A stretch of DNA of 64,000 bases from Bdellovibrionota bacterium (GTDB taxonomy: Bacteria; Bdellovibrionota_G; JALEGL01; JAGRMV01). Shown here piece by piece: positions 1 to 64,000 of the stretch (its first letter is position 1; every line of letters begins with the position of its first letter). The DNA is taken from assembly GCA_041391365.1 (NCBI GenBank), contig JAWKOC010000004.1, positions 82,804 to 146,803 of the forward strand. The letters run 5' to 3'. Under the pieces are notes generated by a model. It did not search any database. It was not told the DNA's origin and saw nothing but the letters and a program-made list of their open reading frames with translations. The translations under genes were made by a program, and so were the position numbers.

Positions 1-668
1 TCAGCCCCTCGCTCGTGTGCTTTTTCTGCCAGCATCAGACCCATGGTGCCGGTAGATGGGTTGGAAAAAAAACGAACAGCATCCAAATACTCTCGCGTGG
101 GACCCGCCGTGTCCACGACCTTTTTTCCAGAAAGGGGACCCGTGCAACGACTTTGCAAGGTGCGTGAGATGATCAGATCTACATCGGCCATGGCACCTTG
201 ACCGATTTCTCCACAAGCCAATTCACCCTCCCGAGGATCGATGACTTGCACGCCCCGAGAAATCAACGTTTGAAGATTGGCTTGAACTGCAGGGTGATTC
301 CACATGAACGTATTCATCGCAGGCGATAGCCACAAGGGTCCGGAATAGGCCAAAGCTACGGTGGTGATCAAGTGATCGGCTTTTCCATGCGCCAGGTCTG
401 CCAAAAGATTCGCACTGGCTGGAGCAATCAAAAAAAGATCCGCCCATCGAGCCAGGTCAATGTGTTCGGTGGCAAAGCTTTTTTTGCCAAAGGTATGTGT
501 GGCAACTTTTCTCTGCGTGAGAGATTCAAAGGTCAATGCACTCACAAATTTTTCTGCATTGGGACTCATGATGACCTGAACTGTTTGGCCTTGTTTTTGA
601 AATCCGCGCACCAGTTCGCAAGCTTTGTATGCGGCAATGCTTCCACTGACTCCAAGCAAGATGTTCAT
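1..668 (-). CDS. coaBC: CoaBC (Dfp) phosphopantothenoylcysteine decarboxylase / phosphopantothenate-cysteine ligase, 5' part only (gene runs off the left edge)
   Basis: Absent from the ORF track because it has no stop inside the window. Hand translation of the minus strand from the ATG at 666-668 gives [41 protein letters not shown]...[24 protein letters not shown]...[20 protein letters not shown]...[27 protein letters not shown], with no stop down to nt 3. This is a flavoprotein (CoaC) domain followed by the start of the CoaB domain. The + ORF 372..692 is its antisense shadow. Confidence 0.9.
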
Positions 669-670
669 GC

Positions 671-1432
671 TTACCCCTCCATCAGATGTTGATAAATTTT
701 GGAGATTCCATAAAGAGCCAAATCTGGATGATAGCGATAATCCGAAGGTAAAATGGATCGCAGAGTGTTCATCGCTCCTCCCGTGATCAAAACCGTGGCA
801 CTCGGATCATCCAACTCTTGTTTGCATTGGTTGACCAATCCTTCGATCATGGCGGCATGTCCTCGACACAAGCCACTTTGCACAGCGGTTTCCGTTTGGT
901 TTCCGATCACGGCGGGTGGGATGCTCAAGGTAACCGCACTCAATGCGGAAGCAGCGTTGAACAGGGCCTGAGAAGAAATTCCCAATCCTGGGCAGATCGC
1001 GCCGCCGATGAATTCTCGTTTTTGGTTGACCACGGTGATGGTGGTTGCGGTTCCAGCATCCACCAAGATCAATGGAGGGCTATACAAATCCAATCCTGCT
1101 TGTGCAGCACTGATCAAATCAGGCCCCAAGGTTTGAGGATTGGGCAAGGTGATGGAAAAATCAATGGGACTGAGATGAGTGACAAAATGAATCGGTGTTT
1201 GCACGGGTGCATTTCGGATTTCACCGGTGAGTTCGGGAACCACCGAAGAAATACACAATGCATCTTGGTCCGCGATCGAGGTCTGGGCTTTGCTCAAATA
1301 CTGATCCACATTGGCAAAAAACTCATCGGCCAATCGTTTTTTTTCCGTGCGAAATTTCCAACTATGGACAAGTCTTTGATGGTCAAACAATCCCAGTGCA
1401 GTTTTGGTGTTTCCGATGTCGATGGCCAGCAT
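671..1432 (-). CDS. coaX: Type III pantothenate kinase (CoaX/Baf family)
   Basis: 253-aa ORF. The N-terminal [11 protein letters not shown] motif and a later [10 protein letters not shown] motif are typical of type III PanK. It lies directly upstream of coaBC on the same strand. Confidence 0.9.
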
Positions 1433-1441
1433 GAAAATTCC

Positions 1442-2215
1442 TCACACCTTGGATTTGGTATCGGTGATGAAACCTTGAATTTGTTCTGCGATGATGGATC
1501 GCAAATCAATGCGAGGTTTGGCAAACGATGGAATGGGATAGGTTGCCAAGCCAAGCAGATCATTGATCACAAGCACCTGTCCATCACAGTCGTCTCCGGA
1601 ACCAATGCCAATGGTCGGAATGTGCAATTCTTGTGTGATTTTTTTGGTGAGAGTGTTTTCGGTGCATTCAATGACCACAGAAAAAGCTCCAGCTTTTTCC
1701 ACCGCCAAGGCATCTTGAAAAATTCTTCCGGCGGTTTGTTCGGTTTTTCCTTGTTTGGCAAAGCCGCCCAGTTGGTGAACGTATTGCGGAGTCAGTCCAA
1801 TGTGCGCCATGACAGGAATGCCATTGGAGGTGATTTTTTCAATCATGGGGGCTACGTTTTTTCCGCCTTCGAGCTTGATGGCCTGCGCGCCTCCCTCTGA
1901 AATCAGACGGCAAGCATTTCGAAAGGCCTGCTCGGGGCTCTCTTGGTACGAGCCAAAAGGCATGTCTGCAACGACAAAACTTTGCGTGGCCGATCGTGTG
2001 ACCGCTCGCGTATGGTGGATCATGTCCTCCATTCGCACACGAAGAGTGTTGGGATGACCGAGCATCACATTGCCCAGAGAGTCACCCACGAGAATGATGT
2101 CAATCCCCACCTGCTCCAAAATTTTTGCCATTTGAGCGTCATAGGCTGTCAACACGGCCAATTTTTCTTTGCCCTTGGATTGAATGAAATCTTTGATGGT
2201 CGGATGTTTGGCCAT
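1442..2215 (-). CDS. panB: 3-methyl-2-oxobutanoate hydroxymethyltransferase (ketopantoate hydroxymethyltransferase)
   Basis: The ORF 1442..2308 contains MAKHPTIKDF...LAVLTAYDAQMAKILEQVGIDIILVGDSLGNVMLGH...VVADMPFGSY...AIKLEGG, canonical PanB. The likely start is the internal ATG at 2215 (MAKHPT); the 31 upstream codons look non-coding. Confidence 0.9.
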   Translation of the reverse strand: MAKHPTIKDFIQSKGKEKLAVLTAYDAQMAKILEQVGIDIILVGDSLGNVMLGHPNTLRVRMEDMIHHTRAVTRSATQSFVVADMPFGSYQESPEQAFRNACRLISEGGAQAIKLEGGKNVAPMIEKITSNGIPVMAHIGLTPQYVHQLGGFAKQGKTEQTAGRIFQDALAVEKAGAFSVVIECTENTLTKKITQELHIPTIGIGSGDDCDGQVLVINDLLGLATYPIPSFAKPRIDLRSIIAEQIQGFITDTKSKV

Positions 2216-2356
2216 GATGTGGGGTATATCACCCAGCCTTTTTCCGCACAAGGTCCCATTCCCGGCAGGCAAAGAGCCCAAAGCGCTGGGTGATGAGTTG
2301 TGGTACAATGGGGGTAGATATGAAATGGGGAATGATCATCGCGGTAGTTTCCCTCC

Positions 2357-2908
2357 TTGTGGGGGCCAGTCAGGGGCATATGGGCCCAGGACGATGATTT
2401 TTTTAGTCCTCCTCCCGTAAGCTCCGACCCACCTCCTTGGGTCAGCGGAGATTCTGGGAGTTCTGGTGGAGATCAAGCTGCCCCAAGCACCTCCGGAGCC
2501 GATGATGCCCCAGCGGTGCCATTTTTTCCGGGCATGGATGACGAAGAAGATTTTGCCCCTTCCTATTCCTCAGGATCGTCCTCTCGATCCAGCTCTTCCG
2601 CAGCTCCCAAAGATAGCTTCAAATGGGCGGGAGAAGAAGAAGGAGAAGAAAAGTGCATTGGATGGGGAAATCCCTTGCTCGGGACCCAACTTTTCGATTC
2701 TCAAACCCAATGCGAAGCTGAAGTTTCCAGTCAGATTGACAAATTCAAAAAAACGATTCGGTTTGTGGAAGAAAATTTTGAAAACTACAAACTCAAGCAC
2801 CAAATCAAAAAGAATATCAGCAGAGAAGAAGCAAAAACCTATCATCTTGATTTTGTAGAGTCTGAAAAAGTGTTTGGACAGTCTCACGGGTGCATTTGCC
2901 TTGGGTGA
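2357..2908 (+). CDS. Hypothetical Ser/Pro/Asp-rich protein with a Cys-containing C-terminal domain; probably secreted, N-terminus apparently split by a frameshift
   Basis: 183-aa ORF starting at a TTG. A 25-codon ORF in another frame (2320..2397, MKWGMIIAVVSLLVGASQGHMGPGR) looks like its missing signal peptide. There is no recognisable family. Confidence 0.5.
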   Translation: MWGPVRGIWAQDDDFFSPPPVSSDPPPWVSGDSGSSGGDQAAPSTSGADDAPAVPFFPGMDDEEDFAPSYSSGSSSRSSSSAAPKDSFKWAGEEEGEEKCIGWGNPLLGTQLFDSQTQCEAEVSSQIDKFKKTIRFVEENFENYKLKHQIKKNISREEAKTYHLDFVESEKVFGQSHGCICLG

Positions 2909-2932
2909 GTGATGCTGCTATAGACAGCATCT

Positions 2933-3490
2933 ATGTCGATCAAATCAGATTCATGGATCATCTCCATGGCAGAAAAGGGAATGATTGAACCTTTCGAACC
3001 TGCTCAGGTTCGAAAAGGTGCAATTTCATTTGGGGTTTCCAGTTATGGGTATGATTTCCGTATTTCGGATGAGTTTAAAATTCTCAATCCTGAATATGGG
3101 GATGTGATTGATCCCAAAGGTGATCAGGAGAAAATGTACAAAAGCATCAAAGCTTCTACGTACATCATTCCTCCCAGTGAATTTGTCTTGGCCAAAACGG
3201 TAGAATATTTTCGAATTCCTCGTGACATTCTGACCATCTGTTATGGAAAATCAACCTATGCACGTTGTGGGCTTCATGTGAACGTGACACCCTTTGAACC
3301 CGAGTGGGAAGGTTTTGCCACCATTTCCTTGATCAATGCAACTCATGTCCCTGTTAAAATTTATGCCGGTGAGGGCATTGGTCAATTGTTGTTTTTGCAG
3401 AGTGATGAAGCATGCAAAACATCCTATGCGGACAAAAAAGGGAAATATCAAGCCCAGCAAGAAATCACCACGTCCAAAATCGATCAATAG
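2933..3490 (+). CDS. dcd: dCTP deaminase
   Basis: 185-aa [12 protein letters not shown]...[10 protein letters not shown]...[32 protein letters not shown]...GEGIGQLLF, a typical Dcd. Confidence 0.9.
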
Positions 3491-3766
3491 GAGGGGATGG
3501 CCATGAACCAATGGTTGCAAGATGTCTTTTCGATGCCATTGTTTCCTCATCTTTATATGATCCCTTAGACCTTTGTGGTTGGGTTGGCTCTGGGATATCA
3601 TTTGCGTGGAAAAACCGACGAGGAAGAAGAAATTCTTCCCACCAAACCCAAGATCTAGAAAAAGAATGGTTCGCGCAGGCTCTGTTTCCAAGGGGTTAGC
3701 TTTGATCTCAAAAAACGCCCTTTACCTCATGCTCGAAATCACGATACCATAGAAAGTTGATAGATT

Positions 3767-4519
3767 ATGAATCCGTCCTCACGAAATGTTCGCTTATCTT
3801 TTGGATTGCCGTTGACGCCTGTGGTTCGGAATTTGATGTGGATCAATGCGATTGTGTTTGTTTGTATGCTATTGGTTCAAAATCAGACCTTCTTTTTGGA
3901 CATTAGCTATCCAGCAGCCATCGTTCACATGCTGGGAGTCAAACCTCATTCGGTGTTGCATGAGTATGCGTTTTGGCAACCTTTTACCTATCTGTTTCTG
4001 CATGTGGGATGGATGCATCTTCTCATGAACATGTTGGGACTTTGGGTGTTTGGATCTGACGTGGAACGGATCATGGGGCCGCGCCGATTTTTGCAGTATT
4101 ATTTTTTTACGGGAGCTGGAGCGGGGTTGGTTTCTGCTTTCATGGGCATCCCAACGGTGGGTGCATCGGGAGCCATCTTTGGTCTTCTTTTGGCCTTTGG
4201 AATGTTGTTTCCCAATCGAACGTTGTACATTTATTTTATTTTTCCCATCAAGGCCAAATATGCGGTGATGCTCTTTGGTTTGATTGAGTTGGTTTTTTTG
4301 ATGATGCGTTCGGATCAAAGCATGACCAACTATGCAGCACATTTGGCGGGGCTTGCATTTGGATTGTTGTGGTTTTTGTTTCGTTTGCGAAAGTTTGATT
4401 TCAAAGGTTTTTTTCGAGACATCCAACGCAATCGAAAAAAGAAAAAGTTTCGCGTGATCTCCAATCCACCGGAGGATCAGAGTGTGAAGGATCCTTACAA
4501 CAACCACACGATTCATTAA
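3767..4519 (+). CDS. Rhomboid-family intramembrane serine protease
   Basis: 250-aa polytopic membrane ORF with HLLMNMLGLWVFG and the catalytic-Ser motif GASGAIFGLLLAFG, plus a later AHLAGLAFG (His) motif. Confidence 0.85.
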   Translation: MNPSSRNVRLSFGLPLTPVVRNLMWINAIVFVCMLLVQNQTFFLDISYPAAIVHMLGVKPHSVLHEYAFWQPFTYLFLHVGWMHLLMNMLGLWVFGSDVERIMGPRRFLQYYFFTGAGAGLVSAFMGIPTVGASGAIFGLLLAFGMLFPNRTLYIYFIFPIKAKYAVMLFGLIELVFLMMRSDQSMTNYAAHLAGLAFGLLWFLFRLRKFDFKGFFRDIQRNRKKKKFRVISNPPEDQSVKDPYNNHTIH

Positions 4520-4526
4520 AAGGTAC

Positions 4527-4977
4527 GCTCAGTCGCCGCAAGGCTCCCCCGGCCGAGGCCGGAGACAAGGGTCGCACAGACGATCTTGATCCGTTGTGAA
4601 GTCCTCTGCAGGAAATGGCTCGCCGGCACTGCAAATCTTCACTGCAGAATCACCTGCTGCGCTTGAGTTTCCTTCCGAGGATTTCACAACGTATCCCATT
4701 TCATCAGATGCAATGATCAGGGGAAAAAAGAAATAAAGAAAAAAAAGGAGATGCATGCCATGGGCATGCATCATTGTTTCTTATTTATAGGATTTTGAGA
4801 AACTCGGTACGAAAGCTATTGGAGAATTGAGACATTTTCGAGGCGGAAGCGAGAAGGCCACCGGAGCGTACCTGCGGTGTACGTGAGGATGGCCGACGAG
4901 CGACAACAATGAAAATGGCCAATGATTCAATAGCTCTGATGTTGGCCTCGGCCGGGGGGGCCTTGCGGCGACTGAGC
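4527..4977 (+). repeat. Structured intergenic element, copy 1 (shared left module and termini, unique right module)
   Basis: The left terminus GCTCAGTCGCCGCAAGGCTCCCCCGGCCGAGGCC (4527-4560) is the reverse complement of the right terminus 4944-4977, with one T:G position. Bases 4527 to about 4790 are near-identical to 10325 to about 10590 and 13603 to about 13860. It fills the whole gap between the convergent rhomboid stop (4517-4519) and folA stop (4979-4981). Confidence 0.9.
4750..4772. terminator. Central hairpin of element copy 1; putative (mainly minus-direction) intrinsic terminator
   Basis: GATGCATGCC-ATG-GGCATGCATC is a perfect 10-bp stem. A long A-tract sits upstream, which reads as a U-tract for minus-strand transcripts coming from folA. 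A weaker T-rich tract (ATTGTTTCTTATTTAT) sits downstream. Confidence 0.5.
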
Positions 4978-4978
4978 C

Positions 4979-5470
4979 TTATTTTTTGGAATACACCCTT
5001 GCAATCCAAGCATGAGCATTTTTGGGAGTTTCAGGAAAACTCACTTCCGATTCTACTTTCCATGAGGAGAGATCGATCTCTGGAAAATAAGCATCTCCCG
5101 GCGCCTCAAAATTCACATAGGTGAGATACAGTTTGTCGAGAAGAGGAAGGGCTTCTCGATAAATTTGTTCCCCACCAATGACAAAGGCCTCGGTTTCCTC
5201 GCGCTCTTTGGCGAGGTCCAGTGCTTGCTGCAAACCGTGAACCACAAAACAATCTTCGGGCACTTGGTATTCTGTGTTTCGTGTGATGGCGATTGAGGTG
5301 CGGCCCGGCAGGGGAGGGTGAGATTCAAACGTTTTTCTGCCCATGATGATGTGGTGGCCCATGGTGGTTTCTTTGAAGTATTTGAATTCCAAAGGAAGTC
5401 TCCACAACAACTTGTTGTCTTTCCCAATGACTCGGTTTCTTCCCATGGCCGCAATGGCAGAAATGATCAT
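4979..5470 (-). CDS. folA: Dihydrofolate reductase
   Basis: 163-aa [53 protein letters not shown], a canonical DHFR. It overlaps thyA by 4 nt. Confidence 0.9.
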
Positions 5471-6261
5471 ACAGCTACATCTCCTTTGATGTGAGGATGA
5501 GCTTGGTACTTTGATAGCTCAAAATCCTCAAATCGAAATTCAAAAATATTTTTGACCGCAGGATTGATGGTCATGGTGGGCAAGGGATAAGGCTCTCGGG
5601 TCAATTGCAACTTGGCTTGCTCCATATGGTTGGTGTACAAATGAGCATCGCCAAGCGTATGAACAAAGTCGCCAGGTTGCAAATCACACACTTGGGCCAT
5701 CATCATCACAAGCAAGCTGTACGAAGCAATGTTGAACGGTACACCCAAAAATACATCTGCAGAACGCTGGTAGAGCTGACAAGAGAGTTTTCCTTCTGCC
5801 ACATAAAACTGAAAAAAAGCATGGCATGGTGGAAGTGCCATTTGATCCAGCTCTCCTACATTCCAGGCGCTGACGATCATTCTGCGTGAGTCGGGCTGTG
5901 TTTTGATTTGCTGGATGACCTGCGCAATTTGGTCGACGGTGGTTCCATCGGCCGCTTTCCATGATCTCCACTGGGCTCCATAGACGGGGCCAAGATTGCC
6001 GTTTTCATCAGCCCAGGCATCCCAAATTTTCACCTGATTTTCCTTGAGATAGGCGATGTTGGTATCCCCCTGGAGAAACCACAGCAGCTCGTGAATGATG
6101 GACTTGAGGTGACATTTTTTGGTGGTCACCAAGGGAAATCCTTGGCCCAAATCGAATCTCATTTGGTGTCCAAAAATGGATTTTGTCCCTGTGCCGGTTC
6201 GATCTGTTTTTTCGACGCCTTCATCCAATATTTTTTGCATTAAATTCAGATAGTTTCTCAT
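5467..6261 (-). CDS. thyA: Thymidylate synthase (ThyA type)
   Basis: 264-aa ORF with DRTGTGT, the active-site motif [12 protein letters not shown], and the C-terminal ...HIKGDVAV. Confidence 0.95.
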
Positions 6262-6357
6262 AACAGCCCTCTATGAATAGTATGCCTCTCTTCAAATGTC
6301 CACCTCTTCGAAAAGCTCGTGACCTATTTTTGTAGGCCATGGTATAGACACAAGGTT

Positions 6358-9021
6358 ATGCAGTCACAAATGCAATTTGAAAACGTATCCTCCGATTCTC
6401 AGAGCTCAACCCCAAAGACTTCTCCCGCGTCCCAAGCTTCTCAGACGCCGCTGATGAAGCAATACTGGGAGATCAAATCTACGTGTCCAGACGCGATTTT
6501 GTTTTTTCGTTTGGGGGATTTTTATGAAATGTTCTTTGACGATGCTGTCAAAGCTGCGCCAATTCTGGGAATTGCGCTGACTTCCAGGGACAAAAATGCG
6601 CAGAATCCGGTTCCTCTTTGTGGCGTTCCTTTTCATAGCTCTCAGAGTTATGTAGCCAAACTTTTGGATGCAGGTTTGAAAGTGGCCATCTGTGAGCAGG
6701 TTGAAGATGCCTCCCAGAGCAAAGGAATTGTCAAACGAGAGATCATCAAAGTGATCACACCCGGACTTCGCACAGACGAAGAGGGCCTTGCGCCCATGGC
6801 ACAAAACTTTGTGTTGTCCCTGTGTGTTCGAACGTTGCCCAATGAGTTGCATGAATACACCTTGGGCTGTTTGGACTATGCCTCAGGCTCCATAGAAGTC
6901 ATGACCCGAAATCACATCGAAGATCTCATGGATGAAATCGATCGAATCAATCCTGTTGAGATCCTGGTCTTTGATCATACCGACGATGCACAGTGGATCG
7001 AGCGTTATGCCCCCGAGCGTATGTCCAATGTGCATCAGATTCCTCAGTGGGTGTTTTCGCAGGCCAAAGAAGAAATCAAAAAACACTTGAATGTGATGGA
7101 TTTGGGAATGTTGGGTTTGGATCATATTCCTCATGCCTTGGAATCCTGCGCGGCTTTGTATCATTATGTTGGAGTCGAAAACCAAGCCTCGTTGGCCCAT
7201 CTTCAACTTCCCAAACAGCATCGTGATCAGCGCTATATGGTACTCGACCATCATACCATTGAACACTTGGAACTTTTGGATCGTGGCGCCAAATCTGAAA
7301 ACAGTTTGTTTTCCATTTTGAATCAAACCAAAACCAGCATGGGAGCGCGTCGCCTCAAACAGTGGATGGTTCGTCCTTTGTGTGAGCGAGAGCCCATCGA
7401 GCAGCGCTACGATGCCATTGAGATTTTGATCCAAGAGAGAGAACTTCGCAAAGAGCTGAGAGTTCATCTGGCACACGTGTTTGATGTGGAACGAATTTTA
7501 TCTCGTTTGAGTTCGAAGAATGCAAGTCTGAGAGATTTGATCAGTCTATTGGAATCATTGCAACGTGCTTCCCAGATCAAACAACAGCTGGCCCATCTCC
7601 CCAAAACTTTTTTTGCAGGGATCGAAGACTTGTTGGATCCTCTGCCTGCATTGCAAGATTTGTTGCAGCAGTCGTTGAACCTTGAATCTGATTTTTCCAA
7701 ACACTCTTATCTGATCAAAGATGGCTATCATGCGGAGCTCGATCGATGGAGAAACATTGCCAAAGGAAATCGAAATTGGATTTTGGAACTGGAACAGAAA
7801 CAACGAAAAGAGACCGGCATCTCCTCCCTCAAAGTCGGGTACAATAAGGTTTTTGGATATTATCTGGAAGTGACAAACACTCATCGAGATAAAATACCCG
7901 CCCACTACATTCGAAAACAAACGCTGGCCAATGCAGAACGTTTTGTGACCCCTGAATTGAAAGAAAAAGAGTTGGAGATTGAAAACTCCAAACAAGAGAT
8001 GGAAAAGCTTGAAATGCAGTTGTTTCAGGAACTACGTCAAAACGTCTCAATGGAAAAAGACAAACTGCAGACCCTTGCAGATCATTTGGCTCAGCTGGAT
8101 GCAATGGTGTCTTTGGCGCAAGTATGTGCAGACTATGCCTATGTTCGCCCTGTCATACAAGATGGAGATGATTTGATTCTTGATCAAGGAAGACATCCTG
8201 TGGTGGAGCGTAGTCTTGCACTCACTGAGCCGTTTGTTCCCAACAGTGTGCACTTTACCTCCCATGGCAAGAGAATGATTTTGCTCACCGGTCCAAACAT
8301 GGCCGGAAAATCTACGGTGATGAGACAGGTGGGGTTGATCGTGATCATGGCACAGATGGGTTGTTTTGTGCCTGCAGAACAACTAAAATTTTCTTTGGTC
8401 GATCGTGTGTTTACACGCATTGGAGCCTCGGATGATTTGGCAAAAGGTCGGTCCACATTCATGATGGAAATGAGTGAAGCCGCATACATTTTGCATCACG
8501 CGACGCCAAAATCTCTGATTTTGCTGGATGAATTGGGAAGAGGCACAAGCACCTACGATGGATTGTCGATTGCTTGGGCGATCATGGAGCATCTGGATCA
8601 GAAGATTTGTGCAAAAACCATTTTTGCCACGCACTATCATGAGCTCACTTCTCTTGCACAACAGTCTGATACCATCGAAAACATGAGAATGACGATCCAA
8701 GAATGGGAAGGCAAAATAGTGTTTTTGAGAAAATTGGAGATGGGCAGCATTCAAAAAAGCTATGGAATTGAAGTGGCTCGATTGGCAGGAATGGAAACGA
8801 GCATCACCCAAAGAGCGCAGCAGATTTTGAAAGGCCTAGAGAAAACATCTTCTACCACGTCTCTTGGAGATCTTCCTCCACTCAGCGCGGAACCTGAAAT
8901 GTTGCAACCCACTCCCATGGAGATGTGGGTGGATCAGCTTGATCCAGACCAGATGAGCCCCAAGCAGGCCCTGGATCGACTCTACGAGTTGAAAAAAATA
9001 CGAAACTCTTCAAAAAATTGA
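6358..9021 (+). CDS. mutS: DNA mismatch repair protein MutS
   Basis: The ORF 6319..9021 contains TPLMKQYWEIK, GDFYEMFFDDA, the Walker A motif GPNMAGKST, DELGRGTSTYDG and FATHYHEL. The likely start is the ATG at 6358 (MQSQMQF). Confidence 0.95.
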   Translation: MQSQMQFENVSSDSQSSTPKTSPASQASQTPLMKQYWEIKSTCPDAILFFRLGDFYEMFFDDAVKAAPILGIALTSRDKNAQNPVPLCGVPFHSSQSYVAKLLDAGLKVAICEQVEDASQSKGIVKREIIKVITPGLRTDEEGLAPMAQNFVLSLCVRTLPNELHEYTLGCLDYASGSIEVMTRNHIEDLMDEIDRINPVEILVFDHTDDAQWIERYAPERMSNVHQIPQWVFSQAKEEIKKHLNVMDLGMLGLDHIPHALESCAALYHYVGVENQASLAHLQLPKQHRDQRYMVLDHHTIEHLELLDRGAKSENSLFSILNQTKTSMGARRLKQWMVRPLCEREPIEQRYDAIEILIQERELRKELRVHLAHVFDVERILSRLSSKNASLRDLISLLESLQRASQIKQQLAHLPKTFFAGIEDLLDPLPALQDLLQQSLNLESDFSKHSYLIKDGYHAELDRWRNIAKGNRNWILELEQKQRKETGISSLKVGYNKVFGYYLEVTNTHRDKIPAHYIRKQTLANAERFVTPELKEKELEIENSKQEMEKLEMQLFQELRQNVSMEKDKLQTLADHLAQLDAMVSLAQVCADYAYVRPVIQDGDDLILDQGRHPVVERSLALTEPFVPNSVHFTSHGKRMILLTGPNMAGKSTVMRQVGLIVIMAQMGCFVPAEQLKFSLVDRVFTRIGASDDLAKGRSTFMMEMSEAAYILHHATPKSLILLDELGRGTSTYDGLSIAWAIMEHLDQKICAKTIFATHYHELTSLAQQSDTIENMRMTIQEWEGKIVFLRKLEMGSIQKSYGIEVARLAGMETSITQRAQQILKGLEKTSSTTSLGDLPPLSAEPEMLQPTPMEMWVDQLDPDQMSPKQALDRLYELKKIRNSSKN

Positions 9022-9050
9022 TCCTCTGTTATACTTGGAATGCAAAAGAT

Positions 9051-10313
9051 ATGATGTTTCGTAGCATACAATCAGCAGTGTTGATGCTCATCTGCGCATG
9101 GTTCTCTACTTCGGCGTGGGCGGAAGCCCGTGTTTCGGCCATGACCAAAGTGGATCAACCTGATCATATGGAGTTGACCATTTTTTTGTCGGAAGATGCC
9201 ACCTATTCGGTGGGGTTTTTGTCTGCAGAAAAAGGCATCCCCGACCGTATGTTTGTGGATTTTTCACAATCCACCTTGATCAATCCCATGGATGAAATGA
9301 TTTTGGCGGAAAATCCTTGGGTTTCTCGTGTGAGAATTGCACAGAACCAACCCCATCGTGTTCGTTTGGTGGTGGAGTTGAAACAAAAAAGCAGCCAAGG
9401 GGATTTTTCTTTTCACGCCAATGCCAATGGCGTTGTGATCTCCAGGGGCAGGTCTTCTTCGGAGACGATCGCTCAAGAGATCCAAACCCCAGCCCCAGGG
9501 ACTCCTCTTCCCGTGGTAAAAAAACCTGAGCCCTCCACACCGGTGGTGTTGCAGCCTCTGCCCAAAACTCATGCAGAAAAAAAAGTGTATACCATCATTG
9601 TGGATCCAGGTCATGGAGGCAAGCATCCAGGCGCCATCGGAAAGCGCGGAACCATGGAAAAACACATCACTTTGGAAATTGCCAAAAAACTTAGAGATCT
9701 GCTGCAAAAAACAACCCCACACAAAATTCTTATGACTCGGGAAAAAGATGAGTATGTGGATTTGCTTGATCGAACCAAGTTCGCCAATCGCATGCACGGA
9801 GATTTGTTTGTGTCGATTCATGCCAACTCTAGTCCAAAATCCACGGCCAAAGGTGTTTCTACCTATTTTCTCAACAATGCCGATGATGAAGAGTCTCTGC
9901 GTGTGGCTACACGTGAGAACGGTGAGCTCGATCCCAAAGCTTTCATGTCTCATTCGGAAAAGGAGGACAATTACTATTTGGAGATCATGAAAGCTTCGAT
10001 GATGAAAAATTTTCATACGAGCCAATCCACGGAGCTTGCACAAAATGTTCAGACGTCGATGATTGGAGCTCTCAACACCCGCTACCAAAATATTTTCAAT
10101 CGTGGGGTCAAAAGTGCTGGTTTGTATGTTCTTACGGGGGCAGAGATGCCAGCCATTTTGGTAGAGACATCGTTTATTTCCAATCCCGACGAAGAAAAAC
10201 GATTGAAAGATCCTACCTATCCACATTTTTTGGCCATGGCGATTCGTTCGGGCATTGTTGAGTTTTTGAAAGGGTATCAACCTTCTGGCGAAAAACACGC
10301 GTCTTTACATTAG
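9051..10313 (+). CDS. N-acetylmuramoyl-L-alanine amidase (Amidase_3) with N-terminal AMIN-like domain and signal peptide
   Basis: The ORF 9018..10313 has a signal peptide MMFRSIQSAVLMLICAWFSTSAWA starting at 9051. The catalytic region is IIVDPGHGGKHPGA...FVSIHANS...GLYVLTGAEMPAILVETSFISN. Confidence 0.85.
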   Translation: MMFRSIQSAVLMLICAWFSTSAWAEARVSAMTKVDQPDHMELTIFLSEDATYSVGFLSAEKGIPDRMFVDFSQSTLINPMDEMILAENPWVSRVRIAQNQPHRVRLVVELKQKSSQGDFSFHANANGVVISRGRSSSETIAQEIQTPAPGTPLPVVKKPEPSTPVVLQPLPKTHAEKKVYTIIVDPGHGGKHPGAIGKRGTMEKHITLEIAKKLRDLLQKTTPHKILMTREKDEYVDLLDRTKFANRMHGDLFVSIHANSSPKSTAKGVSTYFLNNADDEESLRVATRENGELDPKAFMSHSEKEDNYYLEIMKASMMKNFHTSQSTELAQNVQTSMIGALNTRYQNIFNRGVKSAGLYVLTGAEMPAILVETSFISNPDEEKRLKDPTYPHFLAMAIRSGIVEFLKGYQPSGEKHASLH

Positions 10314-10324
10314 AGATACTTTGC

Positions 10325-10797
10325 GCTCAATCGCCGCGGGGCTCCCCCGGGCGAGGCCGGAGACAAGGTTCGCACAGACGATCTTGATCCGTTGTGAAGT
10401 CCTCTGCAGGAAATGGCTCGCCGGCACTGCGGATCTTCACTGCAGAATCACCTGCTGCGCTTGAGTTTCCTTCCGAGGATTTCACAACGTACCCCATTTC
10501 ATCAGATGCAATGATCAGGGGAAAAAAGAAATAAAGAAAAAAAAGGAGATGCATGCCAAAGGCATGCATCATTGTTTCTTATTATTTTTTTTCTTCTTGT
10601 GCATGAAGCGAAGCATCTGAGAGGGGAAAGCATACGTTTCAAAGTTCTGGGAAAACTAAAGCACAGCCGGAAAGTCGATCGATCTTCTCTTGAGATCAGG
10701 CGAGCCATTTTCCCAGAACTTTGAAACGGGAGCTTACGCATGTCTGTGATGAGTGCCCCACCCGTCCTTGGCCGGGGGAGCCTTGCGGCGATTGAGC
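10325..10797 (+). repeat. Structured intergenic element, copy 2 (complete palindromic form)
   Basis: Termini 10325-10352 and 10770-10797 are complementary, including A:T at 10330/10792 where the other copies have G:C. It shares both left and right modules with copy 3. It lies between the convergent amidase stop (10311-10313) and the stop of ORF 10805..11248. Confidence 0.9.
10548..10570. terminator. Central hairpin of element copy 2; putative bidirectional intrinsic terminator
   Basis: GATGCATGCC-AAA-GGCATGCATC, preceded by GGGGAAAAAAGAAATAAAGAAAAAAAAGGA and followed by ATTGTTTCTTATTATTTTTTTTC. Confidence 0.55.
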
Positions 10798-10804
10798 GTA
10801 AAAT

Positions 10805-11248
10805 TTATTGACCGTTGGAAAGAGAAAAGACCTGTTCCATAGGGAGCAACTCCCCTTCGTTGCTGGAGCCGCCAGTTGTGGCCACAGAGATTTGCAATCT
10901 ATTGGACTCTGGGCAGGACTCCATGCCCATTTTCATCAACGATAGTTCGATGGAAGATGAACCGATGCGAACCACGCGCATGTCGAACTTTTCTACGGTT
11001 TCAAAATCGGTGTAAAAACTGATCTCCGCTCGTGGCAGCGAGTCCACGTCGTGGTCGAATCGAATGCGAAAAGCCATGCATGTATTGTCCGAAAGATCTG
11101 AAGAAGAGATGTTGGAAAATGACAGTAGCCTTGTATCGCTGAAGGTTACAGCCTTGGCCATGACCCAGGGAAGAGCTGCAGTGATCAGGATTCCAACAAT
11201 GGCCATCCATAGCCATTTTGAATTCTCCTTTTTTTTCGAGTACTGCAT
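10805..11248 (-). CDS. Hypothetical small exported/membrane-anchored protein
   Basis: 147-aa ORF with an N-terminal hydrophobic segment WLWMAIVGILITAALPWVMA. No recognisable domain. Confidence 0.6.
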   Translation of the reverse strand: MQYSKKKENSKWLWMAIVGILITAALPWVMAKAVTFSDTRLLSFSNISSSDLSDNTCMAFRIRFDHDVDSLPRAEISFYTDFETVEKFDMRVVRIGSSSIELSLMKMGMESCPESNRLQISVATTGGSSNEGELLPMEQVFSLSNGQ

Positions 11249-11314
11249 AATCTCTTTTTTTCAGGAAAGGTCGTGGGTGATAGATTTCACCCACGACCTT
11301 TCCTCAATTTTCTT

Positions 11315-12265
11315 TTAAAAACCGGTGATGGGTCCAAACGCCTCGCTGGTCACTTCGGTTTGTCCGGTGGTCATTTGAACATCCACATTGACCCCACTGC
11401 TGATGGAGAGATCAATTCCTGTTCCGCTAGGACCTGCATTGGTCAGTTGGTTTCCAGCTGAATCATAGGCTTGATTGACCACCAATCGATAGCTTCGACC
11501 CGAGGTGCAGTCTTCATACAAAGGTTTGACATACCAAACATCTACCTTGTCGAAAAAAACGGTTCCCACTTGCAGATACGATGCAGTGCTAGGATTGTTC
11601 CAGTTGCCAAAGGCTCCTTTGAAAAGCACATTGAATTGAGGCATAGATGCCAGACCTTCGTTGAACGTGACTCGGAAGTGTCCGAAGCAACCGGTGCCTT
11701 CTTTGATGCGCTCTATTTTTTTGATGTAGGGAGGATTGACAGGATCGTTGTTGTTGATGCCTCCACCGTTGGCTGCACCAACCCAGAAACGAATGCTTCC
11801 CGTGGTATAGATTCCACCAAAGAGTTGTCGACCAATTTGGTCATAAATGTTTTTGTTCAGTAGAACTTTGTACTCCCCGTTGCTCAAGACCACCGAGGAA
11901 CTCAATGACAACACGACCGTGTAATCACCATTGGTCAATACGGCTGGATCAAATTTGGAAGTTACATCATCTATGGTTCCATTGGTTGAGGTTCTTTCCA
12001 CTCGAATGTTGCTGCTCAAGCTGCTGGCGTCGACTTTTTCATTGAAGGTCAAATAAACTTTGGTGCCCTGGGCGGAGTTGTAGGCCGACTCATGCAAAGG
12101 GGAAGATTCCACAAGGTCAAAAATGTTTTGACCCAGGGATCCCTGCTGCCAAAATCCATTGGACGGAGATCCTGTGGTTCCGCAGGATGCCATGGCGATG
12201 GAAAGGAGACCAGCTCCGACCATGCGACTCATAGAAAAATACCATTTTTGCTCTGTTTTTTTCAT
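11315..12265 (-). CDS. Hypothetical lipoprotein with Ig-like (SbsA/Big_5-like) N-terminal domain; paralog of 12391..13494
   Basis: 316-aa ORF with the lipobox LSIAMASC. The segment SSPLHESAYNSAQGTKVYLTFNEKVDASSLSSNIRV resembles bacterial Ig-like domains. Blocks shared with the neighbour are FWVG..GGGI, G.FGC.G, CTSGRSYRLVVNQAYDSAGN, and the C-terminus SEAFGPITGF. Confidence 0.7.
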   Translation of the reverse strand: MKKTEQKWYFSMSRMVGAGLLSIAMASCGTTGSPSNGFWQQGSLGQNIFDLVESSPLHESAYNSAQGTKVYLTFNEKVDASSLSSNIRVERTSTNGTIDDVTSKFDPAVLTNGDYTVVLSLSSSVVLSNGEYKVLLNKNIYDQIGRQLFGGIYTTGSIRFWVGAANGGGINNNDPVNPPYIKKIERIKEGTGCFGHFRVTFNEGLASMPQFNVLFKGAFGNWNNPSTASYLQVGTVFFDKVDVWYVKPLYEDCTSGRSYRLVVNQAYDSAGNQLTNAGPSGTGIDLSISSGVNVDVQMTTGQTEVTSEAFGPITGF

Positions 12266-12390
12266 CGTACCCCTAGAATTAGCAACTCTTGTGCCAACTT
12301 CTCTCTTTGTAACTTATTAAAATCATAGGACGAAAGAAGATGTTGCCGAGTGTTTCTGCGGCTTTGATGTCCATCCCCCTCCCATGGTTT

Positions 12391-13494
12391 CTACAACCCT
12401 AGAAAGGGTCCAAAGGTCTCACTCTCGGTAAAAAGGGACCCATTTGAGATCACAGAGTCAGCATCGACTCCCGTATGAGGCTGACTTTGTCCAACACCGT
12501 ACGCGGAAAGATCGTGACCATTTTTGTTTTCTGTTTTGGGAAAATCATCGCTTGGATCGTTGGGTGTTCCATTGTCATCGATGATTTGAACACCATTGGC
12601 ATCCAACACAGGTAGTACAATCGTGCTAGACATGGTATTGCCGTCGATGTCGGTGGCCGAATCAATCACCAGACGATAGGCTCTTCCCGGAATGCAAGAT
12701 CCATAGCCAATCGGTAGATAGGCATGCCAGGATTTTTGACTCAACAAATCTGTGGTTCCAATGCTGTGAGGGGTAAGCGTGTTTACGTTTTGCCATTTTT
12801 TGTATTCAGTATCGTTGTTCAGGCCAAGATACGCATCTTTGTATTTGAAATACATGACAGGAGGAGACTCAAGGCTCTCGTTGAAATTGACCACCACCAT
12901 CAAACCATTGCAGCCAAAATTGCCCAATTTTCGTTTCACGATGCTCACCGCATGAGGTGGATGGGTGGGGTCGTTGGCAATTCCCCCTCCAAAAGGTGAT
13001 CCTACCCAAAAATTGAGTTTGATTTCACTATATTTTTGATCCGCCAAAAATGAGCCATAGGTATCGCGAACATAGGAGTTCATGGTTGTGATGTATTTGG
13101 CCGCCGGCAGCGTTTGACCTTGGTGGACGGTGTAAATCAGAGATCTTCCATCGCTGGAAAGGGTTGGAGGAGAATTGAAGAGGCTGGTGGTCACTTCTTG
13201 ATTGATGATGGATGTTCCGATGTTGGGAGAGGTTTCCTGATAAATTCGGATGTTTCCATCGACGGTGCTTGGATCTACTGCCGAGTTGAAGGTCAGAACC
13301 AGTGTGGTTTGCCCGCTGTTGTAGGTGGAGTTGTGGAAAGGAGAAACTGCAATGACATCGAAAACAAAAGGGGACCCATCCTCGTTGAAGCGATTTTGAC
13401 GGCTTTCCGAGCCGCAGCTCGTGAGCAGGCAGACACTCAAAAGGGTGAAAAACAAGCGTGAATCACGAAGGGGGGATGTAATATTACGCAGCAT
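12391..13494 (-). CDS. Hypothetical lipoprotein, paralog of 11315..12265
   Basis: ORF 12391..13530. The likely start is the ATG at 13494 (MLRNITSPL...), with the lipobox LLTSC. It has the same conserved blocks as its neighbour: SPFHNSTYNSGQTTLVLTFNSAVDPSTVDGNIRI, FWVGSPFGGGI, CIPGRAYRLVIDSATDIDGN, and the C-terminus SETFGPFLGL. Confidence 0.7.
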   Translation of the reverse strand: MLRNITSPLRDSRLFFTLLSVCLLTSCGSESRQNRFNEDGSPFVFDVIAVSPFHNSTYNSGQTTLVLTFNSAVDPSTVDGNIRIYQETSPNIGTSIINQEVTTSLFNSPPTLSSDGRSLIYTVHQGQTLPAAKYITTMNSYVRDTYGSFLADQKYSEIKLNFWVGSPFGGGIANDPTHPPHAVSIVKRKLGNFGCNGLMVVVNFNESLESPPVMYFKYKDAYLGLNNDTEYKKWQNVNTLTPHSIGTTDLLSQKSWHAYLPIGYGSCIPGRAYRLVIDSATDIDGNTMSSTIVLPVLDANGVQIIDDNGTPNDPSDDFPKTENKNGHDLSAYGVGQSQPHTGVDADSVISNGSLFTESETFGPFLGL

Positions 13495-13602
13495 GTCTGA
13501 CCTTATATTCCAGGATTTTGTCGAGTGCAAGTGAATAAATGTGTGACTTTACTAACTTATTGATTTTATTTCATTATGTTATTTCGCAAAATGTTAAAAG
13601 GT

Positions 13603-14071
13603 GCTCAGTCGCCGCAAGGCTCCCCCGGCCGAAGCCGGAGATAAGGGTCTCACAGACGATCTTGATCCGTTGTGAAGTCCTCGGCAGGAAATGGCTCGCC
13701 GGAACTGCAAATCTTCACTGCAGAATCACCTGCTGCGCTTGAGTTTCCTTCCGAGGATTTCACAACGTGTCCCATTTCATCAGATGCAATGATCAGGAGA
13801 AAAAAGAAAAAAAGAGGAGATGCATGCCATGGGCATGCATCATTGTTTCTTATTATTACTTTTTTTCTTCTTGTGCATGAAGCGAAGAATCTGAGAGGGG
13901 AAAGCTCCCGTTTCGAAGTTCTGGGAAAACTAAAGCGCAGCCCGGAAGTCGATTGATCTTCTCTTGAGATCAGGCGAGCCATTTTCCCAGAACTTCGAAA
14001 CGGGAGCTTACGCATGTCTGTGATGAGTGCCCCACCCGTCCTTGGCCGGGGGAGCCTTGCGGCGACTGAGC
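13603..14071 (+). repeat. Structured intergenic element, copy 3 (complete palindromic form)
   Basis: Termini 13603-13630 and 14044-14071 are complementary. The right-arm hairpin 13904-13929/13982-14007 is a 26-bp perfect stem. The right terminus ends 1 nt from the stop codon (14073-14075) of ORF 14073..15101. Confidence 0.9.
13819..13841. terminator. Central hairpin of element copy 3; putative bidirectional intrinsic terminator
   Basis: GATGCATGCC-ATG-GGCATGCATC with an A-tract upstream and ATTGTTTCTTATTATTACTTTTTTTC downstream. It is placed to terminate the minus-strand gene 14073..15101. Confidence 0.5.
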
Positions 14072-14072
14072 A

Positions 14073-15101
14073 TTACTCTTTGGGATCCAAAAAAACTTCT
14101 GTGGCTTCGGAAGATGGATCGGATGCAGGTTTTCTTTCAATCAAAGGAATCAAAACGATGGCTACGCTACAAAACATGAGAAACCCCAAAGGAAATGCCC
14201 ATAGCAAAACAAATGGATTTCGATTTTTCACCACTTCCAAGGTTTGAGGAAGCTTCTTCAGCTGGAATGTTCTGAAATCTTCCAAATATTCCTGGCTTTC
14301 TTGGCCCAGCACGTTTTTCCACTGGTACATCTCCGATTCCAAATCGTTGATGCTGTTTTCAGTTTCACTGATTTTGGCTTCGATCTCTTGATACCGTTTG
14401 AGCTGGCTTTGCTTGGGGCCAATCTTAGTTTCGATCTCCTCAATTTTTGGCGTGAGCTTTTCAATTTGTGCATGCGCTTGGGTCAATTGCGTTTGAAAGG
14501 AGTTCTCTTCTCCTTTTTCCATCAATCTTGCCATCACGCTCAGCTGTGCTTGCCTGAGTCGAAGATTCTCTTTCAAGTTGGTGAGTTTTCGGTCTTCTCG
14601 ATCCACTTCTTCTTCCACCTCATAAAAATCGATGTCGATGTCTTGGAGTTGGATTTCAAGCAAACTCAGATCGGTGGATCGATCTATGATTTCCTGATTG
14701 AGTTGGTCCACTCGCTCGTTGGCGATGTCTCTATGGATCATTCCCAATGTGGAAGGGAGAACAGAAGAAAACACATGTTCTACAGCCCCGCGCTGACTTC
14801 GATTCTGTGCAATGGCTTTGCAAGACGCTGTAGGACTGTTGAGAGATTTTTTGCAAATCAGATGAGTCTCATCAAAAGGAGGGTAAATCATGCGAATGCT
14901 TTCAAGAGCCACAGATTGAATGTTGTTTTCAATCTGATCTTGAGAAATTTCAGGAGTGATTCCCACCAATCCGTAGTGATGACCCACCCAATAACTTTGA
15001 GGGATCAAAAGATAGCACAGATAGGAAAACGACAATGCAAAGAACACCGCAAGGCTAAAAAAAATCGAATGATCAACTTTGTCGTGCATACCGTTGTACA
15101 A
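14073..15101 (-). CDS. Hypothetical bitopic coiled-coil membrane protein
   Basis: 342-aa ORF with N-terminal (IFFSLAVFFALSFSYLCYLLI) and C-terminal (FVLLWAFPLGFLMFCSVAIVLIPLI) hydrophobic helices. These flank a long heptad-like E/K/Q-rich region. Confidence 0.65.
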   Translation of the reverse strand: MYNGMHDKVDHSIFFSLAVFFALSFSYLCYLLIPQSYWVGHHYGLVGITPEISQDQIENNIQSVALESIRMIYPPFDETHLICKKSLNSPTASCKAIAQNRSQRGAVEHVFSSVLPSTLGMIHRDIANERVDQLNQEIIDRSTDLSLLEIQLQDIDIDFYEVEEEVDREDRKLTNLKENLRLRQAQLSVMARLMEKGEENSFQTQLTQAHAQIEKLTPKIEEIETKIGPKQSQLKRYQEIEAKISETENSINDLESEMYQWKNVLGQESQEYLEDFRTFQLKKLPQTLEVVKNRNPFVLLWAFPLGFLMFCSVAIVLIPLIERKPASDPSSEATEVFLDPKE

Positions 15102-16626
15102 AATAACTCAAAGCGGGCCAAAAAAACAGTCCCAGAATGATCATCAGTGCCAGATGAGGAAATCGCACATAAAAGGTTTTGTAGGTATTGGGATGAAGGG
15201 TGGCCGTTTTGGTCCCCTGTTCAAAAAAAGGCGTTTGATTTTGGATTTCCCCAATCACGGTATAGCTGGCAGAAACTCCTGTATTGGCGGATCGCACGAT
15301 TTCTTTTCGGGTTTCAATGGCTCGGAAGGCTCCAAAACGCAGATGCTGATAGGGGCCGGAACTGTTGTTAAACCAGGCGTCGTTGGTAATGTTGACAAAA
15401 AATTCACTTCCTTGCTTCGCTGCCTGCCTAGCCAGCTCTGGAAACAACACTTCGTAGCAGATCAAGGTCGAAAACCGATGATCGTTCACCGAAAAAAAAG
15501 TGAGCTGATCCGCGGCTTCAAAATCGCCGGCAATTGCGGGGATCCATCGTTGCAGAATGGGCACAAGAGGAACATATTCACCAAAAGGGACCAAGTGTCG
15601 TTTGTCGTATCGACTGAGAATGGTGCCTTGATCATCAACCAAAAAAGCAGAGTTGAAATAACTGTTTTGACTGTGCATGTTTTGCCAGCTTACAGCTCCA
15701 ATCACGTGGAATGCATCAGGGGCATATTGATTCAAAAAGGGAAAAGCTTTGACCTGATCCGAAACCGTCTGTGGCAAGGCGGCCTCTGGCCATACGATCA
15801 AATCCACGTGACTCGAATCAAAATTGGACAACAGATCAAAGTATCGCTGATACATGATTGGACCTGCCCCTTTTGAGAGTCGCACATCTTGGGAAATGTT
15901 GGGTTGAAGGTAGGCCACCTCAAGGACATTTTTCGAGGTCTCAGATTGCCATCGATGAATTTGATAGAATCCATAGAGATGAATCACGATCATCGAACCC
16001 ACCAACATTCCCACGGTTTTCGTTAGAGTTTTTGCTTTTCCTTGAATCCACATCTCCATCGCAAAGACCACATGGGTGGAGAAAAGAAAAAACAAAAACG
16101 TAAGCCCCAGGGTTCCGATCACATCGATGATCTGAATCAACGGCAGGTCACTGTACAATCCATAACTTGGAACGATCCATGGAAAACCACCAACAGGGAA
16201 AAATGAAAACACATATTCAGCCATCGTCAAAGCTGCTGCTGTCCACACTCTGGGGTAGGGACCACGATAGTTTCCGATCCAATAGAAGGGGATGGATAAG
16301 ACCAGTGCGCGAACCACGATGATCAAAATCAATGCCATGGTCGCGAGAAAAACATTCAAGTCACCATACTGACGCATGGAAATGAAAATCCAATACAAGG
16401 TTCCCAGACCACTGATCGCATGAAAAACAAATCCCCACATCCAACTTTGTCGGGGTGTAGATCGAGAGCTCAAGAACAACATCGGAAGAAAAGAAATCAA
16501 GGTGAATACGTGCGTATACGATTGATTCCACCAGGGGTGGGTCCCAAAAGCCATGGGAAAACTCAAAATGTACAAAATCGAGCTACAAACGCAAAGTGCG
16601 AACCTATAGGACTTGTTGAATTTCAT
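15073..16626 (-). CDS. lnt: Apolipoprotein N-acyltransferase
   Basis: ORF 15073..16650. It has a polytopic N-terminal half followed by a CN-hydrolase domain with VWPEAALP and the catalytic-Cys motif STLICYEVLFPE. The likely start is MKFNKSYRF at 16626. Confidence 0.85.
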   Translation of the reverse strand: MKFNKSYRFALCVCSSILYILSFPMAFGTHPWWNQSYTHVFTLISFLPMLFLSSRSTPRQSWMWGFVFHAISGLGTLYWIFISMRQYGDLNVFLATMALILIIVVRALVLSIPFYWIGNYRGPYPRVWTAAALTMAEYVFSFFPVGGFPWIVPSYGLYSDLPLIQIIDVIGTLGLTFLFFLFSTHVVFAMEMWIQGKAKTLTKTVGMLVGSMIVIHLYGFYQIHRWQSETSKNVLEVAYLQPNISQDVRLSKGAGPIMYQRYFDLLSNFDSSHVDLIVWPEAALPQTVSDQVKAFPFLNQYAPDAFHVIGAVSWQNMHSQNSYFNSAFLVDDQGTILSRYDKRHLVPFGEYVPLVPILQRWIPAIAGDFEAADQLTFFSVNDHRFSTLICYEVLFPELARQAAKQGSEFFVNITNDAWFNNSSGPYQHLRFGAFRAIETRKEIVRSANTGVSASYTVIGEIQNQTPFFEQGTKTATLHPNTYKTFYVRFPHLALMIILGLFFWPALSYFVQRYARQS

Positions 16627-17059
16627 CGAGCAACTGGCCTTGCAATGCAAACATTACTTTTTCTTGTTGCAAAGTAACGTGATCATAGCCAAGAAGGTGC
16701 AAAAGTCCATGAATCGCGAGCAATCGATATTCATCTTTGATCCGTTGGTTTTTTTCACGTGCTTGTCGTACGGTGGTTTCTTTTGAGATGATGATGTCGC
16801 CCAAAAATCTCCAGCCATCCATGTGTTCATCCTGTGAAAAACTTAAAACGTCTGTGGGTTTATCTTTATTTCGATATTCTCGATTGAGTTCTTGGATTTG
16901 TTGATCGTCAACGATGGCCACAGAAATTTCTACATGAGATAGACCAAGAATATGCAATGCTCTGAGCAGAGTTGCTTCAAGGTCTTTTTTGCGTGCGCTC
17001 TGGGGTCTTGTATCTTGGACGAGAATCCGGTTGGTCTTTGTCCTACCGCTGCGTTTCAT
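16604..17059 (-). CDS. ybeY: rRNA maturation endoribonuclease YbeY
   Basis: The ORF 16604..17110 contains the zinc motif HGLLHLLGYDH and DVLSFS. The start is uncertain; 17059 (MKRSG) would overlap the phoH stop. Confidence 0.85.
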   Translation of the reverse strand: MKRSGRTKTNRILVQDTRPQSARKKDLEATLLRALHILGLSHVEISVAIVDDQQIQELNREYRNKDKPTDVLSFSQDEHMDGWRFLGDIIISKETTVRQAREKNQRIKDEYRLLAIHGLLHLLGYDHVTLQQEKVMFALQGQLLDEIQQVL

Positions 17060-17996
17060 GACTTTCGTAGGCGTTGATGATTTTTTGGACCAGTTTGTGT
17101 CGGACAACATCTTCGGACGTAAATTTTACAAAGCCAATCTCATCAATGTCTTTCAAAATATTCAGTGCGTGAACGAGTCCAGAGCTTTGTCCTCTAGGCA
17201 AATCGATTTGGGTGATATCTCCTGTGACCACGGCACGGGAGTCTTTTCCCAGTCGAGTCAAAAACATTTTCATTTGTTCGATCGTGGTATTCTGAGCTTC
17301 ATCGAGAACCACAAAAGCTTGGCTCAACGTTCTTCCTCTCATGAATGCCAAAGGTGCCACTTCGATCACATCGGTTTCAATCATACGTTTGACTCGTTCT
17401 CCATCAAACATGTCGAACAGGGCATCGTACAATGGTCGCAGATAGGGGTTCACCTTTTCAACCATATCGCCCGGCAAAAAACCCAATTTTTCCCCCGCTT
17501 CTACCGCCGGCCGAGTCAATATAATCCGTTTGACCTGTTTGGTGATCAAGGCTTTGGCGGCCATCGCCATGGCAAGGTAGGTTTTTCCCGTTCCTGCAGG
17601 ACCCCACCCAAAGACAATGTCTTTTTGTTCGATCGTTTTGATGTACAGACTTTGATTTTGAGTCTTGGCTACAATGTCAGTCCCTTTTTTGGAAACGGGT
17701 ACAGAGGTTTCAAGCATCTCGGAGAGTTGTCCGTGAGGAGACTTTTTCACCTGTTTGCAAGCTTGCTCGACATCTGAGCTTGTCAGAGTATGGCCATGTT
17801 CAACATACTGATAAAGTCCATGCAATGCTTTCTGTGCCATTTCAACTTGGGCATCTGGTCCTTTGAGATGGAGGCTTGTGCCTCGGATCTGAATGTCGAT
17901 GTCAAAAAAATGTTCGATCAAAATGATGTTGGAGTCTTGCTGTCCAAACAGAACTCGTGCGATTTCAGAATTTTCAAAGTCTAAGGTTTTGTTCAT
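17043..17996 (-). CDS. phoH: PhoH-like ATPase (YbeZ)
   Basis: 317-aa ORF with the Walker A motif GPAGTGKTYLAMAMA and the Walker B-like FVVLDEAQN. The order phoH-ybeY-lnt is conserved. Confidence 0.9.
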   Translation of the reverse strand: MNKTLDFENSEIARVLFGQQDSNIILIEHFFDIDIQIRGTSLHLKGPDAQVEMAQKALHGLYQYVEHGHTLTSSDVEQACKQVKKSPHGQLSEMLETSVPVSKKGTDIVAKTQNQSLYIKTIEQKDIVFGWGPAGTGKTYLAMAMAAKALITKQVKRIILTRPAVEAGEKLGFLPGDMVEKVNPYLRPLYDALFDMFDGERVKRMIETDVIEVAPLAFMRGRTLSQAFVVLDEAQNTTIEQMKMFLTRLGKDSRAVVTGDITQIDLPRGQSSGLVHALNILKDIDEIGFVKFTSEDVVRHKLVQKIINAYESHETQR

Positions 17997-18001
17997 GTTT
18001 T

Positions 18002-18361
18002 TTACTTCCTGTACAAGGTGTAACGATTTTTCTCAGAATTGTAGATCCATTTGTGATCTTCTACATCTTCGAGCTCCGATAGTCGATAAGGATATCGATT
18101 GTTTTGAATTTGATACACATAGATTTTTTTCTCCAATTCTTCTCTCTCTTTTTGCTGATTGAATGATCCGAATCCGTAGCGATCAATCCGGATTTTGTTT
18201 CCTTCGGGATTCATCAGTCCATGGTTGAAATTAACATGAGAAGGGAGTCGATAACTCAAAATGGGTGTGATGAAAGCCAAAAAGAAATACACCAGAAAAT
18301 AGGGGAAATTTTTCAAAACCCATCGGAAAAAACCAGACATGTGGTCATGATTGTTGCTCAT
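18002..18361 (-). CDS. Hypothetical small membrane protein
   Basis: The internal ATG at 18361 (MSNNHDHMSGFFRWVLKNFPYFLVYFFLAFITPIL) overlaps the stop of the upstream gene by ATGA. It has one TM helix. Confidence 0.55.
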   Translation of the reverse strand: MSNNHDHMSGFFRWVLKNFPYFLVYFFLAFITPILSYRLPSHVNFNHGLMNPEGNKIRIDRYGFGSFNQQKEREELEKKIYVYQIQNNRYPYRLSELEDVEDHKWIYNSEKNRYTLYRK

Positions 18362-20130
18362 GAGGGTTTCCTTTTTTTGTATCGAAGGTTTGCAATGTGA
18401 GATGCGTACGTAAGAGTGAGTAGGAATAGAAAAATGATGAAGAAGGGGAAGTGGTATCCTTCCCAACAATATTTGTATGAAATGACACAAGCCACAACAC
18501 TGAACAAAATCGAAAACAAATTCCAAAAGCTTTTGGAGAGTTCACCCGTAAGAAACAAATACACCCCCGGCATGACCGACAAAAAAAATCGTTTCCAGGG
18601 ATTGTGAATTTCAGGAAGAAGGCCTCTTCTTTGTTGGACCAAGGTTTTGGAATTGGTCTCTCGGATCATGGAAAGTTTTTCTCGATACACCAAAAACAAA
18701 GGCTGGAGGGAAATGAATTTTCGGAACATGATGCAAATGAGCATGGTCAAGCACAAGCAAATGCAGTAGCTGGTGAATGAGAAAAAAGTAAAATAGTGTC
18801 GAAAAATAGATTGAAAAGATTGTAGTGTTTGCGGATTGATCGTGATCACACGCTGCGCGTAGTCTGATGGTTCGATGTTTGAATCGATCAGGATTTCATG
18901 TTGAGTCAATCGAGTTTTGATTTGGTTGTACTTTCTTCCGTCAATTTTTCGCATTTTATCTTCATGCATTTGTCGTTTTTCAATATCGCCCACTCGTGAC
19001 GATAAAATGCTGGCATTGGCATGAATCAAGAAATTGTTCGGAAATCGATCCAGCAATTTTTCATAGTTTTCACGCGTGATTGAAATGTCTTCCTCTGGGA
19101 AATTCAAGTTGGCCAAGTTGATCCAGGGTTTTGGCCAAGCCGGGGCAAGACGAGTGGCCTTGTTCAGATGAATTTCGGCTTCTTCATTTTGATGGATGGA
19201 TTTTTCCAAGGTTCCCAATGCAAACAGAGCTTCTGGATCTTCAGGGTTTTCGGACAAGGCTTGTTTGAGGTTCTCCATGTTTTGCGCGATTCGAAAGCCG
19301 CTATGAATTTCATTGAATACGATGCCCAGATTTTCACGCGCCTGTTTTTCCATCGCCAAAGGAAAAAATAACATCGAAACGAAAATGGAAAACCCAATGG
19401 TGGAAACCGTCAAAAGGTGTTTCTCATCTACTTTGGTAAATCTCCACAAAAAAGGTGTAAAAGCTAAAATCACGCCTGCAGGGCCCATCACCATATAAAT
19501 CAATCCAAACACCATTACCAAAATCAGGAGAAAATTGATCGGCGTCAAAGCTTTGAAACTGGAGGAATAATACTGAACAATAAAATCGCCATACTTGGTG
19601 AGGAATAAGATCAGAACAATCAAGAGGGAGAAACAAGACGCATAAAAACAACACTGTGCAAAGCAAACAAACAAATTCAATCGAGAAAAAGGATTGGACC
19701 ATTCTTTGATGAGTCCTTTGTAACATGCTCCCAGCATGATTTTCCACTCGTCAAAATTCGAAGAGAATCGGCACAAATGATACTCCGGCAGGGGACTGTC
19801 TTTGGAAAGTTCTACCGCCATTCGATAGCGAACATCCAGGAGGCTTTCTGAAATGGGCATGGCTCCGAGTTCATCCAAGAGAAGCTCGGTCAAGATGGAC
19901 AGATTCTGAATGTTGTATTTTTGCTGCAAGATTAGAATTTGATCGAGCTGCTTTTCTCCTTTTTGTCCAGGAACCATGATGACTTTTGATCGTACCCTCC
20001 AAAGGTTTCGGATTTCTTGATCGATCTGTTCCCATGAATTTTGCTCTGCATGCACAGGTCCGATTTGACCCAAAATCTGGATCAGAACGAGCAGGGTCAT
20101 GCCGACCCATGGAGTGCATCGGAAGGACAA
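18358..20130 (-). CDS. Hypothetical polytopic membrane protein with a TPR-like soluble segment
   Basis: 590-aa ORF with a signal/anchor MTLLVLIQILGQIGPVHA and several hydrophobic helices. A TPR-like stretch (DPEALFALGTLEKSIHQNEEAEIHLNKATRLAPAWPKPWINLANLN) is present. Confidence 0.6.
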   Translation of the reverse strand: MSFRCTPWVGMTLLVLIQILGQIGPVHAEQNSWEQIDQEIRNLWRVRSKVIMVPGQKGEKQLDQILILQQKYNIQNLSILTELLLDELGAMPISESLLDVRYRMAVELSKDSPLPEYHLCRFSSNFDEWKIMLGACYKGLIKEWSNPFSRLNLFVCFAQCCFYASCFSLLIVLILFLTKYGDFIVQYYSSSFKALTPINFLLILVMVFGLIYMVMGPAGVILAFTPFLWRFTKVDEKHLLTVSTIGFSIFVSMLFFPLAMEKQARENLGIVFNEIHSGFRIAQNMENLKQALSENPEDPEALFALGTLEKSIHQNEEAEIHLNKATRLAPAWPKPWINLANLNFPEEDISITRENYEKLLDRFPNNFLIHANASILSSRVGDIEKRQMHEDKMRKIDGRKYNQIKTRLTQHEILIDSNIEPSDYAQRVITINPQTLQSFQSIFRHYFTFFSFTSYCICLCLTMLICIMFRKFISLQPLFLVYREKLSMIRETNSKTLVQQRRGLLPEIHNPWKRFFLSVMPGVYLFLTGELSKSFWNLFSILFSVVACVISYKYCWEGYHFPFFIIFLFLLTLTYASHIANLRYKKRKPS

Positions 20131-20315
20131 AAGGCCAAAGAACTTGGCGGATTTCTTTTTCTCTATAGATTTGATAAGTATCGTCTACCTTAAGCGTTTT
20201 GCTTTCACAGCTTGAATAGGTTCGAGTTCAATTATAGCAAAATGCCAATGAAGCCGAATAGGAAAAAGTGTTTGATTTTACATGGTTTTAACTTGTTGCG
20301 TTGTAAGGTGTGTGC

Positions 20316-22055
20316 ATGAAATACAGTCAGTTGTTTTGTCCAACATTGAAAGAAGATCCAGCATCCGTTGAGGTTGCGAGCCATAGGCTGCTCTTGCGAG
20401 CTGGAATGATTCGCCAGGTTGCGGCAGGAATCTACGATGTGCTTCCGGTGGGGCTGCGTGTGATTCGAAAAATCGAAACCATCGTTCGACAAGAGATGAA
20501 TCGTGCCGGCGCGCAGGAAATTCTCATGCCGATGGTGCAGCCTGCAGAACTGTGGAAAGAGACCGGTCGTTGGGAAGGCAATGGAAAAGAGCTGCTTCGT
20601 TTCAAAGATCGCAATGAGAGAGATTTTTGTTTGGGTCCCACGCACGAAGAAGTTGTTACCGATTTGGTTCGTCGGGAAATTCGTTCTTATAAGCAACTTC
20701 CTGTGAATCTCTATCAAATTCAGACAAAGTTTCGGGATGAAATTCGTCCCCGATTTGGATTGATGCGGGGCCGAGAGTTCAGCATGAAAGACGCGTACAG
20801 TTTTGACGTCTCGCTGGAGGGCATGCAGGAAAGTTATCGGAAAATGAAAGTTGCCTATGAAAATATTTTCCGCCGATGTGGTCTACAATTTCGGAGCGTT
20901 CAAGCAGATTCAGGAAACATTGGGGGCAGCCAATCCGAAGAGTTCATGGTGTTGGCACAATCAGGAGAAGACGAAGTTGCTCATTGTCCCAACTGCGGAT
21001 ATGCCGCCAATACAGAAAAAGCGCAGAGCTCCATCGATTTTTCTACGCTGACCAAAGAAGTTTTTGTGCAGAAGGAGAAAAAAGAAACTCCGAACCAAAA
21101 GACCATCGAACAGGTGGCGTCCTTTTTGGGGATCGATCCAGATCAAACTCTCAAGGTTCTCTTGTATCATACGGAAAAAGGCATCGCCGCAGCGGTGCTT
21201 CCAGGAAATCGGGAGTTGAGCGAAATTCAATTTCAACGAGCCTTGGGCGTTTCAGAGTTTCGACCCTTGGCACCCGCTGAACTCAAGGGCCAAGGCGGTG
21301 TTGAGTTCGGCTCCATCGGTCCCATCGACCTGAAAAAAGCCATTCCGGGAGTGACCCAGGTTCTTTTCGATACGTTGATTCACAAAGGTCGAGCCTATTG
21401 TGTGGGAGCCAACGAAAATGGATTCCATTGGGTGGGTGCGGTTGCAGGAAAAGATTTTCTTGCAAATGATGAACCGTACAATCTTCACAAGGTAGCGCAA
21501 GGGGATCGATGTATGCAATGTGATGGGGGGATGCTTGAAGTCGAACGCGGGATCGAGGTCGGCCATATTTTTGCCTTGGGCACAAAATACAGCAAAGCCA
21601 TGAACTGCGTGTTCACGGATGAAAACGGCAAAGAAAAGCCCATGGAAATGGGATGCTATGGCGTGGGCGTGAGTCGAACGGCTCAAGCTGCGGTGGAGCA
21701 AAATTTTGATGACAAAGGAATTGTTTTTCCTCCGGCCATTGCTCCTTTTGAGGTCGTGATTGATGTGGTGAAGTGGAAAGACGAAACACTTCAAAAACAC
21801 GCCGTTGAACTGTATCAAACCTTGCTAGATCATGGCTTTGACGTACTATTGGATGATCGGGATGTGTCGATTGGAGTTAAACTCAAAGACGCTGAACTTC
21901 TCGGAATTCCGGCTCGCATTTTGGTGGGACACAAAGGAATTGAACAACAGCAATTGGAAGTGAAAATGCGTTGGGCGGCAGATCAGCATTGGATAAGCCC
22001 TTCAGAGCTTGTATCGTGGCTCAAAGAAAATTTGGAAAAAGGCATTGATGCCTAA
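20316..22055 (+). CDS. proS: Prolyl-tRNA synthetase (bacterial type with editing insertion)
   Basis: MKYSQLFCPTLKEDPA...RAGMIRQVAAGIY...FRDEIRPRFGLMRGREFSMKDAYSF...GCYGVGVSR. The track ORF starts 6 nt earlier, at the GTG at 20310. Confidence 0.95.
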   Translation: MKYSQLFCPTLKEDPASVEVASHRLLLRAGMIRQVAAGIYDVLPVGLRVIRKIETIVRQEMNRAGAQEILMPMVQPAELWKETGRWEGNGKELLRFKDRNERDFCLGPTHEEVVTDLVRREIRSYKQLPVNLYQIQTKFRDEIRPRFGLMRGREFSMKDAYSFDVSLEGMQESYRKMKVAYENIFRRCGLQFRSVQADSGNIGGSQSEEFMVLAQSGEDEVAHCPNCGYAANTEKAQSSIDFSTLTKEVFVQKEKKETPNQKTIEQVASFLGIDPDQTLKVLLYHTEKGIAAAVLPGNRELSEIQFQRALGVSEFRPLAPAELKGQGGVEFGSIGPIDLKKAIPGVTQVLFDTLIHKGRAYCVGANENGFHWVGAVAGKDFLANDEPYNLHKVAQGDRCMQCDGGMLEVERGIEVGHIFALGTKYSKAMNCVFTDENGKEKPMEMGCYGVGVSRTAQAAVEQNFDDKGIVFPPAIAPFEVVIDVVKWKDETLQKHAVELYQTLLDHGFDVLLDDRDVSIGVKLKDAELLGIPARILVGHKGIEQQQLEVKMRWAADQHWISPSELVSWLKENLEKGIDA

Positions 22056-22075
22056 CCTCAAGTAGGAATTTTGCA

Positions 22076-23527
22076 ATGACAACAAAAAACTCACCTGACA
22101 TCAACAATCAAATCGACGTTACTCTCAAACGCTATGCCAGCCCGGAGATGCTCAAAATCTTTTCTCCTACGCGTAGGATCACACTGTGGAGAGAACTTTG
22201 GATTGCACTTGCAGAAGCTCAGCAAGAACTTGGACTGCCCATCAAAAAATCTCAGATCGAAGAGATGAAAAAAAACAAAAAGAAAATCGATTGGAAATTG
22301 GCCGAAGAAAAAGAAGAAAAGTTTCGTCATGATGTGATGGCTCATGTCCATACCTTCGGTCATGAATGTCCAAAAGCTGCCGGCATCATCCATTTGGGCT
22401 CCACCAGCGCCTATGTAACTGACAACGCCGATTTGGTGTTGATGAAGGAAGGACTTGCATTGATCGCAGGAAAATTGGCCAGTGCCATCGATCGACTGTC
22501 AACCTTTGCCAAAGAAAAAAGAGCAACGCCCACCTTGGCGTTTACACATTTTCAAACCGCGCAGCCCACGACCGTGGGAAAACGAGCCTGTTTGTGGATT
22601 CAGAATTTTTTGATGGATTTGTCGCAAGTCGAATTTGAGATTCAGGAAATGAGGTTTTTGGGGGCCAAAGGAGCCACAGGGACCCAGGATAGCTTTTTGA
22701 AACTTTTTGAAGGCGACAAAGACAAAGTAAAAAAACTCGACCAAAAAGTGACAGAAAAAATGGGCTTTTCCAAAAAATTCTTGGCCACTGGACAAACCTA
22801 TCCACGAAAAGTTGATTCACGCGTGTTGGCCTCGTTGGCCTCGATCTGCGAATCTGCCTCGAAGTTCGCCAATGACTTGCGTTTGGTGCAGGCGCTTCAC
22901 GAAGTGGAGGACCCTCAGGAAAGCGCACAGATTGGATCCTCTGCCATGCCCTACAAGCAAAATCCCATGCGCAGTGAGAGAATTTGTTCGCTCTCTCGCT
23001 ATGTGATGAATTTGGTGAGCAACTGCCGGGAAACTGCATCCACACAATGGTTTGAACGAACCTTGGACGATTCGGCCAATCGACGATTGGCCATTCCTCA
23101 AGCTTTTTTGATCACCGATGCGGTGCTCGATCTGGTGGTGAACGTATCTTCAGGAATGAAAGTGCATGAAGAAGTCATCAACCAAAATCTTGATCGAGAG
23201 CTTCCATTTTTGCAAACCGAAGAAGTTCTCATGGCTGCAGTCAAAGAAGGCGGCGATCGACAGGAGCTTCACGAAAAAATTCGTGAGCATTCCCGAGAGT
23301 CTGTGAGAATGATTCGTGAGAAAGGTCAGGCCAACGATTTGCTCACTCGCCTTCGCAGTGATGAGGCTTTTGCCAAGGTTCCACCTCGTTTGTTGATCAA
23401 GACCGATGCAGGACGATTGACGGGGATGGCGGCGGATCAAGTGGATGATTTTCTCAAAGAAAGTCTTCCCGCCATTCGTCGAAAGTACAAAAGCTTTTTA
23501 ACACTGAAACCCAAAATCAGGGTGTAA
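22076..23527 (+). CDS. purB: Adenylosuccinate lyase
   Basis: 483-aa ORF with RYASPEM, HDVMAHV and the fumarate-lyase signature GSSAMPYKQNP. Confidence 0.9.
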   Translation: MTTKNSPDINNQIDVTLKRYASPEMLKIFSPTRRITLWRELWIALAEAQQELGLPIKKSQIEEMKKNKKKIDWKLAEEKEEKFRHDVMAHVHTFGHECPKAAGIIHLGSTSAYVTDNADLVLMKEGLALIAGKLASAIDRLSTFAKEKRATPTLAFTHFQTAQPTTVGKRACLWIQNFLMDLSQVEFEIQEMRFLGAKGATGTQDSFLKLFEGDKDKVKKLDQKVTEKMGFSKKFLATGQTYPRKVDSRVLASLASICESASKFANDLRLVQALHEVEDPQESAQIGSSAMPYKQNPMRSERICSLSRYVMNLVSNCRETASTQWFERTLDDSANRRLAIPQAFLITDAVLDLVVNVSSGMKVHEEVINQNLDRELPFLQTEEVLMAAVKEGGDRQELHEKIREHSRESVRMIREKGQANDLLTRLRSDEAFAKVPPRLLIKTDAGRLTGMAADQVDDFLKESLPAIRRKYKSFLTLKPKIRV

Positions 23528-24662
23528 GGTCACCAAGCCAGTCTTGAAAGGGAAGGATGTCGATATCTTCTATCTTCTGCTTCTCCTTGCCGAGATAGAT
23601 GATTTTTTTTTCTTTGACGGGATGGAGATTAGAAAAAGCTTTGAGTCCATTTAAGTCTTTTTTGAAAATTTTGTCTTTGGCTTTTACTTCAATAGCGATC
23701 AGATCTTTATCTTTTTCCAATATGAAATCTACTTCTTGCTGTTTAGAACTGTGAGATTTCCAGTAATAGATCGAATCAAAGAACATGGGGCGATACTCTT
23801 TCCAGGCGCAGAGAATGTGATAGATCAGGCCTTCGAAGAGAGGACCCTTTTCGCTATCTGAGATTTTCAAATGTTGTCTCTTTTGAATTCCACGAACCAA
23901 TCCAGAATCAACGAAATAGAATTTTGGTTTTTGTACAGAGCGAACCTTATTTTTTGATGAAAAAGGATATAGCTCTGTGGCGATCAATGTATCTTTGAGA
24001 ATTTCAAAGTAGCCACTGGCAGTAGGCCTTTTTACTTCGGCTTCTCTTGCAATATTACTCAAGTTGATCGTTTGCGCGTGGAAGCGAGCGGCAATATGTA
24101 AAAATCGAGAGAAGCCACCTATGTTTCTTGCCAATGCCTCTGCTTCGATTTCTTCTGTGAGATATTTTTCTACATAGGCTTGCAGTCTCATGACTGGATC
24201 GGCATCAAAGTAAACCAAAGGTAATAGCCCGTATTCAAGAGCCCTATCAAAATTGAAATTTTCTCCAAGCTCTTGAGGTAAGAATGGAAACATTTTTTTG
24301 GAATAAGCTCGGCCACCCAATAAATTGATTCCTTCTCTTCTCAATTTTCTTGCGCTGGAACCGAGTAACACAAATCGAAGTTTTTTGTCTTCAATCAACA
24401 TATGGACATAATTGAGAAGACTGGGAATGCGCTGAATTTCATCTACTACGACCCAGGACCCTGAATCCAATGCAGAAATCTCTTGAAAAAATCTTTCGGG
24501 CGAAGCGCTATATTCCAAATATTTTTGTTGATCCAGTAGATTGATCCAGTGTGCTTTGTTGTGAAATTGATGTTTGAGTAAGAAGCTTTTCCCCGAGCCT
24601 CGTGCGCCAAACAGGAAAAACGAATCATTTGGGAAGGAAAATAGTCGAGTAATTTTACTCAT
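23517..24662 (-). CDS. AAA-family ATPase of the AAA_14/DUF4143 type
   Basis: 381-aa ORF with the Walker A motif FGARGSGKSFLL and the Walker B motif WVVVDEIQRIP. The C-terminal half resembles DUF4143 proteins. It is AT-rich relative to its neighbours and overlaps the purB 3' end by 11 nt (convergent). Confidence 0.75.
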   Translation of the reverse strand: MSKITRLFSFPNDSFFLFGARGSGKSFLLKHQFHNKAHWINLLDQQKYLEYSASPERFFQEISALDSGSWVVVDEIQRIPSLLNYVHMLIEDKKLRFVLLGSSARKLRREGINLLGGRAYSKKMFPFLPQELGENFNFDRALEYGLLPLVYFDADPVMRLQAYVEKYLTEEIEAEALARNIGGFSRFLHIAARFHAQTINLSNIAREAEVKRPTASGYFEILKDTLIATELYPFSSKNKVRSVQKPKFYFVDSGLVRGIQKRQHLKISDSEKGPLFEGLIYHILCAWKEYRPMFFDSIYYWKSHSSKQQEVDFILEKDKDLIAIEVKAKDKIFKKDLNGLKAFSNLHPVKEKKIIYLGKEKQKIEDIDILPFQDWLGDLTP

Positions 24663-24671
24663 TCTACTATT

Positions 24672-24722
24672 TTGACCCCTATGGCATAAAATTTCAATGA
24701 AATTTTATGCCATAGGGGTCAA
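24672..24722. promoter_or_regulatory. Perfect 23-bp inverted repeat (5-nt centre) between eno and the DUF4143 ATPase gene
   Basis: TTGACCCCTATGGCATAAAATTT-CAATG-AAATTTTATGCCATAGGGGTCAA. It ends 9 nt upstream of the ATPase ATG (24662) and about 48 nt downstream of the eno stop. No U-tract follows it on the minus strand. Confidence 0.8.
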
Positions 24723-24770
24723 TTCTTCAAGAGCTCTAATTTTTGCATTTTTCTACAGTACCCACAGGGA

Positions 24771-26051
24771 TCAGCTTGCTGTAAATAGACCTCGAGCCAA
24801 TCCGCAGGAGGGGATTTTTTCTTCGATCCGAAGCAGCTGATTGTATTTGGCCACGCGATCAGAACGGGACAACGAGCCGGTCTTGATTTGACCTGACGCA
24901 GTTCCTACACTCAAATCTGCGATGAAGGTGTCTTCGGTTTCTCCAGAACGATGAGAGATGATCACTCCATAATCCGCTTGTTTGGCCATATTGATGGCTT
25001 CCAAGGTTTCTGTGACGGTGCCGATCTGGTTGAGTTTGATCAAAATAGCATTGGCCACATGTTTTTCAATGCCTTGAGAAAAAATGGTTGGGTTGGTCAC
25101 AAAAATATCGTCTCCGACGAGCTGCACATCTTTTCCGAGAGCCGCAGTGAGATCTGCCCATCCACTCCAGTCATTTTCTGCCAGAGGATCTTCGATCGAC
25201 ACAATTGGGTAGGTTTGACAAAGTTTTTGATACCATTTGATCATCCCTTGGGCATCGAAATCAAAAGCCTTGGATTTTTTGGATTGGTATCGTCCATTGG
25301 CATAAAACTCTGAGGATGCGACGTCCAACGCCAAGCTGACTTGGTCGGCGGTCTTGTATCCCGCTTTTTCAATCGAGAACAACAAGAGATCCAAGCACTG
25401 CTCGACTTCTTGAAGTTCGGGAGCGAAGCCACCCTCATCCCCCACATTTGTGGACAGGTTCATTCCGCTGAGTTGTTTTTTGAGTTGATGGAAAATTTCG
25501 GCACCCGCTTGAAGAGCTTTGGAAAAATGATCGAATCCATGCGGAACAATCATGAATTCTTGAAAATCCAATCCGTTGCTGGCGTGGGCTCCCCCGTTGA
25601 TCACGTTCATCAAGGGTACGGGCAGCGAATAGTGATCCTGCGTCGAAAAAGTTTCGAACAGGTCTCTTTTGGTGGCGTTGGCAAAAGCTTTGGCATAGGC
25701 CATGGATACCCCCAAGATGGCATTGGCCCCAAGCTTCGATTTGTTTTCGGTACCGTCCAGTTCCATCATGAAGTGATCGAGAGAGGTTTGATCCAGGTCC
25801 TTTTTTTTCAACAGTGTCGGAGCAATCACATTGCGAATGTTTTCGATGGCGCCGTACACGCTTTTTCCACAGTAGACGCTTGGATTTTGGTCTCTGAGTT
25901 CCAAGGCTTCGCGCTGCCCAGTGGAAGCGCCCGACGGAACCGCAGCTCGGCCTATGCTTCCATTTTCCAGTATAAGATCCACTTCTACGGTGGGATTTCC
26001 ACGAGAGTCCAAAATGCTTCGGGCCTGAATGTTGGTGATGTTCATGGTCAT
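24771..26051 (-). CDS. eno: Enolase
   Basis: 426-aa ORF with ARSILDSRGNPTVEV and IISHRSGETEDTFIADL. Confidence 0.95.
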   Translation of the reverse strand: MTMNITNIQARSILDSRGNPTVEVDLILENGSIGRAAVPSGASTGQREALELRDQNPSVYCGKSVYGAIENIRNVIAPTLLKKKDLDQTSLDHFMMELDGTENKSKLGANAILGVSMAYAKAFANATKRDLFETFSTQDHYSLPVPLMNVINGGAHASNGLDFQEFMIVPHGFDHFSKALQAGAEIFHQLKKQLSGMNLSTNVGDEGGFAPELQEVEQCLDLLLFSIEKAGYKTADQVSLALDVASSEFYANGRYQSKKSKAFDFDAQGMIKWYQKLCQTYPIVSIEDPLAENDWSGWADLTAALGKDVQLVGDDIFVTNPTIFSQGIEKHVANAILIKLNQIGTVTETLEAINMAKQADYGVIISHRSGETEDTFIADLSVGTASGQIKTGSLSRSDRVAKYNQLLRIEEKIPSCGLARGLFTAS

Positions 26052-26704
26052 TCTCCAATTTGCAGATAGTGGGTACCTGTTTCCACTTCTTTGATTTTTC
26101 GAACCAAGAGATCCACATTCATGGGATTTTCAATGAAGTGGTCGTCGGTTGTGCTGAGCACAATCACGGGGCATTGGTTGTAGTGCTGAAAAAAAGTTTG
26201 ATATGCCTGCACGACATTTTGCAAATATTGTCGATCGACCAAGACCGATAGCTTTTCATCTTTTTTTTCCAAAGACTTGATCAAACGGTCCACATCTTTT
26301 TGCAAATAGATCACCAAATCAGGGGGAGGCACACTGACATTGAGCATGCTGTAGACCTTTTCATACAGCGCAAACTCAGCAGCTTCCAGTGTGAGGGAGG
26401 CAAATAGTCTGTCTTTTTGAAAGAGATAGTCGCTGAGCACCATGGGCGTGAATAGCTCGGATTGTGCAATTTCTTTCTGTTGTTGAAAACGAGAGAGCAA
26501 AAAAAACAACTGAACTTGGAAAGCGTACTGTTCCATGTTTTGGTAAAAAGAGTCCAAAAAGGGATTTTGAGTGTCCAAACAGGTCTTGGCGCCAAAAACG
26601 GGCTGCAAGGCTTCCACAACTTCGGTTTTCCCTGCTCCAAATGGACCTTCTACGCATATCAACTTCTTTTTCACGTCGAGCCACGATGTATCACCCCCAT
26701 CCAA
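26048..26704 (-). CDS. Deoxynucleoside kinase family protein
   Basis: 218-aa ORF with the P-loop ICVEGPFGAGKT, followed by motifs typical of dNK/dCK-type kinases (LSDYLFQKD, DLVIYL). It overlaps the eno start by 4 nt. Confidence 0.75.
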   Translation of the reverse strand: MDGGDTSWLDVKKKLICVEGPFGAGKTEVVEALQPVFGAKTCLDTQNPFLDSFYQNMEQYAFQVQLFFLLSRFQQQKEIAQSELFTPMVLSDYLFQKDRLFASLTLEAAEFALYEKVYSMLNVSVPPPDLVIYLQKDVDRLIKSLEKKDEKLSVLVDRQYLQNVVQAYQTFFQHYNQCPVIVLSTTDDHFIENPMNVDLLVRKIKEVETGTHYLQIGE

Positions 26705-26764
26705 AATCGTCTACAAACCATGGAGAAAACAACCTCACGGATGCCGGGCACTCATGGGGTTTTT

Positions 26765-27256
26765 TTACGGGAGATAAAGATTGGGATCTGCTTGGAAGTG
26801 CAGTTTGAACGTAAGCTCCTGAGATTTTTTTGTGGTAAATTCGGTGATGTCGTTCTGAGAACACTGGCGTCCATCAAATTTGAACAAATTTGGAATGCCA
26901 TTGGAATCGGTCCCAAACAGAGCCGCAGAAAGTTTGGACGAGAAGCTTGTGCACTTTACGTAGCGTGCAATTCCAGCAGAGATCAGATGAAGACCGTCGG
27001 TTTTGAGACCCGGGATGTTGAGGTCCAGGTTGGGATTGACTGCGGGTTTCCATGTATAATTTTTGCTCAAGCTGGGAGATCCAGGAAAATGTTCTGTGGT
27101 TTTGATTTTCACATGGTCATCGTCGCATTTGGAGCTTTGATTCAGATGCTTGCTTCCATCTTCGTGTCCGATCAGCTTGAACTGGCCTTCTTCGAATTGG
27201 ATCAAATCCAAGCGGTTGGCACAGGCTTCAAACAACTTCCATTTCAAATTCTTCAT
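26765..27256 (-). CDS. Hypothetical protein
   Basis: 163-aa ORF whose ATG overlaps the stop of the upstream FN3 lipoprotein gene (ATGA). No recognisable domain. Confidence 0.5.
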   Translation of the reverse strand: MKNLKWKLFEACANRLDLIQFEEGQFKLIGHEDGSKHLNQSSKCDDDHVKIKTTEHFPGSPSLSKNYTWKPAVNPNLDLNIPGLKTDGLHLISAGIARYVKCTSFSSKLSAALFGTDSNGIPNLFKFDGRQCSQNDITEFTTKKSQELTFKLHFQADPNLYLP

Positions 27257-27696
27257 AGGTCGCAGGCGAATTTTGAGGCATCCCCTGAAGGGGTCAGTGT
27301 CAGATCACTCTCTTCTCCATCCAAACCGATGGCTTGAACGGCAAAATAATAAGAGGTTCCATTGACCAAGCCTTTGACGCTGATGGAGTTGGCTTTGGTG
27401 ACAAAGGAAACGGCAACACGCCCTCCCACTCCTGCTGCAAAACTGGTGTCACCAAAATACAATCGATATTCTTTGGCGGCGGCAGGAATCAAAGTGAATC
27501 AGGTACTTCCGTCCATGGCGGTTGAAAATCCTGTAGGTGTGGACAAAGGAGCCATCTCCACAGGACCGCTACCCTGACGACCTTCCACCTGATTTTCACC
27601 GCAGCCTTGCAGCAGGGCCATCAACAAAAAAATGGCCAAGGTGTGGAACATGAGTCGATAGGTTCGATTTTCGTAGTGTTTGACGATTGCATTCAT
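27253..27696 (-). pseudogene. Lipoprotein with fibronectin type III-like domain, interrupted by a single in-frame TGA (27499..27501)
   Basis: Track ORFs 27499..27774 and 27253..27492 are in the same frame. The first carries the lipobox LLMALLQGC. The second is FN3-like (EYRLYFGD...VKGLVNGTSYYFAVQAIGLDGEES). They are separated only by TGA-TTC-ACT. The likely start is an ATG at 27696 or 27651. Confidence 0.65.
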
Positions 27697-27883
27697 CTTG
27701 ATAAAGATAAAAGCAAAACCCATGCCAAGAAAATCTCCATCAAAATAGGCACTTGAACCTGTTTTGGCGCTCAATTTTTGCTCATGAAGGAGGCAACTGG
27801 GGCCTCGGGGGCTGGCATCCTCAAGGGGTCGATCTTTTTCACATTTTATGTCATCCTAAGAAAGTAGAGGATGGTGGTTTTTT

Positions 27884-28660
27884 ATGAATCCGAACCAAAA
27901 AACAGCATTGATTACTGGGGCTTCCAGTGGAATTGGATGGGCAACCGCCCTAGAGCTTTCCAAAAGAGGATGGAATTTGATTTTGGGCGCCCGCCGCACG
28001 GATCGATTGGAGGTGCTTGCGGAGTTGATTCGGCACGAGTCTTCCAGTCAAGTTTTTTATGAACCCCTCGATGTTTGTTTGTCGACCTCTGTGTACCAAT
28101 TCATTTCAAAAATCAAAACCAAAGCCCCCCATGTTGATTATTTGGTCAACAATGCAGGTCTTGCTTATGGAACAGACTCGGTTGACGATGCCGACCCCAA
28201 AGATTGGGAGGCCATGATGGAGACCAATTTTATGGGTGTCATGAGGATGGTACAGGCGACAAGCGCGATGATGAATCCACATTCTGGAGCGCGCATTGTG
28301 AACATTGCCTCGATCGCTGGACGTGAGGCCTATGAAGGAGGTGGAGGTTATTGTGCCAGCAAGGCTGCGGTAAAATCGTTGAGCCGAACGCTCCGTCTGG
28401 AGCTGCTTGAAAAAGGCATTGGAGTTACCTCCATCGATCCGGGTCTGGTGGAAACCGAATTCAGCATCGTACGCTACGGTGGAGATGAAACCAAAGCTAG
28501 GGCTGTGTATGAGGGCCTTACTCCGCTGCGATCGGAAGATGTTGCTCGCAGCATTGATTTTGTTCTTTCTCAACCTCCCCATGTCAACATCGATGAGATC
28601 CTATTGACTCCCATCGCTCAAGGATTTACGAAAAGAACCATCCGTACAAAAAATGACTAA
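27884..28660 (+). CDS. Short-chain dehydrogenase/reductase (SDR) family oxidoreductase
   Basis: 258-aa ORF with the cofactor motif ITGASSGIG, NNAG, and the catalytic YCASKAA (YxxxK). Confidence 0.85.
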   Translation: MNPNQKTALITGASSGIGWATALELSKRGWNLILGARRTDRLEVLAELIRHESSSQVFYEPLDVCLSTSVYQFISKIKTKAPHVDYLVNNAGLAYGTDSVDDADPKDWEAMMETNFMGVMRMVQATSAMMNPHSGARIVNIASIAGREAYEGGGGYCASKAAVKSLSRTLRLELLEKGIGVTSIDPGLVETEFSIVRYGGDETKARAVYEGLTPLRSEDVARSIDFVLSQPPHVNIDEILLTPIAQGFTKRTIRTKND

Positions 28661-28686
28661 GAAGAATTTCGGGACTGCTATGTTGC

Positions 28687-29529
28687 CTACGCGAGTGGGT
28701 TGCGGGCATGGTGATGCAGCTCTTGATACAACATAAATAGTTGTGGAATGTCTAATTCTTCTGCGCGAACGCTGGGTTGGGATGAAATTTTTCGCAGAGC
28801 CTGCTCGCATGCGGTGGCGTCATGTCCCATTTTTTTCAATTGATGGGATAAGGTTTTTCTGCGCTGTTGAAAAATTTTTGCGATCCAAGAAAAAAAATCC
28901 TTTTGCATGTGAGGTTCGATCTGAGGTGTTTCCATGGGAATCATTTTGATCAGGCGAGATTCCACCTCCGGCTGAGGATAAAAACTGCCTTTTGAGATTC
29001 GGGGTCCAATCGAAGTTTCGCAAAGACTTTGAATCCAAATGGAGAGCCGACCAAAGTTTTTGGTTTTGGGTTTTGCGCAAATCCTTTCCACGAGTTCTTC
29101 TTGAAGCAAGAATACCATCCCTGAGATGAGGTCTAGGTTGCTAAGAAGTCGTTCCAAAATGAGGGTTGAAACACGATAGGGAAGATTGGAAAATACAAAT
29201 GTTTTTTTTCCGTGGAGCAGCGCTGAATAGTTCACGTGGATGGCATCATCCATCACCAAGGTAAAGCCAGGAACCGATTGAAATTGAGATTGAAGATATT
29301 CTTTGAGTTTTTTGTCCTTCTCAATGCAGATCAGCGCATCGCAATGATGCTGCAAGACTTCCGTCAAAGCCCCCAATCCAGGACCAATCTCCAAGATTGA
29401 TGGCTGATGTTGAACATTCGCCCATCGAAGAATTTTTTTTGCACTTTCAGGATGGTGCAAAAAGTTTTGTCCAAAACTTTTTTTGGGATGCATCCCCAAT
29501 TGATCCAAAATGGTTTTGATGTTGCTCAT
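28687..29529 (-). CDS. rsmA: 16S rRNA (adenine1518/1519-N6)-dimethyltransferase
   Basis: The ORF 28687..29802 contains MSNIKTILDQLGMHPKKSFGQNFL and the SAM motif ILEIGPGLGALT. The start at 29529 overlaps the tsaD stop by ATGA. Confidence 0.9.
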   Translation of the reverse strand: MSNIKTILDQLGMHPKKSFGQNFLHHPESAKKILRWANVQHQPSILEIGPGLGALTEVLQHHCDALICIEKDKKLKEYLQSQFQSVPGFTLVMDDAIHVNYSALLHGKKTFVFSNLPYRVSTLILERLLSNLDLISGMVFLLQEELVERICAKPKTKNFGRLSIWIQSLCETSIGPRISKGSFYPQPEVESRLIKMIPMETPQIEPHMQKDFFSWIAKIFQQRRKTLSHQLKKMGHDATACEQALRKISSQPSVRAEELDIPQLFMLYQELHHHARNPLA

Positions 29530-30536
29530 AGAGACGATGTCAGGGGGACGGACGCAGAAGCATTCAGCTCCAAGGAGTCTGCTTGTCCGCTCGCCAGTTT
29601 GTGATACCCAGCGCAGGCAATCATCGCGGCGTTGTCCGTGCAGAGTTTTAGGTCTGTGAGATAGGTTTGAACATCGAATCGATGCATGGCTTTGGAAAGT
29701 TTTTCTCTCAACCGCGAGTTCGCCGCGACTCCTCCGCACAGAACTACGCTTTTGACTTCGCTGTGTGCTTCCAGAGCTTTGATCAATTTGTTGACCAAAC
29801 AATCCACAATGGCTTCCTGATAAGAAGCCGCAACGTCATTCAACGTGGCCTCATCCGAGGGTAAGCCATGTTTTTGGATCCAGGTCAAAAGAGAGGTTTT
29901 GAGCCCACTAAAGCTAAAGTGTGGAGAAGTGGGCATGGGTCTGGGAAATTTTACAAAATCAGGGTTGGCATGCTTCGATCGTCGATCGATCACAGGTCCT
30001 CCAGGAAATCCAAGGCCTAAAAGTTTGGCCCCTTTGTCAAAGGCTTCTCCGGCAGCATCATCGATGCTCCAGGAGACGGCTTCAATCTCATCGAAAGATT
30101 TCATCAAGTATACATGCGTGTGTCCACCAGAAGCTACAAAACCCAAAAGTGGAAACTCAGGTGGGTCCTGTCGCAAAAAACTTGCCATCAAATGTCCTTG
30201 AATATGGTGCACACCAATCAAAGGTATGTTCCACAAAAAGGCCAAAGCTTTTGCGTAGGACAGTCCAACCAAAAGTGATCCAATCAAACCCGGCCCATAG
30301 GTCACGGCAATGGCATCGATTTGATCTTTGGTGATGGAGGCCGACTCCATGCATTTTTCCAACAAAGGCAAAAAATTTTGCAAATGACTTCGAGAAGCAA
30401 GTTCAGGAACAATGCCCCCGAACTCTTTGTGAACTTCAAATTGAGATTGGGTATGAATACTCAAAAGAGTGTGTCCATCTTGGACCAAGGCCACCGAAGT
30501 GTCGTCACACGAGCTTTCAATTCCCAACACAATCAT
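29526..30536 (-). CDS. tsaD: tRNA N6-adenosine threonylcarbamoyltransferase
   Basis: MIVLGIESSCDDTSVAL...GVHHIQGHL...GFPGGP. The track ORF extends 11 codons further upstream, to 30569. Confidence 0.9.
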   Translation of the reverse strand: MIVLGIESSCDDTSVALVQDGHTLLSIHTQSQFEVHKEFGGIVPELASRSHLQNFLPLLEKCMESASITKDQIDAIAVTYGPGLIGSLLVGLSYAKALAFLWNIPLIGVHHIQGHLMASFLRQDPPEFPLLGFVASGGHTHVYLMKSFDEIEAVSWSIDDAAGEAFDKGAKLLGLGFPGGPVIDRRSKHANPDFVKFPRPMPTSPHFSFSGLKTSLLTWIQKHGLPSDEATLNDVAASYQEAIVDCLVNKLIKALEAHSEVKSVVLCGGVAANSRLREKLSKAMHRFDVQTYLTDLKLCTDNAAMIACAGYHKLASGQADSLELNASASVPLTSSL

Positions 30537-30576
30537 ACGTTGCAAAGGATGTACATGGCTCCAGAGCAATGATCAA

Positions 30577-31479
30577 CTATGATTCTTGCTTGATTTTGTA
30601 GAGGAAGGCTTTTGCTTTTTCGGAGGAGGGAGAGTCCGGACATCGATCAATCACTTCCTCCAAAAACAATGTCGCATTTTTGCTGTCTTTGAGTTTGGAA
30701 AACGCTAGGCCTTGTTTGAGGATGGCATCACAGGTTTTGTTGCTTTTTGGATATTCATCAACCACCACCTGCCAAGCCGTGATCGCCCGGGCATAGTCAC
30801 CCTGCACATAGTGTCCCTCGCCGATCCAATATTGTGCATTGGGGGCCAGGGAACTCTGAGGGTTTTTTTTTACGAAGATCTTGAAACGTTGGATGCTGGA
30901 GCTTTTGTTTTTTTCTCGGTTGAATTGATCCAAAATGCTTTGGTATTCGGAAACTTCGTCATTCTCGCTGCTTGGTTTGATTTCTTGTGGCTTACCGGTG
31001 GCAGCAGGTTCGGTGACGGGAGGCATCGAGATTTCAGAGTGAAGTGAAGGTGTTTTGGGCGCCACGTCTACGGGAGGCAAAATACTTTCGGAATGCGAGG
31101 CAGGAACGACATCATCCGAAGAATCAGCCTCTTGCGAAAAGGACTTCGAACTTGTTTGAGCTTTTTTCTCCAGATCTCCTAAGCGGAAATCGAAGTCTTC
31201 TAGAACTTTTTGCTGTTGTTTTTCTTTTTGATCCATTTCGAAAGAGAGAGACTCGATTTTCCCCTTCATTTCACGGATCGAGGATTCTAGCTCCATGATC
31301 AGAGCATTTTGGTCGGCGATTTTTTCCCGAACCATGGACGAAGACATTTGAGCTTCGTCCGATTGATTTTCAAGAGAAGGTGGAGGAGGACCGATGCGAC
31401 ACCCGGTCAACGTCAGTCCCCCTGCACAAATCAGGGTCATCCAAGTTTTTGAACTCATGGTCAAGCTCTTGGAAGACAA
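30577..31479 (-). CDS. cpoB: Tol-Pal system protein CpoB/YbgF (coiled coil plus TPR), here with a lipobox
   Basis: 300-aa ORF with LTLTGC, a coiled-coil segment, and the C-terminal TPR block APNAQYWIGEGHYVQGDYARAITAWQVVVDEYPKSNK. It lies immediately downstream of pal. Confidence 0.8.
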   Translation of the reverse strand: MSSKSLTMSSKTWMTLICAGGLTLTGCRIGPPPPSLENQSDEAQMSSSMVREKIADQNALIMELESSIREMKGKIESLSFEMDQKEKQQQKVLEDFDFRLGDLEKKAQTSSKSFSQEADSSDDVVPASHSESILPPVDVAPKTPSLHSEISMPPVTEPAATGKPQEIKPSSENDEVSEYQSILDQFNREKNKSSSIQRFKIFVKKNPQSSLAPNAQYWIGEGHYVQGDYARAITAWQVVVDEYPKSNKTCDAILKQGLAFSKLKDSKNATLFLEEVIDRCPDSPSSEKAKAFLYKIKQES

Positions 31480-31487
31480 TCATTCCA

Positions 31488-32009
31488 TTAACGTACAACG
31501 ACCAATTCAGCGCGACGATTGCGTGCCCAAGCGGACTCGTCATCGCCAGTGGCGACAGGTCGTTCTTCACCAAAGCTCACACCTTCCAGGCGTTGCTGAG
31601 ATACACCAAGGTCTTCGAGGTATTCCAACACGCTTTGTGCGCGTCGATCGCCCAATGCAAGGTTGTACTCGGTGCTTCCACGTTCATCACAATGACCTTG
31701 GATGCTCACACGCACCGTAGAGTTCTTTTTGAGAACTTCAGCAACAGTTTTGAGTTGTTTGCGCTGAGTAGTGTTCAAGGCATATTGATCAAAATCGAAA
31801 TAAACCGTGGGAAGGCTGGCCAAAATGGCTTTGGCTTCCTCATCGGTAATGTTGGTAGCGTCAAAACCATCTTCGTCCGCACCGCTGGTGCTTGTCGAAG
31901 CTTTGTCGCCGGCTTCGGACACGCTGGTTGCATTCTTTTTCGCGCAACCGGTCACGGTCAGTCCCATGACGACAGCCAGAGTCAGTAGTTGAAACACTTT
32001 TTTGGTCAT
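31488..32009 (-). CDS. pal: Peptidoglycan-associated lipoprotein
   Basis: 173-aa ORF with the lipobox LTVTGCAKK and an OmpA-like domain VYFDFDQYAL...IQGHCDERGSTEYNLALGDRRA...NRRAELV. Confidence 0.9.
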   Translation of the reverse strand: MTKKVFQLLTLAVVMGLTVTGCAKKNATSVSEAGDKASTSTSGADEDGFDATNITDEEAKAILASLPTVYFDFDQYALNTTQRKQLKTVAEVLKKNSTVRVSIQGHCDERGSTEYNLALGDRRAQSVLEYLEDLGVSQQRLEGVSFGEERPVATGDDESAWARNRRAELVVVR

Positions 32010-32147
32010 TTTTTTATCTCCCTTGGGTGAAAAACTGTTGAAATAACGTAATAAAATACAATGACACCAACCTTAGAGGAAGCCTTTATAAAGTCAACAC
32101 TTTTCACTTGCGCAAAGGCTATATTCTTGTCTATAAGGGGCATCGAA

Positions 32148-32172
32148 GTGGGCCCGAACGTCCACTTTTTTT
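32148..32172 (+). terminator. Terminator-like hairpin 1 in the nusA leader
   Basis: GTGGGC-CCGAAC-GTCCAC forms a 6-bp stem with one G:U, followed by T7 (32166-32172). No + strand gene lies upstream, so it is a candidate attenuator or sRNA terminator. Confidence 0.4.
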
Positions 32173-32221
32173 GTTTCTTGTCTGCGAAGTGTTTTTGGGT
32201 GTTTATGAAGACGCTGACGTA

Positions 32222-32251
32222 GATCGGACGAGGGGTCCGAATCGTTTTTTT
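32222..32251 (+). terminator. Terminator-like hairpin 2 in the nusA leader
   Basis: GATCGGAC-GAGGG-GTCCGAATC forms 8 bp with one bulged A, followed by G then T7 (32245-32251). It lies 87 nt upstream of the nusA ATG. Confidence 0.4.
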
Positions 32252-32337
32252 AGATTTTTAGATAAAGAAATGCAGGCAAGGCTCTTGAGGATGGCTTTGA
32301 GAGCAATGTTTATCGTAATGTAGGAGAATGCAACACC

Positions 32338-33696
32338 ATGATTGGAATGTTTAAAGGTTTGAACCGAGAGGTAGAACAAATCGCAAAAGACAAAGGCATC
32401 ACCAAAGATGTGATCATTGATGCTGTTCAGTCTGCATTTTTAAGTGCTGCTCGAAAACGATTTGGCGAAGAAAAAGAAATTGAAGCACATTTCAATGAGG
32501 AAGAAGAAGAAATTGAGCTTTTCGAATTTTTGAACGTTGTGGAAACGGTTACCAATCCCAACGTAGAAATTCGATTTGAAGAAGCCAAAAAACACGATCC
32601 TGAATGCGAAATCGGAGATGTCATCGGATTGAAAATGAATTCCGAAGAGCTGGGACGAATTGCGGCTCAGACCGCCAAACAGGTAATCATTCAAAAAATT
32701 CGTGATGCAGAAGCTGAGATCATTTTTGGTGAATACAATGACCGAAAAGGTACCTTGCTCGCAGGCATTGTTCGAAGAATTGAGAGACGAGCCATCATGG
32801 TGGACTTGGGTCGGACCGAAGCGGTTCTTCCCTATTCTGAACAAATCCCTCGCGAACATTTTCGTCCGGGAGATCGTGTTCAAACCTATGTTGTAGACAT
32901 TGAAAAAAACCATCGTGGTGCTCAGATCATTGTATCTCGTGCACATGAAGGACTCTTGATCAAATTGTTTGAAAACGAAGTGCCGGAGATTTACGAGGGA
33001 ATTGTCACCATCGAGGCTGCTGCACGTGAGCCCGGAGGTCGTGCTAAAATTGCGGTTTCCACAAAGGACCCAGATGTGGATCCTGTCGGAGCATGCGTAG
33101 GTATGAAAGGTTCTCGTGTTCAGGCTGTGGTTCAGGAATTGCGAGGAGAGAAGATCGATATCGTTCCATGGCACCCTGATCCTGCACGCTATGTGTGCAA
33201 TGCCATCGCTCCTGCAGAAGTTTCACGCGTGATTTTGGATGAAGAAAACAAAAGCATGGAATTGATTGTAGCGGATGATCAACTTTCTTTGGCCATTGGA
33301 AAAAAAGGCCAAAATGTTCGATTGGCAGCTCGTCTGACCGGATGGAAAATTGATATCCACAGTGAATCCAAAATGAAAAAGGCTGCGGAAGAAGGTAAGT
33401 TGAATCTTACGCAGATCGAAGGGATCGGCGAAAACTTGGCTGACCTTTTGTACAACCAGGGAATCACAAGTCCTGATGAGCTCGTAGATCACCCCACGGA
33501 TGAAATCGCACAGATCACTGGATTGGCTGAGGAAAAAATCGAACAACTGAAATTGGCTGCCAAAGATTGGCAGGTTTATGCCAAAGAGCAAAACATTCAA
33601 TTGGATCCTGTGACCGTACAGCCTGAGGCGAGTTCGGATCAGTCTGTGGTTGCGGAAAAAACTGCTCCCGTAAACACAGAGTCTGAAGATCAGTAA
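32338..33696 (+). CDS. nusA: Transcription termination/antitermination factor NusA
   Basis: 452-aa ORF with S1 and KH regions (GIVRRIERRAIMVDLG, ACVGMKGSRVQAV, LAIGKKGQNVRLAARLTGWKIDI). An AGGAG SD sequence lies upstream. Confidence 0.95.
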   Translation: MIGMFKGLNREVEQIAKDKGITKDVIIDAVQSAFLSAARKRFGEEKEIEAHFNEEEEEIELFEFLNVVETVTNPNVEIRFEEAKKHDPECEIGDVIGLKMNSEELGRIAAQTAKQVIIQKIRDAEAEIIFGEYNDRKGTLLAGIVRRIERRAIMVDLGRTEAVLPYSEQIPREHFRPGDRVQTYVVDIEKNHRGAQIIVSRAHEGLLIKLFENEVPEIYEGIVTIEAAAREPGGRAKIAVSTKDPDVDPVGACVGMKGSRVQAVVQELRGEKIDIVPWHPDPARYVCNAIAPAEVSRVILDEENKSMELIVADDQLSLAIGKKGQNVRLAARLTGWKIDIHSESKMKKAAEEGKLNLTQIEGIGENLADLLYNQGITSPDELVDHPTDEIAQITGLAEEKIEQLKLAAKDWQVYAKEQNIQLDPVTVQPEASSDQSVVAEKTAPVNTESEDQ

Positions 33697-33731
33697 ATCA
33701 AGTTGGCAATTGGGAGGAGAAAGCATACATC

Positions 33732-36095
33732 GTGGCTGGAGACGACAAAATTATGGATCAAACAACTGAAAAGGTGTTGACCGAAAAACGAGTGACCAAG
33801 AAAGTCATTCGTCGAAGAAGAACTGAAGTCGAGGTCAAAGATGTCGCTTCTGAAACTGAACTTCATGCATCGACGGATGTGGAGTCCTCGGTTGATATGG
33901 ATCAAACGCAAACAGTGGATGCGGCTGTGGAGGCTGCTCCCAAGGTTGTGGCCACTCCAATCAAAAGAGTGATCAAAAAAGTTCAACCTTCTTCTGTGTT
34001 GAAAAAGGTTGTGAAAGTGGTTGAAAAACCTGCAAAGGAACCTGTCAAGGAAACCGTTGCTGTGGCCACCCCCAAGGTTGAAGCTCCCGGTGACAACTAC
34101 AGTCGGTTGAAAGTCGTTTCTCAACCGCAGCGAGATTTGCAACCAAAAATCACTTCGTTTCCTACTGAAGAAGAAAAAAGAGAGTTGGCCAATGAACAGC
34201 GACGCAAAGCGAGTTTGAGTCGAAAAGAAATCATTGATGTTCGAGATGTTCATCGACCTCGATCCGCCAAGAAGAAAAAACTCAGTCCCGGTATCAAAGG
34301 GAAGAAAACCGAGATTACGGTTCCCAAGGCAGCCAAGCGAGTTTTGAAAATTCGAGAACAAATCAGTGTTCAAGAACTCGCCAAAAAGATGAGCGTCAAA
34401 GCGGGAGAAGTGATTCGAAAACTGATGGGATTGGGTGTGATAGCGACCATCAACCAAACCATTGATGCCGACACTGCAACCTTGGTAGCTTCTGAATTTG
34501 AGTTCGAGGTAGAAAACGTAGCATTTGCTCCGGAAGATCTTCTTGTGGAAGAAAATCTGCAGACCAATCTAGAGCATTCCGAAACAAGACCTCCTGTGGT
34601 CACGGTCATGGGGCATGTCGATCATGGAAAAACAAGTTTGCTGGATTCCATCCGCAAGGCCGATGTGGCCTCGGGAGAAGCTGGCGGGATCACTCAGCAT
34701 ATTGGGGCCTACACGGTCAAAACCGGAGATGGAAAATACATCACGTTTATCGATACGCCTGGTCACGAATCTTTTACAGCCATGCGAGCGCGTGGAGCTC
34801 AGGTCACGGACATTGTTGTTCTTGTTGTGGCAGGAGATGACGGGGTGATGCCACAGACCAAAGAGGCCATCAACCATGCGAAGTCGGCCAACGTTCCCAT
34901 CATTGTGGCGGTAAACAAAATGGACAAGCCTGGTGTGGACATCGACCGGATCAAAAAAGAACTTACAGAATTCGAAATGGTTCCCGAGGAGTGGGGTGGA
35001 GACACCATCTACGTGCCTGTTTCTGCAAAAACTGGAAAAGGTGTAGAGCAACTTTTGGAATTCATTCATTTGCAATCTGACATTTTGGAACTCAAAGCCG
35101 ATCCCAAAACTCTGGCCAAGTGTGTGGTCATCGAGTCGCGATTGGACAAAGGTCGAGGTTCCGTGATGTCTGTGTTGGTACAGCAGGGTACTCTGCGTTT
35201 GGGTGACAATATTGTTAGCGGCGGCGAATACGGGCGTGTACGAGATATGCGCGATGACCGTGGCGCCAAAGTCAAAGATGCAGGGCCTTCCAAAGCGGTT
35301 GAAATCACCGGACTCTCTGGCATTGCAACCGCAGGAGATTTGGTCAACGTCGTCAAAGATGAACGCGTGGCCAAGCAGATTTCTCAGATGCGTGTCAACA
35401 TTGCGCGGGAAAAAGAACTGGCCCAGTCCAGTCGGGTTTCATTGGATGATCTATACAACAAAATCGCCGAAGGAGATGTCAAAGAGCTGCGTGTGGTGGT
35501 CAAGGCCGACACCGCGGGTTCGGTTGAGGTTCTCAAAGATACTTTGGAAAAACTTTCCACGGCAAAAGTAACGGTGAAAGTGATTCACGGAGCTGTGGGA
35601 GGTATCACAGAAAATGATGTGACTCTTGCATTGGCTTCAGGAGCCATCATTGTAGGATTTAACGTTCGTCCTCAAACCAACGCCAAAAAATTGGCAGAGC
35701 AAAAAGAAGTCGAAATTCGATTGTACAAAATCATCTACGAACTTTCCGAAGATATTCAAACCGCCATGGCGGGTCTGTTGGCTCCCAAAGAAGTTGAAAA
35801 TGTGTTGGGACACGCGGAGGTTCGAGAAACCTACAGCATCCCAAGAGTGGGTACTGTGGCGGGTTGTCAAGTCGTCGAAGGAAAGATTTTGCGATCCAAT
35901 CAGGTTCGTCTGATTCGAGATGATGTGGTTGTGTACACAGGAAAGCTGGCTTCTCTCAAACGATTCAAAGACGATGCGCGAGAAATCACACAAGGAAAAG
36001 AGTGTGGACTCTCCATTGAGAATTTCAACGACATCAAAGTTGGAGATGTGGTCGAATCATTTGAAATTTCTCAAGTGGCCGCAAGTTTGGAATAG
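33732..36095 (+). CDS. infB: Translation initiation factor IF-2
   Basis: 787-aa ORF (GTG start) with G-domain motifs [18 protein letters not shown] and NKMD, plus a basic low-complexity N-terminal region. Confidence 0.95.
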
Positions 36096-36136
36096 AGAAC
36101 GTTCTTGGGTGATCTTGAAGAACGAGGGGCCAGGTT

Positions 36137-36496
36137 GTGCAGCAAAAATTTCCATACAAAAGAGCAGATCGAGTTTCTGATTTGGTTCGTTCGATCATTT
36201 CGGAAGCACTCTCATATAAGGTTCACCACCGCAATCTCGATGGAGTGACCATCACCGAAGTAAAACTCTCGCCAGATATGAAACATGCGGATGCGTATTT
36301 CCGAGTGTTTGATCAAAGCAAACTCGGATCAATCAAAGAGGCTTTGGATCATGTTGCTCCTCGCATTCAAAAGGAAGTCGCCCGGGGTGTGAAAATGAAA
36401 TACATTCCCAAAATTTCGTTTGTGTATGATGAGTCGCTCGAATACGGATACAAAATCGATCAACTTCTTCACGACCTTTCCTCCGAAGAGGAGTAA
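36137..36496 (+). CDS. rbfA: Ribosome-binding factor A
   Basis: 119-aa ORF RADRVSDLVRSIISEAL...VTITEVKLSPDMKHADAYF. Its position after infB is conserved. Confidence 0.9.
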   Translation: MQQKFPYKRADRVSDLVRSIISEALSYKVHHRNLDGVTITEVKLSPDMKHADAYFRVFDQSKLGSIKEALDHVAPRIQKEVARGVKMKYIPKISFVYDESLEYGYKIDQLLHDLSSEEE

Positions 36497-36499
36497 ATC

Positions 36500-37234
36500 A
36501 TGGATGGTCTGATTCTGGTGGACAAGCCGGAGGGGCTGACCTCGTTTGCAGTGGTTCGAAAAATTCGAAAAATTGCCAACGTAAAGCGCGTGGGGCATGC
36601 CGGAACCCTCGACCCAGATGCCACCGGTCTATTGCTGGTGTGCGTGGGAAAAGCCACCAAACTCAGTGATGTGTTGATGGAAGGTCAAAAAACCTATCAA
36701 ACTCAAATGCACTTTGGGAAAATTTCCGACACTTATGATAGCTCGGGAGTCATCACCGAGTGCTCTTCGGATCCGGTGGAAGAAATCTCCTTGAATAAGG
36801 TGATGAATTCTTTTGTTGGAAAAATTTTGCAAAAACCTCCCGTGTATTCGGCAAAGAAAATCAACGGGAAAAAACTCTACGAATACGCTCGCAAAGGGCA
36901 AGAGGTAGAGATTCCTGAAAAGGAAGTGATCATCGATTCGATCACCGTTGAGGAATTTGAACCCAGGCAAGCTCAGCTTCGCGTCGTTTGTTCCAAGGGT
37001 ACCTACATTCGGTCGCTTGTGCATGACATGGGCCAAGCCCTGGGATGTGGGGCGCTGGCTAGTGGCATTCGACGAACGCAGAGTGGGACTTTTTCCGTCA
37101 AACATGCTCTTGCTCTGGATGAGAGTATTACCATCGAACAACTTTTGTCGGCATTGATTCCTCTCTCAAAGCTTCGTGAGCAGCTCTTTTCCGACCGCCC
37201 GATTCCTCCTCACATTCTTCGTCGAGTGTTTTAA
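36500..37234 (+). CDS. truB: tRNA pseudouridine(55) synthase
   Basis: 244-aa ORF MDGLILVDKPEGLTSF...VGHAGTLDPDATGLLLV (catalytic Asp motif). Confidence 0.9.
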   Translation: MDGLILVDKPEGLTSFAVVRKIRKIANVKRVGHAGTLDPDATGLLLVCVGKATKLSDVLMEGQKTYQTQMHFGKISDTYDSSGVITECSSDPVEEISLNKVMNSFVGKILQKPPVYSAKKINGKKLYEYARKGQEVEIPEKEVIIDSITVEEFEPRQAQLRVVCSKGTYIRSLVHDMGQALGCGALASGIRRTQSGTFSVKHALALDESITIEQLLSALIPLSKLREQLFSDRPIPPHILRRVF

Positions 37235-37259
37235 CCCAAACAAGCATTGTTTTGCATCG

Positions 37260-37397
37260 TATTCCTTCAATCGCGAAGACCGGAAAATCCTCCTCGACCA
37301 AATCTATTGCAAAGGCATCGGACTCACCCTACATAGTGCTCAAGTCCTCCCTCTTCAAGGCTCCGATCATTACCCAATCTATGGGGGTTTTGAGTGA
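37260..37397 (+). pseudogene. Remnant (C-terminal ~40 codons) of an endonuclease/exonuclease/phosphatase (EEP)-family gene
   Basis: The tail of track ORF 37176..37397 reads NREDRKILLDQIYCKGIGLTLHSAQVLPLQGSDHYPIYGGFE*. This matches the usual EEP C-terminus (IDxI..., then SDH.P). No upstream catalytic part is present. Confidence 0.45.
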
Positions 37398-37485
37398 CCC
37401 CAAATGGGGTGGGAATGTCGCATTTTTCTTTTTTTTGAAATTTTAACTCCCCAATTTCATGATTGTTTTTTGCGATTGATGTGGA

Positions 37486-40269
37486 ATGAAAAATGCACTA
37501 GTTAGGCTCCAGGGGAAAACATTGAAAAAGATACAGCATGGATTTTTGATTTTATTGGCACTCACGTATGCCTTACCTCTTTGGGCTAGAGCCAACGTGG
37601 AATTCTATCCAAAAGAGAGTTTCACTCTATTTGAGCAGGAGTACTTTCACGGATTGGTCGAAACCTTAGATGATATTGGTTTGGCTTTTAAAACAGTGGA
37701 ATTCAGCAAACCTTTGAATTTTTCTCAAAAATACCCGCATCAGTTGTTGGTCGTGCAAAAGGAAAAGCCGTTGTTTTCCTTCTTGGGGAGAGAATCACTT
37801 GTAATAGAGCTATCACCTGAAAGTCAATTTGAAATCTTTCGCAATCGAAATGAGCCTTTTTCGCATGTTTTGGAATTTATTTTGCTCAAGGAATTGTTGC
37901 TGGCTGATCACTGGAAACAACTGATTCAAGACCGTTTTGGAATTAAGGTTTCCGAAAAACAACCTGGTGAACATTTGTCTGAATTTCAATTTACTGAATT
38001 TACAACAAATCAGTTGTATCGAATTTACAAAGCCCTTCGAAATATCGATCTTTATAACATGGTGAAAAACTCTGAGATCCATAGCATTATGAGAGATGTT
38101 CAAAATCAAGTTCGCACCAAAACTCGATATGCAGCAGCTATCTCGAGTGGACATCACATTGTTATTGGTTCAGCTCTCGGTAGAGACGGTGGATTGGATG
38201 GTTTTGAGAGTACAATCTATCATGAGATGGGACATCAGATCTGGCATCACTTTTTGTCAGGTGATCAACGAATAGAATATCTGAAACTGAGTTGGAAATT
38301 GATTGAAAATCAAGGTGGTGGCCAAAGTTGGGAGGCATACAACACGCAGTTTATTTCTGAATACTCTACTACAAAAGAGTGCTCTCATATGCTTGCTCTT
38401 GTGGATTCCTCTGACACAGATTCTGAGAAAATCAGGAAAGAGGTATGCTTGCAACCCGCAGAGGATTTTGCAGAGCACTTCAGCGCGTTTTTTATTGCTC
38501 CTTGGGATCTATACAATAGAGCGAAAGATAAGTTTGATTTTCTTTCACGCATGTATGGAAAAATGTTGGTGTATCGACAAGGTCTAGCGACATTAACAAC
38601 AGATATCACCACGGGAATTGAATTCTGGTCAACGCCGAAGTTGGGTAGTTTTACATGGAGCCAGTCAATCATTGATCAAACGGTGACATATGAGACCTTG
38701 AGTATTTCCAAAATGCAATTGCGGAGCAAGACGATTGCTCAGATGAAAGAGATTTATGAGGAGTATCATCGATTGAATCAGGAGACTGTCGTTGCCATAA
38801 GTGACAGAGCGAGGAGTGACTTCGAAAGCTACATTGAAACAGAAATTGATTATCTTTTCGATACGGAAAACTGTAAACCAGAGAACAGAGAAAAACTGAT
38901 AGACGAACTATACGATGAAATTAGCACGCAATTCAATCCTATGAATCTTGATCGAATGGAATACGCATATGCATTTTCGCTGCAAGAACAAAGAAAAAGC
39001 CAAGGAAATTTTGTTTCTACTCTTGAGTTGTCCTGGGAAAACAAAGAGATTCTCCCTTCCTCTCAGGTTATGGAAGGAATAGACCACAGATTCAATCCAA
39101 AAAATAGCGACTTTCATGAGAGTGGAGAGTCTGAGCATGGCAATGCCCTGTCTAGCTCTGGAAAGCTTAGCCTTACGAGGATTGTGAAACCAGACAATGA
39201 GAATGGAAAATTGTACAGGGGTGAAAACATGATTTCATCTTTGACGGTTCAAGATGTCGTTAACAATAAAACTGTATATCCTGAAGACCTACTTCGGAGT
39301 ATGCTCCCACAAAGTCATGATCTTTCTTTTGAGCTTTTGGATCCAAGATATATCGTATACCCTAAGGAGAAAATCACTGCGTATGAATATTACCAGGTTT
39401 CGGAGACTACACTTCCAAGTCGTGCTGTAAAAGAGTTTACTGTGGAAGAAGTATTTTTCCAAGATCCTGAATATCAAGCCAATGTTCATAGAGTACGTAT
39501 TGACCGCAGACATCACGAAAAAATTCATTCCCTCCGCCTGTATTTTGATTTTCCAGACTGCAAATATAAAGACGATAGTGTGGTAAGAATTGATAAATTT
39601 CTTTCAAAGCCTGGGGATGAATACATGGAATTCTATGTGTACTTTCCCTTGGAATTGTATGCATGTACAAACCTTGTATTGGAGAAGGTAGGAGCGGAAT
39701 TCTATAACCCCGATCCAGAACGATATGAGATGGAGGAGGACCTGGTGAAGTTTGATCTGGAAGGAGGATTTTCGCTGATCAATGTGGGAGAAACAAAAGT
39801 TTATGGAAATGTGTCGGATCTTTCGGACCGTGTGAAGATAAAAAATGTATTTGAAGCTGATGGACAAATCGAAGTTCTCGGTCAAGGAGATTTTTTGCCT
39901 CAACTCAAATCCAAATTTTCAATTCCCATTCAAGGCTGGGAAGGCAAAGAAACGATTGAATTGGAGGTGGAATTGGAAGGCCCCGGTTCTCGCAATATCT
40001 CGATTTCTCAAACTTTCGACAGGAAAAAAATTGAAGAAGCTCCAACCATCATGGTGGGAGGGCAGAAAATAAAATTATTTGATCTAGAAGTCGGAGAACT
40101 AGTCTTGAACAATGGAAAGTATTTTATATCATCTGTAAAAGTAACGTCTCAAATTAGTGCAGATTCAACCTTAAATGCCGAAAGAAGATCTAGGCTAGAT
40201 CATGACGAATTCACAAAAACCAGATTTGCCCCCAATCCAGAAATGATTCATATCCAAGGTAAGGAATGA
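37486..40269 (+). CDS. Large secreted hypothetical protein with HExxH zinc-metallopeptidase motif
   Basis: 927-aa ORF with the signal peptide FLILLALTYALPLWARA. HEMGH lies at 38221-38235 (TIYHEMGHQIWHHF) and a downstream AEDFAEHF lies at 38458-38481, a gluzincin-like arrangement. The gene is markedly AT-rich and is inserted between truB and rpsO. Confidence 0.7.
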   Translation: MKNALVRLQGKTLKKIQHGFLILLALTYALPLWARANVEFYPKESFTLFEQEYFHGLVETLDDIGLAFKTVEFSKPLNFSQKYPHQLLVVQKEKPLFSFLGRESLVIELSPESQFEIFRNRNEPFSHVLEFILLKELLLADHWKQLIQDRFGIKVSEKQPGEHLSEFQFTEFTTNQLYRIYKALRNIDLYNMVKNSEIHSIMRDVQNQVRTKTRYAAAISSGHHIVIGSALGRDGGLDGFESTIYHEMGHQIWHHFLSGDQRIEYLKLSWKLIENQGGGQSWEAYNTQFISEYSTTKECSHMLALVDSSDTDSEKIRKEVCLQPAEDFAEHFSAFFIAPWDLYNRAKDKFDFLSRMYGKMLVYRQGLATLTTDITTGIEFWSTPKLGSFTWSQSIIDQTVTYETLSISKMQLRSKTIAQMKEIYEEYHRLNQETVVAISDRARSDFESYIETEIDYLFDTENCKPENREKLIDELYDEISTQFNPMNLDRMEYAYAFSLQEQRKSQGNFVSTLELSWENKEILPSSQVMEGIDHRFNPKNSDFHESGESEHGNALSSSGKLSLTRIVKPDNENGKLYRGENMISSLTVQDVVNNKTVYPEDLLRSMLPQSHDLSFELLDPRYIVYPKEKITAYEYYQVSETTLPSRAVKEFTVEEVFFQDPEYQANVHRVRIDRRHHEKIHSLRLYFDFPDCKYKDDSVVRIDKFLSKPGDEYMEFYVYFPLELYACTNLVLEKVGAEFYNPDPERYEMEEDLVKFDLEGGFSLINVGETKVYGNVSDLSDRVKIKNVFEADGQIEVLGQGDFLPQLKSKFSIPIQGWEGKETIELEVELEGPGSRNISISQTFDRKKIEEAPTIMVGGQKIKLFDLEVGELVLNNGKYFISSVKVTSQISADSTLNAERRSRLDHDEFTKTRFAPNPEMIHIQGKE

Positions 40270-40462
40270 TTTGGTCTAGACTGGAACCCCTTTCTTTTAA
40301 TGAATCTGATAGAGTTGTCACGTGTATTTTTTTGTAATCCGACGTAACAGATCTTATCGATGCATGAGTAATTTCACGTTGATTTTGCTCAATAGATATG
40401 TCATAACAGGCCTACTATAAACGAAAATAAATATAAGTTATTGTTTTTAAAAGGAAAAACAC

Positions 40463-40720
40463 GTGGAAGCCAAATCAAAATGGATTGAAAAATTTCAGAA
40501 ACACGACAAAGATACCGGTTCACCCGAAGTCCAAGTGGCTCTTTTGACCGATCGAATCAATCATCTGACCAAACATTGCAACGAGCATAAAAAAGATTTT
40601 CATACTCGTCAGGGTTTGCTCAAAATGGTCGGTGCTCGACGTAGACATCTCGACTATCTGAAGAAAATTGACATCTCCCGATACCAAGGGCTGATTCAAG
40701 AGCTTGGCTTGCGAAAATAG
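40463..40720 (+). CDS. rpsO: 30S ribosomal protein S15
   Basis: 85-aa ORF (GTG start) with [20 protein letters not shown]...[20 protein letters not shown]. Confidence 0.95.
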
Positions 40721-40818
40721 TTTCGCCAACAGCAAAGGTTATTCCCATTTTTAGCTCACTACTTTCCTCTCTGGGGTTGAAAAACTCATCCTCAGTGCAT
40801 TCTCAAAAGGATAAGAAT

Positions 40819-43053
40819 ATGAAAAAAGTAAGTATCGAATTTCACGGTCGTACTTTGTCCATTGAAACTGGACGTATGGCCAAACAAGCCAATGGAGCCG
40901 TATGGATCCAATATGGCGAAACTGCACTGCTCACAACAGCAGTGACAGGAAAGTCCAATCGAGAGGACATTGATTTTTTTCCTCTCTCCGTAGACTACCA
41001 AGAAAAGTTTGCCTCCGCGGGAAAAATCCCTGGTGGTTTTTTCAAGCGAGAAGGACGTCAATCGGAGCGAGAAATTTTGATTTCTCGTTTGACCGATCGG
41101 CCCATTCGCCCTTTGTTTCCCAAAGGGTTTCAACGAGAAACCCAAGTCATCTCGACGGTTTTTTCATTTGATAAAACCAACGAGTCGGATGTGCTCTCTG
41201 TGCTAGGTGCTTCGGCAGCTTTGCACATTTCGGACATTCCATTTTTGGGACCCATTGCAGCTGTTCGTGTGGGACGTATTCAAGGACAATTGATCTGCAA
41301 CCCCACGATCGAGCAGATGGAAACATCAGATCTCGACATGACGGTGGCTGCATCCAAAGATGCGATTGTGATGGTGGAAGGGGAAGCTGCGCAGTTACCC
41401 GAATCTGAAGTGTTGAAAGCGCTTCAATTTGCACACCAAAGCATTCAACCTCTGTTGCAGCTCCAAGAAGAGCTTCGCAAAGCCTTGGGCAAAGAAAAGA
41501 TTCAAATTTCCGAGACGGAAAAAACCATGAGCGAGTTTGAGACCTTGGTTCGAGAAAAAGCCATCGGTCACATTCGTCAAGCTTTTGCAGTGACCGAAAA
41601 AATTGCTCGGTACAAACAAATTGATGAATTTCAGAATCAAATGATCGAAGAGTTCAAAGCTCAGAGTGAAGACTACGCCAATTGTGGAAAACAATTGAAA
41701 AGTATCGTTCACGATATGATCAGCGAAGAAATCCGAAGAGGCATTGTGCAAGAAAACAAGCGCATGGATCTTCGAAGTCCTGAGACGATCCGACACATCA
41801 CTTCTGAAGTGGGTGTTTTGCCGCGAGCTCATGGATCTTCATTGTTTACGCGAGGTGAAACCCAGGCTCTGGTGACAGCGACCTTGGGAACTTCGGATGA
41901 TGAGCAGCGCATGGACTCGCTCATGGGAGAAAGTTCTCGAAGATTTATGCTTCACTATAATTTTCCTGCATTTTCTGTGGGTGAAGTGAAGCCCATGAGA
42001 GGTCCTGCTCGTCGAGAAATTGGCCACGGAGTTTTGGCTCACAAGGCTTTGATGCAAGTGGTTCCCACCAAAGAAGAGTTTCCGTACACCATGCGTGTGG
42101 TTTCCGATGTTTTGGAATCTCATGGATCCTCTTCGATGGCCACCGTATGTGGAGCCAGTTTGGCTCTGATGGACGCGGGGGTCCCACTGAAAGCTCCTGT
42201 TGCAGGAATTGCAATGGGCTTGATCAAAGAAGGTGATAAGTTCTTTGTTCTCTCCGACATCACTGGAGATGAAGACCATGTCGGCGATATGGATTTTAAA
42301 GTGGCTGGAACCAAAGATGGTGTGACGGCTGTTCAAATGGACATCAAAGTTACAGGTATTGGTTGGGACGTGGTGGAAAAAGCCCTGAACCAAGCCAAAG
42401 AAGGACGTCTTCATATTTTGGGCAAAATGAGTGAAGCCCTTCCTGCAACCCGAGGACAGTTGTCCAAACATGCTCCTCGATTGGAAAGCTTCCAAATTGC
42501 CAAAGATAAAATTCGTGAAGTGATCGGAACCGGTGGAAAAGTGATTCGTGGAATCATCGAAGAGACCGGAGCCAAAGTTGAAATCAACGACGATGGCATT
42601 GTGACGGTAGCTTCGGAAAATGGAGATTCATTGGCCAAAGCGGTAGCCATGATCCAGGACATCATTGCGGAAGCAGAAATTGGAAAAACATACACAGGAA
42701 AAGTTGTTCGCATCGAAGCCTATGGAGCGTTTGTTCAGATTCTTCCTGGAAAAGACGGTCTTCTTCACGTGAGTGAATTTGATTCAGATGAACGTGTAGA
42801 AGATGTGAATGAGTTTTTCTCCGAAGGCGATGAAGTCGAAGTTCGCGTTGTGGGCATCGATGGACAAGGTAAAATCAAGCTTTCTCAGAAAGACGATGAG
42901 ACACGAAAAGAATTGGGACTGGACCAAAACCGTTCCAGAGGTGGAGATCGAGGCCGTGGAGGTCGTGGAAACGACCGAGGCCGAGGCAACGATCGTTCTT
43001 CATCCAGACGCCCTCGCTTTGATCGGGACCGCAACCGCGATCGTGATCGATAG
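40819..43053 (+). CDS. pnp: Polyribonucleotide nucleotidyltransferase (PNPase) with an unusual Arg/Gly/Asp-rich C-terminal tail
   Basis: ORF 40777..43053, with the likely start MKKVSIEFHGRTLSIETGRMAKQANGAV at 40819. Two RNase PH domains, a KH domain and an S1 domain are recognisable. It has a 41-aa tail NRSRGGDRGRGGRGNDRGRGNDRSSSRRPRFDRDRNRDRDR. Confidence 0.95.
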   Translation: MKKVSIEFHGRTLSIETGRMAKQANGAVWIQYGETALLTTAVTGKSNREDIDFFPLSVDYQEKFASAGKIPGGFFKREGRQSEREILISRLTDRPIRPLFPKGFQRETQVISTVFSFDKTNESDVLSVLGASAALHISDIPFLGPIAAVRVGRIQGQLICNPTIEQMETSDLDMTVAASKDAIVMVEGEAAQLPESEVLKALQFAHQSIQPLLQLQEELRKALGKEKIQISETEKTMSEFETLVREKAIGHIRQAFAVTEKIARYKQIDEFQNQMIEEFKAQSEDYANCGKQLKSIVHDMISEEIRRGIVQENKRMDLRSPETIRHITSEVGVLPRAHGSSLFTRGETQALVTATLGTSDDEQRMDSLMGESSRRFMLHYNFPAFSVGEVKPMRGPARREIGHGVLAHKALMQVVPTKEEFPYTMRVVSDVLESHGSSSMATVCGASLALMDAGVPLKAPVAGIAMGLIKEGDKFFVLSDITGDEDHVGDMDFKVAGTKDGVTAVQMDIKVTGIGWDVVEKALNQAKEGRLHILGKMSEALPATRGQLSKHAPRLESFQIAKDKIREVIGTGGKVIRGIIEETGAKVEINDDGIVTVASENGDSLAKAVAMIQDIIAEAEIGKTYTGKVVRIEAYGAFVQILPGKDGLLHVSEFDSDERVEDVNEFFSEGDEVEVRVVGIDGQGKIKLSQKDDETRKELGLDQNRSRGGDRGRGGRGNDRGRGNDRSSSRRPRFDRDRNRDRDR

Positions 43054-43080
43054 AGGTTAACCTCACATCGTGCAATCTTG

Positions 43081-43119
43081 ATCGGATCCGAACAGTCTCT
43101 GTTCGGATCCGATTTTTTT
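43081..43119 (+). terminator. Rho-independent terminator of pnp
   Basis: ATCGGATCCGAACAG-TCT-CTGTTCGGATCCGAT forms a perfect 15-bp stem, followed by TTTTTT. Confidence 0.85.
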
Positions 43120-43222
43120 GTTTTCAGATGAGCTTACTTTCATCACTTCTTTGTTCAATCTTCTGTTGACACGAGGTATCCAGTGCTATAGCGTCATTTT
43201 GGTAGACAACCTGGAGGTCGTG

Positions 43223-43639
43223 ATGGGTAAATATCTTTTTGTTTTTATTGTGTTTTTTTCTTTTGGTGCGATGGCGCAACAAGGTCATATTTCCTCTGCC
43301 ACAGCAGTGAGTGGATCTAGAATTCCAGCTTTTCACCCAACATGGATGCTCGAGACAGGAGATGTGTTGGAAGGTAGCTCGTCAGATCTGATGGTATGTG
43401 AGGCAGCGATCTATGTGGATGTTGATCCGAATCATCGGGCGAAATTTGATTGTTATCGTGTAGAAGTTGAAGAGGCGGTTCCAGCCATCTTTTGCAATCC
43501 CAAAAGTGTGATTTACGTCTCAGAGATGCCTGGAGAAGTTTTTCCAAAAGAAATTGATCTTTCGAAGTTTGTCAAAACGGGCAAGGCTTACAAAGGAATG
43601 GTTCAGGTATTTCTTCCGATCACGAACTCAAATTTATAG
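43223..43639 (+). CDS. Hypothetical small secreted protein
   Basis: An internal ATG of track ORF 43118..43639 gives MGKYLFVFIVFFSFGAMAQQ, a Sec signal peptide. There are four Cys residues and no recognisable family. Confidence 0.55.
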   Translation: MGKYLFVFIVFFSFGAMAQQGHISSATAVSGSRIPAFHPTWMLETGDVLEGSSSDLMVCEAAIYVDVDPNHRAKFDCYRVEVEEAVPAIFCNPKSVIYVSEMPGEVFPKEIDLSKFVKTGKAYKGMVQVFLPITNSNL

Positions 43640-43659
43640 CTATATTTTTTTTGAGTGAG

Positions 43660-44979
43660 TTATCTTACTTCGAACTCAACGCGTCTGTTCATGAGTCTTC
43701 CCTCTGGGGTTTCGTTATCATGAATCGGCCTCGATTCTCCATAATATTCCACCTGCAGTCGTGAAGGATCTACTCCAAGTTCTCTCAAAAAGTGGGCTAC
43801 GTTTTCGGCTCGTTTTTTGGAAAGAATCATGTTGTAAGTGTCCGATCCAAGAGAGTCTGTGTGACCGATCACTGCGACGGATTCAATGGATGGATTCTCC
43901 TCCAAAATCGCTTTGACTTCCTGAAGTGTTTTGGCAAAGATTTCTTGCCAAGATGGATGATCAAGGTCGAAATACACCGTAGGAAAAGTTGGAGGAGTTG
44001 CAGCTGCAGTGGCCACGGACTCTGGTATCGCAGGTTCTTGGGATCTTGCAGGCGGAGAAGGGTTCTTTTTGTGTCGCCCTGGAATGTATCCTACACCCGC
44101 GAAAAGGCGATAGTCGGGAGCTCCATATCCGTTGTTGAGTCCACGACCTGCACCCACGGTAAACATCCATGGTTTGTCCACGAATCTTTTTTTCAGCCCC
44201 AGGACAACCTCATAGGGGCTTGTGGATTCATCTGAGTAAAAGTTTTTGAACATGGTGAATCCAAAAAGTTCTCCATAGATTTCATAGCGGTTTGAAAACA
44301 ATGTGTGGCTGTATCCTACAGATGTTTTGAGAGATGATCCGATCTTTAGGTTGAGCAATGTTTCGTTTTCTCGAATGTGGGGAGCCACAGAAAAAGATAC
44401 TCGACCATTTTGAAAAACATTGCGGCTGGCAGTGATTGCCAGACCTCCGGCGACATTCGACTCTCCAAAAAAATCTTTTTGTGTCCCCGAAGGAATCAAC
44501 ACGAAAGGTGCCACGGTCAATGCCCACTGCGAAACCCCATTTTGATCTGTATAGCTTCGTAGAAGATATGAGGCTTGAAGAAGCAAATCACCTACACTCT
44601 GGGAGGCAGTGCTGGAAGAGCTTTGAGGGGGTTCAATGTCGCTGAGAAAGTTCAATGGAAGGTCTGCCGAGAGCACCCACCGAGATGATGGGCGGTACGA
44701 TAGTTGAAGATTAAACGTGAGAAAAGAGTTGACCAGATCATCCACTTTTTTGTCTGATCCGATGATTTCAAACTCCAGAGGATTTTGAACGTAGTTTGCT
44801 GTGAGTCCAAACACCCATGGCGGAAGATTGGATTCAGTGCTTTGAGGAGTTGAAAAAAACCGATCGTACTGAACTTTTGGACGAAACAACTGAACATCAA
44901 AGGCGTGAATCCGAGATGGAAGGAAAAAGCTTAGGAGTGCAGCAAGCAAGATCAGTGGGTTTCTTGTCAGACATTTCAT
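43660..44979 (-). CDS. Outer-membrane protein with predicted beta-barrel N-terminal part and C-terminal OmpA-like peptidoglycan-binding domain
   Basis: 439-aa ORF with the signal peptide LILLAALLSFFLPSRIHA. The C-terminal region is VYFDLDHPSW...IGHTDSLGSDTYNMILSKKRAENV...NRRVEFEV. Confidence 0.8.
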   Translation of the reverse strand: MKCLTRNPLILLAALLSFFLPSRIHAFDVQLFRPKVQYDRFFSTPQSTESNLPPWVFGLTANYVQNPLEFEIIGSDKKVDDLVNSFLTFNLQLSYRPSSRWVLSADLPLNFLSDIEPPQSSSSTASQSVGDLLLQASYLLRSYTDQNGVSQWALTVAPFVLIPSGTQKDFFGESNVAGGLAITASRNVFQNGRVSFSVAPHIRENETLLNLKIGSSLKTSVGYSHTLFSNRYEIYGELFGFTMFKNFYSDESTSPYEVVLGLKKRFVDKPWMFTVGAGRGLNNGYGAPDYRLFAGVGYIPGRHKKNPSPPARSQEPAIPESVATAAATPPTFPTVYFDLDHPSWQEIFAKTLQEVKAILEENPSIESVAVIGHTDSLGSDTYNMILSKKRAENVAHFLRELGVDPSRLQVEYYGESRPIHDNETPEGRLMNRRVEFEVR

Positions 44980-45022
44980 AGAGTACTTATGCTAACCGCT
45001 GCATGTGTAGAGATCTATATTT

Positions 45023-48000
45023 TTACGCAAACATTTTTCTTCGAACGGGGATGTACAGTCCAAAGATAAGCAAAAATCTCCAAAGACCTGACCCTGAGCT
45101 GGATTGGCACCCTCCAAACAAACCTTTTTCTGCAGAACCTCCCAAACGAACATCTACTTGATTGGGATTGAGCCCCTTTTCTGATTCTTCTTGATCGTTG
45201 ATTCCATCCCCATCAGAGTCTGTGGTTGATGGTTTGGGAGAAACGAGGGTTTCATCGAGTACAGGGCCATTGTTCGAAGAATTGGAATCTCCCAAGGTGA
45301 GCACTCTAGCATTGGGTTTGAACGTTCCTGGTGTAGGTGTGGATACCCGCAAACTCAACGTAGGAGCATAGGCCAAAGAACCTATGCTTGCGATCAATTG
45401 ACAAGTCAGTTGACCTGCCACATGCAAACAGGTCCAATCGCTTCCTCGAATACGAAACAAAATCCAGTCCAGAAGGAAAAGAAACCGTAACTGTAGTAAG
45501 AGCTGTGGTGGATGCTCCTCCATGGTTGAACACATCGATCGAATAGGTCAGTGTCCCATCTTGAACTCCATTTCCGCTATGAAACATTTGGACGGAAAGA
45601 TCTGGAAATACAATGATGCTGACAAAATTGCTTGCGGAAGCACCAGAAACGTTGTCGGTACCACCGCTTCCTTCTTGGTCGAAGGTAACATCTCCATCAG
45701 AGATGGAGTTGGAGACGGTGGAACCAGTTGCACTGGATTGCACAGAGCAGGTTAGCGTGAGGAGGCACTGGCGGCATTGGCGAGACTGCCAACCGACCAT
45801 GTACCACTGAGTAAGAGCCTGTGGCGGTGGAGCTGGAGATGGAAGAAGTGCCGGAAGGACAGGCATCATTGATGGCGAGGTTGGTGGCGGTTTGCTGACC
45901 AGAGTTGCTTACGCCGATGGTGTAGATGAGGTTGGTTCCAACATTGACCGCACCGGTGGGGCTTACGCTTTTGGTGACGGTCAGAGCGGGAAGAGAGTTG
46001 ACGGAGTTGCTTGCGGAAGCACCGGAAACGTTGTCGGTACCACCACTTCCTTCTTGGTCGAAGGTGACATCTCCATCAGAGATGGAGTTGGAGACGGTGG
46101 AACCAGCTGCACTGGATTGCACAGAGCAGGTTAGCGTGAGGGAAGCACTGGCAGCATTAGGCGAGACTGCCAATCGACCATGTACCACTGGAGTAAGAAC
46201 CTGTGGCGGTGGAGCTGGAGACGGAGGAGGTACCGGGAAGGACAGGCGTCATCGATGGCGAGGTTGGTGGCGGTTTGCTGGACCAGAGTTGCTTACGCCG
46301 ATGGTGTAGATGAGGTTGGTTCCGACATTGACCGCACCGGTGGGGCTTACGCTTTTGGTGATGGTCAGAGCGGGAAGAGAGTTGACGGAGTTGCTTGCGG
46401 AAGCACCGGAAACGTTGTCGGTACCACCACTTCCTTCTTGGTCGAAGGTGACATCTCCATCAGAGATGGAGTTGGAGACGGTGGAACCAGCCGCGCTGGA
46501 TTGCACAGAGCAGGTTAGCGTGAGGGAAGCACTGGCAGCATTGGCGAGACTGCCAACCGACCATGTACCACTGGAGTAAGAACCTGTGGCGGTGGAGCTG
46601 GAGACGGAAGAGGTACCGGAAGGACAGGCGTCATCGATGGCGAGGTTGGTGGCGGTTTGCTGACCAGAGTTGCTTACGCCGATGGTGTAGATGAGGTTGG
46701 TTCCGACATTGACCGCACCGGTGGGGGCTTACGCTTTTGGTGATGGTCAGAGCGGAAGAGAGTTGACGGAGTTTGAAACACTTGCACCGGAAACGTTGTC
46801 GGTACCACCACTTCCTTCTTGGTCGAAGGTGACATCTCCATCAGAGATGGAGTTGGAGACGGTGGAACCAGCTGCGCTGGATTGCACAGAGCAGGTTAGC
46901 GTGAGGGAGACACTGGCGGCATTGGCGAGACTTCCGAGGGACCATGTGCCACTGGAGTAAGAACCTGTGGCGGTGGAGCTGGAGACGGAGGAGGTACCGG
47001 AAGGACAGGCGTCATCGATGGCGAGGTTGGTGGCGGTTTGCTGACCAGAGTTGCTTACGCCGATGGTGTAGATGAGGTTGGTTCCGACATTGACCGCACC
47101 GAGTGGGGCTTACGCTTTTGGTGACGGTCAGAGCGGGAAGAGAGTTGACGGAGTTGCTTGCGGAAGCACTCGGAAACGTTGTCGGTACCACCACTTCCTT
47201 CTTGGTCAGCAGTGACATCTCCATCAGAGATGGAGTTGGAGACGGTGGAACCAGCTGCACTGGATTGCACAGAGCAGGTTAGCGTGAGGGAAGCACTGGC
47301 AGCATTGGCAAGACTTCCGAGGGACCATGTGCCACTGGAGTAAGAACCTGTGGCGGTGGAGCTGGAGACGGAAGAGGTACCGGAAGGACAGGCATCATTG
47401 ATGGCGAGGTTGGTGGCGGTTTGCTGACCAGAGTTGCTTACGCCGATGGTGTAGATGAGGTTGGTTCCAACATTGACCGCACCGGTGGGGCTTACGCTTT
47501 TGGTGACGGTCAGAGCGGGAAGAGAGTTGACGGAGTTTGAAACACTTGCACCGGAAACGTTGTCGGTACCACCACTTCCTTCTTGGTCGAAGGTGACATC
47601 TCCATCAGAGATGGAGTTGGAGACGGTGGAACCAGCTGCACTGGATTGCACAGAGCAGGTTAGCGTGAGGGAAGCACTGGCAGCATTGGCGAGACTGCCA
47701 ACCGACCATGTACCACTGGAGTAAGAACCTGTGGCGGTGGAGCTGGAGACGGAGGAGGTACCGGAAGGACAGGCGTCATCGATGGCGAGGTTGGTGGCGG
47801 TTTGCTGACCAGAGTTGCTTACGCCGATGGTGTAGATGAGGTTGGTTCCGACATTGACCGCACCGGTGGGGCTTACGCTTTTGGTGATGGTCAGAGCGGG
47901 GGGAGTATTTCCAACACTTACTGAGGCACTTGCTGGAACATCATCTGCGGTGGATGCTGTGGTATCAATTTGTTCGCTTCCAACAAAACCGATGGCCTGA

Positions 48001-49250
48001 TTGCTGTAAAGCCCAGTGGTCGCAGGAAGAGTCACTTGATAAATGAGATTGTACACCGTTGGAGTCAGAGCATTGCTGGCAGCTGGAATGGTGAAGATTC
48101 GGTTCCACGAAAGAAACTGATTGAATCCACCACTGATTGTGGGGTCATCAATTGAAACCTCAGCCCCAGGGGCTCCATATTTGGCACTTCCGAGCACATA
48201 AGCTCCAACATCCGGACTTACGGGAAGAGTGTCTTGAATGGAGTCGAGCGACATATCTCCTGAGTAGCCATTGATGGTATCGTCTGGGTTGGGGTTGGTG
48301 ATTGACACCGTATATTCGATGGTTCCACCGGTTGCGGGAAGAGAGGAAACATCTGATGATTTGCTCATCGTCAGATTGTTGATCACCTGAGGAATGGGAA
48401 TGATGCTCGTGGGATAGGTTCCCGTGTATTTGATAATGCCCCCCGAGGCGATGTATCCCGAAGGCCAAACTTCGGTTTGTGTTGAAATGGTGGCTTCCAA
48501 TCGGAATTTGTATGTCACTACATAGGTGGAACTGGAGAAGGGAAGAGGGGTTGGAATTTTCAAATAGTCATCGTACGTATAAATGGTTCCACCGTCATTG
48601 AACTCAAACGCTACATTATACAATCGGAATAAATAGGCTGGCCAATCCGGAGCAAAAGCTGGGGTGAAATATGTTTTCCCCGCATTTCCCCCACTGGAAG
48701 CGATGGTACCGGTTTGCCCCGATACGATGACCTCCAAAATTCCTCCGAGGGTTGGTGGATTGGGTCCATTGACGACCGTGATGACTTTGTTGGCGGAAGC
48801 CGACTGTGCATCGGAGGCGTTGAGCAAAAAGATCGAGGTGTATATGGCTGTACTCGAACCTGAAGGAGGTTCGTCAAAGATTTTGATTTGATGGGATTCA
48901 GCAAGGACCGTGTCTGCGGTGGTACAAAGGTAAAAATAAATGTACTTTCGGTCTCCAACATTCATGGGGCCAACATGGTAAGAGTCGCTTTCGTCTCCTG
49001 CGAGTTCAATGACGGCGACGGGGGAAAAGCCGTCGATTTTTACCCAGATGTCGGGCTCGTTGCTGCCAGCGTCGTGATAAATTTCATACGCAACATATCC
49101 ACAGTTCTGAGCCGGGTCAGGTGCTGTTGGAGCCGTGATTTCATAATACAATGTGTCTCCCGATCGCCTGGAAATGGTCCAGGCCATGGCATCGGAAAAG
49201 AAAAAGACGCACGCAAGAGTCACCAAGAAAGAAGCGATTTTATGATTCAT
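45023..49250 (-). pseudogene. Giant DUF11-repeat (TIGR01451-type) surface protein gene; reading frame broken repeatedly inside its tandem repeats (true decay or assembly artefact)
   Basis: The intact N-terminal ORF 47055..49250 (731 aa) has the signal peptide MNHKIASFLVTLACVFFFSDAMA. It is followed by fragments in other frames (47012..47260, 46249..46506, 45697..46188, 45306..45869, 45023..45535) that all encode the same repeat ...TKSVSPTGAVNVGTNLIYTIGVSNSGQQTATNLAI.DACPSGTS... The C-terminal fragment ends with DSDGDGINDQEE and a sorting-signal-like tail. Confidence 0.7.
45627..47902 (-). repeat. About six tandem copies of a 381-bp (127-codon) repeat, >95% identical by eye
   Basis: The marker GTTAGCGTGAGG recurs at 45751, 46130, 46514, 46895, 47278 and 47659. 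The periods are 379, 384, 381, 383 and 381 bp. Confidence 0.9.
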
Positions 49251-49291
49251 AGATTTGGAATTCGGTTAAGGAGATTCCATTATAACGTAAA

Positions 49292-49320
49292 ATCCTAGGA
49301 ATATTCTAGGATCTTTTTTT
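49292..49320. terminator. Hairpin with flanking T/A tracts downstream of ubiB
   Basis: ATCCTAG-GAATATT-CTAGGAT (7-bp stem) is followed by CTTTTTTT on the + strand. On the minus strand it is followed by TTTTAC, so it is a possible terminator for ubiB. Confidence 0.45.
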
Positions 49321-49341
49321 GTTTGTTTTGGAGGGAAAGCG

Positions 49342-51051
49342 TCAGAGTTTTTTCGAACGGATCATCGAGATGATCAAACCTAATCCGAAGACTCCGGCCA
49401 AAATGTAGCCTGCAATCCCAATGACAGGAATGGTAAAATACTTGGGCCCTTTGTCCGTAAAGGTCAAAATCGAAGATCCAATGATGAGGCCAGCAATGAT
49501 CAACGAAAACGCCAATCGATTGGAGGCTCGATCAAGCTCATTGATCAAGTGTGACAGATCATCGATGCTCAAACCGATTTTGATTTCGTTGTGGGAAAAT
49601 TTTTTGAGGACATAACGAAACTGTGAGGGCAACTCTTTCATCAAGCGATTCACGTCTTTGAAATTCCAAAAAATTTCCTGGCCCATGCGCTGCGGAGAAA
49701 AGTTTTTTTGAGAGAATTTTTGGGCGTAAGAACCGCTCTCTTTGAGCAAATCAAACTCAGGATGAAGTTGATGGATCATGTTCTCAACCGCAAGGACAAC
49801 TCGCCCCACCAAAATCAAATCCCGAGGTAAATCGATGTTGTATTGACGTGCGATGTGAGCGGCTTGCGCCAAGGTTTTGCCAAGGTTGATTTGGGAAAGA
49901 CTTTGCTGATGCAAAGGTTTGAGTTGTTTTTCTAGGTCATCTGCAAATTTCTCGAAATCGACCGGATAGGCTCCTTGGCTGAGTTCTACGTATTCTCGTG
50001 CTAGGGAGTAGTAGTCGTGAGAGCAAAGCGCAATGAACAGGTGAGCAAGAGAACGTTGTGCATTGGAGCCAAGCTTTCCGATCTCTCCAAAATCCAAGAA
50101 TGCAATTTTGTCTTCGGAAAGAACCATGAGATTGCCTTCGTGAAGATCGGTATGGAAAAATCCGTCCATGAAAATCTGCTGAAAAAACGCATCAGTTCCG
50201 ATTCGACAGATCTTTTTCAGATCCAAGCCTTTTCGTTTGAGTTGATCCAGGTTTGTCAGGCTTGTGCCTTCGATTCTTTCCAAGGTCAGAATGCGTTTGG
50301 AACTGAATTCCCAATACACCTCGGGAATCAGAACTTGCGGATTGTTTTCGAAATTTTTTGAGATGATTTGTGTGTTTTTGGCTTCTTCAATGAAGTCTAC
50401 GGCGTCTCTCATCAAGGTGGAAAATTCGTTCACGATTTCCACCGGTTTCATGGATGAAAAATCTGGAGATGATTTTTCTGCAAGTTTGGCAAAGTAATAC
50501 AAAATGGAAAGATCGGTTTCGATCAATTGTGTGACCCGAGGTTTTTGAACCTTGACCACAACGTTTCGTCCATCGTGGAGAGTGGCCCCGTGGACCTGTG
50601 AGATGCTCGCCGAGGCAATCGGTTTTTCATCAAAATGCAAAAACAGATTTTCCATGCCGCTTTCAAATTCGTTTTCTACAGTTTTTTTGATGATGGAAAA
50701 GTCGATCGACTCAACTCGGTCTTTGAGTCGATGAAAGGCTTTTGCCGCTTTGTATCCTACAACATCTGGGCGCGTGGAAAGCATTTGACCCAGTTTGATG
50801 AAGGTTGGACCAAGCTCCTCAAAGGCCAAACAAATCCGCTGTTCTTTGGAAAGTTTAGTGTTTTTGGGATGCTGAGGACGATAGAAGGGAACCAGTTTGG
50901 CCAACCCCATCTCTTCAATGATTTGAAAAAATCCATGCTTGGCAAACACCAAAAGAATCTTTCTCATTCGCTTGATGTTTTTGTAAGTCTGGTTGATTTG
51001 AGGCCAGACCGCAATTTTGGACAAAGGCTGCTGTTGAGAAGGGATTTTCAT
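49342..51051 (-). CDS. ubiB: UbiB/ABC1-family atypical kinase (ubiquinone biosynthesis regulator type)
   Basis: 569-aa ORF with the ABC1 motifs FIKLGQMLSTRPD, PIASASISQVHGA, VVKVQKP and FFHTDLHEGNL, plus two C-terminal TM helices. Confidence 0.85.
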   Translation of the reverse strand: MKIPSQQQPLSKIAVWPQINQTYKNIKRMRKILLVFAKHGFFQIIEEMGLAKLVPFYRPQHPKNTKLSKEQRICLAFEELGPTFIKLGQMLSTRPDVVGYKAAKAFHRLKDRVESIDFSIIKKTVENEFESGMENLFLHFDEKPIASASISQVHGATLHDGRNVVVKVQKPRVTQLIETDLSILYYFAKLAEKSSPDFSSMKPVEIVNEFSTLMRDAVDFIEEAKNTQIISKNFENNPQVLIPEVYWEFSSKRILTLERIEGTSLTNLDQLKRKGLDLKKICRIGTDAFFQQIFMDGFFHTDLHEGNLMVLSEDKIAFLDFGEIGKLGSNAQRSLAHLFIALCSHDYYSLAREYVELSQGAYPVDFEKFADDLEKQLKPLHQQSLSQINLGKTLAQAAHIARQYNIDLPRDLILVGRVVLAVENMIHQLHPEFDLLKESGSYAQKFSQKNFSPQRMGQEIFWNFKDVNRLMKELPSQFRYVLKKFSHNEIKIGLSIDDLSHLINELDRASNRLAFSLIIAGLIIGSSILTFTDKGPKYFTIPVIGIAGYILAGVFGLGLIISMIRSKKL

Positions 51052-51145
51052 AAATTCAACATGTTCTAACCCAAAAGTACCAATCGAGCCAGGCGTTTTT
51101 TAAAATGGCATTGTCCAAGTGTATAGATAGCCTTGGTTCGAAAAA

Positions 51146-52303
51146 TTAGATCGGTTTGAGGGCTTTCTTGTGAATCGTTTTGTATCCAAAAAATGTGGTT
51201 GCTGCTGCGACAATAAGCAGAGCCCCTCCTAGAATAGGGCGATAGGCAATCCAAGCAACGGCGATCGTTACAAAACTCAATGCGATAGCGACCAGTCCCG
51301 CAATGAGAGCGATTCCCGCACCCAATAGGTTTCCTATCAATGGTACGATGTCTCCAAGTACTTTTACGGGTCCCAGCATCAGTATCAACCCAATCCACAT
51401 CATTGCACAGCCCCCCAATCGGATGAGCCAGGTAAATAACGTATTTTCCTGTTCTGCTTTTGCAAACATAGAGTCTGCCGTGACATTGCCATACTGCAAA
51501 AGATCAATTTGGCCGTTCTTTGTGGTGTAACTTGTAAGGTTAGCACCTCTTTGCTGACCAATTGCACTCACTACGCTAGGAGTGATAATTTTGTATTGGA
51601 TTTGCAAGTCACCGATTTCGGGTTCATTTGAATCTTTTCCAGAGTAGTACATTCCGTTTTCCAGCTTGAAATTGGCTTTGACTGCATCATCTGCATTTTG
51701 GAAGTTTTCTTCAGATAAAGGATATGAGTTGAATTGATCTATTTTGCTTATGAAGGGACTCGTTAGGGAAAAAGCTCCCATTTGGACTTGTTGTGCAGTC
51801 CAGGTTTGGCTTTTGTAGGGCATTGCATTGGGATTTTTATGTCCTTCGGGTTTTTTGAAGTCAGAAGATTTGATCTGTTTTTCCGACCATACTTTTTTAT
51901 ACGTATACACGGTGGTTGTCTCTTCGCTTCCCCCGAGTTTTTTTTCGGTCTTTTTCTCTGAGCTTTGCTCCCATTGATACATCTCTACAACTCTGCGAAG
52001 TTTTAGAGCGTTTTGTTCAATACCAAAATAAGCGTCTTTTAACGTTTCGTCTGTATTGGCTAGCCCAGAACTATGCACCAATTTATTTTCATTGGTTGGA
52101 TCTACGTTTTGAGAGTCGACACTAACAACCAAATCTCGTCCTTCAGCCAGGGTTTTGATTCGACGAACGGATCGACCTTCATTCCAGGAGAGCAAAAAGA
52201 ATGAACCGATAAACAATCCAATCCCAAAGATAATCCCAACAAAAGCGCCCGCAATACGCTTGCCCCAAGATGTAACACTGGTTTCGCTAAATTGATCGGC
52301 CAT
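51146..52303 (-). CDS. TMEM43 (DUF1625)-family membrane protein
   Basis: 385-aa ORF. The N-terminal SWGKRIAGAFVGIIFGIGLFIGSFFLLSWNEGRSV, and later MYQWEQ with a cluster of C-terminal TM helices, match the bacterial TMEM43-like family layout. Confidence 0.7.
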   Translation of the reverse strand: MADQFSETSVTSWGKRIAGAFVGIIFGIGLFIGSFFLLSWNEGRSVRRIKTLAEGRDLVVSVDSQNVDPTNENKLVHSSGLANTDETLKDAYFGIEQNALKLRRVVEMYQWEQSSEKKTEKKLGGSEETTTVYTYKKVWSEKQIKSSDFKKPEGHKNPNAMPYKSQTWTAQQVQMGAFSLTSPFISKIDQFNSYPLSEENFQNADDAVKANFKLENGMYYSGKDSNEPEIGDLQIQYKIITPSVVSAIGQQRGANLTSYTTKNGQIDLLQYGNVTADSMFAKAEQENTLFTWLIRLGGCAMMWIGLILMLGPVKVLGDIVPLIGNLLGAGIALIAGLVAIALSFVTIAVAWIAYRPILGGALLIVAAATTFFGYKTIHKKALKPI

Positions 52304-52457
52304 GGATATTCTCCTGAATTTCTATGCTGCTGGAATTTATTGAAAAGATAGCAAGGAAATCCAATCGTTCAAAGAACTAAATAAAAGCACTGCTCCATCA
52401 TTGCCCGTTTTCTTGGTTCTCGCTCGGTCGGCCCCATAAAACGAACAAGATTTTTAG

Positions 52458-52555
52458 TATACCCGATTGGGTATATTTCACGTGTTTAGTATATTTTTAT
52501 ACCATATCGGGTATAAAAATATAAAATATGGAATATTTATACCTGATCAGGTATA
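52458..52555. promoter_or_regulatory. Three 18-bp palindromic operator-like sites TATACC-N6-GGTATA, spaced exactly 40 bp apart, upstream of and overlapping the hipB start
   Basis: The sites are 52458-52475 TATACCCGATTGGGTATA, 52498-52515 TATACCATATCGGGTATA and 52538-52555 TATACCTGATCAGGTATA (perfect). The right half-sites run into TATA(T/A)(T/A) -10-like hexamers, e.g. TATAAT at 52552-52557. Confidence 0.75.
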
Positions 52556-52779
52556 ATAAGCCTGTGCTGGATCAATTTGTCAAAAAAAGGCGAAAGGAAC
52601 TCGGGTTGAGTCAAATCGAGCTGGCTGATCGGGCAGGGTTGGGTCTTCGATTTATTCGAGACGTTGAGCAAAAAAAGCCAACCCTTCGCATGGATAAGGT
52701 CAATCAACTGTTGCAACTTTTTGGGCACGAACTGGGTCCAATTCCAATGGATCGAAATAAAAAGGGTTCTGGATCATGA
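52528..52779 (+). CDS. hipB: XRE-family helix-turn-helix protein, HipB-like
   Basis: 83-aa ORF with KKRRKELGLSQIELADRAGLGLRFIRDVEQKKPTLRMDKVNQLL. Its stop overlaps the next start (ATGA). An alternative start is the GTG at 52564, because the ATG at 52528 lies between operators 2 and 3. Confidence 0.8.
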   Translation: MEYLYLIRYNKPVLDQFVKKRRKELGLSQIELADRAGLGLRFIRDVEQKKPTLRMDKVNQLLQLFGHELGPIPMDRNKKGSGS

Positions 52780-53102
52780 GGAGTGGAAAAGTTTTTGTAT
52801 CCAATCAATTTGCGGGGCGTATTTATGAGTCTGACGAAGGTTTTATTTTTGCCTATGATCAAAATTATTTACGCATAGAAAATGCGACACCTGTCAGTTT
52901 GACAATGCCCCTACAATCTGACGAATACAAAAGCAAAACAATGTTTCCATTTTTTGACGGATTGATTCCAGAGGGATGGCTCCTAAGCATCACGCAGAAA
53001 CATTGGAAAATTCAATCGAATGATCGAATGGCTTTGCTTCTTACCGTCTGTCGAGACTGTATTGGGAATGTTCATATAGAAAATGAGGAAGAAAATATAT
53101 GA
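52776..53102 (+). CDS. hipS: HipS-like protein (stand-alone HipA N-terminal subdomain, 'couple_hipA')
   Basis: 108-aa ORF: VFVSNQFAGRIYESDEGFIFAYDQNY...PVSLTMPLQ...MFPFFDGLIPEGW...CRDCIGNVHI. It is collinear with the first ~100 aa of E. coli HipA. It has 4-nt overlaps with both neighbours. Confidence 0.8.
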   Translation: MRSGKVFVSNQFAGRIYESDEGFIFAYDQNYLRIENATPVSLTMPLQSDEYKSKTMFPFFDGLIPEGWLLSITQKHWKIQSNDRMALLLTVCRDCIGNVHIENEEENI

Positions 53103-54064
53103 GTAAACATTCCTCTCATAAATGCAGAGTTTGTTGTGAATCAACTCGATTAGCGATCGATAGCAACTACCATGAGAAATGTGTAGAAAAATTATTTGGA
53201 ACGGTTGCAGTACCTGAAATTGATTTTACCATGGAAAATATGGAAGAACTTGCGAAGCAGGAAATAAATCAAAGAGTCGTTATTACGGGTGTACAACCCA
53301 AACTTTCCATGGATTTTGAAAGTCTTGAAGGGAAAAACAAAAATAATCGATTGACGGTGGTTGGGCTTTGGGGAAGATTTATTTTAAAACCACCCCACAA
53401 AGATTATCCGCAAATGCCAGCATTGGAGCACATTACAATGCGCATGGCCCAGATGATGGGGATACAAACTGCGGAAAATGGCCTGATTCAATTTGAATCA
53501 GGAGAATTGGCCTATGTTGCTCGAAGATTCGATCGACCAGACAAAAATAGTAAATTAGCTCAAGAGGATTTTTGTCAACTTAGTCAGCAGTTAACAGAGC
53601 ACAAGTATCGAGGCTCAATGGAGAAAGCGGGAAACATTATTTCCGAATATAGTTCAAATCCCGGATTTGATTTGATCAGATTTTGTGAGCTAGCACTTTT
53701 TTCGTTTCTGACAGGCAATGCCGATATGCATTTGAAAAACTTTTCACTTCTTACAAACACGCAAGGGTTGACGGTGCTTTCTCCGGGGTACGATCTCATT
53801 TCTACAGCTTTGATTATTCCACAAGACAAAGAAGAAATGGCACTCACCATAAATGGCAAAAAAAGTAAATTGGTCAAAAATGATTTTGACATGCTCTTTC
53901 AGTATTTCGAGTTACCAGAAAAAGCGATTCACAATCTATATGCACGTATGGAAAAAGAAATTCCAAAGTGGATCCAACTCATTAAGAAAAGTTTTTTATC
54001 GAAACAGATGCAAGAACAATATATTCATATAATACACACCAGAGCAAAAAGAATCTTTTTTTAG
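53099..54064 (+). CDS. hipT: HipT-like Ser/Thr kinase toxin (HipA kinase core lacking N-subdomain 1)
   Basis: 321-aa ORF with the Gly-rich loop VITGVQPKLS, FILKPP, the catalytic GNADMHLKNFSLL, and LSPGYDLIST. An N-terminal Cys/His cluster reads CRVCCES...YHEKC. Confidence 0.8.
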   Translation: MSKHSSHKCRVCCESTRLAIDSNYHEKCVEKLFGTVAVPEIDFTMENMEELAKQEINQRVVITGVQPKLSMDFESLEGKNKNNRLTVVGLWGRFILKPPHKDYPQMPALEHITMRMAQMMGIQTAENGLIQFESGELAYVARRFDRPDKNSKLAQEDFCQLSQQLTEHKYRGSMEKAGNIISEYSSNPGFDLIRFCELALFSFLTGNADMHLKNFSLLTNTQGLTVLSPGYDLISTALIIPQDKEEMALTINGKKSKLVKNDFDMLFQYFELPEKAIHNLYARMEKEIPKWIQLIKKSFLSKQMQEQYIHIIHTRAKRIFF

Positions 54065-54228
54065 AATATGGCACAGACCCAAGTATGTATCTCGATAAAG
54101 TTTTACTTTTTGTTAGAAGCGATACAGTGTTTTATATGTTCATGAAAAAAAATGATTCATAAGGCTCCAGAGGATGGTGAGCTGATTGTTACCCCGAAAA
54201 ACAAACGTCGCTATGACGGAGCAAAAGC

Positions 54229-54320
54229 TGGCGGAGAGAGGGGGATTCGAACCCCCGATACGGTTTAACCCGTATACCCGCGTTCCAGGCGAGCGCCTTC
54301 AACCACTCGGCCACCTCTCC
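54229..54320 (-). tRNA. tRNA-Ser (anticodon GGA), class II with long variable arm, CCA encoded
   Basis: The reverse complement reads GGAGAGGTGGCCGAGTGGTTGAAGGCGCTCGCCTGGAACGCGGGTATACGGGTTAAACCGTATCGGGGGTTCGAATCCCCCTCTCTCCGCCA. Anticodon stem CTCGC/GCGGG, loop CTGGAAC, T-arm GGGGG-TTCGAAT-CCCCC. Confidence 0.95.
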
Positions 54321-54393
54321 GTTTTGTTCTGATCTTTCGTTTCTATGGTTGATTCTGTGGGAAACGAAAAAAACTCCGACTACCTACGCCGAT

Positions 54394-55401
54394 CTACACC
54401 AAATGACAAGAAACTTTGTGCCCAGGTCCAAGATCCCGAAGCACAGGAATTTCCTGCGAGCATCGGCTTTCGGCAATGGGGCATCGCGTATGGAATGCAC
54501 ACCCACTGGGAGGGTTGATGGGACTTGGTACGTCCCCTTGAAGCACAATGTGTTTTCTGCTTTTTTCTACGTCCGGATCTGGGATTGGAATCGCCGAAAT
54601 CAGGGCCTTGGTATAGGGATGTTTTGGGTTTTTGATGATGGTTTCTTGATCTGAAATCTCAACAATTTTGCCCAAATACATCACAGCAATGCGATCACTG
54701 ATGTGTCGAACAGCTGCAAGATCGTGTGCGATGAAAATGTAGGTAAGATTGAATTCATCTTGAAGGCGTTCCAGCAGATTCAAAATCTGAGCTTGAATGG
54801 AAACGTCCAGCGCGCTGATAGGTTCATCTGCGACAATGATTTTGGGATTGAGAGCCAAAGCCCGTGCGATCCCAATCCGCTGGCACTGCCCACCGGAAAA
54901 TTCGTGAGGATAGCGTCGAATGTATCGAGGATCCATTCCCACGATTTCCAACAAGTTTTGAACTTTTTCTCTCAAGGGCCGACCGCTGAGGATGCCAAAG
55001 TTTTTCAAGGGTTCGCCTACGATGTCTTCCACCGTCATGCGAGGGTTCAAACTTGAATAAGGATCCTGAAAAATCATCTGCATGTCTTGGCGCATTTTGC
55101 GCATGATTTCCGATGGACTCCACACTCCAAAGACACCAAATCGTTGTTTCCATAGACCGGTCAGATCTTGTCCCTCGAAGAGGACTTGTCCAGCGGTTGG
55201 TCGAATCAACTGCAACATGGCTCGGCCCAAGGTGGATTTTCCGCAACCACTTTCTCCGACGAGACCGAGGGTTTCCCCTGCTTTGATGTCGAGTGTGATG
55301 CCATCGACCGCTTTGACCACAGATCGTTTTTCCAGCATCTTTTTGGGAAGAGGAAAATGAACTTTGAGATCTTTGATTTGCAATAGGGTTTCGTGGCTCA
55401 T
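54394..55401 (-). CDS. oppF: Peptide ABC transporter ATP-binding protein (OppF/DppF type)
   Basis: The Walker A motif is GESGCGKST, the signature is FSGGQCQRIGIARAL, and the Walker B motif is IIVADEPISALD. A C-terminal oligopeptide-type extension with Cys residues is present. The start MSHETLL overlaps the oppD stop by ATGA. Confidence 0.85.
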   Translation of the reverse strand: MSHETLLQIKDLKVHFPLPKKMLEKRSVVKAVDGITLDIKAGETLGLVGESGCGKSTLGRAMLQLIRPTAGQVLFEGQDLTGLWKQRFGVFGVWSPSEIMRKMRQDMQMIFQDPYSSLNPRMTVEDIVGEPLKNFGILSGRPLREKVQNLLEIVGMDPRYIRRYPHEFSGGQCQRIGIARALALNPKIIVADEPISALDVSIQAQILNLLERLQDEFNLTYIFIAHDLAAVRHISDRIAVMYLGKIVEISDQETIIKNPKHPYTKALISAIPIPDPDVEKSRKHIVLQGDVPSPINPPSGCAFHTRCPIAESRCSQEIPVLRDLGPGHKVSCHLV

Positions 55402-56369
55402 GCGCTTACCTCCCAGCACGAAGCATTGTGAGTTGGATCAAAGGTGACGACATCGGGATAAGTCTGTTTGCATTTGTCCACGGCTTTGGGGCAACGTGGG
55501 TGAAACGAACATCCACCAGGCAAGTTGGATAGGTCAGGTGGCAGTCCTGGAATGGGATCCAGTTTTTTGCCTCGAACTTCGTCCAATCGCGGAATGCTTT
55601 TGAGAAGAGCATGGGTATATGGATGTTTGGGTTTTTGGAAGAGATCTTTGGTGGAAGCGCGCTCTACAATCCTTCCGGCATACATCACCAGAGATCGCTC
55701 GGCCATGCCGGCCACTACACCCAAATCGTGGGTGATCAATATGATGCTGGTTCCATATTCTCGGTTGAGCTCTTTCATCAGGTCCAAGATCTGCGCTTGG
55801 ATGGTCACATCCAATGCGGTGGTAGGCTCGTCAGCCAAGAGAAGCTTGGGTCTGCAGAGCAGGGCCATGGCGATCATCACCCGCTGTCTCATTCCACCTG
55901 AAAATTGGTGAGGGTATTGAGTGATACGTCGATCCGGAGAAGGAATGCCCACTCGAGCCAACATGTCGATGGCTTTTTTGCGAGCTTGGTCTGCCGTGAG
56001 GCCTTCATGCTCGATCAATACCTCGCACAACTGTGTTTCTACCGTGAGAAAAGGATTGAGCGAACTCATCGGATCTTGAAAAATCATCGAAATTTCATTT
56101 CCTCGAATCTTTCGCAGCTGTTCTTTGGTGGCTTTCATGATGTTTGTGCCTTTGAACACAATTTTGCCACTGGGATAATATGCAGGAGGTTGAGGATTCA
56201 AATCCATCAATCCCAAACAGGTTACGGATTTTCCGCTGCCACTCTCGCCAACGATCCCGAGAATTTCTCCTTGATTCAAGTCAAAGGAAAGTCCATCCAC
56301 TGCTTTGACGATGCTTTTTTCCAATTTAAAGTAGATCCGAAGATCATCCACACTGAGAAGTTTTTCCAT
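55398..56369 (-). CDS. oppD: Peptide ABC transporter ATP-binding protein (OppD/DppD type)
   Basis: 323-aa ORF with GESGSGKS, FSGGMRQRVMIAMAL and LLLADEPTTALD. Confidence 0.85.
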   Translation of the reverse strand: MEKLLSVDDLRIYFKLEKSIVKAVDGLSFDLNQGEILGIVGESGSGKSVTCLGLMDLNPQPPAYYPSGKIVFKGTNIMKATKEQLRKIRGNEISMIFQDPMSSLNPFLTVETQLCEVLIEHEGLTADQARKKAIDMLARVGIPSPDRRITQYPHQFSGGMRQRVMIAMALLCRPKLLLADEPTTALDVTIQAQILDLMKELNREYGTSIILITHDLGVVAGMAERSLVMYAGRIVERASTKDLFQKPKHPYTHALLKSIPRLDEVRGKKLDPIPGLPPDLSNLPGGCSFHPRCPKAVDKCKQTYPDVVTFDPTHNASCWEVSA

Positions 56370-56373
56370 GATC

Positions 56374-57300
56374 TTAATCCTTTCTCATTTTTGGATCGAG
56401 GGCATCACGGACACCATCCCCCAAGAAGTTCAGTGAAAACAACAGCAGCGACATGAAAATGCCAGGGAACACAATGGTCCACCAGTAGACAAGCATCTGA
56501 TTGGCTCCATCGTTCATCAGCGTGCCCAAACTGGGTTTGGGGGGTTGAATTCCCAAGCCCAAAAAGGACAAAAAGGCTTCTTGCAAAATCATGGTGGGTA
56601 CGGTCAAGGTAAAATACACAATCACTGGTCCCAACGTATTGGGGATCAAGTGACGGAAGATGATGTTGATGTTGCGTGTTCCGATGCTTCGTGCGGCTTG
56701 AATGAATTCTTGTTCTTTCAAACTCAATACTTGCCCTCGTACAATCCGTGCAGTGGTCAACCATCCAACCAATCCCAGCGCTACAAAGAGCAAAGATTCG
56801 CTTTTTTCAAAAATGGTCACCAAGATGATGACAAGAAACATGTAAGGAAGAGCGTAAAGTACGTCCACAAAACGCATCATGGAATCGTCTACTTTTCCAC
56901 CAAAAAAACCCGATACCGCACCATAGATGGTTCCCACAACCGCGGCCACCGTGGCTGCGATGAGTCCCACCTTTAGACTCACGCGCCCACCGACAAGCAC
57001 ACGTGTGAGCAAATCTCGCCCAAAAAAGTCCGTTCCAAAAAGATGGAAGGGGCGCAAGGTCGGGCCTTTGGCTCCATAGCTCAAGTCTTGAGCTTCATAT
57101 GTATATCCAAAGATCCATTCGATGAGATTTGGACCCAAAGCACACGCAATGATCAAAAAGACCACCACAAAACCGCAAACTACTGCGGCTTTGTTTTTTT
57201 TCAGTCGATTCCACGCATCTCTCCAGAGGGAGGTTCCTTCCAAAAGATTGGACTGAGCTGGAGTCGATGTTGTGTTGAGGTTTTGTGCTGGTGTTGCCAT
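56374..57300 (-). CDS. oppC: Peptide ABC transporter permease (OppC type)
   Basis: 308-aa polytopic ORF. It has the N-terminal oligopeptide-permease region and a binding-protein-dependent transport motif around EFIQAARSIGTRNINIIFRHLIPN. Confidence 0.85.
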   Translation of the reverse strand: MATPAQNLNTTSTPAQSNLLEGTSLWRDAWNRLKKNKAAVVCGFVVVFLIIACALGPNLIEWIFGYTYEAQDLSYGAKGPTLRPFHLFGTDFFGRDLLTRVLVGGRVSLKVGLIAATVAAVVGTIYGAVSGFFGGKVDDSMMRFVDVLYALPYMFLVIILVTIFEKSESLLFVALGLVGWLTTARIVRGQVLSLKEQEFIQAARSIGTRNINIIFRHLIPNTLGPVIVYFTLTVPTMILQEAFLSFLGLGIQPPKPSLGTLMNDGANQMLVYWWTIVFPGIFMSLLLFSLNFLGDGVRDALDPKMRKD

Positions 57301-57301
57301 A

Positions 57302-58219
57302 TTATTCGTACCTTATTCTTGGATCAATAAATCCGTAGACCACATCGACCAAGAGATTCAAGATCAACAGGAATGCGGAATATACAATTACAATGCCCAT
57401 GATGAGAAAGTAGTCTCGGTTGAAAGCCGCATCCACAAAATACGGTCCCAAGCCGGGAGTATTGAAAATTTTCTCCACCACAACACTACCCACCATGATG
57501 TTGGCAATGGCGGGGCCCAAAAAGGTGACCACAGGAAGAATTCCACCTTTGAAGGCGTGTTTCCAGATGACCACTTGTTCTTTGAGTCCTTTGGCCCGAG
57601 CGGTTCGAATGAAGTTTGCGCGAATGACTTCGAGCATCCCTCCACGAGTCAGTCGAGCAATGTACGCCGCATAGATGGTTCCCAAGGTGATGGCAGGCAA
57701 AATCAAGTGTTTTGCACTTCCCCATCCCCCTGCAGGCAACCACAAGAGATAGAGAGCAAAGAAGAGAATCAACAAGGGTCCAAGCACAAAGGAGGGAAGA
57801 CTGATCCCCACCATGGCCAAGGACATGGCCGAGTAGTCCCATTTGGTGTTTTGTCGAACGGCACCGACCACACCTGCGGTCACACCCACAATCACCGCCC
57901 AGAGCAGAGCAAAAAAGCCGAGCACCATCGTTTTGGGCAAGCTGATCGCAATGATCTCATTCACGGTCCGCTGCGGATATTTGGTCGAAAGCCCCAAATC
58001 ACCGTGCACGATGTTGTTCATGTAGTTGTAAAATTGCTGGGGAAGTGGTTTGTCAAAACCATAGCGAGCTTCAAGATCTTTGAGAACCTCAGGTGGAACC
58101 TCACGCTCCTGAGAAAAGGGCGAACCCTTGGCCAATCGGATGACGAAAAAGGAGACAATAATGATCACAAAGAGTGTGATCACCATGCCCACCGATCGTC
58201 GTAAAATGAATTTCAACAT
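57302..58219 (-). CDS. oppB: Peptide ABC transporter permease (OppB type)
   Basis: 305-aa ORF starting MLKFILRRSVGMVITLFVIIIVSFFVIRL, with NFIRTARAKGLKE, typical of OppB/DppB. Confidence 0.85.
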   Translation of the reverse strand: MLKFILRRSVGMVITLFVIIIVSFFVIRLAKGSPFSQEREVPPEVLKDLEARYGFDKPLPQQFYNYMNNIVHGDLGLSTKYPQRTVNEIIAISLPKTMVLGFFALLWAVIVGVTAGVVGAVRQNTKWDYSAMSLAMVGISLPSFVLGPLLILFFALYLLWLPAGGWGSAKHLILPAITLGTIYAAYIARLTRGGMLEVIRANFIRTARAKGLKEQVVIWKHAFKGGILPVVTFLGPAIANIMVGSVVVEKIFNTPGLGPYFVDAAFNRDYFLIMGIVIVYSAFLLILNLLVDVVYGFIDPRIRYE

Positions 58220-58240
58220 GATTTTTTTCTCCCAGTGATC

Positions 58241-60118
58241 TTATGACCCGAATTTTGGTGTATCGTCAATCTCTTTTGTTGGAACTTCTTTGTACCACCG
58301 CTGATCGTTCCACATGAATTTCCAATTGTGGTGATCTTGGTAGTCTTTGTAGAAACCTTTGAGAAAGGGCTTTTTCAAATACGATCGTGTGTAGATATAG
58401 ATGGGAAGCACAGGAGCTTCATCCATCAAAATATCCACGGCTCGTGCGAAGAGTCCGTTCCGAACATCGTAGTCTGGCGTTCGGTTGGCTTCTTCGACCA
58501 ACGCATCATACTCGTGGTTGACCCATGCCGTGTGGTTGTTTCCACTGTAGGACATGTACAAATCCAAAAAGGTGTAAGGATCTGGGAAGTCTCCGATCCA
58601 ACCTTGACGAATCATCTGGAAGTTTTTGTTGTGCTGATCATCCAGATACACGCGCCATTCGACGTTCGTGAGTTCCACATCGATGTTCAGATTCACCTTC
58701 CACATCTGTTGCACAGCCTCGGCCAGCAAACGGTGCGTGTCTTGTGTGTTGAATTTCAGAGCGACTTTGGGGAAACCTTTTCCATTGGGGTATCCAGCCT
58801 CGGCCAAAAGTTTTTTGGCTTTTTCTGGATCAAACATTTTGCGAGGTGTGCTTTTGTATCCTGCCAGACCGTCTGGAACCACGTCGGTGGCGGGCTGTTG
58901 ACCTGCGGTCAGCACATAGGTGGTGAGCTGATCTCGATCCACCGCCAAACTCATGGCTTTTCGGACACGAACATCGTCAAAAGGTGGCTCCGTCACATTG
59001 ATGATGTACGTGTAGATGCCCAGATAGGGATCATTGTGGTAATCGGTGTATTGTTTGAGTGTCTCTGTGTATTCGGGAGGCAATTCTCCGGGGCCGATCC
59101 AGTCAAATTCTCCTGATCGGTAAAAATTTGCGCTGGTGGTTTCCTTTTCCACCATCAAGAGTTTCACAAGATCAGATCTCGTGCTGCGATCATCCCAATA
59201 GTAGGGATTGCGCGTGAAAATTTTGTACTGTCGGAATTTTTCCTCGGTCAGGCAATAGGCTCCTCCACACACGATGTACTCGGGACGAGTCCAATTGTCT
59301 GCGTTTCCAGTGGCTTTGAGGGCATGCTCCACGGCTTGTTTGGGGATCGGAGCAAAAATATCGAATTCTATCAACGCCAAGAAATAGAGAACCGGATCTT
59401 CCAATTCTACGTAAAAGCGTTTTTCATCCAGTGCATAGGCTTTGACCACGGAAGAATCCGTGACGGAGGCTTTGAGCTCCTGACCATTGACCAAAGCGCC
59501 ATTGTATTTCTCGATGAAAGCTTTTCGTTCGGCCTCTTCGTCAATGTAAACGTACATGCCGGGATGATCATCTGCGATTTCGATGTTGTATTCGTTCCCT
59601 TCGTTGAGAACCTTTTTGAGAGCCTCCTGATCGATGTTGGGGGCAAAACCGCGAACATGAACCGCTCGGTTGAAAAAAGGAGAGGAATCTTTGACCACAA
59701 GACCCAACGAGCCATACACAGAAGCTGTGGCAGGGTCGAGCAATCGCTTCCATGACCATTCCATGTCATAGGCGGTGATGGGAGTTCCATCGGACCATTT
59801 GCTGTCTCTCATGTAAAAGGTGTATTTTTTGGCATCGTCGGAGATTTCCCATCGTTCGGCTAAGTCTGGTACGGGCTGGTTGGTGATGGGGTGAATCTGA
59901 GTCAATCGAGCAAAAATGTTTCGGGTGATGTTTCCATCGGGTACGCCGTTGGTTTTGTTGGGATCGATCCACTGAGGCTCACTACGATTGTTGAGCCAGA
60001 TCTCGTTGGCCTTGTGCTGGGGCACCGTGGTTCCAAAATATTGAGTAGAGTCGAATGAGCAGGCCCCCAGGCTCAGACTCACAAAAGATAGCATAATTCC
60101 CGCCAAGATTTTATTCAT
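58241..60118 (-). CDS. oppA: Peptide-binding lipoprotein, family-5 solute-binding protein, paralog 1 (closest to the permeases)
   Basis: 625-aa ORF with the lipobox LSLGAC. All three paralogs share the start YFG..VPQH..NE.W.N and the C-terminal ...W.D.RWYKEVP. Confidence 0.8.
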   Translation of the reverse strand: MNKILAGIMLSFVSLSLGACSFDSTQYFGTTVPQHKANEIWLNNRSEPQWIDPNKTNGVPDGNITRNIFARLTQIHPITNQPVPDLAERWEISDDAKKYTFYMRDSKWSDGTPITAYDMEWSWKRLLDPATASVYGSLGLVVKDSSPFFNRAVHVRGFAPNIDQEALKKVLNEGNEYNIEIADDHPGMYVYIDEEAERKAFIEKYNGALVNGQELKASVTDSSVVKAYALDEKRFYVELEDPVLYFLALIEFDIFAPIPKQAVEHALKATGNADNWTRPEYIVCGGAYCLTEEKFRQYKIFTRNPYYWDDRSTRSDLVKLLMVEKETTSANFYRSGEFDWIGPGELPPEYTETLKQYTDYHNDPYLGIYTYIINVTEPPFDDVRVRKAMSLAVDRDQLTTYVLTAGQQPATDVVPDGLAGYKSTPRKMFDPEKAKKLLAEAGYPNGKGFPKVALKFNTQDTHRLLAEAVQQMWKVNLNIDVELTNVEWRVYLDDQHNKNFQMIRQGWIGDFPDPYTFLDLYMSYSGNNHTAWVNHEYDALVEEANRTPDYDVRNGLFARAVDILMDEAPVLPIYIYTRSYLKKPFLKGFYKDYQDHHNWKFMWNDQRWYKEVPTKEIDDTPKFGS

Positions 60119-60211
60119 AAATCGGCCTTATCATCTTCAAACTCAAATGCAAAGCCCATTTATGGGACAGTGTGAGAAAAAGTCTCTTCCTTTGGAGTAG
60201 AGTCTAAGTGC

Positions 60212-62125
60212 TTAAGATTTATAGGGTGTCTCATCCAAACGGGTTTGAGGGACCTCTTTGTACCACCGTGCATCGATCCACATGTACTTCCAGGGGTGAT
60301 AATCTTGCAGATCGTCATAGTGACCCATGAGATAGGGTTTTTTGATGGTTCCCTTGGTGTACACATACACAGGGATGATCGGACTTTCTTCAAGGGCAAT
60401 GGCTTCTGCTTGATTCATTTGTTTGAGACGATCGGCTACATTTCCTTCCCGATCCGAGCTGTGCATCAGCTGATCAAAAGCAGTGTTTTTCCAGTTTGTG
60501 ATGTTGGCCGTAGAATCCGAAAGAAGAAGCTGAAGAAAGTTTTGAGGATCTGGATAGTCTCCAATCCAACCCCCACGTGAAATTTGGTAAAAGCCTTCTT
60601 TTCGGTCATGCAAAAAGACTCTCCACTCCTCATTGACCAGGGAAACATCTATGCCCAAATATTTTTTCCACATTTGCTGAATGGCTTCGGCAATTTTTCT
60701 GTGTTCTTCGGCAGTGTTGTATTTGATTTCCAAGGTAGGAACCTTGTTGGCGGAAGAAAATCCGGCCTTTTTCAAATATTGTTTGGCTTTTTCGGGATTG
60801 AAAAGCTCAGTCTCTGCGCATGTGTATCCGGCCAAACCACAGGGAATCAAGTTCGCGGAGGGAAGTTGCCCGGCTCGAGTTACCTTTTCCACAATGGCTT
60901 TTCGATCGATGGCTAGACTGAGCGCTTTGCGCAGCCATTTGTTGTCCATGGGCTTGTTGGCCACGTTGATGTAATAATAATACATCACCAGTTGCGGCGT
61001 CAGTCGATAGTCTTTGTATTTTTTGATGTCATCCGCAAAAAAAGCAGGAACGGAAACATTGGATCCTGCCCAGTCCATTCCCCCGGTTCGATACACATAC
61101 AAAGAGGCATTGTAATCTTCGATCACCAAGACTTTGACCTTGGGAGTTTTGACGTATTTTGCATCGTAGTAAAGGGGGTTTTTTTCCAGGATTCGATACT
61201 GTTTGAATTTTTCTTCGATCAGTTTGTAAGGTCCACTGACCACCACATGTTCTGGACGAGTCCAGAGTTCTTCACGACCGGTTTTTTTCTTGGCTGCTTC
61301 GATCGCGTGAGCAGGTACGGGAGCAAAAATATGGTAGTCGAGCATGGACAAAAAATAGGGGAGTGGACCGATGAGTTTGGCCCAGATTCGATGATCGTCC
61401 AGTGCTTTGACCTGCACAACATCGTCTCGTGTCATTTCCATGGAGACCATGTCAAAAGGGTTCAGACCATGTTGCTGAACATGCTTGATCAACTGATCTC
61501 GATGCGCTGAAAGCTGCTCGGGTTCTCCACCCACAAATACAAAATAACCCGGAACATCTCCCAAAGCTTTTTCCACCCGGTCGATGGGGGCGATGGTTTC
61601 GAGCATGGATTGGATTTTCTCAGGCGATAGGTTCTTGTGGGGTGTTTTGAGGTGAAGACTTCGAGATGAAAAAGCTTCCGCATTCATGAACACGTTCGCA
61701 AGGCTTCCCGAGGTGGCTCCTGTGGAAGGATTGAGAACCCGTTTCCAACTCCACTCCACGTCATGGGCGGTGAGGGGTTTTCCATCCGACCATGTGGCAT
61801 CTTCTCTCAGATAAAAAATGTATTCGGTTCGATCTTTCGAGATGTCCCAGTGCGTGGCAAGATCAGGAATGGGCATGCCTGTCACGGTCGAGATTTCTAC
61901 CAATCGTGCCCACTGATTGCGCGCAAACTGGCTCCCCACAGAGTCATGAACCAAGGCCGGATCAATGAACTGCGGTGAACCTCCACCATTGATCCACAAA
62001 ATGTCAGCGGGGTGTTGAGGTACGGTTTTTCCAAAATATTCCGAGTCCAATGCCGAACTACACGCGCAAAGCCCAGCAAGCAAAAAAGGAGCAAGGGTCA
62101 AGCGATCAACGCGCAGAGGAGACAT
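60212..62125 (-). CDS. oppA: Peptide-binding lipoprotein, family-5 SBP, paralog 2
   Basis: ORF 60212..62140. The likely start MSPLRVDRLTLAPFLLAGLCAC is at 62125, which overlaps the 3' end of paralog 3 by about 20 nt. Confidence 0.8.
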   Translation of the reverse strand: MSPLRVDRLTLAPFLLAGLCACSSALDSEYFGKTVPQHPADILWINGGGSPQFIDPALVHDSVGSQFARNQWARLVEISTVTGMPIPDLATHWDISKDRTEYIFYLREDATWSDGKPLTAHDVEWSWKRVLNPSTGATSGSLANVFMNAEAFSSRSLHLKTPHKNLSPEKIQSMLETIAPIDRVEKALGDVPGYFVFVGGEPEQLSAHRDQLIKHVQQHGLNPFDMVSMEMTRDDVVQVKALDDHRIWAKLIGPLPYFLSMLDYHIFAPVPAHAIEAAKKKTGREELWTRPEHVVVSGPYKLIEEKFKQYRILEKNPLYYDAKYVKTPKVKVLVIEDYNASLYVYRTGGMDWAGSNVSVPAFFADDIKKYKDYRLTPQLVMYYYYINVANKPMDNKWLRKALSLAIDRKAIVEKVTRAGQLPSANLIPCGLAGYTCAETELFNPEKAKQYLKKAGFSSANKVPTLEIKYNTAEEHRKIAEAIQQMWKKYLGIDVSLVNEEWRVFLHDRKEGFYQISRGGWIGDYPDPQNFLQLLLSDSTANITNWKNTAFDQLMHSSDREGNVADRLKQMNQAEAIALEESPIIPVYVYTKGTIKKPYLMGHYDDLQDYHPWKYMWIDARWYKEVPQTRLDETPYKS

Positions 62126-64000
62126 ACAGTTTTTCGACATAGGGTCTGGGGTTGATGACAGTGGTAGGAACTTCCTTGTACCACCTTTCGTCGATGGACA
62201 TGTACTTCCACAAGTGGTGATTCAAAATATCTGGATAAAATCCCTGCACATAGGGTTTGATCATGTTTCCACGGGTGTACACATAGATCGGAATCGCAGG
62301 AACTTCTTCCTGGTAGATTTTTTCCGCATCCTGCATGAGTTGGTTTCGCTGTGCGGGATCGGTCTCTCGATCGGATTGTGCCATGAGTTTGTCGTAGGTT
62401 TTGTTTTTCCAGCCGGTGTGATTGTTTCCACTGTCGGAAATGAAAAGCTGCAAAAAGGTCTGAGGGTCGGGGTAATCTCCAATCCAAGCATAGCGATTCA
62501 TCTGGAAATTCATGTTTTCCATGTCCTGCAGGAGCACCTTCCATTCCATGTTCTCAATCTCAATGTGAATACCCAACTCTTTTTTCCACATTTGTTGAAT
62601 GGCTTCGGCAATTTTTCGGTGACCTTCTGAGGTGTTGTATTTGAGGGTTGTAACAGGGAATCCTTTTCCACCAGGGTATCCGGCCTTGGCCAAGTATTCC
62701 CGAGCCAATTCTGGATCGTAAATGGTTTTTTGGAAAATTTCATAGCCATTGAGTCCATCGGGCACTGGACTTGCCGAAGGAACCTGCCCCGCACGGGTCA
62801 CTTTATCCACAATGGCCTTTCGATCTACGGCCATGTGGAGGGCCTTGCGAACAAACTTGTTGTCAAAGGGTTTCTCGTTGACATTGAAGTTGTAAAAATA
62901 CACCGCCAAATTGCTCTCGAATTGGTAGTCAAGATAGTTTCCCATGGCATCGGCCAGTTCATTGGGGATCACACCTCCATAGTTCCAATCGATTTCGCCC
63001 GTTCGATACCAATAGAGTGAGCTGCTATAGTCTTGGTTCGCAAAGTCTTTGATTTTGTCTAGTTTCACAAAAGCCGCATCATGATAATAAGGATTTTTTT
63101 CCATGATCCTATACTGACGAAATTTTTCTTCCGTGAGTTTGTAGGGTCCGCTCACCACAATGTTTTCTGGGCGAGTCCAGAGCTCTTCTCTCCCCGTTTT
63201 TGCTTTCGTGGCTTCGATGGCATGTCGAGGAACCGGGCAGAATGAGGTGTGATCAATCATCGAAAGAAAATAAGGAATCGGACCGATCAGATGAACCTGA
63301 AGTGTATATGGATCTATCGCCGTAACTTGGACCACCGAGTCGTCGGTGATGTTGGCTTGCAAAGACGAATAACCCTCCAGACCTTGGTCATTGATGGTGC
63401 GAATCAACTGGTCTCGTAGAGCTTGCCGTTTGTTACCATCTTCCTCATGGATGTAGACAAACACACCTTCCACGTTCATGGCCGGTTGAATTTTTTCAAT
63501 GGGAGCTATGGTTTCCAAACTGGTTTTGAGGGCTTCGAGATCTGCATTTTTGGCCAGTCCTTTCAGATGAATGGCGCGAGAGTTGAAGGCCTCCCCGTTG
63601 CCAAACACATAGCCATAGGTTGCACTCACCGAGCCGGTTTTCGGATCCAGCAGTCGTTTCCAACTCCATTCCACGTCCGTGGCATTGAGCTCGCGCCCAT
63701 CGGACCACTTGAGATCTTTTCTCATGTGAAAGGTGTAGGAAGTTGCATCGTCGGAGATTTCCCAGCTTTGCGCAAGCGATGGAATGGGAACCTTGGTTTC
63801 GGGCATCAGGTCGATCAATCTCTCGAACATGTTGCGGCCGAACTCTCCCGACACGTTGTCGTGACCGCGCTGAGGGTCTATGTATTCGGGATCACTTCCC
63901 CCATTGACCCAAAGTTCATTGGGGCCGTGTTGGGGAACGACTTTTCCAAAATAGGTTTCATCTTTGAGAATGTTGCATGCAGACAACAACAACGAACCTA
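62106..64000 (-). CDS. oppA: Peptide-binding lipoprotein, family-5 SBP, paralog 3; N-terminal signal peptide runs off the right edge
   Basis: The track ORF 62106..63992 starts inside the lipobox (..LLLSAC NILKDETYFGKVVPQH). The frame stays open to nt 64000. Confidence 0.8.
   Translation of the reverse strand, partial: GSLLLSACNILKDETYFGKVVPQHGPNELWVNGGSDPEYIDPQRGHDNVSGEFGRNMFERLIDLMPETKVPIPSLAQSWEISDDATSYTFHMRKDLKWSDGRELNATDVEWSWKRLLDPKTGSVSATYGYVFGNGEAFNSRAIHLKGLAKNADLEALKTSLETIAPIEKIQPAMNVEGVFVYIHEEDGNKRQALRDQLIRTINDQGLEGYSSLQANITDDSVVQVTAIDPYTLQVHLIGPIPYFLSMIDHTSFCPVPRHAIEATKAKTGREELWTRPENIVVSGPYKLTEEKFRQYRIMEKNPYYHDAAFVKLDKIKDFANQDYSSSLYWYRTGEIDWNYGGVIPNELADAMGNYLDYQFESNLAVYFYNFNVNEKPFDNKFVRKALHMAVDRKAIVDKVTRAGQVPSASPVPDGLNGYEIFQKTIYDPELAREYLAKAGYPGGKGFPVTTLKYNTSEGHRKIAEAIQQMWKKELGIHIEIENMEWKVLLQDMENMNFQMNRYAWIGDYPDPQTFLQLFISDSGNNHTGWKNKTYDKLMAQSDRETDPAQRNQLMQDAEKIYQEEVPAIPIYVYTRGNMIKPYVQGFYPDILNHHLWKYMSIDERWYKEVPTTVINPRPYVEKLYVSSAR

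Follow-up and report, generated by a model that had tools for sequence, protein, structure and literature searches.

The non-coding repeat SPRITE, interspersed through the genome of S. pneumoniae, folds into a stem with a U-rich tract behind it and is strongly enriched between convergent genes and near the 3' ends of coding sequences (PMC3049150). No target-site duplication (TSD) has been established for SPRITE, nor is any IS known that shares its termini; the repeat has been proposed as a co-opted terminator. It is shorter than 200 bp, with a G+C content of 28%, one 18-bp duplex and only AAAA/TTTT as terminal inverted repeats (TIRs) (PMC3049150). The prokaryotic MITEs (for example Correia/NEMIS, RUP, ERIC, QMITE, Chunjie and Nezha) form a broader class of small, non-coding elements with TIRs, found as near-identical intergenic copies, whose transcripts or single-stranded DNA adopt very stable stem-loops and whose mobilisation in trans is presumed (PMC10969869).

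A repeat comparable to both was found in the window, the whole 64-kb stretch of DNA that was analysed, which comes from an uncultured Bdellovibrionota genome. Three copies in the same orientation (plus strand) were located at positions 4527–4977 (copy 1, 451 nt), 10325–10797 (copy 2, 473 nt, the locus flagged in the first-pass annotation) and 13603–14071 (copy 3, 469 nt), all inside 10 kb, and the remaining 50 kb of the window held no further copies. The repeat family is real and previously uncatalogued, yet of a broadly familiar kind. The initial statement that it resembles nothing known was overstated, SPRITE (PMC3049150) and the class reviewed in PMC10969869 being comparable. With SPRITE the element shares a terminator-like stem with a U-rich tract, a location at gene 3' ends and in convergent spacers and the lack of a TSD. 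It differs in its length of 450–470 bp, its G+C content of 51%, its 28–34 nt GC-rich TIRs, its two arm hairpins of about 100–125 nt, its symmetric core of A-tract, hairpin and T-tract, which is terminator-like in both directions, and its occurrence in another phylum; kinship in sequence with SPRITE is not expected. On these features it is best regarded as an analogue of SPRITE and not as a member. Compared to MITEs, the direct repeats that flank young copies are absent around the element, which is also slightly GC-richer than its genome (0.51 versus 0.46) whereas MITEs are typically AT-rich; it has no known parent IS and lies at the large end of the MITE size range of tens to a few hundred bp.

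The TIRs of copy 2 are located at 10325–10358 (plus strand) and 10764–10797 (minus strand), with counterparts at 4527–4560 and 4944–4977 in copy 1 and at 13603–13630 and 14044–14071 in copy 3. Their G+C content is 76–82%, against 46% for the genome. In the window, the terminus pattern GCTCARTCGCCGCNNGGCNCCCCCGG has six matches in all, one at either end of each of the three loci, with 0 expected by chance. Between the termini the order is an arm hairpin of about 100–125 nt, an A-tract, a GC-rich hairpin of 10 bp, a T-tract and a second arm hairpin. A left module of about 260 nt is common to all copies, copy 2 showing 96% identity to copy 1, and copy 3 reaching 85% in an ungapped and 92.6% in a gapped comparison. 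The right part of about 230 nt is common to copies 2 and 3 only (93% identity). Copy 1 has the same left module and central hairpin as the others but a right arm of its own, unrelated in sequence except for the final 34 nt, which indicates at least two subfamilies. Aligned to its own reverse complement, the element matched at 62–64% identity (E 1e-28 to 1e-31), and the element body is an old, diverged palindrome.

Much of this architecture had been recognised in the first-pass annotation, and the three same-orientation loci with 28–34 nt TIRs were confirmed in all coordinates and features. A near-identical left module, put at about 245 nt, and a right module in copies 2 and 3 that is a diverged mirror image of the left were borne out by the alignments, and every nested complementary block listed for copy 2 was present. 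These blocks had been taken to allow a choice between one rod and two branches; the pairing is there, but it is simply the appearance of a diverged palindrome and no special alternative.

All copies fold into a terminal stem around three hairpins, with a stability far past chance (z = −12.3 and −12.7 as RNA, −15.3 as DNA). The long hairpin of the left arm (10390–10489, plus strand; counterparts 4592–4691 and 13668–13767) has an outer stem of 24 nt with 88% complementarity. Copies 2 and 3 share a long right-arm hairpin (10619–10744, plus strand; 13893–14018 in copy 3) with a perfect 21-bp outer stem (10635–10655/10708–10728). Copy 1 keeps the hairpin shape here with an alternative hairpin of about 120 nt (4815–4934, plus strand), unrelated in sequence to the right arm of the other two copies; by blastn this arm had no match in plasmids and nothing meaningful in phages. 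A parallel is found in BOX of S. pneumoniae (boxA-boxB-boxC), in which conserved end modules surround an exchangeable internal module with a fold of its own, so that the overall structure survives a swap of modules. BOX is shorter, makes TSDs, lacks a central bidirectional terminator and is unrelated in sequence.

Such folds could belong to structured ncRNA genes or 3'-UTR RNA elements, the TIRs serving as the closing helix of an RNA of about 470 nt. The extreme stability as RNA and the preserved arm shape of copy 1 are consistent with this reading, as are two double-sided compensatory changes between copies 2 and 3 (10330/10792 and 10641/10722; simulated P(≥2) ~0.035). Between the same two copies, however, six or seven single changes break pairs, and the left half, compared over all three copies, showed 0 compensatory changes and five broken pairs among 75 predicted (covariation term +1.23); from so few sequences the support by covariation is weak. 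Matched changes at the termini are equally expected from one protein binding both ends or from homogenisation of the arms at the DNA level, and the fold is more significant still as single-stranded DNA. Nothing in Rfam 15 reached the gathering threshold, and even at E≤10 the check proposed in the first-pass annotation returned only spurious A/T-tract matches to Plasmodium RNase P and a plant miRNA. Promoter-like sites were absent within all three copies. The closing helix would moreover be unable to form in the predicted RNAs, because the central terminator would end transcripts arriving from either side before the termini could pair. A large structured ncRNA, one of the roles put forward initially, is thus very unlikely.

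The core of the element (10519–10598 in copy 2, unstranded) consists of the A-tract, a perfect hairpin of 10 bp (10548–10570; counterparts 4750–4772 and 13819–13841) and the T-tract. The hairpin GATGCATGCC-NNN-GGCATGCATC is perfect in all three copies, with ATG, AAA and ATG as loops, so that the stem, with GC pairs at six of its ten positions, is invariant while the loop changes. By pattern matching, the hairpin and its T-rich tail were called terminator-like on both strands in each copy, as its appearance had suggested from the start. The U-tract of the plus strand (AUUGUUUCUU...) is weaker than that of the minus strand (UCCUUUUUUUU). As judged from these sequence features, each insertion carries a predicted bidirectional intrinsic terminator.

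The open reading frames inside the element were also considered. Absence of any ORF conserved between the copies had been claimed, which is literally wrong: a minus-strand ORF of 81 aa is common to copies 1 and 2, though disrupted in copy 3, and all three copies have three small plus-strand ORFs in common. None of them looks coding. The 81-aa ORF runs through a homopolymer tract and each difference between the copies is an amino acid change, and no ORF inside the element had a coding signature, for which reason a small peptide or type I toxin was rejected. Searches with the 81-aa and a 121-aa pseudo-ORF, a way of finding element copies translated by gene callers elsewhere, yielded no homologues among 5.8 billion proteins or 1.84 billion representatives.

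The copies are inserted just 3' of housekeeping genes. Copy 1 lies between the convergent rhomboid (plus strand) and DHFR (minus strand) genes, with the rhomboid stop codon 7 nt away and that of DHFR 1 nt away, and copy 2 between the convergent genes for the AmiC amidase (plus strand) and an ORF of 147 aa (minus strand). Copy 3 is situated between two minus-strand genes, 1 nt beyond the stop codon of a 342-aa gene and 73 nt upstream of a 379-aa Big_5 gene. Spacers between convergent genes thus hold two of the three sites, and a stop codon is found 1–11 nt away at five of the six element ends, three sites being too few for statistics.

In the syntenic loci of the nearest relatives the element is missing at all three sites. 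For copy 1, the DHFR and rhomboid genes of relative L005 are 12 nt apart (catTAAaaagtctttgttTTA), while the window reads catTAAaaggtac[451 nt]cTTA; the window flanks, when joined, align with the relative straight through the junction. At the sites of copies 2 and 3, relatives L003 and L008 have element-free gaps, of 186 bp and 71 bp with small hairpins of their own for copy 2 and of 127 bp for copy 3. The relatives with empty sites are distant (64–71% protein identity) and do not date the insertions, and neither precise excision nor an insertion polymorphism within a population was observed. Diverged family members were sought in the relatives' loci (L003, L005–L008) and only A/T-tract noise was found. 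The three loci are insertions into short spacers. These precise empty sites had been missed in the first-pass annotation, as had a target motif shared at two of the three sites.

A resident, non-mobile terminator region that local duplication or gene conversion had spread to the ends of adjacent genes would leave same-orientation copies within 10 kb and none in the other 50 kb, and would need no mobilising enzyme, in line with none having been found. Against this, the similarity among the copies (92–96%) halts exactly at the inverted termini, with unrelated genes on the flanks, and the genes separating the copies are single-copy and syntenic with those of the relatives. Conversion requires prior homology at each site, whereas the copy 1 site of the relative is a 12-nt spacer, and the two or more subfamilies implied by the different right arm of copy 1 also speak against it. 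Spread without mobility is highly improbable.

No TSD was detected for any copy, at lengths of 3–12 nt and boundary offsets of up to 4 nt in either direction, confirming at every offset tried what had been reported before. Short duplications of the TA, TTA or TTAA type and shifted boundaries were considered and gave no solution consistent over the three copies. A motif was found next to two of the insertions. The sequence TTAAAAGGT is present at 4516–4524 (plus strand), where it contains the rhomboid stop codon, 2 nt to the left of copy 1, and again, exactly, at 13594–13602 (plus strand), where it adjoins copy 3 on the left without a gap. These are its only two exact sites in 128 kb of two-strand sequence, and the relative natively has TTAAAAAGT at the same place. 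The flanks of copies 1 and 3, once joined, gave a score of 15, reached by 0.02% of random 30-mers, while the flanks of copy 2 lack the motif (p=0.34). At two of the three sites, insertion adjoins the same native motif of about 20 nt (TTAAAAGGT ^ MTTAYTYTTTGG), and TTAAAAGGT is a candidate target-site determinant.

Duplication-free insertion beside a specific short sequence is a trait of the PATEs derived from IS200/IS605, of REP/REPIN-RAYT and of IS110/IS1111, families that rely strongly on DNA hairpins and are frequently located at intergenic or terminator-like sites. Unlike the element, they have no long TIRs, and with IS110/IS1111 and IS200/IS605 the duplication-free, motif-adjacent insertion is the sole trait shared. 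Membership of REP/REPIN, which are GC-rich palindromes of 20–40 nt headed by a conserved GTAG, was rejected: the termini are without GTAG and with internal dyads of only 3–5 bp, and the window encodes no RAYT (PF01797). An IS110-type bridge RNA or IS605-type guide logic, which calls for internal segments complementary to the target and to the ends of the element, was likewise discarded, the longest matches between interior and target or donor measuring 4–7 nt (null fractions 0.16–1.0). A class C group II intron, a type that inserts after terminators and has domains V/VI, was dismissed since no Rfam intron matched and the element begins with GCUCAG and finishes with CUGAGC, not with 5' GUGYG, while integron attC sites and Xer/dif-modules were set aside by size, sequence signatures and the absence of cognate genes.

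Genes for a transposase, recombinase, RT or Cas protein were absent from the entire 64-kb window, extending the earlier remark that none is nearby, and neither Y1 (PF01797) nor DEDD nor other transposase domains were encountered in it. Scans with the exact terminus of GTDB representative genomes, JGI metagenomes and IMG/VR gave two matches, in a Roseococcus MAG and a soil contig, both inside GC-rich coding DNA and attributed to chance. Scans of IMG/VR with internal motifs gave no matches, and blastn of the element and its terminus against plasmids and phages produced nothing meaningful. A match of 25 out of 26 positions on a Nostoc plasmid was put down to coincidence, as it falls in a single-copy intergenic region that is conserved in four Nostoc plasmids and lacks an inverted partner.

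The three loci could also be ordinary MITEs of the DDE type, internally deleted or end-to-end dimerised derivatives of an IS located elsewhere in the genome and bounded by the same terminal repeats of about 30 bp, whose target duplications were very short, lost or obscured. Long TIRs, a small non-coding hairpin body and near-identical copies make up the standard description of a MITE (PMC10969869), a full-length palindrome with 62–64% self-complementarity would be expected from a dimer of one IS end, and three clustered copies match local hopping. Yet no flanking direct repeat of at least 3 nt exists although the copies are young (92–96% identity), and the copy 1 junction, compared with the empty site of the relative, leaves room for 1–2 extra nt at most. 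A motif of about 20 nt at two sites is unusual for most DDE IS families, and no IS with these termini was found in GTDB representatives, plasmids or phages. We consider this origin unlikely. Of the MITE role suggested initially, the small size, lack of coding capacity, TIRs and multicopy insertions stand, while the TSD, a textbook feature of MITEs, is missing, and a parent IS was not found in the window or in the collections scanned. That its absence counts against a textbook DDE-type MITE had gone unremarked in the first-pass annotation.

Taken as a whole, the three loci are probably copies of a mobile terminator repeat of MITE-like or SPRITE-like character, which is non-autonomous and moved in trans. 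A mobile terminator or insulator cassette had been among the roles first proposed, and it is supported by the insertion status evident from the empty syntenic sites and by the predicted two-way terminator. An enzyme encoded beyond the window would bind the terminal repeats and move the element in trans; as insertion is duplication-free and apparently sequence-selective, a site-selective recombinase or transposase is a likelier candidate than a classical DDE transposase with staggered cuts. After insertion, the central hairpin with its A and U tracts would halt transcription from either side, and the arm hairpin remaining on each terminated mRNA could act as a stable 3' structure, both being predictions from sequence. 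With termination in both directions, insertions between convergent genes would be harmless or of slight benefit, and the persistence of copies only at gene 3' ends would be accounted for. The ancestral 12-nt spacer at the copy 1 site left no space for any terminator. Copy number, target logo and structure statistics all rest on little, since there are three copies only, all within 10 kb.

A more specific scenario, homing, is quite unlikely. Here a non-DDE, site-selective system would place the palindrome, without duplication, in the narrow space between stop codons or just beyond them, by way of the motif of about 20 nt (TTAAAAGGT ^ MTTAYTYTTTGG) and a single-stranded DNA intermediate, and would thereby give convergent genes a bidirectional terminator at precisely the places where they lack one. 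The matched changes in both termini and the arm hairpins would on this view stem from folded single-stranded DNA, the halves of which template each other. If true, this would be a mode of targeting and maintenance not described for TIR-bounded bacterial repeats.

With three copies and no enzyme, the repeat is a modest, lineage-restricted finding. If the interpretation is correct, it represents a clean natural case of a selfish repeat with a ready-made two-way transcription stop that lands precisely at gene ends, and it is relevant to the acquisition of terminators by bacteria and to the insulation of convergent genes. Insertion next to a motif and without duplication is a hint of a mobilising enzyme other than a textbook transposase. 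The core of about 80 nt is a compact candidate for a bidirectional terminator part from a little-studied phylum of predatory bacteria.

Some variation was seen at the ends of the element. Both TIRs of copy 2 have an A at position 6, where those of copies 1 and 3 have a G. In copy 2 the inverted repeat continues outward for 5 nt on each side (TTTGC/GTAAA), and the true limits of this copy may be 10320–10802.

The three loci picked out in the first-pass annotation (copy 1, 4527-4977; copy 2, 10325-10797; copy 3, 13603-14071) could be aligned from end to end. The degenerate terminus pattern GCTCARTCGCCGCNNGGCNCCCCCGG was matched six times in the 64-kb window, at both ends of each locus and in inverted orientation, where shuffled sequences are expected to give 0 matches, confirming a three-copy element. 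The left module of approximately 260 nt, originally described as near-identical, is common to all copies, with 96% identity between copies 2 and 1 and 85% (ungapped) or 92.6% (gapped) for copy 3. Only copies 2 and 3 also have the right ~230 nt in common (93% identity). Copies 2 and 3 are separated by 29 point substitutions; the right part of copy 1 is unrelated sequence except for its last 34 nt. Each copy has a perfect central hairpin, GATGCATGCC-NNN-GGCATGCATC, with an A-tract before and a T-tract after it, and the invariant stem carries the loops ATG, AAA and ATG in copies 1, 2 and 3 respectively, in line with the first description.

Copies 1 and 2 have an identical architecture in their RNA minimum-free-energy folds (z = -12.7 and -12.3), a terminal stem of ~34 bp enclosing three hairpins, a long one on the left, a long one on the right and the central one between them. 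Folding of copy 3 as single-stranded DNA gave a matching architecture (z = -15.3). The right arm of copy 1 (4815-4934) differs in sequence, yet again forms a hairpin of ~120 nt; the element is thus modular, one arm being exchangeable for another hairpin-forming arm, and these modular arms recall the BOX elements. At 62-64% identity, the whole element aligns to its reverse complement (E 1e-28 to 1e-31), which characterizes it as an old, diverged palindrome. Every nested complementary block first listed for copy 2 was found, and the internal loops said to be complementary to each other are what remains of this palindrome at mirror positions.

The window is ordinary chromosome, including genes for CoaX, PanB, Dcd, a rhomboid protein, DHFR, ThyA, MutS, AmiC, Big_5 proteins, Lnt, YbeY, PhoH, ProRS, enolase, NusA, IF-2, TruB, PNPase and an Opp transporter. 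As stated at first reading for the neighbourhood, no transposase, reverse transcriptase or Cas protein, nor an integrase, was found by Pfam across the 64 kb. The flanking AmiC and DHFR have 100% identical counterparts in a Bdellovibrionota bacterium MAG (MEZ4705413.1), and the next relatives reach only 64-71%, indicating a sparsely sampled lineage.

The syntenic contigs of the nearest relatives, GCA_020434365.1 (Logan counterpart SRR7638773) and GCA_020054605.1, were compared with the window. At the site of copy 1, the rhomboid and DHFR genes of the relative are convergent with stop codons 12 nt apart (catTAAaaagtctttgttTTAtga), and the window reads catTAAaaggtac, the 451-nt element and cTTAttttttgg; with the flanks joined without the element, the alignment runs straight through the junction. 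The site of copy 2 corresponds to gaps of 186 bp and 71 bp in the relatives, each with its own small hairpin and without the element, and that of copy 3 to a gap of 127 bp. No diverged family members were present in these syntenic loci. Judged by this comparison, the three copies are insertions. Of the six element ends, five have a flanking stop codon at a distance of 1-11 nt; copies 1 and 2 are located between convergent genes, copy 3 between a stop codon and the 73-nt upstream region of the next gene.

Some further features border these sites. A palindromic block, TTTCGCAAAA / TTTGCGCAAAA, is located upstream of orthologous Big_5 genes at 13584-13593 in the window and at ~6545-6556 of the syntenic locus L003, and is kept in this 64%-identity relative; it is a candidate regulator binding site, and copy 3 is inserted 9 nt beyond it. 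Between copy 2 and a Big_5 gene, an ORF of 147 aa (10805-11248, minus strand) has a signal-peptide-like N-terminus and no Pfam match; it is absent from L003, the closest relative, and its position in a second syntenic locus, L008, is taken by a 156-aa gene with marginal similarity only (E 0.022). A hairpin with a perfect 18-bp stem (AGGAAAGGTCGTGGGTGA…TCACCCACGACCTTTCCT, 11263-11304) stands 10 nt beyond the stop codon of the Big_5 gene at 11315-12265 (minus strand); it has no relation to the repeat family and is a strong candidate for a native terminator.

Flanking direct repeats of 3-12 nt, with boundary offsets within ±4 nt, were found at none of the copies, bearing out the reported lack of target-site duplication; for copy 1, comparison with the relative's empty site allows one or two additional nucleotides at most. 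The exact sequence TTAAAAGGT occurs only twice in the window (both strands), once 2 nt from the left end of copy 1 and once directly at that of copy 3 (0 nt). The element-free site of the relative has TTAAAAAGT at the position corresponding to copy 1, so the motif is native target sequence and not part of the element. Between the joined flanks of copy 1 (TTAAAAGGTAC^CTTATTTTTTGGAAT) and copy 3 (TTAAAAGGT^ATTACTCTTTGGGAT), 22 of 26 positions match with one 2-nt gap, a score reached by 0.02% of random 30-mers from the window. The flanks of copy 2 lack the motif (p = 0.34); the true ends of this copy are uncertain because its inverted repeat extends 5 nt outward (TTTGC/GTAAA).

This precise, duplication-free and apparently motif-guided placement at gene ends is the most interesting residue of the analysis. 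Staggered-cut DDE transposases do not give duplication-free, motif-adjacent insertion. Such insertion, here presumably the work of an enzyme encoded outside the window, recalls the IS200/IS605, IS110/IS1111 and recombinase-type systems, but these lack the long terminal inverted repeats (TIRs) of the element. No guide-like complementarity of the arm interiors to the target or to the element ends was found.

On both strands of all three copies, the central stem (10 bp, six G-C pairs) with its T-rich tails was predicted to be an intrinsic terminator. Bidirectional terminators have this standard layout of an upstream A-tract and a downstream T-tract. The minus-strand terminator is canonical, the stem being followed by UCCUUUUUUUU, and the plus-strand tail (AUUGUUUCUU…) is weaker. 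Since the ancestral 12-nt spacer at the copy 1 site is too short for a terminator, insertion plausibly supplied the rhomboid and DHFR genes with a predicted one. At copy 3, the predicted terminator stands between the stop codon and the native promoter region of the downstream gene. Transcripts terminated at any of the copies would end in a stable 3' structure formed by the one arm hairpin that they retain. Terminator function once inserted is a prediction; together with the empty sites, it upholds the role of a mobile terminator-bearing repeat among those initially suggested.

The claim that no ORF is conserved was not strictly correct, as copies 1 and 2 have an 81-aa minus-strand ORF in common and all copies share three small ORFs on the plus strand; none of these has a coding signature. 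The 81-aa ORF runs through the poly-T tract (…LLFFLYFFFPL…), is disrupted in copy 3 by a 7-nt deletion, and has only amino-acid-changing substitutions between copies; inter-copy differences in the small ORFs are likewise exclusively non-synonymous. A protein-database search using the 81-aa and 121-aa pseudo-ORFs found no relative. A protein-coding element was rejected.

A large structured ncRNA, another proposed role, was not supported either. Rfam, run as the earlier annotation had suggested, gave only a tRNA (54232-54320) in the whole window at gathering thresholds and only spurious A/T-tract matches at E<=10, and no sigma-70-like promoter was found inside any copy. Among 75 predicted pairs in the left half of the three copies, there are 0 compensatory changes and five broken pairs (positive covariation term). 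Between copies 2 and 3, two pairs are compensatory with changes on both sides, one in the terminal stem (10330/10792) and one in the right hairpin (10641/10722; simulated P(>=2) about 0.035), and six or seven further changes break pairs. These two pairs are suggestive of selection or of homogenisation of the palindrome, and do not tell RNA from DNA structure. Transcription entering from either side would stop at the predicted central terminator before it had covered both termini; the terminal stem would thus be easier to explain as two DNA ends bound by a protein than as a helix in RNA.

Scanning GTDB species representatives, JGI metagenomes and IMG/VR for the exact terminus gave only two matches, both in GC-rich coding DNA and put down to chance; internal-motif scans of IMG/VR and blastn against plasmids and phages returned nothing. 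A 25/26 terminus match in Nostoc sp. PCC 7524 plasmid NC_019677.1 (57943-57968; 3001-3026 of the extracted piece L004) lies in an intergenic region of ~160 nt kept in four Nostoc plasmids, beside a DEAD/DEAH helicase gene. Being single-copy and without an inverted partner, it was rejected as a family member and is probably coincidental, though statistically unusual.

In function, the element comes closest to SPRITE of S. pneumoniae, an interspersed terminator-like repeat with enrichment between convergent genes and near 3' ends, for which no target-site duplication could be established and an IS sharing its ends is not known; SPRITE is <200 bp and AT-rich, with ends consisting only of AAAA/TTTT (PMC3049150). 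Like MITEs in general, the element is small, non-coding, TIR-bounded, multi-copy, hairpin-forming and presence-polymorphic (PMC10969869), so the MITE role first offered holds in most respects and fails on target duplication. It belongs to no Rfam family, nor to REP/REPIN, group II introns or integron attC sites. The element is therefore filed among the small non-autonomous TIR repeats with terminator-like folds, an already known kind; it is neither a strict MITE nor categorically new, and its unprecedented nature was overstated given these comparable repeats (PMC3049150, PMC10969869).

Elsewhere in the window, a toxin-antitoxin-like module of three overlapping plus-strand ORFs (52459-54064, upstream palindromes included) encodes an HTH_3 protein of 83 aa (52528-52779), a stand-alone HipA N-terminal (Couple_hipA) protein of 108 aa (52776-53102) and a HipA_C kinase of 321 aa (53099-54064). 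This trio (52528-54064) has the HipB/HipS/HipT split architecture. Three TATACC-N6-8-GGTATA palindromes ahead of it (~52459-52560) are predicted as likely operators, and the module adjoins the tRNA gene (54232-54320, minus strand) in a low-GC stretch (0.39). For a 927-aa ORF between truB and pnp (37486-40269, plus strand), Pfam gave no match at E<=0.001. Within coding sequence for a DUF11-repeat surface protein, a region (45518-47905, minus strand) with a local GC content of 0.57, versus 0.46 for the window, holds six tandem repeats of 381-383 bp that are 61-100% identical. Three paralogous genes for oligopeptide-binding SBP_bac_5 proteins of ~625-642 aa stand in tandem (58241-63992, minus strand) upstream of the OppBC permease and two OppD/F ATPase genes, and account for the direct-repeat families D9-D13.

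What the first reader, a model, noticed from the sequence alone, without database searches (positions are those of the whole stretch)
13603..14071. Compensatory substitutions and strand-specific wobble pairs between copies point to selection on base pairing (plus-strand RNA or ssDNA)
With only three copies there are already two clean double substitutions that keep stems paired. In the terminal stem, position 6 is G:C in copy 1 (4532/4972) and in copy 3, but A:T in copy 2 (10330/10792). In the right-arm hairpin the pair is A:T in copy 2 (10641/10722) and G:C in copy 3 (13915/13996). In copy 3 this stem is further extended to 26 bp (GCTCC/GGAGC). All single-sided changes create pairs that are tolerated only if the + strand is the folded strand. 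These are GG opposite TT in the copy 2 terminal stem (10338-10339 vs 10783-10784), T opposite G in the copy 1 terminal stem (4545 vs 4959), and G opposite T in the left-arm hairpin of all copies (e.g. 4601 vs 4682). On the minus strand these would be C:A mismatches. The central hairpin mutates only in its loop. This pattern is what one expects of a functional RNA, or a single-stranded DNA intermediate, read from the + strand. It is not expected of neutral decay.
Basis: seen in the sequence. Interest (0 to 1): 0.78.

Follow-up and report, generated by a model that had tools for sequence, protein, structure and literature searches.

The report
Symmetric mobile insert with conserved hairpins
The three repeats are copies of a small, two-fold symmetric, transposon-like insert that carries a two-way transcription stop signal flanked by two copies of a hairpin module, and this module also occurs in mobile elements of unrelated bacteria and is in no RNA family library.

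Summary
The claim that every single-sided change is a plus-strand wobble is wrong, because G:G, C:T and A:C pairs also occur. Among the three copies, paired and unpaired positions change equally often (6.8% vs 5.8%). Ten pairs changed on one side and two on both, so the resident copies look like neutral decay.

The element is a 451-473 nt MITE-like insert in a Bdellovibrionota MAG. It consists of a 34-37 bp terminal inverted repeat, a hairpin module, a bidirectional intrinsic terminator, an inverted hairpin module and the second repeat. A relative has only 12 nt at the copy-1 site.

The arm hairpin is a real conserved structure. Its core (AATGGCTCGCC, 31-35 nt, GCTGYGCTTNAGTT) tops 24-49 bp stems of unrelated sequence in seven metagenome contigs, one inside an IS66-family element. 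There, 23 of 27 stem pairs covary, and two G·U pairs are invariant.

The folded strand is + for the left arm and - for the right arm. "Selection on pairing" therefore holds for the arms, probably acting during propagation. A single plus-strand RNA does not hold. The terminal stem is a DNA inverted repeat.

The parts
13603..14071 (.). Copy 3 of the element (469 nt), the copy named in the finding
   Evidence: Repeat families D1-D3 and inverted pair I5; alignment A1.
13603..13638 (+). Copy 3 left terminal inverted repeat
   Evidence: 33 of the first 36 positions form Watson-Crick pairs with 14036-14071. The exceptions are G:T, A:C and C:T.
14036..14071 (-). Copy 3 right terminal inverted repeat
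13666..13769 (+). Copy 3 left-arm hairpin module, sense on the + strand. The core is AATGGCTCGCC, 31 nt, GCTGCGCTTGAGTT.
   Evidence: Covariance model R1 scores 94.3 bits, E = 7e-22; stem map.
13819..13841 (.). Copy 3 central bidirectional intrinsic terminator: 10 bp stem, 3 nt loop, purine-rich A-tract before it and T-rich tract after it
   Evidence: A terminator-like site is called on both strands.
13904..14007 (-). Copy 3 right-arm hairpin module, sense on the - strand, with a perfect 28 bp stem
   Evidence: R1 scores 100.7 bits, E = 1e-23.
4527..4977 (.). Copy 1 (451 nt). It lies between the stop codons of a rhomboid gene (+) and a DHFR gene (-).
   Evidence: A relative has only 12 nt at this site.
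4590..4693 (+). Copy 1 left-arm hairpin module
   Evidence: R1 scores 92.4 bits.
4750..4772 (.). Copy 1 central bidirectional terminator
4812..4937 (.). Copy 1 right arm. It is unrelated in sequence to the module but folds into an imperfect hairpin of its own.
   Evidence: No R1 match with filters off; fold z-score -4.4; alignment A1.
10325..10797 (.). Copy 2 (473 nt). It lies between the stop codons of an amidase gene (+) and a 147-aa ORF (-).
10388..10491 (+). Copy 2 left-arm hairpin module
   Evidence: R1 scores 91.4 bits.
10548..10570 (.). Copy 2 central terminator hairpin (loop AAA)
   Evidence: Same stem as in copies 1 and 3 in the alignment. Inferred to be a terminator by identity.
10630..10733 (-). 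Copy 2 right-arm hairpin module. Three adjacent mismatches lie at the base of the stem.
   Evidence: R1 scores 89.9 bits.

Best explanation
The three repeats are copies of a non-coding, two-fold symmetric, transposon-like insertion of the MITE type in the chromosome of an uncultured Bdellovibrionota bacterium.

Each half has a GC-rich terminal inverted repeat of 34-37 bp, a short spacer (TCACAGAC) and a hairpin module of about 105 nt. The two halves face each other across a bidirectional rho-independent terminator.

The hairpin module is an independently conserved structured unit. Its sense strand always runs from the end of the element inwards. Its core is an irregular helix with two invariant G·U pairs and a 3-nt bulge. 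The long stem below the core can have any sequence.

Proposed working (inferred, not shown): the element lands just behind genes. A transcript reading in from either side acquires the repeat plus a sense-strand module as a 3' extension, and stops at the central terminator.

The hairpin is kept intact in the lineages that propagate. It may also be repaired by hairpin-templated DNA synthesis. Copies already resident in the genome drift neutrally. The compensatory differences between copies are therefore subfamily markers and templated corrections. They are not evidence that the host selects on one plus-strand RNA.
For: Anatomy:
- Terminal inverted repeats.
- The right half is an inverted, diverged copy of the left half.
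- The central hairpin is called as a terminator on both strands.
- There is no conserved ORF. The 81-aa minus-strand ORF of copies 1 and 2 is not kept in copy 3, whose ORFs differ and which carries a 7-nt deletion there.

Evidence that it is an insertion:
- The copies sit 1-11 nt from the stop codons of unrelated housekeeping genes.
- A syntenic relative (MutS 57% identical) has only 12 nt between the rhomboid and DHFR genes, and no module.
- The arms are exchangeable: copy 1 has a different right arm between the same repeats.

Evidence for the module:
- The loop-motif scan found 7 metagenome contigs with the same core on stems of unrelated sequence.
- Covariation is strong.
- The covariance model finds nothing in 1.33 Mb of unrelated loci.
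- One instance lies between the transposase stop codon and the right inverted repeat of a complete IS66-family element.
- In the instances where an element end can be recognised (the window arms, L084/L090, L083/L087/L089, L085/L086), the sense strand runs from the end inwards.
- Sense-strand RNA is more stable in 11 of 11 modules.

Evidence for neutral drift of the resident copies: paired and unpaired positions are substituted equally often, and 10 pairs changed on one side against 2 on both.
Against: - No target-site duplication is visible at any of the three copies (read from the sequence).
- No autonomous partner with the same inverted repeat was found. The 25-nt repeat pattern had 0 hits in the genome, viral and metagenome collections.
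- The rest of the source MAG could not be read. Copy number and presence/absence polymorphism within the species are therefore unknown.
- The only 'empty site' comes from a distant relative.
- Nothing here shows transcription, termination or transposition.
- What reads the module core is unknown.
Confidence: 0.6

Rival explanations
1. One reading: the whole element is one functional plus-strand RNA, or a plus-strand ssDNA intermediate. Its nested stems (terminal stem, arm hairpins, central hairpin) are kept by selection in this genome.
For: - The + strand folds 20-25 kcal/mol better than the - strand in copies 1 and 2.
- There are two clean double substitutions.
- G:T pairs are somewhat more frequent than A:C pairs.
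Against: - Folding is equal on both strands in copy 3.
- The right-arm module is the mirror image of the left-arm module and reads on the - strand.
- A bidirectional terminator sits between the two termini.
- No promoter-like site was found.
- Paired positions are no more conserved than unpaired ones.
- G:G, C:T and A:C pairs exist in the stems.
- The modest G:T excess is also what C-to-T bias on the G-rich strand would give. GC skew is positive across the region.
Confidence: 0.08
2. The compensatory pattern is made by mutation, not selection. In a DNA palindrome, one arm is copied onto the other by intrastrand template switching or mismatch correction. This produces double and multi-base 'compensatory' changes in a single step.
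For: - The copy 3 stem extension is three adjacent changes on one arm only. In module orientation it is TAT to GGA. TAT is shared by the copy 2 right arm and by copy 1's left arm (TAC and TGT in the other two left arms).
- The youngest-looking modules have perfect 46-49 bp stems with no G·T pair in about 190 bp. That is unusual for a stem maintained only as RNA.
- The mechanism is documented (PMC8794818, PMC7202029, PMC5941160).
Against: - It does not explain why the core sequence, its two G·U pairs and its bulge are invariant across phyla.
- It does not explain why the same Y·Y and G·T non-canonical positions persist in both the window left arm and contig L088.
- Ten single-sided changes remain uncorrected in the resident copies.
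Confidence: 0.4
3. The element moves as single-stranded DNA through a HUH/Y1 transposase, like IS200/IS605-derived palindromic elements or REPINs. The hairpins would be the enzyme's recognition sites.
For: - There is no target-site duplication.
- The hairpins are conserved in structure and polarity.
- All three copies have the same orientation.
- One metagenome instance lies next to an IS200-like Y1 transposase fragment.
Against: - A long, near-perfect terminal inverted repeat is not a feature of that family (established knowledge).
- No Y1 or RAYT gene was seen among the window ORFs scanned.
- No conserved tetranucleotide lies next to the element ends.
- The Y1 gene in L086 is truncated at the point where the repeat shared with L085 begins. 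This looks like an insertion into it, not a partnership with it.
- Copy 1 has only one module.
Confidence: 0.1
4. The copies have been domesticated by the host as bidirectional terminator and 3'-UTR stabiliser cassettes between convergent genes, and are now kept by host selection.
For: - Copies 1 and 2 lie exactly between convergent stop codons, and copy 3 lies right behind a stop codon.
- The terminator stem is identical in all copies, and only its loop varies.
- Four of the five canonical modules are in sense orientation behind a gene.
Against: - Stems of the resident copies decay at the same rate as the loops.
- The relative manages with 12 nt at the same site.
- Only three copies were available, so conservation of the terminator cannot be told apart from recent insertion.
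Confidence: 0.2

Closest known systems
Bacterial MITEs with regulatory cargo, such as the Correia (CREE/NEMIS) elements of Neisseria
   Same: It is a short non-coding insert with terminal inverted repeats and several intergenic copies next to gene ends. It folds into a long hairpin when transcribed and can supply transcription signals. The properties of Correia elements are recalled from my own knowledge and were not tested here.
   Different: - It is three to four times longer than a Correia element.
- It shows no TA or other target duplication.
- It has a nested architecture with two subterminal hairpin modules and a central bidirectional terminator.
- Its repeat sequence is unrelated, and no partner transposase is known.
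IS66-family insertion sequence carrying the same module (contig L090, ENA ERZ28013244) and its MITE-like derivatives (L083/L087/L089, L085/L086)
   Same: The core motif, the long stem and the polarity (sense strand running from the element end inwards) are all the same.
   Different: - Those elements end in GTAACTACTC..., not GCTCAGTCGCC...
- They carry one module, not two.
- L083 has an 8-bp direct repeat, GAATTATT, around a unit of about 250 nt. The window copies have none.
- Related IS66 elements lack the module altogether.
REP/BIME and REPIN palindromic repeats
   Same: They are intergenic, hairpin-forming and multicopy, and often lie behind genes, where they can stabilise upstream mRNA (established knowledge).
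   Different: In REPINs the stem sequence is the conserved part and the loop varies. Here the reverse holds across lineages. No GTAG-type 5' motif and no RAYT gene was seen.
Bidirectional rho-independent terminators
   Same: The central hairpin has a 10 bp GC-rich stem, a 3 nt loop, an A-tract upstream and a T-tract downstream. It is scored as a terminator on both strands.
   Different: Here it is cargo of a repeated insert rather than a one-off intergenic signal.
Subterminal hairpins of IS200/IS605 and the folded attC sites of integrons
   Same: These are strand-specific single-strand hairpins with bulged or mismatched bases, where structure rather than stem sequence is what is conserved (established knowledge).
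   Different: - Those hairpins are much shorter.
- Their conserved bases lie at the foot of the hairpin (attC R boxes, IS608 guide bases), not near the tip.
- No matching recombinase gene is nearby.

Membership tests
MITE (miniature inverted-repeat transposable element) | Short (under about 600 bp) and without a conserved coding frame | tested here: met
   The copies are 451-473 nt. The ORFs differ between copies, and a 7-nt indel shifts the frame of the longest one. The protein search with the 121-aa ORF found nothing.
MITE (miniature inverted-repeat transposable element) | Terminal inverted repeats | tested here: met
   The repeats are 34-37 bp, with 31-33 Watson-Crick pairs out of 34-36 positions.
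MITE (miniature inverted-repeat transposable element) | Several dispersed copies in unrelated contexts | tested here: met
   Three copies lie between unrelated genes within 9.5 kb. The genome-wide number is unknown.
MITE (miniature inverted-repeat transposable element) | Target-site duplication | tested here: not met
   No direct repeat flanks any copy. A TTA lies near both ends of each copy but coincides with stop codons.
MITE (miniature inverted-repeat transposable element) | An autonomous element with matching inverted repeats | tested here: inconclusive
   The repeat pattern gave 0 hits in three collections. No transposase was seen among the window ORFs scanned. The rest of the MAG is not retrievable.
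MITE (miniature inverted-repeat transposable element) | Empty orthologous sites | tested here: inconclusive
   A relative with 57% MutS identity has 12 nt at the copy 1 site. It is too distant to fix the insertion boundaries.
Structured non-coding RNA gene on the + strand | Covariation supporting the structure | tested here: met
   Met for the arm hairpin only. The terminal stem has one double change and the central hairpin has none.
Structured non-coding RNA gene on the + strand | One defined transcribed strand with its own promoter and terminator | tested here: not met
   The architecture is mirror-symmetric. No promoter-like site was found and the terminator lies in the middle. Folding is equal on both strands in copy 3.
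Structured non-coding RNA gene on the + strand | Match to a described RNA family | tested here: not met
   Rfam 15 gave no match at gathering score. At lenient E-values only hairpin noise from miRNA-precursor and RNase P models appeared.
IS200/IS605-derived palindromic element / REPIN | No terminal inverted repeat, subterminal hairpins, and a conserved short motif next to the cleavage site | tested here: not met
   A long inverted repeat is present, and no shared tetranucleotide lies at the ends.
IS200/IS605-derived palindromic element / REPIN | A cognate Y1/RAYT transposase in the genome | not testable with these tools
   None was seen among the window ORFs scanned. The rest of the genome is unavailable.
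Rho-independent terminator (central hairpin) | GC-rich stem, short loop, T-run after the stem | tested here: met
   Scored on both strands in copies 1 and 3. Function was not tested.
IS66-family derived element | GTAA... inverted repeat termini and an 8-bp target duplication | tested here: not met
   The window termini are GCTCAG... with no 8-bp duplication. Only the hairpin module is shared with the IS66 element L090.

The most novel reading that the evidence does not exclude
The core of about 58 nt may be a previously undescribed, strand-specific recognition module, acting as RNA or as ssDNA.

Its features are an irregular helix with two invariant G·U pairs, a 3-nt bulge and a variable cap, sitting on a long stem of arbitrary and often perfect sequence.

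On this reading it is read by an unknown trans-acting factor, and it has spread into unrelated mobile elements (an IS66-family element, GTAAC-ended MITEs and this GCTCAG-ended MITE) in bacteria ranging from about 40% to over 70% GC.

The perfect stems could mean that the module creates or repairs its own hairpin, by inserting into existing hairpin loops or by snap-back copying of the flanking DNA.
Probability: 0.3. Interest if true: 0.75.

Novelty: new variant of a known kind. Interest (0 to 1): 0.5.

Why it matters
The result separates two things that look alike in a small alignment. One is selection on a structure in the lineage that propagates. The other is neutral drift plus templated repair in the copies that stay put. 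Double substitutions between a few paralogous repeats are weak evidence for a host-functional RNA.

The follow-up also uncovered a conserved hairpin module that is absent from Rfam 15. It has clear covariation and fixed polarity, and it rides in different mobile elements of distant bacteria.

If its reader can be found, it could reveal one of three things: a new way for transposons to insulate themselves from outside transcription, a new RNA-processing signal, or a new hairpin-directed DNA transaction.

The element is also a natural portable bidirectional terminator cassette.

Tried and rejected
- Rfam at gathering and at lenient thresholds, on the window and on the metagenome contigs, gave only sub-threshold hairpin noise.
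- The 25-nt inverted-repeat pattern had no hit in the genome, viral or metagenome collections. The loop motif had none in viral contigs.
- Recovering the source contig failed. The exact ThyA, amidase and MutS products are not on record. MutS identifies a Bdellovibrionota MAG with a 154.6 kb contig.
- Looking for element copies through spurious ORFs in the protein database found nothing.
- blastn of the element and of two metagenome modules against plasmids and phages gave only chance matches with E of 2-9.
- A full-text search for the motif strings returned only unrelated primer-like matches. Concept searches found no description of the element.
- A small peptide starting at the conserved ATGGCTCGCC was rejected. 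By my reading of the contig sequences, the frames end after 7-35 codons and share nothing beyond M-A-R. The window copies encode a 33-aa ORF.
- The idea that copy 1's right arm is a diverged module was rejected. The covariance model gives no match with filters off.
- The idea that IS66-family elements generally carry the module was rejected. Homologues at 66-72% identity lack it.
- Resemblances of the core to dif/XerC arms, boxA, the 11-nt tetraloop receptor, group II intron domain V, and SRP or 6S RNA were considered from memory. None fitted well enough to pursue.

Full report
**What is in the window**

Three copies of an element of about 460 nt lie at 4527-4977, 10325-10797 and 13603-14071. 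All are in the same orientation, and the remaining 50 kb holds no further whole or partial copy.

The left 260 nt is shared by all three copies at 85-96% identity. Copies 2 and 3 also share the right half at 93%. The right interior of copy 1 is unrelated.

The surroundings are an ordinary bacterial chromosome at about 46% GC. The order is: rhomboid, copy 1, DHFR, ThyA, MutS, amidase, copy 2, a 147-aa ORF, two Big_5 proteins, copy 3, a 342-aa ORF, Lnt. Further on lie ProS, enolase, NusA, IF-2, PNPase and others.

MutS is 100% identical to a protein from an NCBI Bdellovibrionota MAG. That contig could not be fetched.

**Check of the observation**

The statement that all single-sided changes are plus-strand wobbles is not correct:
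- The terminal stem of copy 2 has G:G at 10351/10771 and C:T at 10357/10765.
- Copy 3 has A:C at 13633/14041 and C:T at 13635/14039.
- The left hairpin of copy 2 has A:C at 10387/10492.

By my count of independent events, about six favour the + strand and two favour the - strand (one-sided binomial about 0.14). The region has positive GC skew throughout, so a C-to-T bias on the + strand would push the count the same way.

Whole-element folding is equal on the two strands for copy 3, at -246.3 and -245.4 kcal/mol. The + strand is better by 20-25 kcal/mol for copies 1 and 2.

Between copies 2 and 3, 103 pairs were scored:
- Two changed on both sides and ten on one side.
- About 0.40 chance double hits are expected, so P(>=2) = 0.06.
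- Substitutions hit 14 of 206 paired and 15 of 260 unpaired positions (p = 0.70).

On their own, the three copies look like neutral decay with a marginal excess of compensated pairs.

**Anatomy**

In copies 2 and 3 the right half is a diverged inverted copy of the left half. From each end inwards there is:
- a GC-rich inverted repeat of 34-37 bp;
- the spacer TCACAGAC;
- a hairpin of about 105 nt whose upper part reads RAAATGGCTCGCC, 31 nt, GCTGYGCTTNAGTTTYC.

Between the left and right arms the stems differ by substitutions and by a 3-bp length change present on both strands, yet both remain paired.

The centre is a 10 bp GC-rich hairpin with a 3 nt loop. A purine-rich A-tract precedes it and a T-rich tract follows it. 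The scan calls it a terminator on both strands, and it finds no promoter-like site.

The element is therefore two-fold symmetric: repeat, module, bidirectional terminator, inverted module, repeat. The right arm of copy 1 is a different hairpin-forming sequence, so the arms behave as exchangeable cargo between constant ends.

**Evidence that it is an insertion**

The copies start and end 1-11 nt from the stop codons of unrelated genes.

A contig from a relative, with MutS 57% identical, keeps the gene order but has only 12 nt between the rhomboid and DHFR genes. It has no module. A second contig of that relative has an ordinary small terminator hairpin behind the amidase gene.

No target-site duplication can be seen. 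No element with the same repeat was found anywhere.

**The arm hairpin is a conserved module**

A metagenome scan with the two loop motifs returned seven contigs. In each, the motif caps a gapless stem of 24-49 bp. The stem sequence is unrelated between families:
- L083, L087 and L089;
- L084, which is the same element as L090;
- L085 and L086;
- the GC-rich contig L088.

In an anchored alignment of 11 sequences from six lineages:
- 94% of cells are paired, against 63% after shuffling and 36-48% with the partner slid.
- 23 of 27 stem pairs change on both sides.
- RNAalifold finds the same structure without guidance.

The core is an irregular helix. It has two invariant G·U pairs flanking a 3-nt bulge, and three further invariant pairs.

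The window's left arm and L088 share the same non-canonical positions (C:T, T:C and G:T at stem positions 5, 7 and 13) even though their GC content is very different.

With RNA parameters the motif-sense strand is more stable in all 11 modules, by 4.3 kcal/mol on average. With DNA parameters there is no asymmetry.

The covariance model finds no instance in 1.33 Mb of unrelated bacterial loci. Rfam 15 has no such family.

**Context of the module elsewhere**

L090 is a complete IS66-family element:
- Its left end is GTAACTGCTCCCCCCCCC followed by a plain 25 bp hairpin.
- Its right end has a perfect 49 bp hairpin with the core, lying between the transposase stop codon and the repeat GTAACTACTACCCCCTCC.

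Related IS66 elements lack the module. In L092 the repeat follows the stop codon directly.

L083 carries a unit of about 250 nt with one module, flanked by the 8-bp direct repeat GAATTATT.

Wherever an element end can be recognised, the sense strand of the module runs from the end inwards. In the window that means the + strand for the left arm and the - strand for the right arm.

**Interpretation**

The arm hairpins are under real structural constraint and have a defined strand.

There is no single plus-strand molecule, however. A transcript entering from either flank meets the repeat, then a sense module, then the central terminator. The two termini should therefore rarely be on one RNA. The terminal 'stem' is best read as a DNA inverted repeat.

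The constraint appears between lineages but not among the resident copies. Closely related metagenome copies behave the same way:
- L085 and L086 differ by three uncompensated changes.
- L083 and L087 differ by one compensated change.

This pattern fits selection acting when the element propagates, not host selection on each copy.

Part of the compensation is probably mutational:
- The copy 3 stem extension is three adjacent changes on one arm.
- The young stems are perfect, with no G·T in about 190 bp.

Both observations are what hairpin-templated synthesis produces (PMC8794818; also PMC7202029 and PMC5941160).

**Limits**

Transcription, termination and mobility are all inferred. The factor that reads the core is unknown. 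Families of stem-loop repeats are common in bacteria (PMC2267715), and this element is a new variant of that kind. The cross-phylum module is the part worth pursuing.

Noticed in passing
window 45628-47900: There are six tandem copies of a 381-nt unit (127 codons) at 94% identity. They lie mostly inside the minus-strand gene for a DUF11-repeat surface protein (47055-49250) and extend upstream of it. This is also the GC-richest stretch of the window (0.57).
   Followed up: partly
window 4513-4526 / 4978-4995 and 13592-13602 / 14072-14089: The flanks of copies 1 and 3 resemble each other. On the left both read TTAAAAGGT. On the right they read CTTATTTTTTGGAATACA and ATTACTCTTTGGGATCCA (13 of 18 identical). 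The left motif at copy 1 is host sequence, since the relative also has it. This may be a target preference or chance involving stop codons.
   Followed up: partly
window 4979-5005 vs L081 8598-8633: The DHFR C-terminus changes right at the element junction. The window reads ...ARVYSKK* and the relative without the element reads ...ARVYSRNHS*. The insertion may have reshaped the last codons.
   Followed up: partly
window 4527-14071: All three copies lie within 9.5 kb and in the same orientation, and there are none in the other 50 kb. This could reflect local hopping or a regional hotspot.
   Followed up: no
window 10805-11248: The 147-aa ORF next to copy 2 has no Pfam match. It is absent from the syntenic contig of the relative (L082), where the amidase gene is followed directly by the Big_5 gene.
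   Followed up: partly
L090 192-272: The left end of the IS66-family element has a 25 bp hairpin with an 11-nt loop directly after its inverted repeat. The right end has the 49 bp hairpin with the conserved core. Both stems contain TCTAAAA at a similar distance from the terminus, as if the core sits in the loop of an older end hairpin.
   Followed up: partly
L089 328-500 and 2110-2279; L101 124-277 and 2040-2191: These IS66-family elements have unusually long terminal inverted repeats of about 150-170 nt, starting GTAACTA.
   Followed up: no
L086 312-596: An IS200-like Y1 transposase ORF is cut off exactly where the repeat shared with L085 begins. The module-bearing repeat appears to have inserted into it.
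   Followed up: partly
window 53099-54320: A HipA-like kinase gene (53099-54064) lies directly next to tRNA-Ser(GGA) (54229-54320, minus strand), in the AT-richest part of the window. This may be the edge of an island.
   Followed up: no
window 58241-63992: Three tandem paralogous genes for family-5 solute-binding proteins lie upstream of two oligopeptide ABC ATPase genes.
   Followed up: no
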